From NCBI GenBank assembly GCA_031278075.1, contig JAITLE010000170.1, forward strand, positions 1 to 41,733: a stretch of 41,733 nt of DNA, written 5' to 3'. A program made the translations under genes and the position numbers. The notes beneath the pieces are model-generated. The model was not told where the DNA came from, made no database searches, and saw only the letters and a list, made by a program, of their open reading frames with translations. Each line of letters begins with the position of its first letter. Position 1 is the stretch's first letter. This document shows, in pieces, positions 1 to 41,733 of this stretch. The stretch is from Bifidobacteriaceae bacterium (GTDB taxonomy: Bacteria; Actinomycetota; Actinomycetes; Actinomycetales; WQXJ01).

Positions 1-402
1 CCACCGAACCCGTGTACTGATCCGTCTCAGCCACCACCGACACCGGCACACCACCAACCACCGGCGCCACCACCCCACCAACCGTCAACAAACCCACCGT
101 CACGTCAGTCCTCGCGAACGTCGCCCGGATCGTCCCCGAACCAGCTGAATTCACACTCCCCACAGCACCCACCACCTCGAACGCGTCCTCACCAACCCCC
201 ACAAAAGTGAAACCAGGCTTCGCCACCAACGTCACCGTCGCCACATACTCAACCCCAGGAGCGAACCCCCCAGACCCAACCACCGGCGACCACACCACCG
301 AACCCGTGTACTGATCCGTCTCAGCCACCACCGACACCGGCACACCACCAACCACCGGCGCCACAACCCCACCAACCGTCAACAAACCCACCGTCACGTC
401 AG
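1..402 (-). repeat. Tandem 294-bp (98-codon) coding repeat; about 1.4 copies are visible and the array probably continues beyond the window
   Basis: nt 1-108 match nt 295-402 with one mismatch (71 c versus 365 a). The unit encodes TDVTVGLLTVGGVVAPVVGGVPVSVVAETDQYTGSVVWSPVVG... Confidence 0.85.
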
Positions 403-2413
403 CGACCGTCTCGAATTGCCCATACTGCGCGGGCCCGGCGCTGAAGTCGCTGTTCGCGGCGGATCGAGCGAAAACGTGATACGTGGTCCCGGACGTGAGG
501 TTGTCGAAGGTCGTGGTCGACTGCCAGGAGCCCGATGGGACCGTGTCAGTCGTGGCGATGCCGTATTCGACGTCCTGCCCGGTCGCGGCGGCGATGCTGA
601 CCGGGTTCACCGTGAGACTGGTGGTGGTCCTGGAGTCCAAGGTCACGGCGCCAGCGACGGGCGCCCCTCGGAGGAGGTCCCCGGTGCGACCGCCGTCGAT
701 ATTCACCGTCGCTCCGTCTTCGACGATCACATCGCCCTGGTTGGCGATTGTCGCGCCCGACTCGACGTCGAGTTGACCCCAGATGTCGAGTTCGGCGCCT
801 GCGGCGATGTCCAAGGTGTGTGGGTCGGCGACGATCAGAGTCCAGCCTGGCGGGATCGTCAACGTCCCGCCGACCGGGACGGTGAGGTCAGCCTTGAGCG
901 TGATCGTCTTGCTGTCGGCCGAGATGGTCACATCAGCGCCGTACAGCTGACCGTTCGCGCCGGACGATGTCGCGTTCTTCGCCGAAGTGGCCATGACCAC
1001 CGTTGGACTGACGATGCTCGGCGCCGGGCTGCTTCCAGCGCCGATCCCAGCTCCGACGCCGATCACGGTGCCGCCAGTGATGGTGATCGACCCGCCGCTC
1101 TTCGAACCGCCGATGCTCGGCCATCCCGCCGGGGCGAGGGCCACCACCGCGCCGCCCGTTATGCTGACGGCGCCAGTCACGCCGTTGGCGCCGCCGCCGA
1201 TCGCGGCGGGCGACGAGTAGGTTCCTGATGTGCTGGCTGTGACAAAGCCACCGCTGATGGTGATGACGCCGCCAGAGCCGCCCACGGTGCCGCCGTAACC
1301 GCCACCAATCCCGGCGCCATTTTGGCCAGCGGCGTTGACCGTGCCACCGCTGATCAAGATGACGCCGCCATCCTGCAGGTTTCCGCCGCCGATCCCCGCC
1401 CCGCCGCCGCCGGCGGTGGCGGTCACCACGCCGCCACTGATCGTGATATCACCGCCAGACCCCAGGTAGCTGCTGCTGCTGCTGCCGCCGCCGCCGATCC
1501 CCGTCCCATAGCCACGGCCGGTGGCGGTCACCACGCCGCCACTGATCGTGATCTGACCGCCGGACGCATAGCAGCCGCCCCCTATCCCAGCTCCCGAACT
1601 CCCGCCCCCTGTGGCGGTGACGGCGCCGCCGGTGATTGTGATCGTGCCGCCATCAGCCTGATAGCCGCCGCCGATCCCAGCGCCGCCGCCGCCGGCGCCG
1701 CCGCTTCGCGCGTCGACCACTCCGCCGCTGATCGTGATGTCGCCGCCTTGACCGCTGGCGCCGCCGCCGACGCCGGCGCCGTAGTAGCTGCCGGCGGCGC
1801 TTATCGTGCCACCAGCGATGGTGATGTCGCCGCCGCCTTGATTTGTCCCGCCGCCGATTCCGGCGCCGCTCAGGCCTGTGTCCGTGTTGGTGACGTTGAG
1901 GGCGCCTTCGGCGGAGCCGTCACCTGCGGCGCTAGTGATCTTGATGGTCGATCCGCTCGGGGCGGCCAACGACGCAGACGTTCCCCTTGACATCAACGCG
2001 TTGTCGCCGGAGACCTTGAGTGTGACTGTGGCGCCCGTGATGTCGAAGGCGGGCACATTCATCGTGCCCGTGGTGTCGACGCTCGCGTTCGCTAGTGTCA
2101 CGGTGGCCGTGGCGGAACTCGCCACCACGATCCGGTTGCTGGTGGTCGCCCCGGACACGGTGACGTCGGCGCCGTCCAGGATGGTGAAGACACCCCCGGC
2201 GAGAACCCAATGGTCGCCGGTCTGCGTCGCCGAATCCGACAGGTCGATGGTCGCGCCGTCGCTCAACGCCGGCGCGGCGGCGGGGAGCAGAGTGGTCAGG
2301 CCGGCCGCCACAGCGAGAACCAGGCCGAGATGGCCCGCGACGCGTAGGCCACGTCGCAGCCCAGGCACACCGGATCGTCTGTTGTCATTGTTCCTGCTAT
2401 TGCTTGTCGTCAC
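1..2413 (-). CDS. Secreted Gly-rich beta-helix-repeat surface/adhesin-like protein, partial (the 3' end of the gene lies beyond the window start)
   Basis: My own translation of the minus frame (codons at 2413-3k) is stop-free over all 2.4 kb. The ORF is absent from the track because no stop lies in the window. GTG at 2413 follows an in-frame TAG (2431..2429) and a GAAGGG SD-like box; GTG 2368 is an alternative start. The N-terminus VTTSNSRNNDNRRSGVPGLRRGLRVAGHLGLVLAVAAGLTTLLPAAAPALS looks like a signal peptide. It is followed by about 9 rungs of GAGIGGG...GGxITISGGxVxA, then an FN3-like segment (VTLDSRTTTSLTVNP...GTTYHVFARS), then tandem 98-aa domains. Confidence 0.75.
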   Translation of the reverse strand, partial: MTTSNSRNNDNRRSGVPGLRRGLRVAGHLGLVLAVAAGLTTLLPAAAPALSDGATIDLSDSATQTGDHWVLAGGVFTILDGADVTVSGATTSNRIVVASSATATVTLANASVDTTGTMNVPAFDITGATVTLKVSGDNALMSRGTSASLAAPSGSTIKITSAAGDGSAEGALNVTNTDTGLSGAGIGGGTNQGGGDITIAGGTISAAGSYYGAGVGGGASGQGGDITISGGVVDARSGGAGGGGAGIGGGYQADGGTITITGGAVTATGGGSSGAGIGGGCYASGGQITISGGVVTATGRGYGTGIGGGGSSSSSYLGSGGDITISGGVVTATAGGGGAGIGGGNLQDGGVILISGGTVNAAGQNGAGIGGGYGGTVGGSGGVITISGGFVTASTSGTYSSPAAIGGGANGVTGAVSITGGAVVALAPAGWPSIGGSKSGGSITITGGTVIGVGAGIGAGSSPAPSIVSPTVVMATSAKNATSSGANGQLYGADVTISADSKTITLKADLTVPVGGTLTIPPGWTLIVADPHTLDIAAGAELDIWGQLDVESGATIANQGDVIVEDGATVNIDGGRTGDLLRGAPVAGAVTLDSRTTTSLTVNPVSIAAATGQDVEYGIATTDTVPSGSWQSTTTFDNLTSGTTYHVFARSAANSDFSAGPAQYGQFETVADVTVGLLTVGGVVAPVVGGVPVSVVAETDQYTGSVVWSPVVGSGGFAPGVEYVATVTLVAKPGFTFVGVGEDAFEVVGAVGSVNSAGSGTIRATFARTDVTVGLLTVGGVVAPVVGGVPVSVVAETDQYTGSV
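1020..1880 (-). repeat. Degenerate periodic coding repeats (about 23-27 codons each) that form the Gly-rich beta-helix rungs
   Basis: The peptide pattern G(A/T)GIGGG - 5 to 10 aa - GG(D/T/Q/V)ITI(S/T/A)GG(V/T)V(T/D/N)A recurs about 9 times. The boundaries are approximate. Confidence 0.6.
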
Positions 2414-2535
2414 GGTTGGCCCTTCTCTCTATAGACGCCGAACCATGCGTTGGCGCCGCGGCAAATCGGGTTCGAGAATTGTCGACAACCATTATCTCAC
2501 TGTCCAGAGCCCACAAAGTGGAAGGCCCGGGCCGG

Positions 2536-3858
2536 TCAACACTCCACGACGTTGAGCGCCAACCCACCCGTCGCGGTCTCCTTGTACTTGCCTGACATGT
2601 CCGCGCCGACCTGCCTCATGGTCTCGATCGCCGCGTCCAACGAGACCACATGGGCGCCGTCGCCGAGCAGCGCGGTGCGCGCCGCCCGGACCGCTGTGGC
2701 GGCGGCGATCGAGTTCCGCTCAATACACGGGATCTGCACCAGACCGTCGATCGGGTCGCAGGTCAGGCCCAAGTGGTGTTCGATCGCGATCTCGGCGGCG
2801 TTCTCCACCTGGGCGGGCGTCCCGCCCAGCAGCTCGGCCAGGCCCGCCGCCGCCATCGCCGCCGCGGTCCCGACCTCGCCCTGGCAGCCCACCTCGGCTC
2901 CGGAGATCGACGCGTTCGCCTTGCACAGCGACCCGACCGCGCCTGCCGTCAGCAGGTATTCGCGCAGCCGGCGCGCGTCGGCGCCCCGCGTGAACCGCAG
3001 GTAGTACTCGCCCACCGCCGGCACGATGCCGGCCGCACCGTTCGTCGGCGCCGTCACCACACGCTCGCCCGCGGCGTTCTGCTCGCTCACCGCCATCGCG
3101 AAGGCCTGCAACCAGTCCAGGGCGTCCTCACCGCCGAGCGGCGCGGTCTCGAGGCGCCGCCGCAAGGCGCCGGCGCGACGCGCCACCCTGAGGCGCCCCG
3201 GCAAGGTTCCTTCGGCGGCGAGCCCCGCCGCCACGCACTCCGCCATGACCCGCCAGACCTCGTCGAGATGGGCCGAAGCGGGTTGGCCGGCCGCCAGCGC
3301 GCGCTCGTTGGCCAAGGCGATCCGGCTGACCGGCCAGCCCGTCGCCCGGCACGATTCGAGCAGCTGCGCGGCGTTCGCGAACGGGAAAGGGAGGCTCGGC
3401 GCCGGGGGCGAGCAGACGGCGTCGTCCACCACGAAGCCGCCCCCGACGGAATAGTAGGTGCGCTGGAGGCCGCCGGCCCGGAACGTGAGGGCGTTGGGGT
3501 GGCGGGCGAGGCGTTCCGCGGGCTCCAGCCGGAGCGCCACCGCCCAGGGCCGCCCCCCGATCACGACCGACCAGACACCGACCGCCGCCGCGAGGCTCCG
3601 GACGGCGGCTGGGTCGCAGGTGTCGGGCGCGAGGCCGGCAAGCCCCGCCACGACCGCGGCCGGCGTGCCGTGCCCGGCGCCCGTCGCGCCCAGGGCGCCG
3701 TGGAGCGTCACCTCGATCAGGTCGCCGAACTCGGGCGGCGCGCCAGCGACGGCCGCCTCGGCCAGCGACGCCGCGAACATGCGCCCGGCCCGCATCGGAC
3801 CCACCGTATGCGACGCGGACGGACCGATCCCGATGCTGAACAGCTCGCGCACCGACAC
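2536..3858 (-). CDS. sdaA: L-serine ammonia-lyase (iron-sulfur-dependent L-serine dehydratase, single chain)
   Basis: This is the C-terminal 440 aa of track ORF 2536..4275. Family similarity begins at VSVRELFSIGIGPSASHTVGPMRAG, with GTG at 3858 (GTG 3852 is an alternative). The upstream 139 aa are R/S/T-rich junk that runs into the divergent regulator gene. Confidence 0.9.
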   Translation of the reverse strand: MSVRELFSIGIGPSASHTVGPMRAGRMFAASLAEAAVAGAPPEFGDLIEVTLHGALGATGAGHGTPAAVVAGLAGLAPDTCDPAAVRSLAAAVGVWSVVIGGRPWAVALRLEPAERLARHPNALTFRAGGLQRTYYSVGGGFVVDDAVCSPPAPSLPFPFANAAQLLESCRATGWPVSRIALANERALAAGQPASAHLDEVWRVMAECVAAGLAAEGTLPGRLRVARRAGALRRRLETAPLGGEDALDWLQAFAMAVSEQNAAGERVVTAPTNGAAGIVPAVGEYYLRFTRGADARRLREYLLTAGAVGSLCKANASISGAEVGCQGEVGTAAAMAAAGLAELLGGTPAQVENAAEIAIEHHLGLTCDPIDGLVQIPCIERNSIAAATAVRAARTALLGDGAHVVSLDAAIETMRQVGADMSGKYKETATGGLALNVVEC

Positions 3859-4009
3859 ATAGGCTGGCCGCGCCCCGCCGGCGGGCGGCGGGCGGCCAGA
3901 GCCGACGGGGGCGGTCACGGTCCCATGGTCCACCGGGCGGCGTGGCCTTTCAAGTCGCCCGGCCGCCCGGCCGCATCTAACGCGGTCGGCATCGTGCGAG
4001 ACTGGTTGC

Positions 4010-4879
4010 ATGAGCGCTCCGCTGATACTTGTCGTCGAGGACGAGCCGACCATCGCGAACGCGATAACGCGGCGGCTGTTGGCCGAGGGGTACCGCGCGC
4101 AAACGGTGGCGGACGGCGTCGAGGCCGTCGCCAAGGCCAAGGACCTCCAGCCTGATCTGTTGGTGCTGGACGTGATGCTGCCCGGCGTGGACGGACTGGA
4201 AGTGTGCCGACGGGTCCAAGCGAACCGGCCGGTGCCGGTCTTGATGTTGACCGCCCGCGACGACGAGACCGACAAGCTGGTCGGCCTTGGCGTGGGCGCC
4301 GACGATTACATGACGAAGCCGTTCTCCATGCGTGAGCTGTTGGCCCGGATAAAGGCGCTGCTCAGGCGGGTGGAGCGGGCCAAGCAGTTGGGCGAGGCGG
4401 AGCCGGACGCGACGCCGATCCATGTCGCCGACCTGGTGATCGACCGGGCGGCACGGCGTGTCACCCGCGCCGGCGAACAGGTCCACCTGACGCCGACAGA
4501 ATTCGACCTGTTGGTCTTCCTGGCGACATCGCCGGGGACGGTGCTGACCCGCGAGAAGCTGTTGGAGCACGTTTGGGATTGGGTGGACGCCGCGGGCACC
4601 AGGACCGTCGACTCGCACATCAAAGCGGTCCGCCGCAAGCTGGGCGCCGACCTGATTCGCACGGTGCACGGGGTCGGCTACGCGTTCGAGCCAGCGGACG
4701 ATCCCGACCCGCCGGGTCCCGCTCCGGCCCCCCCGTCCGCGGACGCCGCGGCGGGCGTGGCCGAGCCGGCTGAGCCGGCCGAGCCGGCCGAGCCGGCCGA
4801 GGAGCCCCCGGCTAAGAGCAGCCGGACCAGGGGCAAGGCCCGCCGCGAAGCCCGCAACGGCCGGGCCGGGCGCGGTTGA
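4010..4879 (+). CDS. OmpR/PhoB-family response regulator with a roughly 60-aa Pro/Ala/Glu low-complexity C-terminal tail
   Basis: Receiver motifs are present (LVVEDE, LLVLDVMLPGVDG, ADDYMTKPF). The winged-helix domain ends at GVGYAF, and a tail containing (AEP)x4 follows. Confidence 0.9.
   Translation: MSAPLILVVEDEPTIANAITRRLLAEGYRAQTVADGVEAVAKAKDLQPDLLVLDVMLPGVDGLEVCRRVQANRPVPVLMLTARDDETDKLVGLGVGADDYMTKPFSMRELLARIKALLRRVERAKQLGEAEPDATPIHVADLVIDRAARRVTRAGEQVHLTPTEFDLLVFLATSPGTVLTREKLLEHVWDWVDAAGTRTVDSHIKAVRRKLGADLIRTVHGVGYAFEPADDPDPPGPAPAPPSADAAAGVAEPAEPAEPAEPAEEPPAKSSRTRGKARREARNGRAGRG
4760..4801 (+). repeat. 9-bp tandem repeat encoding (AEP)n in the response-regulator tail
   Basis: GCCGAGCCGGCTGAGCCGGCCGAGCCGGCCGAGCCGGCCGAG encodes AEPAEPAEPAEPAE. 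Coordinates come from codons 251-264 of the ORF that starts at 4010. Confidence 0.75.
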
Positions 4880-4886
4880 GACGACC

Positions 4887-5948
4887 ATGGCGAAGCCGCC
4901 TAGGTCCATGCCGGCCGTCTCGCGGCCGCTAGACGCTCTGGGCTCGATCAAGATCAAGATCGGGCTGCTGGTCACATCAGCGGTGGTGGCGGCGGTGGGA
5001 ATGACCTGGATCGGGCTGCGCAACGAGATGGGGCCGACCCGCACCATGCCCCTCGCGCTCCTCGCCGGCTTGGTGGTGACGCAGATCTTGGCTCACGGCA
5101 TGACCAGCCCGCTGCGCGAGATGACGGACGCGGCCCAGGCCATGGCCAAGGGCGACTACTCGAAGCATGTGTCGATCTCGTCCCGCGACGAGGTGGGCGA
5201 ACTCGCCCGCGCCTTCACCCTCATGGCGAAGGACTTGGCGCAGGCGGACGCGCTGCGCCGCGAGATGATCGCGAACGTCTCCCACGAGTTGCGCACCCCC
5301 GTCGCCGCCCTCCAGGCCGAACTCGAGAACATGGTCGACGGCGTCACCGCCCCCGATGCGGACACCCTGGATCTCCTCCTGACCCAGACCAAACGGCTCG
5401 GCCGGTTGGTCACGGACATGTTGGATCTGTCTCGCCTCGACGCCGACGTGGTGCAGCTCCACCTCGCCGACGTGGAGGTGGAGACCTTCCTGGACGATGC
5501 CGTCGCCGCCGCCCGCCTCGTCGCCTCGTCCGCGGGCAAGCGCGTCGCGTTCGTCGTGGACGCCCAGCCCCGGACGTTGCACATGACCGCTGACGTGGAA
5601 CGCCTGCACCAGGTGGCCGCGAACCTGTTGTCGAACGCGATCCGGCACTCGCCGGACGGGGGCATCATCACGATCTCGGCGGCGAGCGTGGGCAAATGGA
5701 TCCAGCTCGATTTCAAGGACCAGGGGCCGGGGATCGCCCCTGAGGAACGGGAACGGATCTTCGAGCGGTTCGAGCGCGGCAAGGTGGGCGAGGCCGAGGG
5801 CCGGGCGAGCACCGGCGGGACCGGATTGGGACTCGCGATCGCCCGGTGGGCGGTTCGCCTCCACGCGGGCTCGTTGACGGCGGTCCCAGCTGAGACCGGC
5901 GCCGACTTCCGGGTGCGTCTGCCGCGGGCGCCGGCGCCGCGCGCCTGA
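4887..5948 (+). CDS. Sensor histidine kinase (two TM helices with a roughly 9-aa loop, then HAMP, HisKA and HATPase_c)
   Basis: H-box is SHELRTPV, N-box is LLSNAIRHSP, and the G-boxes are DQGPGI and GGTGLGLAI. TM1 is IKIGLLVTSAVVAAVGMTWIGL and TM2 is MPLALLAGLVVTQILAHGM, with only RNEMGPTRT between them. Confidence 0.9.
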   Translation: MAKPPRSMPAVSRPLDALGSIKIKIGLLVTSAVVAAVGMTWIGLRNEMGPTRTMPLALLAGLVVTQILAHGMTSPLREMTDAAQAMAKGDYSKHVSISSRDEVGELARAFTLMAKDLAQADALRREMIANVSHELRTPVAALQAELENMVDGVTAPDADTLDLLLTQTKRLGRLVTDMLDLSRLDADVVQLHLADVEVETFLDDAVAAARLVASSAGKRVAFVVDAQPRTLHMTADVERLHQVAANLLSNAIRHSPDGGIITISAASVGKWIQLDFKDQGPGIAPEERERIFERFERGKVGEAEGRASTGGTGLGLAIARWAVRLHAGSLTAVPAETGADFRVRLPRAPAPRA

Positions 5949-5987
5949 CCGCCGGCGGGCGGGCGGGGCCGGGTCCGGCCGCTGCGC

Positions 5988-5993
5988 TAGGCT
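5988..5993 (+). promoter_or_regulatory. Candidate -10 hexamer TAGGCT, 6 nt upstream of the ABC ATPase ATG (possible leaderless transcript)
   Basis: The sequence is TAGGCTggaccaATG. It fits the actinobacterial TANNNT -10 pattern at the spacing expected for a leaderless mRNA. No SD is visible. Confidence 0.35.
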
Positions 5994-5999
5994 GGACCA

Positions 6000-6890
6000 A
6001 TGATCCAGGTCAGGGCGCTGTCAAAGCGGTTTGGGCAGGTCAACGCGGTGATCGACCTGAGTTTCACGGCCCGGGACGGACGGGTCACAGCCTTCTTGGG
6101 CCCGAACGGCTCCGGCAAGACCACCACCCTCAGGGCGGCGTTGGGTCTGCTCAAACCCACGGCCGGGGATGTGCTCTTCGACGGGCGCCACTATCAAGAC
6201 ATCAGGCGACCCGCGAGGCAGATCGGCGCGTCCTTGGAGGCCTCGTCGTTCCATCCGGGCCGGACCGCGCTGGACCACCTGCTGACGTTGGCGCCCGGGG
6301 CCGCAGTGGCGGAGGAACGCTGCCGCGAGGTGCTGGATCTGGTTGGCCTGGCGGGTCAGGCGAACCGCCGGGTCGGGGGGTACTCGATGGGCATGCGGGG
6401 ACGGCTGGGGATCGCCGCGGCCCTGCTCGGCGACCCGGGCACACTCCTCCTCGACGAGCCCACCAACGGCTTGGACCCGGAGGGCATCAGCTGGATGCGC
6501 AACCTGATCCGGGCGATGGCGGCGCAGGGGCGCACCGTCTTGATCTCATCCCACCTGCTCGGCGAGGTGGAGCGCACCGTCGACGACGTCGTGATCATCG
6601 CCCGCGGCCAGTTGGTCCACGCCTCGCCCATCGCCGACTTGGAACGCTTCGGCGCCCCGACCGCGGTTGTCGCGGCCACCGACCCGCCGGCGTTGGCCGC
6701 CTTGGTGGCGCGCGCGGGCTGGGACGCCCAATGGGGGGCGGACGGGTCGGCGCTGATCCGCGGGGTCACGCCGGTCGGCATCGGACAGGCGGCGTTCGAC
6801 GCGGGTCTCGTCTTGACGCAACTGGCCAGCCAGAAGCCTGGCCTGGAACAAGCCTTCTTCCGCCTGACTGAGGGCGGTGGCCTTCAATGA
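6000..6890 (+). CDS. ABC transporter ATP-binding protein (ABC-2/DrrA-like)
   Basis: Walker A is GPNGSGKTT, the signature is YSMGMRGRL and Walker B is LLLDEPTNGLD. Confidence 0.9.
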   Translation: MIQVRALSKRFGQVNAVIDLSFTARDGRVTAFLGPNGSGKTTTLRAALGLLKPTAGDVLFDGRHYQDIRRPARQIGASLEASSFHPGRTALDHLLTLAPGAAVAEERCREVLDLVGLAGQANRRVGGYSMGMRGRLGIAAALLGDPGTLLLDEPTNGLDPEGISWMRNLIRAMAAQGRTVLISSHLLGEVERTVDDVVIIARGQLVHASPIADLERFGAPTAVVAATDPPALAALVARAGWDAQWGADGSALIRGVTPVGIGQAAFDAGLVLTQLASQKPGLEQAFFRLTEGGGLQ

Positions 6891-7714
6891 GGGCGGCGGT
6901 TCGCTCCGAGTTGCGGAAACTGTTCTCCACGAGGCTGTGGTGGGTGCTCGCGCTGAGCGGCGGCGCCTATTTGGCGATCATGGGAGTGGCGATGGCGTTC
7001 GTCTTCTCGTTCGAGGCCGCGGCCAACGACTCGGCCGATCTGGGCTTCAACATCTCGGCCACGTCTCGGGGACGGCCTGACCCGGCGCTGTTGACTTATT
7101 CGATAGCAGGCTCGATGGCTTATGTGTTCCCGCTGTTGATCGGCACTTTGTCGGTCACCCAGGAGTTCCGGCACAGGACGATCACGGGGACCTTCACCGC
7201 TGAGCCGCGCCGCCACGTGGTGTTGTGCGCGAAGATGCTCGCCTCCCTGCCGATGGGGCTGGTGATGGGGGCGGCCTGCGTCGCCGCGCTCGTGTCGCCG
7301 GCGGCGCTGGTGTTCGCTGGCCAGGGCGTGCCGAACGGGCTCGGCAGCGCAGAGACCTGGGCGTTCCTGGGGCGCGCGCTGCTCGACTTCACGGTGTGGG
7401 CTGGTGTCGGGGTGGGCGTGGGCGCGTTGTTGCGCAACCAGGTCGCGGCGATCGTGGTGGTGCTCGCGGTGACGCAGTTCGTGGAGCCGGTGCTCCGGAT
7501 GCTCGGCGCGATGCTCGACGGCTGGAGTTGGACCAGGTTCCTGCCGGGGGCCGCCGGCGACGCCATCCAGGGCGTGAGCGTCTACGACGCGATGGCGGAC
7601 ATCAACTCCGCCGAGCCGATGGGCTTCGGTTGGGCCGCGCTGGTGCTCGCGGCGTGGGGGGTGGGTTTCGCCGCGATCGCTTATGCCACGACCTGGCGGC
7701 GGGACGTGTCGTAG
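6887..7714 (+). CDS. ABC-2 type transporter permease
   Basis: There is an ATGA start/stop overlap with the ATPase gene. The 275-aa protein has about 6 hydrophobic helices. Confidence 0.8.
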   Translation: MRAAVRSELRKLFSTRLWWVLALSGGAYLAIMGVAMAFVFSFEAAANDSADLGFNISATSRGRPDPALLTYSIAGSMAYVFPLLIGTLSVTQEFRHRTITGTFTAEPRRHVVLCAKMLASLPMGLVMGAACVAALVSPAALVFAGQGVPNGLGSAETWAFLGRALLDFTVWAGVGVGVGALLRNQVAAIVVVLAVTQFVEPVLRMLGAMLDGWSWTRFLPGAAGDAIQGVSVYDAMADINSAEPMGFGWAALVLAAWGVGFAAIAYATTWRRDVS

Positions 7715-7894
7715 CCGGGCGCAGGACTTAAGTCATTCGCGCTGGTCAACCGGCCAGTCTCGGTTAGGTTTCGGCGGGCGCCGCGGCTAGCATCTAACTG
7801 TGTTCCGAGACGCAGACGGAACGGCCCCTGCGGTCGGGGGGCGAACCCTGCCCGTTCGTTTACCCAGCCTTGAATCAAGAAAGGCCATCCTTCA

Positions 7895-13361
<5,467 letters not shown>

Positions 13362-13397
13362 TCCCCCGCCGCACGATGCCGTCCGGTCGGCGCCGAT

Positions 13398-13955
13398 CTA
13401 AAGCGCCAGCCCGTCGATCACTTCGGCGCGGGGCAGCGTGGCGAACAGGTCTCCGGGCAAAGCCAACTTGGCGGACCGCAGACCAGCTCCGATCAGGACG
13501 TCGCCGCCTGTCGCGACACCAGAGTCGATCAGGATTCGCCATTCCGGCGGCACTCCGATCGGCGTGATGGCGCCATACTCCATGCCGGAGGCGGCGACCG
13601 CCTGGTCGGTCGGCAGGAATGAGGCTTTGCGAACGTCCAGCAAACGGCGGACGGCGCCGTTGACATCAGCTTTCGAGGCGGCGCGGACCAACACCGCGGC
13701 GACACGTTCCGCGCCCGCCCGCCGGCCCGCGACAAGGACACAGTTCGCCGACGAATCCCAGCTCAGCTGGTATTTCCCAACCAATGTGGCGGTGTCTGAA
13801 TCGGCGGGGTCAATCTGCACCACGCCGACTTCGGACGCGACGCGGGGTTCGAGCCGCGCCCACGCGGTCAGCGCCGCGGCGACCGGCGGGGCGACCAGGT
13901 CAAGGTGGGCTGACGCGGGGATGGTCTCGAGGGAACCGATCTGGGGAAGGCTCAC
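13398..13955 (-). CDS. YbaK/EbsC-family aminoacyl-tRNA editing-domain protein
   Basis: GTG at 13955 is preceded by AAAGGAG with a 5-nt spacer. The body (ANCVLVAGRR...MEYGAITPIGVP...LIGAGLRS) matches the YbaK/ProX pattern. Confidence 0.8.
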   Translation of the reverse strand: MSLPQIGSLETIPASAHLDLVAPPVAAALTAWARLEPRVASEVGVVQIDPADSDTATLVGKYQLSWDSSANCVLVAGRRAGAERVAAVLVRAASKADVNGAVRRLLDVRKASFLPTDQAVAASGMEYGAITPIGVPPEWRILIDSGVATGGDVLIGAGLRSAKLALPGDLFATLPRAEVIDGLAL

Positions 13956-14027
13956 TGCCGCTCCTTTCTGGTTGTGAGGGGTCACGCTTCGGCCCGGGGT
14001 GGCGTCGCGGGGCACGGACGGGAGCTG

Positions 14028-15152
14028 TCAGGCGGCGGAATAGGGGGCCACCACCACACCGACCCGTTGGAACTCCTTCAGGTCGGAGTATCCGGTGGAG
14101 GCCATCGCGCGCTTGAGGGCGCCGACGAAGTTCGCCGTGCCATCCGCTGTGCGCGACGGCCCATAAAGGATCTGTTCCATGGCGCCCCCGGTGCCGACCT
14201 GGACCCGCTCGCCGCGCGGCAATCTGACATGCCGCGCCTCGGGGCCCCAGTGCCAGCCCCGGCCGGGCGCCTCCGCGGCCCTGGCCAGGGCCGCCCCCAG
14301 CATCACGGCGTCGGCGCCGCAAGCGATCGCTTTGACCACGTCCCCCGATCGGCCCACCGCGCCGTCGGCGATCACGTGCACATAGCGTCCGCCCGACTCG
14401 TCGAGGTAGTCGCGGCGAGCCGCCGCCACATCGGCGATGGCGGTGGCCATGGGCGCGTGGATGCCCAGCGTGACCCTGGTGGTGTGGGCCGCGCCGCCGC
14501 CGAATCCGACCAAGATGCCGGCCGCGCCGGTCCGCATCAGATGCAGCGCAGCCGTGTAGGTCGCCGCGCCGCCCACGATCACCGGGACGTCCAACTCGTA
14601 GATGAACCGCTTCAGGTTGAGCGGCTCCGACGCCGCCGACACGTGCTCCGCCGAGACCGTGGTCCCCCTGATCACGAACAGGTCCACCCCGGCGCCCACC
14701 ACCGTGCGCCACAGCGCCTGGGTCCGCTGCGGTGAGAGCGCCCCGGCCACGGTCACACCCGCCGCCCGGATCTCCTCCAGCCGCTGGACTATCAGCTCCG
14801 CTTTGACCGGCTCGGTGTAAATCTGTTGCAGCCGCGGTGTGGCGGCGTCGCCCGGCAGCTCCGCGATCTCCGCCAGGAGCGCCTCCGGATCTTGATACCT
14901 GGTCCAGATGCCCTCCAAGTCGAGCACGCCCAGCCCGCCCAGCTTCCCCAACTGGATCGCTGTCGCCGGCGACATCACCGAGTCCATCGGCGCCGCGATG
15001 ATCGGCGTGTCGAAGTGGTACGCGTCGATCTGCCAGCCGACGGACACATCCTCCGGGTCGCGGGTGCGCCGCGCCGGCACCACAGCCACATCGTCGAGGG
15101 AGTACGCCTTGCGCCCGCGCTTGCCGCGCCCGATGTCGATCTCATTGCTCAC
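14028..15152 (-). CDS. guaB3: GuaB3-family IMP dehydrogenase-related protein (no CBS domains)
   Basis: Similarity starts at VSNEIDIGRGKRGRKAYSLDDVAVVPARRTRDP (GTG at 15152, which is codon 226 of track ORF 14028..15827). It is about 374 aa with a TIM-barrel region (IIAAPMDSV, GGGAAHTT). The upstream 225 aa of the track ORF are R/H/G-rich junk. Confidence 0.85.
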   Translation of the reverse strand: MSNEIDIGRGKRGRKAYSLDDVAVVPARRTRDPEDVSVGWQIDAYHFDTPIIAAPMDSVMSPATAIQLGKLGGLGVLDLEGIWTRYQDPEALLAEIAELPGDAATPRLQQIYTEPVKAELIVQRLEEIRAAGVTVAGALSPQRTQALWRTVVGAGVDLFVIRGTTVSAEHVSAASEPLNLKRFIYELDVPVIVGGAATYTAALHLMRTGAAGILVGFGGGAAHTTRVTLGIHAPMATAIADVAAARRDYLDESGGRYVHVIADGAVGRSGDVVKAIACGADAVMLGAALARAAEAPGRGWHWGPEARHVRLPRGERVQVGTGGAMEQILYGPSRTADGTANFVGALKRAMASTGYSDLKEFQRVGVVVAPYSAA

Positions 15153-15224
15153 GGCCCTAAAGCCTAGCCCGCGCGCCCGCGCCCGGGCGTCCGCGGTGTC
15201 AGCGGTCGGTGAGAGGGTTAACGC

Positions 15225-15905
15225 ATGAGGGAATTGGCTGGGTTCGACACCGAGACGACAGGTGTCTCGTGGCAAGCGGACAGAGTGGTGACGGCGGCGT
15301 TGGTGCGCCGACACGCGGACGGCGGCGAGGAGACCCGCACGTGGCTGATCAACCCGGGGATCGAGATCCCCGAGCGCGCCGCGGCGATCCACGGGATCAC
15401 CACCGAGATGGCTCGGGAACGCGGGGCGCCTCCAGAGGTGGCCTTGGAGGAGGTGGCGGCCGCGTTGGCGGCATGCCTCGCCGCAGGCGTGCCGGTGTTG
15501 GCCTTCAACGCGCCGTTCGACTTGAGGATTCTGGACGCGGACTTGCGCCGACACGAACTGCCCACTTTGGCGGAGCGGCTCGGCCGCCCCGTGGGGCCTG
15601 TGATCGACCCGCTGCTGATCGACCGGGCGGTGGCGCGCTACCGCCCCGGCAAACGCAAGCTGGTCGATCTGATGGCTGTCTATGGCATCCCGCACAGCGA
15701 GAGCTTGCATGACGCCCTTGAGGACGTCCGCCAGTCCATCGCGGTGTTCGACGCGATCGAGCGCCGGTTCGCCGAGATCGCCTCTCTTGACGCGTTCGCG
15801 CTCCACGCCTGGCAGGCGCCCAGGCACCGGGCCTGGGCTGAGAGCTTCAACGAGTGGCTGGCCTCGAAGGGGCGCGTCCCGGACGCGGACCCGGCGTGGC
15901 CGTGA
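15225..15905 (+). CDS. DEDDh 3'-5' exonuclease (DnaQ/epsilon-like domain protein)
   Basis: ExoI is FDTETTG, ExoII is LAFNAPFDLRIL and ExoIII is HDALEDV. Confidence 0.8.
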   Translation: MRELAGFDTETTGVSWQADRVVTAALVRRHADGGEETRTWLINPGIEIPERAAAIHGITTEMARERGAPPEVALEEVAAALAACLAAGVPVLAFNAPFDLRILDADLRRHELPTLAERLGRPVGPVIDPLLIDRAVARYRPGKRKLVDLMAVYGIPHSESLHDALEDVRQSIAVFDAIERRFAEIASLDAFALHAWQAPRHRAWAESFNEWLASKGRVPDADPAWP

Positions 15906-15926
15906 ACGGGCCGCTAGTTGCGACGA

Positions 15927-15966
15927 GGCCCCTGGTCAGGCCGCCGCAGCGGCCTGACCAGGGGCC
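15927..15966. terminator. Bidirectional intrinsic-terminator-like hairpin between the convergent exonuclease and groES genes
   Basis: A perfect 18-bp stem, GGCCCCTGGTCAGGCCGC - cgca - GCGGCCTGACCAGGGGCC, followed by TT on the plus strand. Confidence 0.8.
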
Positions 15967-15984
15967 TTGAAGCTGTGGTCGCGG

Positions 15985-16278
15985 TCAGACGACCTTGGCG
16001 AGGACATCCCGCGCCGACAGGATCAGGTAATCGACCTCGCCCAGGGTGACTTCCGTGCCACCGTACTTCGAGTAGATGACCTTGTCGCCCACGGCCACGT
16101 CGATCGGGACGCGGTTGCCCTTGTCGTCGATGCGACCCGGGCCGACGGCCACGACCTCGCCCTCCTGGGGCTTTTCCTTGGCCGTGTCGGGTAGGTAGAG
16201 ACCGGAGGCCGTCTGAGCGGCCGCCTCGACGGGCGTCACAACGATCCGGTCCTCGAGCGGTTGGATGGAGACCGACAC
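15985..16278 (-). CDS. groES: Co-chaperonin GroES
   Basis: 97 aa with a GTG start. [10 protein letters not shown]...[24 protein letters not shown]...[15 protein letters not shown] is classic Cpn10. Confidence 0.95.
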
Positions 16279-16427
16279 TGCGGACCTCCCTTTCGCGATC
16301 TAGAAGTTGCAGTTGCTTGAACCGCCCCCCTTTCGGGAATTGGGCCATGCCGTCGCGGTGCCACGACCCGAGCCTCAAGGAGAGCAGCCCCGCCTTGCGG
16401 CGGGACTGTTTCACCTTATGTCGGTCG

Positions 16428-16454
16428 TTAGCACTCGGTCAAGCCGAGTGCTAA
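16428..16454 (-). promoter_or_regulatory. CIRCE operator (HrcA binding site) upstream of groES
   Basis: A perfect TTAGCACTC-N9-GAGTGCTAA. Coordinates were fixed by frame arithmetic on ORF 16307..16630. It lies between the stop of the upstream oxidoreductase gene and groES, about 150 nt from the groES GTG. Confidence 0.9.
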
Positions 16455-16470
16455 GCGTGTCGCCTCTTGA

Positions 16471-17907
16471 TCAGCTGAGCCCCGCAAGTTTGGCCCCGAA
16501 GCGGGCCAGCCGGGAAGTGTGCTCCTGGCGGGCCGCCTCCTCGCGGGCATCCGCGAACGCGAACAGCTTGTACATGCCCCTGATGCCCAGCCAACGGAGC
16601 GGCTCAGGCTCCCAATTGGGTGGACGGTAACCGAACCAGGGCGCCGCGGCGTACGGGGTGTCCAACCCGCTGAGCCGGTCAACCAGCGTGTGCGCGGCGA
16701 CAAAAGCGCTGGTCACACCGTGCCCCGCATAGCCTCCAGCCCACCCCAGGCCGGTTGTCCGGCCATAGTGGACAAACCCGCACCAGTCGCGCGTCACCCC
16801 GATCGAGCCACACCACGCGTGCTCCACGAGGCGCGCCGGCAAGCCAGGGAAGTATTCACGCAGCCGACCGGCCAAAGCCCGCACCGTGGCGCCGTCGACG
16901 GCGCCGAGCCCCGATGTGCGAGACCCGAAACGATACGGCTTGCCGCGGCCGCCGATCGCGATGCGGCCATCCGGCGTGCGCTGCGCGTAAGTGAACACAT
17001 TCGCCGCGTCGGAGAAACACTCGTGCCCGTCCCACCCGATCGCCCGCCACAGATCGGGCCCCAGCGGCGCCGTCATGATGATCGAAGAGTTGACGGGGAC
17101 GATCCGGCGCGCCGGCACGCCCCCGATCCGACCGGAGTCCGCCTCGGCGCAGACCAACACGTGCGGCGCGGTCACCCGCCCGCCGCCCGCCACCTTGACC
17201 TCACCTGGCCGGACCGCCACCGCGCGGCTCCCCTCGTGGATCGACGCCCCGAGACGCTCGACCACTCGGGCCAGGCCCAACACCAGAGCCGCTGGGTTGA
17301 CCTTGGCGGTGTCCGGCTCGAACAACGCGCCCTCAGCCCCGGCCACGGCGATGCGCTCGCTGGTCTGGTCGGCGTCGAGCAAGCTGAGACGTGCCGGGTC
17401 GTAGCCCCAGTCCACCAGGTGGTCGCGTTCCTCGCGCAGGCGGCCCAACGCGGCCGGCGTCCGGGCCACGGTCAAATGCCCGGACACCATGCCGTCGGCC
17501 TCGATCCCCTCAGCCGCGGCGATCTCCAGGATGCGCCTGGGCGAGGCGATCATCAACCGCTGGAAATCCACCACCGCTTCCCGCCCGGCGAAACGCGCGA
17601 GCCGTTCCTGGTTCGCGCTCATCGTGGTGCACAGCCAGCCGTCGTTGCGCCCCGACGCGCCGTAGCCGACATGTCGCGCCTCGAGCACCACCACGTCCGC
17701 GCCCGGGTTCAGTCTCAAGAACCGATAGGCCGCCCACAGCCCGGTGAGTCCGCCGCCGATCACGCACACGTCGGCCGCCTTGGTCCCGTCGAGACGGGGC
17801 CGCTGGCCACCCCCTGCCCCAGCCGCCAGCGCCTCAGTCATCCACGCCGAAACCTGTCCATTGCGCGGGCTGCGCGGCGCGCCCAGCCCTTGATCGAATC
17901 GCGCCAT
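16471..17907 (-). CDS. FAD-dependent oxidoreductase (DAO family, gamma-glutamylputrescine-oxidase-like)
   Basis: Dinucleotide fold DVCVIGGGLTGLWAA and the motif YGASGRNDGW; 478 aa. Confidence 0.8.
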   Translation of the reverse strand: MARFDQGLGAPRSPRNGQVSAWMTEALAAGAGGGQRPRLDGTKAADVCVIGGGLTGLWAAYRFLRLNPGADVVVLEARHVGYGASGRNDGWLCTTMSANQERLARFAGREAVVDFQRLMIASPRRILEIAAAEGIEADGMVSGHLTVARTPAALGRLREERDHLVDWGYDPARLSLLDADQTSERIAVAGAEGALFEPDTAKVNPAALVLGLARVVERLGASIHEGSRAVAVRPGEVKVAGGGRVTAPHVLVCAEADSGRIGGVPARRIVPVNSSIIMTAPLGPDLWRAIGWDGHECFSDAANVFTYAQRTPDGRIAIGGRGKPYRFGSRTSGLGAVDGATVRALAGRLREYFPGLPARLVEHAWCGSIGVTRDWCGFVHYGRTTGLGWAGGYAGHGVTSAFVAAHTLVDRLSGLDTPYAAAPWFGYRPPNWEPEPLRWLGIRGMYKLFAFADAREEAARQEHTSRLARFGAKLAGLS

Positions 17908-18062
17908 GCGTGAACTTTAGGCGCCTCGGCGCACAACCAGGCTTCACGCCTGTTTCGCTGCGATGACGCGTCGGCCGAATTCGGGCGGTAGCATCGCGCT
18001 GTGACAAATCGCGCAGCCGCCGACGCCCGGGCGAGCGAAAGCCGAAGAATCAGGAGAGCCTC

Positions 18063-18896
18063 ATGAGCGGCGGCAAGCCCCGACCCCACGCCGACCAGAG
18101 GAGCAGTTCCGGCCGCCACACGCCGCCTAAGGCTCCCCCGCCCAAACGCGACGCGGTGGTGTACTGGTTGGTCGGGATCGTCGCGGCGACGGTTGTCTTC
18201 AGCGTGGCGTGGGTGACGCGTGGCGCCAGCGGTGGTTCGCCGGCCGCCACCGGCGCCTCGACCGCGCAGACGACGAGCAGCGGGTCCGAGGCGCCGACGC
18301 CCGGACCGCGACCCACCGACGGCTCGAACCCCGCGGAACAAGCTGTCATGGTGGACGATGCCGTCGTGATCGGCGCCAGCGAAGCTCCAGTCACCGTCGA
18401 CATCTATTTGGATTACATTTGCCCGGGTTGCGGGGCTTTCGAGAAGATCAACCGCGTTGAGCTGAGAGACCTGGTCGAATCCGGCCAGGCGAGGCTGAGA
18501 CTGCACCTGCTGACGTTCCTCGACGACGCGTCGTCGGGGACCAGGTATTCGACCAGGGCCGCGAACGCCATGGTGGAGGTGGTCGAGAGGGCCCCCGCGG
18601 CCGCTCTCGCGTTCCATGAGGCGCTGTTCGCCAACCAGCCGGCTGAGGGCTCTGAGGGCCTGACCGACGAGACGATCGCCGAGTTGGCCCGGGAAGCCGG
18701 CGCGCCGGCCGAGGTGATCGCGAAGTTCGGCGCGCTCAGCCAAGACGAGCGGCTCACGACCGAGATGACGCGAGTCTTCGCCGAGGACGGCATCAAGGTG
18801 ACGCCGACCGTGATGATCCAGGGCGAGAAGTTCTCCGGTGACCTCTTCAGCGTGGGCCCGCTCACGCGAGCGATCCAGGCCGCGGCCGGTGAATGA
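18063..18896 (+). CDS. Membrane-anchored DsbA-family thiol:disulfide oxidoreductase
   Basis: AGGAGAG SD sits 5 nt upstream. There is one N-terminal TM helix (VVYWLVGIVAATVVFSVAWV), a CPGC active site and a thioredoxin-like fold. Confidence 0.85.
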   Translation: MSGGKPRPHADQRSSSGRHTPPKAPPPKRDAVVYWLVGIVAATVVFSVAWVTRGASGGSPAATGASTAQTTSSGSEAPTPGPRPTDGSNPAEQAVMVDDAVVIGASEAPVTVDIYLDYICPGCGAFEKINRVELRDLVESGQARLRLHLLTFLDDASSGTRYSTRAANAMVEVVERAPAAALAFHEALFANQPAEGSEGLTDETIAELAREAGAPAEVIAKFGALSQDERLTTEMTRVFAEDGIKVTPTVMIQGEKFSGDLFSVGPLTRAIQAAAGE

Positions 18897-19527
18897 GGGG
18901 GCCGAGGCGACCGCCTTCGACCGGTTCCTCGCGCTGCGTGGGCGCGATCCGTGGATCTTCGCCACGATGCTGTTCTCCAGCGGCATCTCCCTGGTCGCGT
19001 CGTTCGTGCTCTCGGTGGACGCGGTGGCGCTCGCCGGCGATCCGGGGAAGACCCTCTTGTGCGACATCAACCAAGCGATCAGCTGCGGCGCTGTCGCCCA
19101 ATCGTGGCAGGCCAGCGTCTTCGGATTCCCGAACGCGTTCCTCGGGTTGATCGCGGAGCCCGTTGTCATAACCATCGCGGTCGCCTCGCTCACTGGAGTC
19201 CGGTTCCGGCGGGGATTCATGTTCGCGGCCCAAGTGATTTACACCCTCGGCCTGATCTTCGCGTATTGGCTGTTTTATCAGGCGATGTTCAACATCGGCG
19301 CGCTGTGCCCCTGGTGTTTGTTGGTGACTTTGTCCACCACGCTCGTGTTCTCATCCCTGACCCACGTGAACATCCGCGACGGGAACCTATTCCTGCGGCC
19401 ACGGACCGGGCGGCGGCTGGCGGAATTCTGCCAGCGCGGCCACGACCTGGTCGCCGTGGTCGCATGGCTGTCGCTGATCGTGGTCGCGATCGTGGCCCGT
19501 CACGGCCCGGCCCTGATCGGCCGCTGA
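18889..19527 (+). CDS. Vitamin K epoxide reductase (VKOR) family protein
   Basis: GTG at 18889 overlaps the dsbA-like stop by 8 nt. The loop cysteines (LLCDINQAISCGAV) and the CPWC redox motif are present, with 4-5 TM helices. Confidence 0.85.
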   Translation: MNEGAEATAFDRFLALRGRDPWIFATMLFSSGISLVASFVLSVDAVALAGDPGKTLLCDINQAISCGAVAQSWQASVFGFPNAFLGLIAEPVVITIAVASLTGVRFRRGFMFAAQVIYTLGLIFAYWLFYQAMFNIGALCPWCLLVTLSTTLVFSSLTHVNIRDGNLFLRPRTGRRLAEFCQRGHDLVAVVAWLSLIVVAIVARHGPALIGR

Positions 19528-19532
19528 GCCGG

Positions 19533-20245
19533 TCAGGCGGTCAGGGCCTCGAGAGTCGCCCTGGCGCCGACTGCGTGCGGCGAGCCCAGAGCCTTCAAAT
19601 GAGGCCGCGTCAAGCGGGGCTCGTCCGCGCGGGCGCCGAAGAACGATTCCTGCCGCAGGAACGCCAGCGGATCGCGCCCTTGCCGGGCCGCGGCCGCTTT
19701 GACCTCGGTCGCTCGGTTGTCGACGATCTCGATCGGCGCGCCGGACTCGTCCACGCCTTCGGCGAAGCGCGCCCAGGAGGCCACAATCGCCGCCGCCCGC
19801 CCCACCGAGGCGCCCGCCGCCTCGGGCGGCGACGGGGCGCCCTCGGCCCGCATGTAGTCCAGCAGGAACCGGCGCGCCGAACGGTCGCGGACGGCATCGT
19901 GCACCAAGCGGTACCCCATCAGGTGCGAGAAATAGGCGAGCGCCTGGCGCGACACGTTGAGCAGGCGCAGCTTCATCAGCTCAGACGGCTCCACGTCGGC
20001 GACCACCTGGACCCCGGCGCGCTCAAGCGGGGGCCGAACAGCCGGTCGCCTTCCAACAGCCCCACTCCGACAATCCCCAAATCCAGGGCCAGGCCTTGGC
20101 TCATCAAACGGTCGAGGTGATAGGCCTGGTGGGCGCGGTGGAAACCGCCGACGCCGAAGCGCGCGATCCCGGGTGTGACAATCCGGCGGTCATAGCGCGG
20201 TCCCGGGAGGGCGGCGGGAAGCCGCTTGAGGTTGCGCTCACTCAA
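19533..20245 (-). pseudogene. Mannitol dehydrogenase family gene with a roughly 200-codon internal deletion and a frameshift
   Basis: The N-terminal fragment (SERNLKRLP...GIARFGVGGFHRAHQAYHLDRLM...GIVGVGLL) and the C-terminal fragment (KLRLLNVSRQALAYFSHLMGY...) are in different frames and meet near 20010-20040. The conserved KLRLLNGSHS motif has degenerated to KLRLLNVSRQ. Confidence 0.65.
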
Positions 20246-20275
20246 TTCGATGACGGCTGATTCTTGCCCGGCCGC

Positions 20276-20455
20276 CTCCGCGATCTTCGCGTCGCCCGGC
20301 AAACGGATGAGGGCGCCGAGCGCCAGGATTGACAAATATAGGCCCACGACGGTCCACACCACGCCCACGTGACCCCCGGCGCCCAGGATGGCGGCGGTCA
20401 GCGCCGGCCCCAAGAACGAGGCCAGACCGCGGGCCAGGCCCGAAGCGGCGGTTTC
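20276..20455 (-). pseudogene. Possible C-terminal remnant of an MFS-type transporter (last TM hairpin only)
   Basis: AASGLARGLASFLGPALTAAILGAGGHVGVVWTVVGLYLSILALGALIRLPG lies in the same track ORF (19976..20635), upstream of the mannitol dehydrogenase fragment. Similarity disappears where the vapB upstream region begins. Confidence 0.35.
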
Positions 20456-20496
20456 TAAACGGAGAAGTGCGACCCCGTCGGTTGATGCGGGGATGC

Positions 20497-20502
20497 TACG
20501 GT
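20497..20502 (+). promoter_or_regulatory. Candidate extended -10 (TGcTACGGT), 6 nt upstream of the vapB ATG (leaderless-type)
   Basis: The sequence is TGCTACGGTggggtgATG, and there is no SD. Confidence 0.4.
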
Positions 20503-20508
20503 GGGGTG

Positions 20509-20727
20509 ATGCGAACAACTCTGGATATCGATGATGGAGTGATGGCCGCGGCGCGCGCCAAAGCCGCGGCCGACGGCACTTCGCTGGGTCGGGCTGTCTC
20601 GGAGCTCGCCCGCGCCGGGCTGGATGGCGCGGCACGCCGCCAAGGCCGGTTCCCAGTCCTGTTCCCTGCTGTGGCCGGGCATGTCATCACGACTGAATTG
20701 GTCCTGGAACACGCGGAAGACCAGTGA
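20509..20727 (+). CDS. vapB: Type II antitoxin, VapB-like
   Basis: 72 aa beginning MRTTLDIDDGVMAAARAKAA, a typical VapB N-terminus. It is codon 61 of track ORF 20329..20727. Confidence 0.8.
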   Translation: MRTTLDIDDGVMAAARAKAAADGTSLGRAVSELARAGLDGAARRQGRFPVLFPAVAGHVITTELVLEHAEDQ

Positions 20728-21155
20728 CCAAGCCCGTCCTCCACCTCCTCGACGCCAACGCCCTCATCGCGCTCACCAACGCCTCGCACATCCATCACGG
20801 CCGCGTCGCCGACTGGTTCGACACGATCGACCGGTGGGCCACCACCCCGATCACCGAGGCCGCCTTCGTCAGGCTCATGCTTAATCCACTGGTGGCAGGC
20901 GCCCAGTTGACACGCGCGAACGTGGTCGAGGCGCTCGCCGCCATCAGGGACGCGGACAGGCACGAGTTCCTGCCCGACCAGTCCTCCCTGGCCGACCCGA
21001 GGATCGATCTCAGCGGGTTGCTGAGCTTTCGCCAAGTCGCCGACATGCATCTGGTCAACCTCGCGGCCGGGCACGGCGCCGTGCTCGCGACCTTGGACAA
21101 GCGGATCAGGGCCGCGCTCAAGGCCAGTGAGCAGCGCTGGGTTCATCTGATCTAG
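20724..21155 (+). CDS. vapC: PIN-domain ribonuclease toxin VapC
   Basis: There is a GTGA overlap with vapB. The acidic residues have PIN spacing (LLDANALI, PITEAAF, VADMHLV, LATLDK). Confidence 0.85.
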   Translation: MTKPVLHLLDANALIALTNASHIHHGRVADWFDTIDRWATTPITEAAFVRLMLNPLVAGAQLTRANVVEALAAIRDADRHEFLPDQSSLADPRIDLSGLLSFRQVADMHLVNLAAGHGAVLATLDKRIRAALKASEQRWVHLI

Positions 21156-22701
21156 CGCGAGCCGACGCCGCGAGCTCCTTGGCCGCGTACAGGTCGAAAC
21201 GTCCTGCGCTCGCGACTTTGACGAAGCCCCGGGCGTCCGCAGCCGCCTCTTCCCAATCAGATCCGCGCTCGACCCAGGCGGCGGCGGCCGTCTCCAGGCC
21301 GGCGGCCAGCAAACCGTCAACCGAATAGATCGGCATTCCCGCGCCCTCCGGCGCCGCCACTCCGGCGCTTCGCGCCAGATCCATCCCGTACGGGTCGACC
21401 CAGACCGGGCAGCCGGCGCGGATGTCGGCGTGGAGCGCGCCGGACAGGACCAGGCTCTGCGGGCGGTGGCTCCACACGCACGCGCCTTCCCACAGGCGCA
21501 GTTCCTCAAGCGCCTGGTGGGCGGTGGAGAACTGGTCGGGCACGGGCTCGCCCGCGAGCCGAGCCAGCGCGCACCAGCCCATGAACGGGGCCGCCGCCAA
21601 CGTGACGGCGCCGACCAGCGCGGTCGCCACGCGCCGTCGGCGACGCGCTGGGCGTCGGTCCCGCACCCAGCCCACCGCGTGCGCCGCGCCGAAGGCGATG
21701 GCGGGCGTCAGCCACACGAGGCTGTCATCCGACCTCACCGGATGGACCACCGCCTCACCCAATGCCGCGACTCCCCAGGCGAACCACATGACGATCGGCC
21801 TGTGATCGCCCCGCCGCCACGCCCGCCGCAGGATCTCGAACACGGCGACCGCGGCGCCCGCGACCACCACCGCCGTCAGCGCCTGCGGCACAAAGCCGAG
21901 CCCCGGCACGGTCACGTGCCACCGTTTCGGCCTGGCCGCCTGCGTCCAGAACACCATGCCCGCGAACGCGCCTGGCGCCCTCGCCGCGAACGGGAGCGTG
22001 GCCGCGAGCCAGATCGAGGCGGTCGCCCCGGCCGCCAGCCCGAACGCCTTGCGCCCCCGGCTGAGCAGGACGAACCCCAGGATCGCCACCGCGGGGCCGA
22101 TCGCGACGATCTTCACGGTCAACGCCCAGCCGACCAGCAGCCCGATGCCGACCGCCTGCGTCCGCGCCCGCCGCCTCGCCACCCCGGCGGGTCGCGAAGC
22201 CAACAGCCCCGCGGCGATCAACGCCGGGACGCACAGCGGCTCGAGCTGCAGTTGCCCATCGGTCAACACCTGCGGACACCAGAACGCGAACACGCCTCCT
22301 GCGACACACTGAGCAAGTCGGCCGCGGCCCCTGACCGCCCAGGTCACACCGACCGCAGCCAGGCAGCCGACCAGGTTGGCGATGACACGCCCGGTCAAGA
22401 CCGCGACCTCCGTGCCAGCCGCTCGGCCCAACCAAGCGATCGGCCAAAGCGCCCACACCATCCCGGGCGGGTGCGCCAAGGTGAAATCGACATACGGGAG
22501 CCGGCCCTCGAGCACCTCAGCGGCGGCCGCATAGTGCACCCATTCGTCGTAGGTCTGCGATCCGGTGAAGCGATCGCGGCTGAAGGCGAACGCGACGCGG
22601 ACCAAGGCCGCGCAGGCGAACACCGCCAAGTAGACCCACATGCCGCGCAGCCCGCGCAGGAACTCGGCGAGCCTCGCCGCGAGGCGCGTGTCAAGCGCCA
22701 C
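21118..22701 (-). CDS. Polytopic membrane protein, GT-C-fold glycosyl/mannosyltransferase-like, with a soluble C-terminal domain
   Basis: From GTG 22701 (ATG 22641 is an alternative) there are about 11 hydrophobic helices and a periplasmic-loop motif near the N-terminus (YDEWVHYAAAAEVLEGRLPYVDF). The upstream 262 aa of the track ORF overlap the kinase gene on the other strand and are junk. Confidence 0.65.
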   Translation of the reverse strand: MALDTRLAARLAEFLRGLRGMWVYLAVFACAALVRVAFAFSRDRFTGSQTYDEWVHYAAAAEVLEGRLPYVDFTLAHPPGMVWALWPIAWLGRAAGTEVAVLTGRVIANLVGCLAAVGVTWAVRGRGRLAQCVAGGVFAFWCPQVLTDGQLQLEPLCVPALIAAGLLASRPAGVARRRARTQAVGIGLLVGWALTVKIVAIGPAVAILGFVLLSRGRKAFGLAAGATASIWLAATLPFAARAPGAFAGMVFWTQAARPKRWHVTVPGLGFVPQALTAVVVAGAAVAVFEILRRAWRRGDHRPIVMWFAWGVAALGEAVVHPVRSDDSLVWLTPAIAFGAAHAVGWVRDRRPARRRRRVATALVGAVTLAAAPFMGWCALARLAGEPVPDQFSTAHQALEELRLWEGACVWSHRPQSLVLSGALHADIRAGCPVWVDPYGMDLARSAGVAAPEGAGMPIYSVDGLLAAGLETAAAAWVERGSDWEEAAADARGFVKVASAGRFDLYAAKELAASARARSDEPSAAHWP

Positions 22702-22878
22702 GGGGCTCGTTCTCAAGCCGCCCGCGGGCCAGCGCGCGGTCCCATCCCTCAGCCATCTCACAGATCGTAGCGGCTGCCCGCGGCAAGCCCGCGGCTGTGC
22801 GACCCGGGGAGGCGCCGACCGCGCCAACTTGGCCAAACGGCTCAGGCGCCCCGGCCGGCGGCGTCTTAACATGGCTAG

Positions 22879-24075
22879 ATGAGCGCCGACGCCGCCTCTC
22901 GGATGGGAGTGTTGGTGCGGATGTGTGAGGCGCTCAACTCCTCGGATGAGCGTTGGGAAGGTTTCGCGGAAGCGGTCCGCATCTTGCGGCGCGCCATGGG
23001 CGCCAAATGGGCGCCAAGCTTCCTGCTGGATGATTCTGGGGCGCGCGCGGTGCTGGTGACGGATCCCGACCAACGCGAGGTGATCGGAGAACGCTGGCCC
23101 TGGATCCCGGCGCGCGTCCACGTCCGCGACCCTTGGATCGACCCGGCAGGCCGGCCCGTGGCGGTGGCGGACAACCTGGACTCCGATGGTTGGCGCGTCG
23201 TGCCCGCCGAATTCAAGACCTGGTTCGACACGACCGGGGTGGTGGTCGCCGCCCACGCCCAAGGGCGCCACCTGGGCGCTGTGCTGATGACCTTCGGCGA
23301 GGAGATCCGGATCGACCCGGAGATGGGCGAGTTCTTGACCGCCGCCGGGCACATCCTCGGCCGTGCCGTCCACTCCGGGATCGTGGCGCGGCGCCAACAA
23401 GAACTCGGCGCGTTGAAGGAGCGGCGGGAGATGGCGGACGAGTTGCACGTGGACCTGGCCCAGCAAGTCGCGGCCCTCGGGTTGCACGCGGAGGCGGCCA
23501 ACCTGGATCTGGCTGAGGGCAACTCAGCGGCCCTGGCGGCGGACGTCCGCGCCGTGGGCGACATGGTCGCCACATTGAAGGTGGCGCTGCGGCACCAGAT
23601 GATGGGCCTGCGGGCGGAGGCCGCCGCCGCAGACGAAGGCTGTCTGGCCGGGATCGAGGCGCAAGCGGAGGCCTTCCGGCGCGTCGCGCCGGTCGCCCTG
23701 CATGTCGAATGCGCTGATCCGGAGCGCGCCCGGGATGTGCCCGCCGGTGTCAGCGCCCAGCTGATGCGCGTCCTCCAGGAGGCGCTGTCCAACGCCTGGA
23801 TCCATTCAGCGGCGGCCAACGTCCGCATCCGGCTGACGGCCGGGGACCGCCGCGCCCGCCTCGAGATCGAGGACGACGGCCGCGGCTTCGACCTGGCCAC
23901 GGTGCCAGACACTCGGCTGGGCACGGTCATCATGCGCGAGCGGATGGCCGCGGTCGGCGGGAACTTGGCCATCCATTCGGCGCCGGGACGCGGCACGCTG
24001 GTGGTGGCGGAGGCGCCGCTCCGCGTGACCGAGGGCTGGATCGCCTTGACGGAGCGGATCGGCATATTCGCGTGA
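22879..24075 (+). CDS. Cytoplasmic GAF-domain sensor histidine kinase (HisKA_3/NarX type)
   Basis: It has no TM segments. The N-terminal roughly 170 aa are GAF-like, the H-box is ADELHVDLAQQV, and the ATPase motifs are LQEALSNAWIHS, DDGRGFD and GRGTLV. Confidence 0.85.
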   Translation: MSADAASRMGVLVRMCEALNSSDERWEGFAEAVRILRRAMGAKWAPSFLLDDSGARAVLVTDPDQREVIGERWPWIPARVHVRDPWIDPAGRPVAVADNLDSDGWRVVPAEFKTWFDTTGVVVAAHAQGRHLGAVLMTFGEEIRIDPEMGEFLTAAGHILGRAVHSGIVARRQQELGALKERREMADELHVDLAQQVAALGLHAEAANLDLAEGNSAALAADVRAVGDMVATLKVALRHQMMGLRAEAAAADEGCLAGIEAQAEAFRRVAPVALHVECADPERARDVPAGVSAQLMRVLQEALSNAWIHSAAANVRIRLTAGDRRARLEIEDDGRGFDLATVPDTRLGTVIMRERMAAVGGNLAIHSAPGRGTLVVAEAPLRVTEGWIALTERIGIFA

Positions 24076-24797
24076 GACCGCCAGCAGCGACAAGAACGCC
24101 TCCCAAAGCGGCCGAAGGCGACCGCGGCGGGACGCGGCGGCCGACTCGCGTCCTGATCGTGGACGACCACCAGCTGTTCCGTGAGGGGCTGGCCGCCTTG
24201 ATGGCTCGTTGGCCAGAGTTCGTGGTCGTGGGCCAGGCCGCCGACGGGCGCGCGGCGGTCGAAGTGGCCCGCGAGCTGAGACCGGATCTCGTGCTGATGG
24301 ACGTCCGGATGCGTGGCCCAGGCGGCGTCGACGGGTTGGAGGCGACCCGCGCGGTCACCTCAGCCGACCCGGGCTGTCGGGTGGTGATGTTGACGATGTC
24401 AGCGTTGGGCGACGACGTCTTCCAAGCTCTCGCCAACGGCGCCCACGGCTATTTGTCCAAGGACGAACCCCCGCAACGTCTGCGCGCTTTCCTCGAAGCT
24501 GTGATGCGTGGCGAGGCGGCCCTGTCAGGGCCGATAGCGGCCAAAGTGTTGGCGTCCTTCGGACACTCCCCGACGCAGGGCGGGCCAGCCAGCCTGCCTG
24601 GCGAGTCGCTCACCCGGCGGGAACGGGACGTGCTCCGCCTCCTGGTGGACGGGCTGTCAAACGAGGAGATCGCCGAGCAACTGTTCATCACAGAGGCGAC
24701 GGTCAAGAAACACATCGGCCGTGTCATGGCCAAATGGCGGATGAAGAACCGCGTCCAGGTGGCCGTCTACTCGGTGCGCCAGGGCCTCGTCAACTGA
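24072..24797 (+). CDS. LuxR/NarL-family response regulator
   Basis: There is a GTGA overlap with the kinase gene. The receiver is VLIVDDHQLFREG...LVLMDVRM, and the HTH is LTRRERDVLRLLVDGLSNEEIAEQLFITEATVKKHI. Confidence 0.9.
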   Translation: MRPPAATRTPPKAAEGDRGGTRRPTRVLIVDDHQLFREGLAALMARWPEFVVVGQAADGRAAVEVARELRPDLVLMDVRMRGPGGVDGLEATRAVTSADPGCRVVMLTMSALGDDVFQALANGAHGYLSKDEPPQRLRAFLEAVMRGEAALSGPIAAKVLASFGHSPTQGGPASLPGESLTRRERDVLRLLVDGLSNEEIAEQLFITEATVKKHIGRVMAKWRMKNRVQVAVYSVRQGLVN

Positions 24798-24976
24798 GCT
24801 GGCGGCCCGCGCGGCTGGGTGACCGGACGGCATCGTGCACCCGGTGAGGGGCATACGAAAGTCGACCATGACGCCTATACGTTCGGCCCTTGGAAGTCCC
24901 GGAGAAGGCGGTCCAAACTGGGGCGAAACACCTGTGGGCGACAAGGTTGTCGCCTTCGCACACCCGGGAGGCAGCA

Positions 24977-25729
24977 ATGGCTGGCAGATTTGACGGAAAA
25001 ACCGTGTTGATAATTGGCGCGGCGACAGGCATCGGCAAGGCGGCGGCGCTGGCGTTCGCGCGAGAGGGCGCGAACTTGGTGCTCAGCGCCTACCGCACAC
25101 CGCCGGACGTGGTCGATGAGATCACCGCGGCTGGGGGCGTCGCCAGCGCGGTCAAGATGGATGTGAGCGACGAGGCGTCGGTCAAGAACGCGATCGCCAC
25201 CGTGGTGGAACGCCACGGCCGGCTCGACGTCGCCTTCAACAACGCCGGCTCGTTGCCGATGACGAAGCCGCTGGCGGACTTCACCGCGGAAGAATTCCAG
25301 CACACTCTGCGAGTGGACCTGATCGGGACGTTCCTGGCCATGAAGTATGAGATCCAGCAGATGCTGAAGGACGGCGGCGGCTCGATCATCAACACCGGAT
25401 CGGTCGTCTCTGTGGTGGCGGATCCGGGCATGGCGCCGTACGTCGCCGCCAAACACGGCGTGCTCGGCTTGAGCCGCGCCGCCGCCCTCGAATACGCCGA
25501 GCGGGGGATCCGCGTCAACACCCTGGCGCCAGGTCTGATCGAGACGCCGATGACGGCCCGCTGGCTCGCGGACCCCGCCTTCCGTGCCGTTGTGACCGGC
25601 CAGAACGCCGTGCGCCGCGTGGGCCGTCCGGAAGAGATCGCGGGAATCGTGCTGTACCTGGCCTCCGACGATGCCTCGTTCGCGACCGGGGGCGTGTTCG
25701 TGGTCGACGGCGGGCAGACGGCCCATTGA
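24977..25729 (+). CDS. SDR-family oxidoreductase
   Basis: ATG at 24977 follows GGGAGG. TGxxxGIG appears as GAATGIGKA, with NNAG and the catalytic YVAAK. Confidence 0.9.
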   Translation: MAGRFDGKTVLIIGAATGIGKAAALAFAREGANLVLSAYRTPPDVVDEITAAGGVASAVKMDVSDEASVKNAIATVVERHGRLDVAFNNAGSLPMTKPLADFTAEEFQHTLRVDLIGTFLAMKYEIQQMLKDGGGSIINTGSVVSVVADPGMAPYVAAKHGVLGLSRAAALEYAERGIRVNTLAPGLIETPMTARWLADPAFRAVVTGQNAVRRVGRPEEIAGIVLYLASDDASFATGGVFVVDGGQTAH

Positions 25730-25745
25730 GCGGCGGGCGCGGCCA

Positions 25746-26474
25746 GTGAGGACAATCGTCGTCTACAAGTGGGCGCGCGCCGCCGCCAGCGCCGTCGTCC
25801 GCCAGGGTGGGCAGGTCGATTGGGGTGGCGCCAGGCTCGCCGCCGGCGAGGACGATCCGGCCGCGTTGGCTGTGGCGCAGGCGTTGGCCACGCAGAGCGG
25901 CGATGTGGCTGGCCTGACGATCGGCGACGGCGAGACCGCGTGGGCTTTGGCCAGGGGCGCCGACGCCGCCCATGCCGTCCCCGCCCTCGGCCCGTTGACG
26001 GACAACGCGGCCACCGCGAAGGCCCTGGCCAGCGCGGTGCGGCAGATCGCGGCGAGCCAAGCGGTCGATGTGGTGGTGATCGGCGACGCGACGGCTGACC
26101 CGGGCGTGGCCGCGGCGCTCGCGGCCGAACTGGGTTGGCCGGCGTTGCTCGGCGTGACCTCGGCGGCGCCGGCGGGTGACCGTGTCACGGCTGCTCGTCG
26201 GGTCGGCAACGCGATCGAGACGGTGTCGCTGCCGACGCCGGCCGTGCTCGCGGTGGCGGCCGTCGGCGAGGAGGCCCGCGCCCCGGGGATGATGGAGCTG
26301 ATCAAAGCGCGCAAGAAGCCGGTGGCGCAGCTGACGGTCGAAGCCCCGGCGGAAGGCGTCTCGCAGCGGGCCACCCGCCTGCCCGCCGCGGCCGGCGCGC
26401 GGTTGTTCGAGGGTGACGCCGACACCGCCGCCCAGGCTTTGGTCGCGGCGCTGAGAGGGGATGGTTTGCTGTGA
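25746..26474 (+). CDS. fixA: Electron transfer flavoprotein beta-subunit-like protein (FixA-like)
   Basis: GTG at 25746 is codon 26 of the track ORF. The N-terminus is VRTIVVYKWA..., the length is about 242 aa, and a GTGA overlap couples it to the following ETF-alpha gene. It is divergent from canonical EtfB, so the assignment rests partly on context. Confidence 0.7.
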   Translation: MRTIVVYKWARAAASAVVRQGGQVDWGGARLAAGEDDPAALAVAQALATQSGDVAGLTIGDGETAWALARGADAAHAVPALGPLTDNAATAKALASAVRQIAASQAVDVVVIGDATADPGVAAALAAELGWPALLGVTSAAPAGDRVTAARRVGNAIETVSLPTPAVLAVAAVGEEARAPGMMELIKARKKPVAQLTVEAPAEGVSQRATRLPAAAGARLFEGDADTAAQALVAALRGDGLL

Positions 26475-27436
26475 GCGTCTGGGTGTTGGCGACCGACCCC
26501 GATCAGTTGGAGCCGCTGGTGGCGGCCGGGCGTCAGGCCGGCGTCGAAGTGGCCGTGGTGGCGGTTGGGTCCCGGGAGTTGGCTGAGGCGGCGGCGGTCA
26601 GCGGCGCGGACCAGGTGCGTTGGATCCAGACGCACGATGCCGTGCCGCCCGAGGCGTACGCGCCTCAAGTCGCGGCGTTGGCGCGCGGGGCTGGCGCCGG
26701 GGCGCGAGTCTGGCTCGCGGGGAACGCGCCCGCCGCCAGGGCGTTGCTTGGCGCCGCGGCGGTCGCGGCCGGGGCCGCCTTGGTGGGCGGGGGCTTGTCC
26801 CTGGCGTTCGAGGGCGGTGTGGTGGTGCTCGACCGCGTGATCTTGGCGGGCGCCGTGATCGAGACCTTGGAAGCGGCCGGGAAGCTGGCGGTGATCTGGG
26901 AGTCGAGTGGCGCGGGCGACGCGGTGGGCGGCGCGGTGGGAGGCGCGGTGGGCGTGCCGATCGAGGAGGTCTTGGCCGCCGCCGCGCCCGGCGCTGGCGC
27001 CGGCGGGCCGGCGCCGTGGGACATGCGGCGCGAGGCGACCCAGGTGGCGGCGACCGCGGCCGGCCTCGCGGACGCTCCCCGGGTGGTCGGTGTGGGCCGG
27101 GGCCTCAGATCCCGCGCCGATCTGGTGGTCGTGGAAGAACTGGCGCGGGCTCTCGGCGCGGAGATCGCGTGCTCCATGCCGTTGGCGGATGACCTCCATT
27201 GGTTCCCGGAGGAACGCTACATCGGCCGGTCGGGCCAAAAGATCGCGCCCCGCGTGTACCTGGCTCTCGGGATCGCCGGTGAGCCACAGCACATGGAGGG
27301 CGTGCGGAACGCGAAAGTGGTGGCGGCGGTCAACAACGACCCGGGCGCGACTGTGTTCCGTCACGCCACGTACGGCATCGTCGGCGATCTCTATGAAGTC
27401 GCGCCCGCGCTGACGCGGGCGCTCGAACACAACTGA
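26471..27436 (+). CDS. fixB: Electron transfer flavoprotein alpha subunit (FixB-like)
   Basis: The C-terminal FAD-binding region is VVGVGRGL...ELARALGAEIACSMPLADD..W.P.ERYIGRSGQKIAPRVYLALGIAGEPQHMEGV...VVAVNNDP. Confidence 0.85.
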   Translation: MSVWVLATDPDQLEPLVAAGRQAGVEVAVVAVGSRELAEAAAVSGADQVRWIQTHDAVPPEAYAPQVAALARGAGAGARVWLAGNAPAARALLGAAAVAAGAALVGGGLSLAFEGGVVVLDRVILAGAVIETLEAAGKLAVIWESSGAGDAVGGAVGGAVGVPIEEVLAAAAPGAGAGGPAPWDMRREATQVAATAAGLADAPRVVGVGRGLRSRADLVVVEELARALGAEIACSMPLADDLHWFPEERYIGRSGQKIAPRVYLALGIAGEPQHMEGVRNAKVVAAVNNDPGATVFRHATYGIVGDLYEVAPALTRALEHN

Positions 27437-27457
27437 CAACGCAAGGAGAAGCGAACT

Positions 27458-28939
27458 ATGGCAACATTCGACGTTGAATACGACCTGGTGGTGGTCGGGG
27501 GCGGAGGCTCCGGCAAGATGGCGGCCTACATTGGCGCCAAAGAAGGGGGCCTCGCGACCGCTCTGCTGGAGAAGGCCCCCGAGACGGGCGGCAGCTCGGT
27601 TTTCGCGGAGGGTCAGGCCGCATTCGAGTCCAGCGAGCAGCTGGCGCGCAAGACGCCGCCGACCCCCGGGATGCACTATCCCTCGCGCGCCGAGGGCTAC
27701 AAGCGTTACATCGACTACAGCCACAAGCGGGCCAACCCGGATGTGGTCCGGATGCAGGTCACCCACACCGCCGAGACCATCGACATCATGAAGTCGCTCG
27801 GGATCGTCTACACGGACGTCACGATCTACGCCTATGAGCAGCCGACCGAGCTGAACTCGTTCCACCGGCCGGACGGCCTCGGGGCCCACATGCAGGAGGT
27901 GCTGCTGCAGGCCACCGTCGACGCGGGCGTGGACATTTTCACTTCGACTCCGGCGAAGCAGTTGATCGTCGAAGACGGCAAGGTGGTCGGCGTGATCGCG
28001 GAGGACGCGGACGGCAAGACCATCCGGATCGGCGCCAAGGCGGTCGTCTTGGCGGGCGGCGGCTTCGGCGGCAACCTCGACATGGTGCGGGCGCATTCAC
28101 GCTTCGCGCGCAACGCGGACGCCTTGATCTACATGGGGCCGGAGCCGAACACCGGCGACACCATCAACATGGCCCTGGCGATCGGCGCCGACACGTGGGA
28201 GATGCAACCGCTCATGCTGGTGCCAGTGGCCAAGGACAAGAGCTTGGTGGCGCACATCAACGGCGGCGGCTCCCAGCCGGTGCTGTGGGTCAACAAGACG
28301 GGCCAGCGTTACTACGACGAGCACGTCGCCCTGAGCTTCGCGGACGCGGCCAACGTCATCGCCATCCAGCCGGGCGGCGCCTCCTACTCGATCATGGACC
28401 AGGCGACGGTTCAGCACCTGATCGACGACGGCAGCGACATCGGCCTGGGGGACTTCGTCAAGTACCACCTGCCGCTGACTGGTCTGCAAACCGAGTTGGA
28501 CGAGGCCGTCGCGGAAGGCGACATGGCTTGGAAGGCCGACTCGATCCCGGAGCTGGCCGAGGCGATCGGCTTGGATCCCGAGGTCTTCACGGCCACTGTG
28601 GCCCTCTACAACGAGTTCGCCGAGGACGGCGACGACCCGCTGTTCTACAAAGACGCGAAGTATCTGCGGCCCGTCAAGACGGCGCCGTTCTACGCCATCG
28701 AGATGCGGGCCGCCATCCTGGTCTCGGTGGGGGCGCTGCGCGTCAACGGCGATCTGCAGGTGATCGGCGTCGACGCCAAGCCGATCGAGGGCCTGTACGC
28801 CGTCGGCATGGACGCGGGCGGGCTGTTCGGCGACACCTACAACCTGGACGTGCCTGGCACCGCCAACGGCTTCGCGCACGCCAGCGGCCGGGTCGCGGCT
28901 CGTCACGCCATCGGGGCGATCAAAGCGGCGGCCGTCTGA
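27458..28939 (+). CDS. FAD-binding flavoprotein of the fumarate-reductase / 3-ketosteroid-dehydrogenase (FAD_binding_2) type
   Basis: AAGGAGA SD is present. The N-terminus is YDLVVVGGGGSGKMAA...LEKAPETGGSS and the C-terminus is GLYAVGMDAGGLFG. There is no signal peptide or TM segment. Confidence 0.85.
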   Translation: MATFDVEYDLVVVGGGGSGKMAAYIGAKEGGLATALLEKAPETGGSSVFAEGQAAFESSEQLARKTPPTPGMHYPSRAEGYKRYIDYSHKRANPDVVRMQVTHTAETIDIMKSLGIVYTDVTIYAYEQPTELNSFHRPDGLGAHMQEVLLQATVDAGVDIFTSTPAKQLIVEDGKVVGVIAEDADGKTIRIGAKAVVLAGGGFGGNLDMVRAHSRFARNADALIYMGPEPNTGDTINMALAIGADTWEMQPLMLVPVAKDKSLVAHINGGGSQPVLWVNKTGQRYYDEHVALSFADAANVIAIQPGGASYSIMDQATVQHLIDDGSDIGLGDFVKYHLPLTGLQTELDEAVAEGDMAWKADSIPELAEAIGLDPEVFTATVALYNEFAEDGDDPLFYKDAKYLRPVKTAPFYAIEMRAAILVSVGALRVNGDLQVIGVDAKPIEGLYAVGMDAGGLFGDTYNLDVPGTANGFAHASGRVAARHAIGAIKAAAV

Positions 28940-28982
28940 GCTGCTGGGCGAACTCGGACCGGGACTAGGCGGGGCCGCGGGC

Positions 28983-30293
28983 GTGGATGTCGACTTCGAC
29001 GTGATCGTGGTCGGCGCGGGCGTGGCCGGCTGTGTGGCAGCCCACCAGCTGGCCACGGCCGGGCGCTCTGTTCTGTTGGTGGAACGGGGCGCCCAGGTCG
29101 GCGACAAGGCGCTGTCTGGCGGGGTGCTCTACTGCCGGGTGATGGAGCAGATCTTCCCGGGATTCCTGGAGCGGGCGCCGGTGGAGCGCGCCATCACCCG
29201 CAACTGTTTGAGCTTCATGAACTCGGACAGCTTCGTCAACATCGACTACGCCGACGACCGCCTGGGCGCCCCGGTCAACGCGGTCTCGGTGCTGCGCGCC
29301 AAACTCGACGCTTGGCTGGGCGAACAGTGCGAGGCGGCCGGCGCCATGGTGATGCCCGGCGTGTTGGTGGACCGGCTGTTGCTGGAGGGCGGCAGGGTCC
29401 TCGGTGTGGGGGCCGGCGAGGACGAGTTGCGCTGTCACGTGGTCGTGGCCGCCGATGGCGTCAACTCGTTCGTCGCCCGCGACGCGGGCCTGCGTGACCC
29501 GGATCCACCCCGCCACCTGGCGCTCGGCGTGAAGTCTGTGATCGCCCTGGACCGCTCGACAATTGAGGCGCGGTTCAACCTGCCGGCGGCCGGCGGCGCG
29601 GGCGGCCTGGCCGAGGGCGCCGCCTACGCCGTAGTCGGCGACTGCACCAAAGGTGTCGGCGGCGGGGGTTTCATGTACACCAATTTGGAGTCGGTCTCGA
29701 TTGGGTTGGTGCTGCGTTTGGACGATCTGGCGCGCAGCGGCGAGACCGCATCTGATCTGCATGACCGCTTCTTGGACCACCGCCGTGTGGCGCCGTTCCT
29801 CGAAGGCGGCGAGCTGTTGGAATACGGCGCGCACCTGGTCGCGGAGGGCGGCGCCGCGATGGTCCGCGGCTTGGTGGCGCCGGGTCTGGTGCTGGTCGGG
29901 GAGGCCGCCGGCCTAGCGCTCAACACAGGGTTGACGGTGCGCGGCATGGATCTGGCGGCGGGCTCGGCGCTCGCGGCCGCCAAGTGCGTCGACGCCGCAT
30001 TGGCTGCGGGAGACTGCTCGGCGGCTGGTCTCGCCTCCTATGAGGCCGCCCTGCGGGCCAGCTTCGTCGGACGCGACATCGAGACCTACCGGCGGGCGCC
30101 GGCGTTCTTGGAGGGCACGCGGATGTTCAACGATTACGGCCCGCTGCTGGCAGATGTCTTCCACGGTGTCTACAACCTGGATTTGTCCCCGCGGCGGCGG
30201 CTGGTCAAGACGGCCCGCGCCGCGGTGAAGGCGTCGCCGGTCAGATTGGTGGACTTGGCGCGCGACGCCTGGGCGGCGATGAGGGCGTTGTGA
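28983..30293 (+). CDS. fixC: FixC-type FAD-dependent oxidoreductase (ETF-quinone oxidoreductase-like)
   Basis: FDVIVVGAGVAGCVAA...LLVERG...GDKALSGGVLY...VVAADGVNSF is a typical FixC pattern. Confidence 0.85.
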   Translation: MDVDFDVIVVGAGVAGCVAAHQLATAGRSVLLVERGAQVGDKALSGGVLYCRVMEQIFPGFLERAPVERAITRNCLSFMNSDSFVNIDYADDRLGAPVNAVSVLRAKLDAWLGEQCEAAGAMVMPGVLVDRLLLEGGRVLGVGAGEDELRCHVVVAADGVNSFVARDAGLRDPDPPRHLALGVKSVIALDRSTIEARFNLPAAGGAGGLAEGAAYAVVGDCTKGVGGGGFMYTNLESVSIGLVLRLDDLARSGETASDLHDRFLDHRRVAPFLEGGELLEYGAHLVAEGGAAMVRGLVAPGLVLVGEAAGLALNTGLTVRGMDLAAGSALAAAKCVDAALAAGDCSAAGLASYEAALRASFVGRDIETYRRAPAFLEGTRMFNDYGPLLADVFHGVYNLDLSPRRRLVKTARAAVKASPVRLVDLARDAWAAMRAL

Positions 30294-30297
30294 TCAC

Positions 30298-30582
30298 ATG
30301 AGACTTGGCAGCATCCCGGAGCGTTTGTCCCGCGACCGCCACAACCTTGGCGCCGCATCACACATCGAGGTGGACCAGGCCGCTGCGCGGCGGTTGGGCG
30401 CAGGCCCCCTGCTCGAGCGCATTTGCCCGGCCCACGTCTACACCCAGGGCCCGGACGGCGCCATCCGGATCAACTGGGCGGCCTGCCTCGAATGCGGGAC
30501 ATGCCTGGCGTTGGCGCCACCGGGTGTCTTGACCTGGCGCTATCCGGCTGGCGGCGCCGGCATCGCCTACCGCCACGGCTGA
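30298..30582 (+). CDS. fixX: FixX ferredoxin-like protein
   Basis: 94 aa with CPAHVY...CLECGTC. It starts 4 nt after the fixC stop. Confidence 0.85.
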   Translation: MRLGSIPERLSRDRHNLGAASHIEVDQAAARRLGAGPLLERICPAHVYTQGPDGAIRINWAACLECGTCLALAPPGVLTWRYPAGGAGIAYRHG

Positions 30583-30620
30583 GCGCGGACGCCAGCCCCG
30601 AGGCCCGCCCGTCCCAGCCG

Positions 30621-30844
30621 ACGGCTGGAGCGGCGACGGTTTGTCCAAGTATTTTGGGGCGAGCGTGCCGGAGGGCGCGACTTCGGTGACGGAGCAAGAC
30701 GCGAGCATGGAGATCATGAAGGCCTTCGGCGAGATGGCGCAACGACCGGGCTACGATCCCGCGCAGAACCATGCCTTTGAGTGCCTTGACATTCACCGGC
30801 TGCTTTGGCCGGAGGAGACACCCTTGGAGCCTTACCCCTCCTAG
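30621..30844 (+). pseudogene. Truncated duplicate of the 3' part of the downstream lipoprotein gene, carrying an in-frame 162-bp deletion
   Basis: nt 30621-30710 equal 31353-31442, and 30711-30818 equal 31605-31712. The segment missing from this copy (31443-31604) is bracketed by the 8-nt microhomology GAGCATGG. This copy has no 5' half or signal peptide. Confidence 0.75.
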
Positions 30845-31087
30845 GGCTTTTTACGCTTGTGAATGTTAGCGTTCACCTAGTACGCTCTGAGGAGCCGCGG
30901 CGCCCCCCGGGCGCGGTTCCGGCGTCAAGAAAGGGCGTGCGCTGTGCGAGTCAAAGGTTTCTTGAGGGGAAGGATGATCGTCGCGGTCAGCGTGTTCACG
31001 CTGCTGTTGGGAGGGGGTTGGCGCGGTCAACGCGCCGTCTGCGGACGCGGCGCCGCCGAACGGCCACACAGCTGGAGTGGCTCTGAC

Positions 31088-31732
31088 ATGTTGATCCCGG
31101 GGCGCCCTGGGCTGCGGAGAGGTTCGTGTGAGCGGCGACTGGGTTCGGGGGGACTCGGGTCGGCTGGTCGGCGTGCGAGCGCGGCACTGTTCGGGTGGGT
31201 GGCTTTGGCCGCGGCGATGTTCGTGGGGGGGTGCTCGGGGGAGCAGCAGGTGGATCCGTTGGATGACGGGATTGTGACTCAGGCGGAGTATGACGCGGCG
31301 GTTGCGGCCACTCAGAGATGCATCGTGGACAAGGGATTCGTCTCTGACGGCTACGGCTGGAGCGGCGACGGTTTGTCCAAGTATTTTGGGGCGAGCGTGC
31401 CGGAGGGCGCGACTTCGGTGACGGAGCAAGACGCGAGCATGGCGCACGCCGAGTGTGCCGCGGAGTATCTGTCTCAGGTTGAGAGGCAGTGGTTGTTGGA
31501 TAATGTGCCTGAGGGCGCCGAGCGTGACGCGATGTGGGAGAGCCTGATCCAGTGTCTGGCTGAGAATGGTTTGCCGGGTTTCACACCTGGCGTCCCGAGC
31601 ATGGAGATCATGAAGGCCTTCGGCGAGATGGCGCAACGACCGGGCTACGATCCCGCGCAGAACCATGCCTTTGAGTGCCTTGACATTCACCGGCTGCTTT
31701 GGCCGGAGGAGATCCCGTTGGAGCCCTACTGA
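31088..31732 (+). CDS. Four-cysteine secreted lipoprotein of unknown function
   Basis: The lipobox is AAMFVGGC, preceded by RRASAALFGWVALA. The start is uncertain (ATG 31088 chosen; the track start 30944 and ATG 30974 are in frame). The mature part has Cys in the contexts QRC, AEC, IQC and FEC. Confidence 0.7.
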   Translation: MLIPGRPGLRRGSCERRLGSGGLGSAGRRASAALFGWVALAAAMFVGGCSGEQQVDPLDDGIVTQAEYDAAVAATQRCIVDKGFVSDGYGWSGDGLSKYFGASVPEGATSVTEQDASMAHAECAAEYLSQVERQWLLDNVPEGAERDAMWESLIQCLAENGLPGFTPGVPSMEIMKAFGEMAQRPGYDPAQNHAFECLDIHRLLWPEEIPLEPY

Positions 31733-31794
31733 TGCCGCGTGGTGGGACGGGTCTCCTCACGGGTGTTAGTGTTCACCGCTAATATTGCGTTAGG

Positions 31795-31926
31795 CAAGTT
31801 GTCGATGGCTTGATCTTTGGGGCGGACTCGCGCGGCGGTCTTGGTCCATTTGAGCGGGTGACAGTCTTTGTTGTGGTGGTCGACGAGCCGCCTGAGCGTC
31901 TGGTTGAGCTGTCGGACGATTTGGGA
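31795..31926 (-). mobile_element. C-terminal remnant of a DDE transposase (IS630-like tail)
   Basis: My own translation gives ISQIVRQLNQTLRRLVDHHNKDCHPLKWTKTAARVRPK. The xxFxWT-type tail is recalled from IS630-family transposases. No N-terminal part is present, and local GC is lower than the surroundings. Confidence 0.45.
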
Positions 31927-31972
31927 TATATCACATAAACGGTGTCCAGCCAGCCAGCATGGCGACGTCGGG

Positions 31973-32071
31973 GCCGACGAGCGCCATCGTCTCTTTGAGG
32001 GTGGCGCCGGCTATCTGGGGCCAGATTAGGGCGGTGTGGCGCAGGTCGTGGAGGCGGAAGCCGGGGCGACC
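31973..32071 (-). mobile_element. Tyrosine recombinase (phage-type integrase) fragment abutting the tmRNA 3' end
   Basis: GRPGFRLHDLRHTALIWPQIAGATLKETMALVG contains the box II HxLRHT motif. The N-terminal roughly 250 aa and the catalytic Tyr region are missing. Confidence 0.6.
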
Positions 32072-32084
32072 CACCCCCGAGATG

Positions 32085-32448
32085 TGGAGCTGGGGGGAAT
32101 TGAACCCCCGTCCGAGAACCAAAGCACAGGTCTTCTCCGGGCGCAGCCAACGAGCGGTTTTCTCAGCCCCGGCGCTGTTGCTGGCGACGCGCCGCCGGGC
32201 TCAGTTGTCTAGAAGTCCCCGTCCGCCGGACAACACAGCGGACGAGCAGTGGGCTGCTTCACGACGCCAAATCCCAAGCCGCAGCCATTCTTGGGTTGAC
32301 GGGCAAACCTCTCGCCTCAGGCGGCGAGGGTGTAGCCGGTGCGGTTAGATTTCGCACTTATTGTTCACGTGGAGCGTTTACGAGATAACCACGTCTCCTC
32401 GGCCCGCTTCTCCTGAGTCGACGATCCCCGTCGAAACCGATCAGCCCC
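32085..32448 (-). ncRNA. ssrA: tmRNA (SsrA)
   Basis: The 5' end is GGGGCTGATCGGTTTCGACGGGG and the 3' end is GGACGGGGGTTCAATTCCCCCCAGCTCCA. The acceptor stem has the G3:U alanine identity pair. The internal tag ORF at 32355..32317, gcg aaa tct aac cgc acc ggc tac acc ctc gcc gcc tga, encodes AKSNRTGYTLAA. Only the first C of the CCA end is encoded. Confidence 0.92.
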
Positions 32449-32492
32449 TCTGTTTAGTTGTTCCGACCAGTGTAACGCCTCCGCCGACCGCG

Positions 32493-33068
32493 CTATTCCC
32501 GCCCGCCGCCGGCGGGCGGCCCATCCCCGGCGGGCAGGGTCTGCCCGGGGTAGACCTCATCTTCGTCGTGCCACACCTCGAGGGTCACGCCCGCGCCGGC
32601 GAACAGGTCCCTCGATTGCTGGGCGGCGTGGTAGCGCCGCAACGCCACGACCCGCTCGACGCCCGCGCTGATCAGCAGCATCGCACAAGTGGCGCACGGC
32701 TCCATGGTGCAATAGCACGTGGTGCCGGCCAGCGGCAGCCCGTACCTGGCGGCCTGGGCCAGGGCGTTCTGCTCAGCGTGGACGGTGCGCACACAATGGG
32801 TCCGCAGCGACCCGTCGTCTTCGACGACCTTGCGCCACAGGTGGCCCGCCTGGTCGCAGTGTTCCAGACCCGGCGGGGAGCCGACATACCCGGAGCAGAT
32901 GATCCGGTGGTCGCGCACCACGATGGCGCCGGAGCGCCCCCTGTCGCACGTCGCCCGGCCGGCCACCAGCGGGACCAATTGGACGAAGTATTCGTCCCAG
33001 CTAGGGCGGCGCCCACCCTGGTCGTTGGTGAGGGGATCGAAAGCGCCGGGAACACTCAAATCTGGCAT
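32493..33068 (-). CDS. Deoxycytidylate (dCMP) deaminase, ComEB-like
   Basis: The zinc motifs HAEQNA and PCATCA are present, and the N-terminus SWDEYFV is typical of dCMP deaminases. Confidence 0.85.
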   Translation of the reverse strand: MPDLSVPGAFDPLTNDQGGRRPSWDEYFVQLVPLVAGRATCDRGRSGAIVVRDHRIICSGYVGSPPGLEHCDQAGHLWRKVVEDDGSLRTHCVRTVHAEQNALAQAARYGLPLAGTTCYCTMEPCATCAMLLISAGVERVVALRRYHAAQQSRDLFAGAGVTLEVWHDEDEVYPGQTLPAGDGPPAGGGRE

Positions 33069-33111
33069 CCCTCGATTATCGCAGCCGCGTCAGCGGCGGC
33101 GACGGCCGACA

Positions 33112-34371
33112 TCAGCGCCCGGGTTCTGGGCGGACCAAGCGGATGTCCCGGCCCGCCGCCCAGGCGCCGATGTCGTCTCGACGCAGAGCGACCGCCATCA
33201 GATCCGGGAACTGATCCGGGGTGCAGGCGAACACCGGCACGCCAAGAGCGGCGACCTTGGCGGCGGTGTCCGCCGAATAACCCGGATTGCCCTGGTCGGT
33301 GAGCGCCACGAGCACCACCACGTTGACACCGACCCGCGTCAACGCCGAGAGACGCCTCAACAGCTGCGTCTCATCGCCGCCCTCGTACAGATCGGTCAAC
33401 AGGATCAGGTGCGCCTTCGTCGGCTGGTCGATCAGCTCCGCGCAGTAGGCCACGGCCTGGTTGATGTCGGTGCCGCCGCCCAACTGGATCCCGAACAGGA
33501 CCTCCACCGGGTCCGCGAGCTGGTCGGTCAAGTCAACCACCGACGTGTCGAAGCACACCAAGTTGGTCGCGACCGCGGGCAGCGCCGCCATCACCGCCGA
33601 GAAAATGGACGCGTAGACGACCGACGAGGCCATCGACCCCGATTGGTCGACGCACATCACAACCCGGTCCAGGTCCGCCGCGCGTTTTTGCCGCCGGGCG
33701 AATCCGACCAGCGTCTCCGGGACCACCGCGGCGTAGGCGGGCTGGTAGTGCCGCAGATTGGCGGTGATTGTCCGATGCCAGTCGATGTCCCTCGGCCTGG
33801 GGCGGCGGGTTCGCCTGGACCTGTCCCGCACGCCACGCACCGCCTCGGCCATTCTCAGCTCGAGGCGTTCCATCAGCGCTTGGACCACATCGGCGACGAC
33901 CGCCCGCGCCGCGTCCTTGGCCTTCGCGGGCATCGCCCGCCCCAGCGCCATCAGATCCGCGACCAGGTTGACGTCGCGCTCCACCGATTCGAGGACCTCA
34001 GGCTGGAGCAGCATCTCAGTCAGGCCGAGCCGGTCGAGCGCGTCGCGTTGCACAACTTGGACGACCCCCCGCGGGAAGAACTCCCGCAGGTCGTCGAGCC
34101 AGGCCGCCAACGCGCGGGGCGACGACTTCCCCAGACCGCCCCGGCGCCGCTTGTCTTGAGGCGCCGCACGATGCCGACCGCCTGGGTCCGCGCCCCCGTC
34201 CGGCGCCTGCCCGTACACCGCGTCCAACGCCGCCGAGAGGCGCCCGTCCCTGGCGTCGAGGCCCTCGCCTAGGCCCAGCGCAAGACTCCACCGCCGTTCG
34301 GCGAGGTCTTTCTCGTCGAGCGCGTCGTCGAGGAACGCGGCGGCCCCGTCCTCGCGTCCAGGATCACACAT
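33112..34371 (-). CDS. vWA-domain protein with a complete MIDAS (last gene of the SWIM/AAA+/vWA operon)
   Basis: ATG at 34371 overlaps the upstream stop (ATGTGTGA). The MIDAS residues are DQSGSM, GGGTDI and LLTDLYEGG. The N-terminal roughly 230 aa are helical and unassigned. Confidence 0.85.
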   Translation of the reverse strand: MCDPGREDGAAAFLDDALDEKDLAERRWSLALGLGEGLDARDGRLSAALDAVYGQAPDGGADPGGRHRAAPQDKRRRGGLGKSSPRALAAWLDDLREFFPRGVVQVVQRDALDRLGLTEMLLQPEVLESVERDVNLVADLMALGRAMPAKAKDAARAVVADVVQALMERLELRMAEAVRGVRDRSRRTRRPRPRDIDWHRTITANLRHYQPAYAAVVPETLVGFARRQKRAADLDRVVMCVDQSGSMASSVVYASIFSAVMAALPAVATNLVCFDTSVVDLTDQLADPVEVLFGIQLGGGTDINQAVAYCAELIDQPTKAHLILLTDLYEGGDETQLLRRLSALTRVGVNVVVLVALTDQGNPGYSADTAAKVAALGVPVFACTPDQFPDLMAVALRRDDIGAWAAGRDIRLVRPEPGR

Positions 34372-36484
34372 GGCGGCCTCGGGCCAGGATCGGCGCCAAC
34401 ACGTCGAAGTGGGCGGCCCACACGGCATCGGGCAAGGTGACAACGCCCGGCAGAGACTTGACCACCTCGCCCAGAGCGGCCTGGCGCAAGCGTTTGCGTT
34501 CCATCGCGTCGAGGTCCGCGAACACCCTCCTCAGCAGCGGCAAGTAGGCCAGGAAGTCAGCGTCTTCGAGCCCACGGATCCAGCGGTCGACCGCCTCACG
34601 CAGCGGCGCGTCGTAGATCAACCGTGCCGCTTGGGTGGAGAAGAACCCCTCGACGAAACGCGCCGCCACCGCGGCGGGCGTTCCCGGGCTGAGGCGACGC
34701 GCCAGCAGGCCGACCGCCGCCTCGGGCGTCAACCGGTCCGCTGTGTAGAGCAGCTGGCCGGCCGCGCCCGCCGCGAAGGCCTCCCCGCCGGCCAAAACCC
34801 CCGCGAGCGCCTCGAACCAAACCCCCCACGTCTCCTCGGCAGGGTCCAACAACTCCAAACCGGCCTGCGCCGACCGCAGCCGGTCCACGAGAGCCGCGGC
34901 GGCGGAATCGTCCAACCCACGTGCGGCGTGCCGCAACCCGAGCGCGGCCTGGACCGCCAAACGCTCCGCCAACGCGGCCAACGGCGTCATGTCCGCCTGG
35001 CGGGCCTGACCATAGCGGGCGATCTCCGCGATGGGCGCCACCGATCCCAACAGCTGACCGACATCGCTGGTCAGGGCCGCTCTCCCCTCCAACAGTCGCA
35101 GGCCGACGGCCCACGCCTCGGGCAGGGACGCGGTCACTGACCGGCTCACCAGGTGAGCGAGCGTCGCCAAGTCCTGCGCCCCGCGCATCGCCTCCTCCAG
35201 GTAGGCGTCGGCGGCCCCGACCAACTCCGACCCATAGATCACGCGTTCGACCAACACCACACTGAACTCAGGGTCCCAGCGCAGCTTCCAGTTCTCACGG
35301 AACGTCCCGCGCGACCCGCCCACCGATTGGGGCTGGCCCCACGGCACCCCGAGCGCGCACAGCCTGTGCAGGAGCAGCGACCGCTCCCGCCCGGCGTCCG
35401 ATCTGAGGTCCAACGTGAGGCTCCGCTCTAGCGCCTCGGGTTTCAGCCGCGTGGCGCGCTGGGCTCTTTGCACGTCCGCGATCAGGGGCGCGGCCGGGCC
35501 GTCCTCGGGCGCCGCGCCGACGTCGCGGCCGAGCAGCAGTTCCGCTTCGATGCTGCGCCACACCAGATCTTCGCCGCCGAACAGGCAAGCCACAGCCGCA
35601 TCCCGCAGCTCCTCGAAGCCAGACCGCGGCCGGCCGCGCAGCGCCGCGAGCGCCAGGGCGAGCCGCTCCGCCTCGATCAGGTCCGCGGTTGAGACGCCGT
35701 GTCCTCTCGTCCGCAACAGGGCCCCGATCCGCGCCAACCACCGGCTGTTCGAGTCCGCACGCCCCCAAGTCCGCCAGATGTGCTGATTCCAGCCCGGCGC
35801 GTCGACGCCAGCGCCGTACCCCGTCCCACTCGCCAGCCGCGCGAGGCTCCACGGCGCCCACGTCGCCTGGATCTTGGCGCGCGGCAGCCCCACCAGCAGG
35901 CGTCGGTCCTCTGTCGCTCGTGTGGGGCCGGTCAGCGCCGGAACGTGCCACGCGCCGCACACCACCGCCACTGGGCCGGCGGCGCCCTTGGCCGCCTGCG
36001 CGATCTTCAGCCGCATATGCGCCTCGCGTTTGGCTTCCCAGGGTTCGGTCGGCTCCAGGCGCCGCAGTTCCGCCATCGCCTCGGCCACCGCCCCAAACAC
36101 GGGCCCCGGGCTGGGGTTCTGCTCCAGCAGGTCGCACCACCAGGACTCCGCGTCCAGGTAGCCGGCCGCCGCCGCCAGCTCTCCCAGGGGGTCGCGCCGC
36201 AGCCGCTCTCCCCGCCGCGCGTCTCCGTCCTCCGCCGCGTCGTCACCGCGACCAGCGGCGGCGGGCAGGTCGATGAATTCGGCGGCCGCGTCGTGGCGAA
36301 GCGCCCAGAGCGCCGCCTGATACTCCGGCGAGAACTCGGCGAACGGCCAAAACGCGGCGTTCGCCGGATCGCCCTTCGGATAGGCGAGCAAGGCGATCGG
36401 CGGCCGCATGCCGGGCGCGGCGAGCTGCGCGATCAGGTGTGTCGCGTCGGCTGGACCCTCGATCAGGACCACGGCGGGGGCCAA
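34364..36484 (-). CDS. Large uncharacterised protein (DUF5682-like, by recollection); the ancestral start is apparently at 36559, interrupted by TAG at 36547..36545
   Basis: The track ORF starts at TTG 36484. The same frame continues upstream as FPIRHHGPGSAASLSRALDE back to a TAG that is preceded by ATG ACA GTC CAC. That ATG (36559) lies 4 nt after the AAA+ stop. Confidence 0.75.
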   Translation of the reverse strand: MAPAVVLIEGPADATHLIAQLAAPGMRPPIALLAYPKGDPANAAFWPFAEFSPEYQAALWALRHDAAAEFIDLPAAAGRGDDAAEDGDARRGERLRRDPLGELAAAAGYLDAESWWCDLLEQNPSPGPVFGAVAEAMAELRRLEPTEPWEAKREAHMRLKIAQAAKGAAGPVAVVCGAWHVPALTGPTRATEDRRLLVGLPRAKIQATWAPWSLARLASGTGYGAGVDAPGWNQHIWRTWGRADSNSRWLARIGALLRTRGHGVSTADLIEAERLALALAALRGRPRSGFEELRDAAVACLFGGEDLVWRSIEAELLLGRDVGAAPEDGPAAPLIADVQRAQRATRLKPEALERSLTLDLRSDAGRERSLLLHRLCALGVPWGQPQSVGGSRGTFRENWKLRWDPEFSVVLVERVIYGSELVGAADAYLEEAMRGAQDLATLAHLVSRSVTASLPEAWAVGLRLLEGRAALTSDVGQLLGSVAPIAEIARYGQARQADMTPLAALAERLAVQAALGLRHAARGLDDSAAAALVDRLRSAQAGLELLDPAEETWGVWFEALAGVLAGGEAFAAGAAGQLLYTADRLTPEAAVGLLARRLSPGTPAAVAARFVEGFFSTQAARLIYDAPLREAVDRWIRGLEDADFLAYLPLLRRVFADLDAMERKRLRQAALGEVVKSLPGVVTLPDAVWAAHFDVLAPILARGRHV

Positions 36485-36563
36485 CTCGTCCAGGGCGCGC
36501 GACAGGCTAGCCGCCGAGCCCGGCCCGTGGTGGCGGATCGGGAACTAGTGGACTGTCATCGGC

Positions 36564-37643
36564 TCACAGCGCCTCCCCAAGTTCGGCGTAGTACTGCGCG
36601 TAGCCGCGGCGTCTCTTCAGCACCGTCTCGAGGTATTCGGCGAGGACGGCCTTGTCTTGGACCGGGTCTTTGACGATCGCCCCGACCATCGGGGCGGCGA
36701 GTTCCCGCGCGCCGAGCTGGCCGTCTGCGAACCAGGCGGCCTGTGACAGGCCGCCGACCAGCGTGCCGATCGCCTCAGCGGTGGACAGCGTGCCGGACGG
36801 GGTCTTGAGGGTGACCTTGTTGTCCGCGGTCACACCGGACCTGAGTTCGCGGAACACGGTCAAGACGGCCTTGATCTGTTCGTCCACACCGCGCGGCACC
36901 GGCAAGGCGAGGTCGTCGGCGAGTTCGCGGACGCGGCGGCGGACGATCGACACCTCCTCCTCGAGCGTCGCCGGCAGCGGGAGCACCACCACGTTGAAGC
37001 GGCGTTTCAGCGCGGACGAGAGCTCGTTGACGCCCTTGTCACGGCTGTTCGCGGTCGCTATCACGTTGAAGCCACGCCTCGCGGGCAGAGCGGTCGCCAG
37101 CTCGGGGATCGGCAGCACCTTCTCGCTGAGCACCGTGATCAGGGTGTCCTGCACATCCGATCCGAGACGGGTGAACTCCTCTAGGCGGCAGAGCGCTCCC
37201 TCGCGCATGGCGCGCATCAGGGGCGTGGCGACAAGGGCCGCCTCACTCGGGCCGTGGGCGAGCAACTCGGCGTAGTTCCAGCCGTAACGGATCTGGGTCT
37301 CGTCGGTGCCGGCGGTGCATTGGATCAGCAATGTCGAATCACCGGCGATCGCGGCGGCCAGGTGTTCGGAGACCCACGATTTGGCGGTGCCCGGGACACC
37401 CATCAGCAGCAGCGCGCGGTCGGTGGCGAGGGTCGCGACGGCCGTCTCGATCAGTCGCCGCTGGCCGACGTATTTCGGTGTGATCGCGGTCCCGCCTGGA
37501 GCGGCGCCGCCCATCAGGTAGGTCAGGACCGCCTTCGGGGTGAGCTTCCAGCCGACCGGCCTGGGGCCATCGTCGGCCGCGCTGAGGGCCGCGAGTTCTG
37601 CGGCATAGCTTTGTTCGGCGCTGAGGCGGAGCACATCGGTCAT
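36564..37643 (-). CDS. MoxR/AAA_5-type AAA+ ATPase
   Basis: Walker A is GVPGTAKS, the Walker B region is LCRLEEF, sensor 1 is VIATANSRD and the Arg motif is SALKRRF. There is an ATGA overlap with the upstream gene. Confidence 0.9.
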   Translation of the reverse strand: MTDVLRLSAEQSYAAELAALSAADDGPRPVGWKLTPKAVLTYLMGGAAPGGTAITPKYVGQRRLIETAVATLATDRALLLMGVPGTAKSWVSEHLAAAIAGDSTLLIQCTAGTDETQIRYGWNYAELLAHGPSEAALVATPLMRAMREGALCRLEEFTRLGSDVQDTLITVLSEKVLPIPELATALPARRGFNVIATANSRDKGVNELSSALKRRFNVVVLPLPATLEEEVSIVRRRVRELADDLALPVPRGVDEQIKAVLTVFRELRSGVTADNKVTLKTPSGTLSTAEAIGTLVGGLSQAAWFADGQLGARELAAPMVGAIVKDPVQDKAVLAEYLETVLKRRRGYAQYYAELGEAL

Positions 37644-39124
37644 GGTTCGATTCCTTCTTTGGCAGGGTCTGACAGGCGGGCGTTCAGAGTCAGCGCGGCG
37701 AGGGCTGGCGTCGACGATGGGACGCCGAGGTACTCGAGGTGGCCCAACACGCCGTGGGCGGCGTTAGGGGTCATCATGGTGGCGAGGGCGGCCAAGCGGC
37801 GCGGCCCGGTGGCGGCTTCGCCGGCGTGGCCGGTGACCAGATCCTCGACCAGTGCGGCCGTCGGCATGAACGGCCCGACATCCATAGAGCCGATCAGGTC
37901 CAGGTCTACCGCGGCCGCGATGGCCTCAAGGGCATCGGGGCCGTCTTGCCGGGAAGCTTTGAGGAGCGCCAACACGACAGGCGCCGCGCTCTTGAGGCTG
38001 AGGCGGGCCAGAAGCGAACGGGCCGCCGCGTGCGACTCCTTCGAACGGGCGAGCTTCGCCGCCAGCGCCTCCACCTGCGCGTCGGAGCCGGAGCGGGCCA
38101 CCAGCTCGGCGAACGCCTCGGCGGACGGGAGCGAGTCCCGCTCGGCGGCGCCCCAGGCCTTCACCAGCTGATCCGGCTCGAGCCCGAGAGCGGCGGCCAA
38201 CTCCGGCAGCACGAGATCGGCGAATAGCCGGTCGCGGCGCGCCGCCGACTGGCCCTTGGCCAACCGAGCGGCCTTCACCGTCCGGCCCCTGCGAAGAAGG
38301 CCTTCGGATTCGAGGGTGAAATAGGTCGCGAGCTCTTCGGCCGCAGGGGATGTGTCCGCCACGCCCAGCCGCCCTAGCAGGGCTTTCGCTGTGGCTCTGA
38401 CCGGCTGGGCGCGATCCGCCAGCAGCTCGGTGAGGAGTTCGGCGTCATCCGTGGTCAGGCCATGTGCGACTGTCTCCACGAGCGCCGCCCGGCCGGCCGC
38501 CGGGAGGTGGGCCAGCTGCTCACGGAGCCTCGTGCGCGAGGCTTGCGGGTCGCTCAGCCGCAGGCGCCGCATGGCGGCCGCGCGCTCCGCTGGCCGCATC
38601 TGCCGCCAGTCCTCGCTGGTCGCGGCCGCGTCGACGGGCACGGCAGGGGGCCCGGACGCGGCGGCCTCGGGCCCCGGCGCGGCGGCTCGCGCCGGCTCGG
38701 CAGCCGTCTGGGACCAGGCGATCCAAGGAGCGTAAAGCGCGGGGACGCCGGCATCATCCTGGCCGGGGAACCAATCCGCCGGGTGCACGGCGAAGCCGCG
38801 CCGCGCGACCAACCTGATCACGGCCTCCCGGCTGGGCCCGAAGGCCAACGCGGCGCGCAGGGTCCCCCGCAGCTCCTGCGGCGCCTGCGGCACAGCCAAG
38901 CGGGGCAACGGCGGCCGCTGGACCGCGTCGGAAGGCAGGCCAGGGCGCAGCGCCACGGTGTCGAATTGGGCCGCGAGGGCCGCGAGCGCCCGCTCTTGGG
39001 CCGCTGGCTCCCCTGCGGCCACCAGTTCAGACCAGGCCGCCGGCGCCAGCCGCCGCGCCTCGCCGCCGACCACCCAGCATTCCATCATGGCGGCGTACGC
39101 GCTGGTCAAAGACTGGCCGGTCAC
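37640..39124 (-). CDS. Ala/Leu-rich helical protein of unknown function (DUF5691-like, by recollection)
   Basis: GTG at 39124 forms a GTGA overlap with the SWIM gene stop. It is codon 97 of track ORF 37640..39412. I recognise no catalytic motif. Confidence 0.7.
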   Translation of the reverse strand: MTGQSLTSAYAAMMECWVVGGEARRLAPAAWSELVAAGEPAAQERALAALAAQFDTVALRPGLPSDAVQRPPLPRLAVPQAPQELRGTLRAALAFGPSREAVIRLVARRGFAVHPADWFPGQDDAGVPALYAPWIAWSQTAAEPARAAAPGPEAAASGPPAVPVDAAATSEDWRQMRPAERAAAMRRLRLSDPQASRTRLREQLAHLPAAGRAALVETVAHGLTTDDAELLTELLADRAQPVRATAKALLGRLGVADTSPAAEELATYFTLESEGLLRRGRTVKAARLAKGQSAARRDRLFADLVLPELAAALGLEPDQLVKAWGAAERDSLPSAEAFAELVARSGSDAQVEALAAKLARSKESHAAARSLLARLSLKSAAPVVLALLKASRQDGPDALEAIAAAVDLDLIGSMDVGPFMPTAALVEDLVTGHAGEAATGPRRLAALATMMTPNAAHGVLGHLEYLGVPSSTPALAALTLNARLSDPAKEGIEP

Positions 39125-40584
39125 ATCGTCACCGGCCCGAACTCGCTTTGGGCGGCCAACAGATCGAGCCGCGCGCCGTCCCAGATCCCGAAGGCCTCCA
39201 AGCGCGATCCGAGGAGCGCCACGGGGCACGGCCGCGCCAGCGGGAGAGCCACGGCGCCGCCGCCCCACCACAGTTGGACACCGCCCCCTTGCACGATTCC
39301 GCCCGGCCCCAACAGCGCAGGCGCCTCCAGTTCCCACGGGGCCGCGTCCCATAGCTGGCGGCAGGCGGCCAAGGGGTCGAACTCGGTCCCGCCGGGCGCG
39401 GGCGCTGGCCACGCGAGACGCTCACGCACCGGCTCTTGGGTCGCGATCACCGCCCGGACGGGCGGCCCGCCGGGGTAATACACCAGCTCCGCCGCGATTT
39501 GGCGGCCTGCCGGCATCTGGGCCGGCGCCCGCGGCGCCGTCACCGGGTAATAGTCCTGCAGCAACGCGCAAGGCGGTCCTTCACCGAGGTTGATCAGCCA
39601 GGTGGCGTGCGAGATCAGCCTGTCCCGCCGCGTTGTGACGCGGCTGCCCGCCACCTCCCAGACCGAGGTTGTGCGCAAGGCGCGCGGGTCGGCGAGCACC
39701 GCGGCCCGCTGTTCGGCCACGCCCACTGCCCGCCGGATGTGTGGCGCGGTCGGATCGGCCCGCCAGGCTTGGGCCAGCAGAACCAGTTTTCCGAGTTCCC
39801 GGACGGCTTGCCGCGCCCGCTCGGCGCTGGGCAGGGCGAACAGGCGGGCAGGCATCTCGTCCACGCGGGAGGCGAGCGACCCCGCCTTGTGGTCCACCAG
39901 CCGGGCCGCGATGCGGCGGCAGCGTTGCGGGGCTTCAGCGACCAGCCGGGTGAGGCCAGCGCGGAGTTGGTCGGAGATCCAGTCCTCGAGCTCGTCGAGT
40001 CCGGCAGCGATCGAGGCTTCCGTCGCCGCCCGCCTGGCCTGGGATCTGACGTCGTCTTGGGGCGCCTCGGCTGAGAACAATGCGATCTCGCCGCCGGGCG
40101 GGAAGTGCTCGGAGGCGATGAGTCGATCCGCGGGGCCGGACACGTCGGTCAGGGGCCGTGTCGCTGTGGGCTGGGGGGCCCCGCCCAAGCCGGGCCGAGC
40201 GGACGGCATCGGGCGCTGGGACGTCGTCGCGGGCTTGGGCGCCTGGCGGCCCTGACTCGGACGGCGGCGGCCGAGCCACTCGCCCACCCACTCGGGGGCG
40301 GCGCAGGGCACTATCGCGCTGGCGTCGGTCGCGGCGATCAACATCAGCGCGAGCACATGTTTACAGGGCGCCTTGCGGGAGGGGCAGGTGCAGCGATACC
40401 CCATGTCACGGGCGTCCACGCCGACCTGATACGGGTTCGCGCCGGAACCCTGGCACTCGCCCCAGAGGATCAAGGCCTGCGAGCCGAGCACCGGCCAGAG
40501 CGTGAGCTTGGTCAGGCCGCGGGCGGCTTTGAGCGCCGCCTGGTCGGGGGCCAGCGCCTCGACCCGGGGGATCTCAAACCACAT
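39121..40584 (-). CDS. SWIM zinc-finger protein
   Basis: The SWIM signature is CxCx6CxH (YRCTCPSRKAPCKHVLA) near the N-terminus. It is followed by a Pro/Gly-rich linker and an unassigned C-terminal domain of about 300 aa. Confidence 0.85.
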   Translation of the reverse strand: MWFEIPRVEALAPDQAALKAARGLTKLTLWPVLGSQALILWGECQGSGANPYQVGVDARDMGYRCTCPSRKAPCKHVLALMLIAATDASAIVPCAAPEWVGEWLGRRRPSQGRQAPKPATTSQRPMPSARPGLGGAPQPTATRPLTDVSGPADRLIASEHFPPGGEIALFSAEAPQDDVRSQARRAATEASIAAGLDELEDWISDQLRAGLTRLVAEAPQRCRRIAARLVDHKAGSLASRVDEMPARLFALPSAERARQAVRELGKLVLLAQAWRADPTAPHIRRAVGVAEQRAAVLADPRALRTTSVWEVAGSRVTTRRDRLISHATWLINLGEGPPCALLQDYYPVTAPRAPAQMPAGRQIAAELVYYPGGPPVRAVIATQEPVRERLAWPAPAPGGTEFDPLAACRQLWDAAPWELEAPALLGPGGIVQGGGVQLWWGGGAVALPLARPCPVALLGSRLEAFGIWDGARLDLLAAQSEFGPVTM

Positions 40585-40681
40585 GGAGACACCTGCCTAG
40601 GGGTAACCGTTCCGGGGCCAACTACAAGGGTGGCACAGGCGCGCGTCGCGCCGCGCTCCCCGCCGGGCGCATGGGGCCTCG

Positions 40682-41557
40682 TTATCCGCCCAGCACCTCT
40701 GCTAATTCGAGCGACCGGGCCGAATCAGCTTCAAACAGCGGCCCTGGGGTCGGCTCTGCGACGACGATATTCGGGTACACAAGGCCCTCGTCGCCGAATG
40801 CGACACCCGCGAACGGGCATTCGGCGATCAGAGCGCGCAGTTCGTCAGGCGTGACCGTCAAGGGGATGACGATCTCCGGGCGCGTCGCGTAATCGTCTGC
40901 GACGGGCGGGTCGGTGTCTTTGATCTGCGGATAGCCGGCCGCGCGGGCGCAGGCCGCCCAGTTGTTGGAGGCCTCGGCTGCCGCGGTCTTCTCCTCGAGT
41001 TCTAGCGTTGGGTCGGACACTTCGGCCGGCTCGAAATAGCCGGACATCACGAAGCATTCGGCGTACTCCGCCGAGCGGTCGATCCCTTGGATCATCAGCT
41101 TGGGGCTGGTCGGCTCGTTCTGGCTGATGTCCTCGAAGAACGCCTTCGACACCGCGTCCATGTCAGACCCGTCCGCTTCGAGGAAGCTGTTCCACACCCC
41201 GTCGATCGGGTTCCAGGCCACGGCCTGCGAGACTATCAACGCCACCAGCGCGGTCGAGTCGTCGATATCCCACAGCGCCGCCGAGATCTCGTTCTCGAGC
41301 AGACACTCTTGGAACGCGACGGCGGTGTCGCGCTGCGAGCCGCTGGTCTCAGAGCCGCTCGGCTGCGCACCACTCGCCGGCGAGTCGCTCGCCGCCCCTG
41401 ACGGCGTGGCCGCCGGCGGGGTTCCGGCCGAGCAGCCCGCCCAGCCGAACCCGCCCGCCAATCCGACCGTCAACACGAACGCGCGCGCCACCGGCCACGC
41501 CGCCGGGCGCCGCGGCCCCATCCGGGTGGCCTTGGATCTCGCGCGCCGCGTCGTCAC
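40682..41557 (-). CDS. Four-cysteine secreted lipoprotein of unknown function (distant paralogue of the 31088..31732 gene)
   Basis: The lipobox is GFGWAGC after FVLTVGLAG, followed by a Ser/Pro/Gly-rich linker and a domain with Cys in the contexts QEC, AEC, AAC and AEC. The start is GTG 41557 or ATG 41521. Confidence 0.75.
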   Translation of the reverse strand: MTTRRARSKATRMGPRRPAAWPVARAFVLTVGLAGGFGWAGCSAGTPPAATPSGAASDSPASGAQPSGSETSGSQRDTAVAFQECLLENEISAALWDIDDSTALVALIVSQAVAWNPIDGVWNSFLEADGSDMDAVSKAFFEDISQNEPTSPKLMIQGIDRSAEYAECFVMSGYFEPAEVSDPTLELEEKTAAAEASNNWAACARAAGYPQIKDTDPPVADDYATRPEIVIPLTVTPDELRALIAECPFAGVAFGDEGLVYPNIVVAEPTPGPLFEADSARSLELAEVLGG

Positions 41558-41733
41558 ATTTCCACACTACCGCCGCGAGTCGGCGCGCCGAGGGTCATTC
41601 ACGTCGCCGCCGTGGCCGGGTCACACTTTGACTTGGTCCCTGACATCATCTACGTCAGCGACCGGGCAGCCAGGCCGCCGCTTGTCGGGCTTTCGGGCGG
41701 AGCCCGGCCCCGAAACCCGCCCATCTGCGTTTC

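Follow-up and report, generated by a model that had tools for sequence, protein, structure and literature searches.

A regulator-linked ETF/FixCX cassette around a THDR-family flavoprotein, putatively for reduction of a small aromatic compound, in an anaerobic actinobacterium

Introduction

What does a FixABCX-like electron transfer system serve when a substrate-specific flavoprotein is encoded in its middle? Such a locus lies in the window (the whole stretch of DNA analysed, 41,733 nucleotides from a Bifidobacteriaceae bacterium), and a sequence-only reading had proposed that the ETF is dedicated to reduction or desaturation of a C=C bond by this flavoprotein, with an SDR handling an adjacent hydroxyl or keto step. 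Our main reading, to which we give a probability of about 0.5, is that the locus is a self-contained, regulator-controlled operon for the reductive transformation of a small aromatic compound, probably plant derived. A menaquinol- or NADH-fed FixCX-ETF set would reduce the flavoprotein, which would carry out a reduction like that of tetrahydrodaidzein reductase (THDR) on an alcohol that the SDR supplies.

Results and Discussion

Gene content and spacing of the locus

Domain content was assigned from Pfam and NCBIfam profiles, and all genes of the locus are on the + strand. A sensor histidine kinase gene (22879..24075; HATPase_c E 2e-13) is followed by that of a NarL/LuxR-type response regulator (24072..24797; Response_reg E 3e-24, GerE E 4e-21), which overlaps the kinase stop by 4 nt. 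After a gap of 179 nt comes a classical SDR, the first gene of the cassette (24977..25729; adh_short_C2 E 2e-64), and 16 nt further on the ETF small subunit EtfB/FixA, of the Fix/Ydi type (25746..26474; PF01012 E 2e-12). A GTGA overlap of 4 nt joins it to the large subunit EtfA/FixB (26471..27436), which carries the electron-transfer FAD domain (ETF_alpha, PF00766 E 9e-26). The 493-aa FAD_binding_2 flavoprotein of the THDR family (27458..28939; FAD_binding_2 E 1e-46) is encoded 21 nt downstream of EtfA; 43 nt separate it from a FixC-type ETF:quinone oxidoreductase-like flavoprotein with an ETFQO_UQ-bd domain (28983..30293), and another 4 nt lead to a FixX-type ferredoxin-like protein (30298..30582; Fer4_ETF_QO E 3e-7, FixX model E 8e-13).

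Profiles and coordinates bear out the gene content and order described earlier from the letters, and the last four spacings (from the EtfB/EtfA overlap onwards) match exactly. The starts chosen then, ATG 24977 for the SDR and GTG 25746 for EtfB (VRTIVVYKW), are those common to the homologues, the latter by alignment of the family. Longer ATG/TTG open reading frames are upstream extensions, with the homologue-shared starts lying downstream. No terminator-like site was found between 24797 and 30582. The flavoprotein has a dinucleotide-binding fold at its very N terminus and no signal peptide, consistent with the cytoplasmic location first assigned to it.

The gene order is a conserved cassette

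The window order is a conserved, patchily spread cassette across unrelated hosts. In all, 14 fully readable loci, drawn from several phyla, have the order EtfB-EtfA-flavoprotein-FixC-FixX, with carriers in Desulfosporosinus, Sodalis, Martelella, Robertmurraya, Holophaga, Adlercreutzia and termite-gut MAGs. The hosts are mostly anaerobes, and most are strict anaerobes or fermenters. The SDR belongs to the unit in 10 of 13 cassette loci, in keeping with the proposal that it is tied to the flavoenzyme step, and is absent from three (L005, L009 and L139). It is 85% identical to its counterpart in the nearest relative, a termite-gut MAG (L006), and 53–58% identical to the same-position SDRs of Desulfosporosinus, Sodalis, Robertmurraya, Martelella and Holophaga.

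The genome is 95.9% complete, and in it EtfA is the only match to PF00766, so no other ETF is encoded; FixC is also present as a single copy, and a search of the same genome for an acyl-CoA dehydrogenase found none. In a complex model run with controls, the flavoprotein is predicted to dock on the EtfB recognition loop, PGMMELIKARKK (residues 180–191), with a score of 0.69 compared with 0.40 for the best control; 58 of 80 solved complexes and 2 of 110 mismatched pairs reach this mark. The runs share at least 72% of contacts, partner pLDDT is at least 89, and the modelled interface covers EtfB residues 178–186, including M182, which aligns with the recognition-loop Leu of human ETF-beta. The model is a prediction from shallow alignments, which we count as a caveat on the main reading. 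As had been supposed, the ETF appears to serve this flavoenzyme specifically, given the conserved order, the sole ETF and FixC, the lack of an acyl-CoA dehydrogenase and the modelled docking.

The flavoprotein belongs to the THDR family

The relatives first named for comparison (fumarate, urocanate and enoate reductases and KstD) miss the closest one. A full-length alignment of the flavoprotein with THDR of Eggerthella sp. YY7918 gives 49% identity (E 3e-159), and in the tree the two fall in one family (SH-aLRT 98), apart from VprA and other paralogues; the THDR clade itself has 100* support, and the window flavoprotein forms part of a separate sub-lineage. The next characterised relative is VprA of Lactiplantibacillus plantarum (NF053717), also a cytoplasmic FAD_binding_2 reductase, which acts on a p-hydroxybenzylic position. 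VprA is the best-scoring NCBIfam model and matches at full length, but its 320 bits are about half of the 600-bit cut-off, the VprA-like clade is only ~33% identical and set off by a long branch, and no ETF/FixCX linkage was seen for it in this analysis.

We know of no solved structure for the THDR family. The closest solved structures by sequence are soluble fumarate reductase/flavocytochrome c3 (1D4D, 1QJD) and the urocanate reductase UrdA (6T85), with profile E values of 9e-51 and 2e-42. The FAD-binding fold is retained, as is the catalytic acid Arg402 (here R284), but the substrate-carboxylate ligands His365, His504 and Arg545 are replaced by V255, L421 and D464, and the window flavoprotein has no haem or FMN-binding domain. 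THDR likewise has R284, is hydrophobic at both His positions and carries an acid in place of Arg545, with M and E where the window has L421 and D464. At pocket residues 255–257, THDR has A-A-G, most cassette members I-P-C and the window V-P-V, so the chemistry may differ from that of THDR.

By analogy with THDR, the likely chemistry is reductive removal of a benzylic oxygen, to which the 49% identity points ahead of the plain C=C reduction or desaturation first proposed. Analogous chemistry is described for Ber, a fumarate-reductase homologue of the Eggerthella lenta lignan pathway that is paired with a LuxR-family regulator and reductively cleaves a p-hydroxybenzylic C-O bond (bioRxiv 10.1101/357640). 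By description, the Ber gene suffices on its own in E. coli, and no ETF/FixCX genes are reported beside it, whereas the window flavoprotein has such genes as neighbours.

In an alternative close to the original proposal, the flavoprotein would be a plain ene-reductase, fed by the ETF and acting on a vinylphenol-, cinnamate- or enone-like C=C bond with no dehydroxylation, and the SDR would act on a separate keto or hydroxy group. The family does lie within the soluble fumarate-reductase superfamily with the catalytic R284 kept, VprA is a vinylphenol reductase, and the three loci without an SDR suggest that the flavoprotein step can stand alone. We nevertheless consider this quite improbable, because THDR is much closer to the flavoprotein than any ene-reductase, the carboxylate-binding His/His/Arg are all replaced and the SDR, where it is kept (10 of 13 loci), sits directly upstream in the unit.

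Comparison with the equol operon

The placement of a flavoenzyme gene between fixB and fixC had been thought non-canonical, but the equol operon is a precedent, built from the same parts around a THDR-family flavoprotein. In Eggerthella sp. YY7918, Adlercreutzia equolifaciens and Slackia, these parts are a racemase, EtfB, EtfA, THDR (tdr), dihydrodaidzein reductase (DHDR, ddr), daidzein reductase (DZNR, dzr), FixC and FixX. Their order is EtfB-EtfA-THDR-SDR-(DZNR)-FixC-FixX, and in A. equolifaciens daidzein induces the ETF genes along with tdr and ddr, 100- to 10,000-fold (PMC6566806). Five accessory parts are shared with the window, the SDR, EtfB (39% identity), EtfA (37%), FixC (40%) and FixX (33%); in both, EtfB-EtfA lies directly 5' of the flavoprotein gene, a LuxR/NarL-type regulator adjoins the cluster and the ETF is of a type without group-2 motifs. 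To our knowledge, no study has characterised ETF/FixCX from the equol operon.

The likeness to a known, characterised operon extends to the parts but not to their order: the window SDR precedes the ETF genes, whereas the equol SDR follows THDR, and in the window FixCX comes directly after the flavoprotein. These differences bear on whether the locus could be a true equol or isoflavone pathway, with the flavoprotein as tetrahydrodaidzein reductase and the SDR as DHDR. The 49% identity to THDR and the accessory parts would suit such a pathway, but we regard it as extremely improbable. A search of the genome for a DZNR-type daidzein reductase found only a 33% match to the OYE half, the cassette has no racemase, and the SDR, at 32% identity, is no orthologue of DHDR. 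The sub-lineage and pocket positions of the flavoprotein also differ from those of the THDR clade, and window-type cassettes occur in anaerobes from the environment and from termite guts, across several phyla (sulfate reducers, syntrophs, and bacteria of wood and the rhizosphere among them), rather than in human-gut Eggerthellaceae.

The electron transfer proteins and the direction of electron flow

In sequence, ETF/FixCX belongs to the Fix/Ydi type of E. coli. The cai-linked FixABCX and YdiQRST of E. coli provide the top NCBIfam models for all four subunits, although all scores are under the equivalog cut-offs (for FixC, PRK10015 391 bits and FixC 333 bits). EtfB is 26% identical to YdiQ, EtfA 33% to YdiR, and FixC 44% to YdiS and 41% to FixC; the four Cys of FixX (43, 63, 66 and 69) are at positions identical in E. 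coli FixX. The EtfB N terminus, previously called unusually divergent, follows a pattern common to the whole cassette family, and E. coli FixA and YdiQ begin similarly (MKIITCYKC and MKIITCFKL) and share the recognition loop. These E. coli ETF/ETF-QO-like sets feed the reductases CaiA and YdiO, and their four genes, like those of the window, adjoin a substrate-specific reductase. The E. coli client is an acyl-CoA dehydrogenase encoded elsewhere, whereas the window client has the FAD_binding_2 (fumarate-reductase) fold and is encoded between fixB and fixC, with no CoA-ligase or CoA-transferase genes in the window. Walt and Kahn (2002), as cited in PMC12482172, found fixAB to be required for anaerobic carnitine reduction.

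In bifurcating (group-2) ETFs, the small subunit has the conserved motifs RxGV and GxxSPTxV, and the large subunit has RPxFGG (PMC10734219). Neither of the former was found in EtfB nor the latter in EtfA, and no cassette ETF has any of the three, nor does E. coli FixAB/YdiQR. A PDB search placed the ETF subunits nearest, weakly, to the non-bifurcating Paracoccus ETF. Both results make it very unlikely that the locus encodes a bifurcating complex, in which NADH electrons would be split between the high-potential substrate of the flavoprotein (or quinone) and ferredoxin, as in Bcd-Etf, CarCDE or nif-type FixABCX, even though the locus encodes four Fix-like subunits, bifurcation is common in anaerobes such as these hosts, and an equol-like locus (L135) has a second ETF and NfnAB-like genes nearby.

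The usual direction of electrons, from ETF to ETF-QO, is oxidative, which counts against the main reading. An oxidative catabolic module would keep this direction: the SDR would oxidise a hydroxyl to a ketone, a KstD/TcuA/ChcC-like flavoprotein would desaturate or dehydrogenate its substrate, and electrons would pass from ETF through FixX/FixC to menaquinone. Weaker matches of the flavoprotein to TcuA (164 bits), KstD (157 bits) and ChcC desaturases, and of the SDR to ChcB2 (196 bits, under cut-off), are consistent with such a module, as are the MenA encoded in the genome and the ability of some carriers (Martelella, Sodalis and Robertmurraya) to respire. We consider it possible but unlikely: both nearest characterised relatives, THDR (49%) and the VprA clade (~33%), are reductases, ETF/FixCX belongs with the E. 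coli sets that supply reductases, strict anaerobes or fermenters make up most of the carriers, and the KstD-type and TcuA matches are far under their cut-offs.

Proposed mechanism and regulation

Gene content, family membership, cassette conservation and the single ETF of the genome are direct findings; for the preferred reductive operon, we infer the kind of substrate, its conversion and the way electrons run as follows. The SDR would reduce a keto group to a benzylic alcohol, and the flavoprotein, by homology, would remove the alcohol oxygen or reduce a derived quinone-methide or alkene, in parallel to the formation of equol from tetrahydrodaidzein by THDR. The dedicated ETF, docking through the EtfB recognition loop as modelled, would re-reduce the FAD of the flavoprotein, and would itself be supplied via FixX/FixC by NADH or the menaquinol pool, with electrons running as they do to CaiA and YdiO from the Fix/Ydi-type sets of E. 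coli. The nearness of ETF/FixCX to YdiQRST/FixABCX, the presence of MenA and the mostly anaerobic hosts count for this reading. Counted against it are the low identity of the SDR to DHDR, the three loci lacking an SDR, the differing pocket at 255–257, the absence from the window of a transporter or upstream pathway enzyme that could give a substrate clue, and the dispute in the literature over the THDR mechanism. Recombinant THDR alone behaves as a cofactor-free dismutase (PMC11572103), as one would foresee for a flavoenzyme cut off from its electron donor, and this counts for the reading.

The GAF-like kinase and NarL-type regulator would activate the operon in response to its substrate. The NarL/LuxR-type regulator is a candidate regulator of the operon, as the sequence-only reading proposed for the pair, and both genes accompany the cassette in L006, where a kinase in the equivalent position is 65% identical and the regulator 78%; the equol clusters are flanked by related LuxR/RR genes. 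The top NCBIfam model for the regulator is NarL (170 bits, under cut-off). The kinase is cytoplasmic, of the NarX/NarQ-like HisKA_3 type with a GAF-like N-terminal domain, and has NarQ/MctS-type NCBIfam matches over residues 150–380. Its earlier description as a GAF kinase stands in part: Pfam found no GAF domain in it, even at E 0.1, but an ESM Atlas look-up gave a feature score of 0.95, with the ten best named matches all GAF, and structural TM values of 0.71–0.84, and we therefore treat the domain as a supported lead with no profile match.

Gene layout of the cassette and its regulators

The window as a whole has a G+C content of approximately 70%. Eight + strand genes span 22879–30582 and encode, in order, a histidine kinase, a NarL-type response regulator, a classical SDR, EtfB, EtfA, an FAD_binding_2 flavoprotein of 493 amino acids (27458–28939), FixC and FixX. 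Pfam and NCBIfam domain content agrees with the sequence-only reading of this DNA, and the gene list, order and spacings that it gave for the cassette (24977–30582, SDR to FixX) were confirmed by domain matches and coordinates. By alignment with homologues, the SDR begins at ATG 24977 and EtfB at GTG 25746. The regulator is separated from the SDR by 179 nt and the SDR from EtfB by 16 nt; EtfB and EtfA overlap by 4 nt, and the gaps before the flavoprotein, FixC and FixX are 21, 43 and 4 nt, respectively. No terminator-like sites were found inside the unit running from regulator to FixX. The N terminus of EtfB had been described as unusually divergent, but it is typical of the cassette family and of E. 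coli FixA and YdiQ. The kinase had been called a GAF kinase. Its N-terminal sensor region gave no Pfam GAF match at E-values up to 0.1, and the domain is supported by an Atlas look-up only (GAF feature score of 0.95; GAF in all 10 of the 10 best named matches; structural TM scores of 0.71–0.84 to GAF clusters).

The flavoprotein is a member of the THDR family

The flavoprotein shares 49% identity over 489 residues (E = 3e-159) with tetrahydrodaidzein reductase (THDR) from Eggerthella sp. YY7918 (BAK44716.1). A search of Eggerthellaceae genomes returned a tier of approximately 50% identical proteins, one of them letter-identical to the characterized THDR; outside the THDR family, identity to the flavoprotein is 36% or less. 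In a quick-search tree with support given by SH-aLRT only, a 34-row family of window-type proteins plus the THDR clade split from VprA-like and other paralogues with a support of 98. The THDR clade itself (support 100) is one of approximately seven sub-lineages in the family, the order of which the tree leaves unsettled.

The putative active site fits this placement: R284, E288, R428, N470, F472, H474 and R478 are common to the flavoprotein and THDR, and the catalytic arginine is kept. Among solved structures, flavocytochrome c3 fumarate reductases and urocanate reductase come closest, and the pocket was compared with the Fcc3/Frd-type fumarate reductase site (His365, Arg402, His504 and Arg545, Shewanella numbering). 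Arg402 is retained as R284, whereas His365, His504 and Arg545 are replaced by V255, L421 and D464. THDR has A, M and E at the same three positions, a similar pattern, and judged from sequence the flavoprotein pocket resembles that of THDR. Because these carboxylate ligands are replaced, the flavoprotein should not bind a dicarboxylate, and identity as a soluble fumarate reductase, for which one of four active-site residues is kept, was rejected. The best NCBIfam model was that for the vinylphenol reductase VprA (NF053717), but its score of 320.3 bits lies under the curated cut-off of 600, and identity as VprA was also rejected. Plain ene-reduction by the flavoprotein is a less likely reading of its function than the reductive removal of a benzylic oxygen considered below. 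The source genome (95.9% complete) has a single member of this protein family.

The electron-transfer set is of the YdiQRST/FixABCX type

All four FixABCX-type subunits are present by Pfam and NCBIfam: a small ETF, a large ETF with an FAD domain, a FixC flavoprotein and a four-cysteine FixX. NCBIfam and direct comparisons alike place them nearest to YdiQRST and the cai-linked FixABCX of E. coli. Identity is 44% between FixC and YdiS, 41% between FixC and its E. coli namesake and 33% between EtfA and YdiR, and the four cysteines of FixX (43, 63, 66 and 69) are positioned exactly as in the E. coli protein. All four nevertheless score under the NCBIfam FixA/B/C/X / YdiQ/R/S/T equivalog cut-offs (52.9 versus 338, 149 versus 528, 391 versus 466 and 48 versus 166 bits).

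A bifurcating complex would share this subunit composition. In group-2 (bifurcating) ETFs, nif-type FixAB included, the small subunit is reported to conserve RxGV and GxxSPTxV, and the large subunit RPxFGG (PMC10734219). Classified by these published motif descriptions, the window ETF fails the tested signature of bifurcating ETFs: all three motifs are absent, as they are from eight other cassette or equol ETFs and from E. coli FixAB and YdiQR, and only the arginine of RPxFGG is kept. Bifurcation is therefore the less likely mode.

The E. coli YdiQRST/FixABCX-type sets serve reductases, and fixAB is needed for anaerobic carnitine reduction in E. coli (Walt & Kahn 2002, as cited in PMC12482172). 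The main rival to a reductive role runs the window cassette in the opposite direction, as a dehydrogenation feeding menaquinone. MenA is present in the source genome, which makes a quinone pool likely.

Apparent dedication of the ETF to the flavoprotein

The ETF_alpha domain and the FixC of the cassette are the sole copies in the genome, and a search for acyl-CoA dehydrogenase domains found none; in this genome, the ETF is without any other conceivable client. A complex of the flavoprotein with EtfB and the EtfA FAD domain, predicted from shallow alignments that we built ourselves, scored 0.69 compared with 0.40 for the best of three controls. Of 80 solved complexes, 58 reached this mark, as did 2 of 110 mismatched pairs. 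At least 72% of contacts were shared between runs, and the pLDDT of the partners was 89 or higher. The modelled interface is centred on EtfB residues 178–186, which correspond to the recognition loop, with M182 at the position of the anchoring leucine in a HMMER alignment to human ETF-beta. On the flavoprotein side, it is predicted to involve residues 5–6, 147–164 and 181–189. The model, itself a prediction, supports binding.

The cassette is conserved across phyla

All loci with sufficient flanking sequence have the identical order EtfB-EtfA-flavoprotein-FixC-FixX. The carriers are Desulfosporosinus fructosivorans, Sodalis sp. dw_96, Martelella alba, Robertmurraya sp. 2P01SA, a Holophaga MAG and Adlercreutzia sp. 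ZJ154, together with an Actinomycetales MAG, two long metagenome contigs and five relatives of the window's own lineage. In 10 of 13 loci, the SDR is the first gene of the unit. Across phyla, identity is 60–66% for the flavoprotein and approximately 40% for the ETF subunits. Closer to the window, 6 of 10 genomes from the same genus carry the flavoprotein gene, as do both genomes from a second genus in the family; a search of 42 genomes representing 23 other families of the order found no copy. Such patchiness is consistent with horizontal spread of the cassette. A termite-gut Gracilibacteraceae MAG (L007:508–3514, +) carries two tandem flavoprotein genes, 66% and 53% identical to that of the window, before fixCX.

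Regulators vary by lineage. The kinase/regulator pair is found in the window and in its nearest relative, a termite-gut MAG; elsewhere there is a sigma-54 PAS activator, a LysR protein or a 459-amino-acid protein without a family, which has no counterpart in the window. Proteins of this last type, 458–462 amino acids long and without a Pfam family, lie divergent to the cassette in four loci (L003:5187–6566, L137:4407–5786, L138:4500–5888 and L140:4344–5720, all on the − strand). They are 68–81% identical among Sodalis, Martelella, Holophaga and the L140 locus, and may be the cassette regulator there.

The cassette shares parts with the equol operon

The equol locus of Eggerthella sp. YY7918 encodes a LuxR-type regulator, a racemase, EtfB, EtfA, THDR, the SDR dihydrodaidzein reductase (DHDR), a 180-amino-acid ORF, daidzein reductase (DZNR), FixC, FixX and a GltD/NuoF-like protein; it and the window operon have shared parts in a different order. 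An equol-type set is also present in a sister clade from another organism (L135). That locus (L135:3826–17653), on gut-metagenome contigs, has an equol-like run of DZNR-like protein, regulator, racemase, EtfBA, THDR-like protein, SDR and FixCX, followed by a second EtfBA and NfnAB-like genes.

Could the window operon be a true equol pathway? The equol-type loci L126 and L135 carry both DZNR and the racemase, whereas the window cassette has neither: no glyoxalase-type racemase was found in it, and a search of the source genome for DZNR (OYE plus Pyr_redox_2, approximately 644 amino acids) returned only a 33% match to the OYE half. The window SDR is 32% identical to DHDR. With no DZNR-type protein and an SDR this distant from DHDR, the window operon is not considered an equol pathway, which makes this the less likely explanation for the shared parts.

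In Adlercreutzia equolifaciens, daidzein induces both ETF genes along with tdr and ddr, although their role is conjectural (PMC6566806); that study goes no further than stating that the ETF 'might participate' in equol formation, and our literature search on ETF or FixCX in this process found nothing beyond this suggestion. A search for an operon with the window's gene order found no description, and the kinship of the cassette to the equol operon appears undiscussed in the literature searched. The operon is best described as a THDR-family enzyme with a proposed ETF/FixCX donor, detached from isoflavone metabolism.

Proposed route and significance

From the observed parts, family membership, conserved linkage and uniqueness of the ETF in its genome, a reductive sequence can be proposed. 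The SDR would convert a ketone to a benzylic alcohol, and the flavoprotein would strip that benzylic oxygen or reduce a derived quinone methide, analogous to THDR acting on tetrahydrodaidzein, VprA on vinylphenols and the fumarate-reductase homologue Ber (Eggerthella lenta benzyl ether reductase) on benzyl ethers. The ETF would then re-reduce the flavoprotein, and FixCX may link the ETF to menaquinol or NADH. A PDB search with the SDR gave generic aryl-ketone and alcohol SDRs as best matches, including 4URE, too unspecific for a substrate hint. Carriers come from termite gut, fen, decaying wood, rhizosphere and anaerobic enrichments, which suggests a lignin- or flavonoid-derived phenolic as the substrate.

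More broadly, we hypothesize, with a probability of only about 0.3, that the cassette gives anaerobes a widespread, horizontally mobile means of using p-hydroxyaryl ketones or alcohols of plant origin as electron sinks (C=O to CH-OH to CH2), that equol formation in the human gut is one specialized offshoot of it, and that ETF-FixCX is the long-missing physiological donor of THDR. The THDR step creates equol, and the literature is unsettled on its mechanism and donor, treating the enzyme as a radical enzyme, a dismutase or a reductase. Recombinant THDR alone is a cofactor-free dismutase (PMC11572103); if ETF-FixCX is the donor, this in vitro behaviour would be accounted for, being what is expected of a flavoenzyme deprived of electrons from its donor. 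In the loci examined, THDR-family genes are nearly always tied to FixCX and an ETF of the Fix/Ydi type, in several phyla and beyond the gut. Given this family-wide linkage and the lack of another ETF client in the source genome, the donor question is directly testable, and experiments are feasible because cultured carriers exist (D. fructosivorans, Robertmurraya sp. 2P01SA, Sodalis sp. dw_96, M. alba and Adlercreutzia sp. ZJ154). The proposed route points to plant phenolics being reduced by an uncharacterized reaction in termite guts, peat, decaying wood and sediments.

Surroundings of the cassette

A complete tmRNA gene (ssrA; 32082–32448, −; 140.8 bits, model positions 1–374) lies downstream, with its 3' end facing the cassette 1.5 kb beyond fixX. 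A genomic island at the tmRNA was considered but is not supported: the 3' end of the tmRNA has no direct repeat of at least 14 nt within 15000–33000, and no integrase was seen. Just past fixX, a 215-nt block (30621–30835) is repeated with 97–100% identity at 31353–31442 and 31596–31729, this second copy lying approximately 0.8 kb downstream and interrupted by approximately 150 nt. The stretch has a lower G+C content (0.65) and ORFs without a Pfam match, and the repeat may reflect a duplication, a small mobile element or an artefact of assembly.

Pfam likewise gave no match for the ORFs of 21118–22879 and 30600–32400. The 1.7 kb between a PIN-domain gene and the kinase (21155–22879) contains overlapping long ORFs of 446 (+) and 789 (−) amino acids with high third-position G+C. 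The PIN-domain (VapC-like) gene (20724–21155, +) and a small ORF upstream of it (within 20329–21155), with a faint VapB match (E = 0.04), are probably a toxin-antitoxin pair. Further upstream (18063–19527, +), a DsbA-like thioredoxin-fold gene precedes one of the VKOR (vitamin K epoxide reductase) family, the two forming a quinone-linked disulfide-bond system, and a 157-amino-acid ORF (19533–20006, −) containing only a partial mannitol dehydrogenase C-terminal domain is possibly a gene remnant. On the far side of the tmRNA, a VWA CoxE-like gene adjoins a DUF5682 gene (644 bits) at 33112–36484 on the − strand.

Follow-up and report, generated by a model that had tools for sequence, protein, structure and literature searches.

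A five-gene YehL-type MoxR cassette with a premature stop codon in its DUF5682 gene in a Bifidobacteriaceae genome

The window, a contig of 41,733 nt analysed at its full length, almost certainly carries a YehL-type MoxR cassette, that is, a self-contained, horizontally spread and translationally coupled module of five genes. Taken whole, the best explanation of the locus joins this identity to an inferred mechanism and to a stop codon in the present copy, and we give this combined reading a probability of roughly 0.6. Five contiguous ORFs on the minus strand, with GC3 of 0.85-0.87, lie in the order SWIM / DUF5691 / AAA_5 / DUF5682 / VWA_CoxE. The Pfam profile searches proposed in an earlier note on this DNA assign all five products: a SWIM zinc-finger protein of 487 aa (gene 1, 39121..40584; PF04434, 1.5e-6), a DUF5691 protein of 494 aa (gene 2, 37640..39124; PF18944, 1.4e-15), a YehL-subfamily MoxR AAA+ ATPase of 359 aa (gene 3, 36564..37643; AAA_5, 4.6e-37), a YehM-like DUF5682 gene of 731 codons that is broken at codon 5 (gene 4, 34364..36559; PF18934, 2.7e-195) and a CoxE-type vWA protein of 419 aa (gene 5, 33112..34371; VWA_CoxE, PF05762, 3.2e-54). 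Genes 2 and 4, whose products the earlier note had called unassigned, thus encode the Pfam DUFs DUF5691 and DUF5682. Read directly from the sequence, the junctions are GTGA, in which the GTG start of the DUF5691 gene overlaps the stop of the SWIM gene; ATGA; a 4-nt gap at 36560-36563; and ATGTGTGA, in which the ATG of the vWA gene overlaps the DUF5682 stop by 8 nt, an overlap kept at loci L001 and L002. The DUF5682 gene starts 4 nt past the ATPase stop and has an SD-like GGGGAGG ahead of its ATG at 36559. These coordinates and overlaps agree with the original claim of five minus-strand genes with coupled junctions, and all the motifs quoted with it were found (CTCPSRKAPCKH, GVPGTAKS, LCRLEE, IRHHGPGS and DQSGS/GGGTD/LLTD). 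The 97-nt intergenic region upstream of the SWIM gene (40585..40681, minus strand) is the sole gap roomy enough for a promoter of the five genes. A sigma-70 consensus scan of this region gave no match, and such a scan says little in a genome of ~70% G+C.

Because the cassette genes have clear homologues in E. coli yehL, yehM and yehP, the locus belongs to the named YehL subfamily of MoxR systems. This subfamily has been a named but uncharacterised class of MoxR ATPases for years (PMC3893208), and the cassette is therefore not a new kind of system but a further copy of a widespread, uncharacterised class. The likeness to E. coli yehLMPQ and to annotated SWIM/DUF5691/AAA/DUF5682/VWA clusters, pointed out in the earlier note, is confirmed by homology and Pfam assignment. 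E. coli YehL is 42% identical to the window ATPase over 349 aa and has the same R-h-E-E-h-T-R Walker B; YehM is a DUF5682 protein of 30% identity that shares IRHH / LIEGP / PFAEFSPE / FIDLP / REAxM / CGxWH; YehP is a CoxE-type vWA protein, 35% identical to that of the window; and YehQ has the SWIM finger alone in common with the window SWIM protein. However, the gene order in E. coli differs (AAA - DUF5682 - vWA - SWIM), DUF5691 is lacking, WGR (yehF) and DUF4132 (yehI) genes lie upstream, and the yeh genes are intact, unlike the window copy. The yeh cluster is uncharacterised too. No mention of DUF5682 or DUF5691 was found in the literature searched. In agreement with the earlier note, neither a client nor a structure was found, and likewise no defence annotation.

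The cassette recurs as a unit. Gene order, strand and junction overlaps are identical in a Bifidobacteriaceae MAG and in Mesorhizobium, and the recurrence of the same genes, order and junction geometry in unrelated genomes is far beyond chance. Searches by tblastn of 82 loci in many phyla detected AAA_5 at 74, VWA at 71 and SWIM at 66, and a few loci, such as L047 and L069, bear DUF5682 without detectable partners. At least 584 matches are present in a collection of species-representative genomes, and DUF5682 forms 4,770 clusters at 50% identity. The five genes are tightly coupled and co-conserved, in support of the earlier note. No recurrent neighbour gene was found: ten of ten large upstream neighbours tested are all different, unrelated and of ordinary kinds (metabolic enzymes, transporters, signalling proteins and one DUF), and the 128 flanking ORFs at 39 loci hold 140 Pfam families of ordinary metabolism and transport, each in at most three ORFs. 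The idea that the client is not encoded nearby stands in so far as the flanks vary between genomes, but a client that is itself one of the five proteins fits equally well.

The way in which the cassette has spread bears on a second reading of its function, namely a vWA-MoxR-type biological-conflict (anti-phage/anti-plasmid) system in which the SWIM and DUF5691 proteins would sense an invader and the motor would release or activate the DUF5682 hydrolase as a toxic effector. The module is self-contained and patchily distributed, without regard to phylogeny; the window proteins resemble alphaproteobacterial ones more closely (54-56%) than those of other Actinomycetota (41-43%); stops or frameshifts point to sporadic decay at L076, L043, L032, L039 and L068 as well as in the window; HipA and GNAT/TacA toxin-antitoxin genes adjoin the cassette in two close relatives; and E. 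coli yehP has been reported as horizontally acquired (PMC2790909). All of this could be expected of a conflict system, whereas the five proteins match none of the 5,027 models of PADLOC-DB 2.0, and the 128 flanking ORFs show only scattered defence matches (ZorB/ZorE, mad3 in two ORFs, AriA and SduA) among the ordinary genes described above. Moreover, neither effector swapping nor domain fusions disturb the architecture, which is invariant, and with an identity of 59-89% between phyla the ATPase is conserved to a degree unusual in a defence gene. The cassette is also nearly absent from phages (1 of 50,697 records, and one IMG/VR locus), and few plasmids carry it (32 of 72,556). We therefore regard a role in conflict as improbable. 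The position beside the ssrA hot spot, pointed out in the earlier note, holds by position only. The tmRNA gene (ssrA, 32082-32448, minus strand) is separated from the cassette by a deaminase-like gene, its 3' end points to lower coordinates, so that the cassette lies on its 5' side, and the 26-nt ssrA 3' end occurs only once in the window with up to three mismatches allowed. An ssrA island is thus without support as a setting for the cassette.

The ATPase and the vWA protein bear on how the cassette may work. The ATPase has a Walker A GVPGTAKS at 37377-37400, of the type GxPGTxK[ST], and a Walker B LCRLEE at 37176-37193, in which Glu-Glu replaces Asp-Glu; the form h-R-h-E-E-h-T-R is present in all YehL-type homologues examined (IVRFEEITR in E. 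coli YehL). The Glu-Glu Walker B of YehL-type ATPases is unusual. The MIDAS of the vWA protein is complete, with DQSGS at 33634-33648, GGGTD at 33466-33480 and LLTD at 33391-33402. Similar pairs of a MoxR-class AAA+ ATPase and a MIDAS-bearing vWA protein are found in NorQ-NorD, CbbQ-CbbO, RavA-ViaA and CoxD-CoxE; NorQ is a detectable relative of the window ATPase (3e-9), and the window vWA protein falls in the Pfam family of CoxE. NorQD, CbbQO and CoxDE are encoded beside their client enzyme. The window cassette differs from these systems and from RavA-ViaA in that its neighbours vary by genome, so that its MoxR and vWA genes adjoin no shared client enzyme among the ten neighbours and 128 flanking ORFs, in that three further proteins are always co-inherited, and in the Glu-Glu Walker B. 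The closest relatives of the window ATPase among PDB sequences are the AAA domains of Midasin/Rea1 (1.6e-14), which likewise joins AAA_5 motor domains to a MIDAS domain. The Midasin MIDAS domain takes hold of partner proteins and strips them from a large assembly. However, Midasin is one giant polypeptide with a role in ribosome biogenesis, whereas the parts of the cassette are separate proteins and show no sign of a ribosomal role. In NorQ-NorD the vWA finger of NorD enters the NorQ pore (PMC13036017). By analogy, this motor-adaptor mechanism probably carries over to the window cassette, and a MoxR/vWA motor-adaptor logic is the part of the mechanism in which we have good, though not full, confidence.

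The same comparison raises the question of metal-centre or cofactor maturation, as by CoxD-CoxE, NorQ-NorD and CobS-CobT-CobN, with DUF5682 as a metalloprotein client or insertion subunit whose His/Cys/Glu site would be loaded by the motor-adaptor pair. Class I chelatases combine an AAA_5 motor, a vWA adaptor and a large subunit, a layout that parallels the cassette. The vWA protein falls in the CoxE family, the characterised MoxR-vWA pairs drive metal insertion (PMC13036017), and the invariant R-H-H, E, E, R-E and C-G-x-W-H of DUF5682 could form a metal site. Weak single-member Pfam matches to Ferrochelatase (0.012) and to the haem-binding ChaN family (0.059) point the same way, but they are at the level of noise. 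Moreover, no metabolic enzyme or cofactor pathway is consistently nearby among the ten neighbours and 128 flanking ORFs, neither CobN/ChlH nor any metalloenzyme matches the full-length DUF5682 model in fold, and the SWIM and DUF5691 partners are left unexplained. We regard maturation as improbable, slightly more so than conflict.

The DUF5682 protein may be the hydrolase around which the cassette is built. In this protein an N-terminal alpha/beta domain leads into a variable loop, and the C-terminal half is helical (AF2 model, mean pLDDT 81.8). The N-terminal domain (35852..36544, minus strand) is a candidate TIKI/TraB-like hydrolase from its motifs, a fold search and hhalign. The minus-strand motifs IRHHGPGS (36515-36538), LIEGP (36452-36466), PFAEFSPEYQA (36314-36346), FIDLP (36263-36277), REAHMR (36011-36028) and VVCGAWH (35945-35965) are invariant across phyla, including E. 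coli YehM. The TIKI superfamily is defined by a catalytic set of two His and two Glu plus a conserved basic residue in a canonical order (PMC6254334). In alignment numbering, H5/H6, E29, E70/E74, R173 and H200 of DUF5682 reach a conservation of at least 90% or, in some alignments, are invariant (H5/H6, E29, R173 and H200 are gene codons 10/11, 34, 178 and 205), and this His/Glu/Glu/Arg/His set is collinear with the TraB invariants H41, E67, E159, R228 and H252, a match at the level of motifs only. The order is the same in the TIKI / TraB / PrgY / GumN / ChaN / erythromycin-esterase proteins (such as E. coli YbaP, RRSP and HopBA1): a beta-strand followed by x-x-H, a Glu ending the next strand, a second Glu, then an Arg (REAxM in DUF5682 vs RNxxW in TraB) and G-x-x-H past a late strand. 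DUF5682 differs from TIKI in its His-His doublet, a Cys ahead of the last motif, a long variable acidic insertion, and its fusion to a helical region of ~480 aa within a MoxR/vWA operon, a context that to our knowledge is not described for TIKI-family proteins. The variable loop has a median of 23.5% D+E vs 13.6% for the whole protein and is net negative in 90% of 72 representatives.

In a Foldseek search of a viral library with the AF2 model of the N-terminal domain (pLDDT 74, pTM 0.75), the top match was a 'TraB family protein' (E 1e-3, probability 1.00, TM 0.34-0.39). Against the PDB nothing was found below E 0.5, and the TIKI-family protein HopBA1 ranked 27th (E 5). An hhalign comparison with a nine-sequence TraB alignment gave E 0.002-0.003 at a probability of 10-13%, with collinear motifs and a score of 29.3 vs 12-22 for the controls (E 0.025-0.034 for reversed and 0.1-0.8 for unrelated families), whereas comparison with YbaP alone gave a probability of 0.3%. 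The Pfam family Cofac_haem_bdg (Tiki/ChaN) matched one of 19 DUF5682 members weakly (E 0.059). Because the PDB fold search and the profile comparisons are not significant, the TraB link is suggestive only, and the domain is best taken as a candidate TIKI-like hydrolase, an assignment that we favour by a modest degree.

The SWIM and DUF5691 proteins are the fastest-evolving parts of the cassette. The SWIM protein carries its finger, CxCx6CxH, at 40357-40392, with C65, C67, C74 and H76 invariant in an alignment of 20 homologues. A variable linker rich in Pro and Ala separates the finger from a conserved C-terminal domain of ~300 aa without known fold; a profile search of this protein against PDB sequences gave no match. 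The second protein was described earlier as 494 aa long and Ala/Leu-rich, and ORF length and composition (23% Ala, 13% Leu) bear this out. At all 60 loci having both SWIM and AAA_5, the DUF5691 slot is filled by a same-strand ORF, and ten of ten distant ORFs tested from this slot match PF18944 (1e-98 to 1e-133). Two of the ten distant examples also show weak HEAT matches, and the DUF5691 protein is probably a HEAT-like helical repeat.

It is also evident that the DUF5682 gene of the window is not intact. The earlier note gave a protein of about 730 aa and missed an in-frame TAG at codon 5 (36545..36547, minus strand), as read from the sequence and from the alignment of relatives. The N-terminus reads MTVH*FPIRHHGPGS, with the stop directly before the invariant IRHHGPGS motif, whereas the closest relatives have MTVH[Y/F]FPIRHHGPGS, that is, Tyr (TAC) or Phe at the stop position; at the DNA level, relative L086 reads TAC at the position of the TAG. 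Both the JGI and the NCBI annotation of the contig choose a start further downstream (702 aa and 713 aa) and so drop IRHHGPGS. The copy is therefore either inactivated or bears a consensus error. For this copy only, we put at even odds the reading that the nonsense mutation is real and the cassette a decaying relic, or that the metagenome assembly has a consensus or sequencing error at the TAG and the operon is intact. The change from TAC to TAG takes a single base, and disruptions of the same sort occur sporadically at other loci, both of which favour a real mutation. In contrast, the other four cassette genes are full length, the remainder of the DUF5682 gene has no more stops, and this gene keeps a GC3 of 0.87 and 69% identity to its nearest relative over the whole length, as would be expected of an error or a very recent event. 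The two gene calls do not decide the question, both being derived from this one contig. Unless the TAG is an assembly error, full-length DUF5682 enzyme is not made here, and translational coupling of DUF5682 to the vWA gene is probably weakened. With a nonsense codon in its signature gene, this copy may thus be non-functional.

For the cassette in general, the five proteins may form a physical complex, as their gene linkage suggests. The AAA_5 ATPase would form a hexameric motor into which the vWA protein would dock, as NorD does in NorQ, and the MIDAS site of the vWA protein would bind an acidic residue in a partner, most likely DUF5682, because it always travels with the ATPase/vWA pair. DUF5682 would in turn present a His/Glu/Glu/Arg/His site akin to that of TIKI/TraB hydrolases, with a disordered and usually acidic loop and then a helical scaffold after it. 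Recognition of the target, or regulation, would fall to the SWIM and DUF5691 proteins. Such a complex would be an ATP-gated hydrolase, perhaps a peptidase, whose target occurs in many bacteria. This full model of a MoxR/vWA-driven complex around a TIKI-like hydrolase, with targeting by SWIM and DUF5691, is put forward tentatively. More speculative still is the proposal that the YehL-type cassette represents an unrecognised class of ATP-driven hydrolase machines, in which a MoxR ring and a MIDAS adaptor would gate or feed a TIKI/TraB-family peptidase (DUF5682/YehM) and the SWIM and HEAT-like proteins would pick the target. If true, E. coli K-12 and hundreds of species of many bacterial phyla would possess an AAA+-coupled protease-like system of bacterial type that has no relation to Clp, Lon, FtsH or the proteasome.

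The window is a complete metagenome contig of 41,733 nt with about 70% G+C, and the MAGs nearest to it carry the label Bifidobacteriaceae or Micrococcales. Five minus-strand ORFs lie at 33112-40584 with a GC3 of 0.85-0.87 in each reading frame, which at this base composition is strong evidence that the five are coding. Pfam profiles, which the earlier note had proposed to search, give a family to every product: SWIM for gene 1 (E = 1.5e-6), DUF5691 for gene 2 (1.4e-15), AAA_5 for gene 3 (4.6e-37), DUF5682 for gene 4 (2.7e-195) and VWA_CoxE for gene 5 (3.2e-54). An NCBIfam scan of the five proteins returned no specific match. Genes 1 and 2 overlap by GTGA, genes 2 and 3 by ATGA and genes 4 and 5 by ATGTGTGA, and a 4-nt gap (36560-36563) separates genes 3 and 4. 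The genes and junctions described in the earlier note match exactly when read from the sequence, and every motif it quoted is found in the window's proteins; the part of that description that fails is an intact gene 4 of about 730 aa, because an in-frame TAG at codon 5 had been overlooked. A consensus scan for promoters and terminators at the cassette was uninformative at about 70% G+C. Two lipoprotein-like ORFs on either side of the region are not paralogues.

The TAG is located at 36547-36545 (translation MTVH*FPIRHHGPGS), and the N-terminus in the five closest gene 4 homologues, which are 58-69% identical, reads MTVH[Y/F]FPIRHHGPGS. One base differs between the window (GTC CAC TAG TTC CCG) and the DNA of the homologous locus L086 (GTC CAC TAC TTC CCG). 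The ATG at 36559 is taken as the authentic start since it is preceded by an SD-like GGGGAGG. Both automatic annotations start gene 4 past the TAG (702 aa in the JGI call and 713 aa in the NCBI call) and lose the invariant IRHHGPGS motif; a nonsense codon concealed by two gene callers shifting the start downstream is a practical annotation problem. In this part of the window (36472-36559), reading of the coordinates puts the start of the 713-aa call at a CTG. In L086 (9930-10010), the true start of the DUF5682 gene is a GTG overlapping the ATPase stop (GTGA), and there the gene is called 62 nt downstream of it, so that IRHHGPGS is lost. The remainder of gene 4 in the window shows no further defect and the other four cassette genes are full length, which suggests that the TAG is either a very recent lesion or a consensus error. 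A look-up of the 702-aa call found no second contig with gene 4, and a cluster look-up for independent evidence on the TAG gave nothing beyond a further gene call on this contig. If the TAG is not an assembly error, the window probably cannot provide the full machine.

The resemblance to E. coli yehLMPQ that the earlier note points out is correct. In E. coli K-12, yehL, yehM and yehP are 42%, 30% and 35% identical to their cassette homologues (AAA_5, DUF5682 and vWA, respectively), a clear homology, and yehQ carries a SWIM finger. The E. coli order, however, is AAA - DUF5682 - vWA - SWIM; WGR and DUF4132 genes precede it, and DUF5691 is missing. Comparisons found no relationship of DUF5691 with YehQ or with the DUF4132 protein YehI, and between the SWIM family and YehQ nothing in common beyond the SWIM finger. 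One study reportedly lists yehLMPQ among H-NS-linked genes (PMC3686432). YehL is one of seven named MoxR subfamilies, and the paper that names them gives no function for it (PMC3893208); nor does the literature consulted describe a client. A +1 frameshift site, a knockout swarming phenotype and a horizontal origin are reported for yehP (PMC2790909); the site is reported to be efficient, to lie at codon 291 of the gene (11968-13104 in the E. coli yeh locus, L083) and to make the protein 75 aa shorter (PMC2790909). A search of the literature library found no papers on DUF5682 or DUF5691 and no functional work on yehM or yehQ, and for yehP the frameshift study only. The cassette is thus an already known yet uncharacterised system, and the window brings no new kind.

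All five genes keep their order and strand in a Bifidobacteriaceae MAG and Mesorhizobium amorphae (L001 and L002) and in further relatives. The overlaps at junctions 1/2, 2/3 and 4/5 (4, 4 and 8 nt) are identical in these relatives, and genes 3 and 4 are separated by 3 nt in L001, 5 nt in L002 and 4 nt in the window. At least 584 loci turned up in a scan that took one genome from each species; they span Alpha-, Beta- and Gammaproteobacteria, Planctomycetota, Cyanobacteria, Chloroflexota, Actinomycetota, Acidobacteriota and Deinococcota, and the DUF5682 family comprises 4,770 clusters at 50% identity. When 82 loci were searched by tblastn, DUF5682 was accompanied by AAA_5 in 74 (59-89% identity to the window's protein), by vWA in 71 (47-74%) and by SWIM in 66 (26-54%), and the loci lacking a match are mostly at contig ends. 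Between the SWIM and ATPase genes there is a same-strand ORF in 60/60 loci, and it was DUF5691 in all 10 distant examples tested (1e-98 to 1e-133). The SWIM and DUF5691 proteins are the fastest-evolving members of the cassette. The DUF5691 profile of Pfam matches the window's own protein far less well (1.4e-15) than it matches distant copies (1e-98 or better). None of the other four genes is detectable alongside DUF5682 in L069 or in L047, whose 10-kb flanks are complete. In the cyanobacterial loci L043 (7800-10001) and L059 (6506-10001), an insertion of 1.1-2.4 kb separates the ATPase gene from the DUF5682 gene, and no vWA gene is present in the remaining downstream contig, which is about 1.8 kb in L043 and a few bases in L059. 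In comparisons with L048, L055, L056, L072 and L081, the window's DUF5682 is 54-56% identical to the proteins of Mesorhizobium, Sphingomonas and Bradyrhizobium, whereas identity falls to 41-43% for other Actinomycetota (Rhodococcus, Nocardia and Kribbella). Judged from these protein identities, the cassette phylogeny looks incongruent, the window's DUF5682 being nearer to alphaproteobacterial than to other actinomycetotal proteins.

The genes around the cassette are unrelated between genomes. Ten large upstream neighbours tested were ten different, unrelated genes, and among 128 flanking ORFs from 39 loci, 140 Pfam families were matched, none of them in more than 3 ORFs; a search of the flanks for a conserved sixth gene found none. 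These comparisons establish that the cassette has an invariant make-up of five genes and no conserved neighbour, and the five-gene unit proposed in the earlier note is borne out by co-conservation across many phyla. The same note had implied an ssrA integration hot spot, an implication for which no support was found. The tmRNA gene (32082-32448, minus strand; Rfam 140.8 bits; tag peptide predicted by ARAGORN, AKSNRTGYTLAA) has the cassette on its 5' side, the wrong side for an ssrA island, with a deaminase-like gene in between, and its 26-nt 3' end occurs once in the window, with no att-like repeat. The deaminase-like ORF (191 aa; 32493-33068, minus strand) lies 43 nt downstream of the vWA stop and its translation carries the cytidine/deoxycytidylate deaminase zinc signature HAE...PCxxC (VHAEQNAL ... 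MEPCATCAMLL); the gene is absent at the equivalent position in L001, L002, L085 and L086. By eye, the first two of four consecutive plus-strand ORFs (25671-26474, 26471-27436, 27458-28939 and 28983-30293) resemble the beta and alpha subunits of electron-transfer flavoprotein, and the last two resemble FAD-dependent oxidoreductases.

A defence role would fit a cassette that is patchy, mobile and sporadically decayed, with a stop or frameshift in one gene at L076, L043, L032, L039 and L068. It is nevertheless disfavoured, because the surroundings lack a defence context, the architecture is invariant and the ATPase is strongly conserved. Defence-model matches among the 128 flanking ORFs of 39 loci were only scattered, and PADLOC models did not match any of the five cassette proteins. 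With the DUF5682 gene as probe, the cassette proved rare on plasmids (32 of 72,556 records, mostly megaplasmids or mislabelled chromosomes) and almost absent from phages (1 of 50,697 records plus one IMG/VR locus). The comparative work argues against a classic defence-island role. In two of the window's closest relatives, toxin-antitoxin modules with HipA and an HTH protein lie near the cassette: L001 (1060-2567 and 2949-3742, about 1.8-3 kb away, with GNAT/TacA as well) and L086 (3987-5555, about 0.65 kb upstream), and none lies there in the window.

Among PDB sequences, the ATPase is closest to Midasin AAA domains (1.6e-14) and NorQ (3e-9). The Glu-Glu Walker B pointed out in the earlier note is real and is not peculiar to the window's copy, as h-R-h-E-E-h-T-R is present in all homologues examined (IVRFEEITR in E. 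coli YehL). Gene 5 encodes a vWA protein with an intact MIDAS. In NorQ-NorD, the vWA domain inserts a finger into the pore of the AAA+ protein, and a linker is remodelled by the motor (PMC13036017); by analogy we infer that the AAA_5 ATPase and the vWA protein may form a motor-adaptor pair. DUF5682, the vWA protein and the SWIM family had no match in sequence and profile searches of PDB chains.

The confident full-length DUF5682 model (pLDDT 81.8) begins with an alpha/beta domain, which a disordered loop connects to a helical C-terminal half. The motifs IRHH.P, L.EGP, PFAxxSPE.QA, F.DL, REAxM and the G-x-W-H core of VVCGAWH are kept across the phyla sampled, including E. coli YehM. The loop after FIDLP ranges from 14 to 557 aa in the family and is acidic in most members (23.5% D+E, with a net negative charge in 90% of representatives), and that of the window is short and charge-neutral; the ten longest representatives contain loop expansions only and no domain fusions. 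Foldseek of the full-length model against the PDB gave low-quality helical-repeat or cullin-like matches (best E 0.03, TM at most 0.19), which we did not take as evidence. Cullin chains CUL1 and CUL5 among them are not significant (probability 0.33-0.75, E 0.04-0.24, TM about 0.11-0.13), and their recurrence for gene 4 (C-terminal half, 34364-35850) is curious with a SWIM protein in the same operon. A histidine-phosphatase ("RHG") reading of IRHHGPGS was dropped as noise, with Sts phosphatase domains appearing only at E about 4.

A TIKI/TraB-type fold was predicted for the N-terminal domain from its motif order ahead of the tests, and the outcome was mixed. Foldseek of the domain model against the PDB found nothing below E 0.5, hhalign against E. 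coli YbaP alone gave a probability of 0.3%, and in a Pfam scan 1 of 19 DUF5682 members matched the Tiki/ChaN family (E 0.059). In a viral library, the best Foldseek match was a TraB family protein (E 1e-3, probability 1.00, 223 columns, TM 0.34-0.39). A 135-sequence profile of the domain aligned by hhalign with a nine-sequence TraB alignment scored 29.3 (E 0.002, probability 13%), compared with 21-22 for reversed and 12-19 for unrelated-family controls, and it pairs LIEGP, FIDLP, REAxMR and GAWH with the conserved Glu, Asp, RNxxW and GALH of TraB. The superfamily is defined by a parallel sheet core, a 2His/2Glu set and a conserved Arg (PMC6254334), and the domain fits this definition at the motif level. 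We lean, with moderate confidence, towards a TIKI/TraB assignment.

The best-supported reading of the cassette is a self-contained MoxR/vWA machine. DUF5682 would be its constant partner, as a TIKI-like hydrolase, and the MIDAS domain could grip the acidic loop adjoining the TIKI/TraB-like His/Glu site; that DUF5682 is instead a metal-binding client of the machine is less likely. A CoxDE-like maturation system is possible, but no linked enzyme accompanies the cassette. The SWIM and DUF5691 proteins of the machine probably act in targeting or regulation. The His/Glu site yields a specific hypothesis on catalysis by DUF5682, the signature protein, and with it what were "five DUF-like genes" can be approached through defined point mutants and assays. 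As the YehL subfamily is encoded in E. coli K-12, hypotheses about it are cheap to test, and the significance of the finding rests on the family and this testable catalytic hypothesis rather than on the window's own copy.
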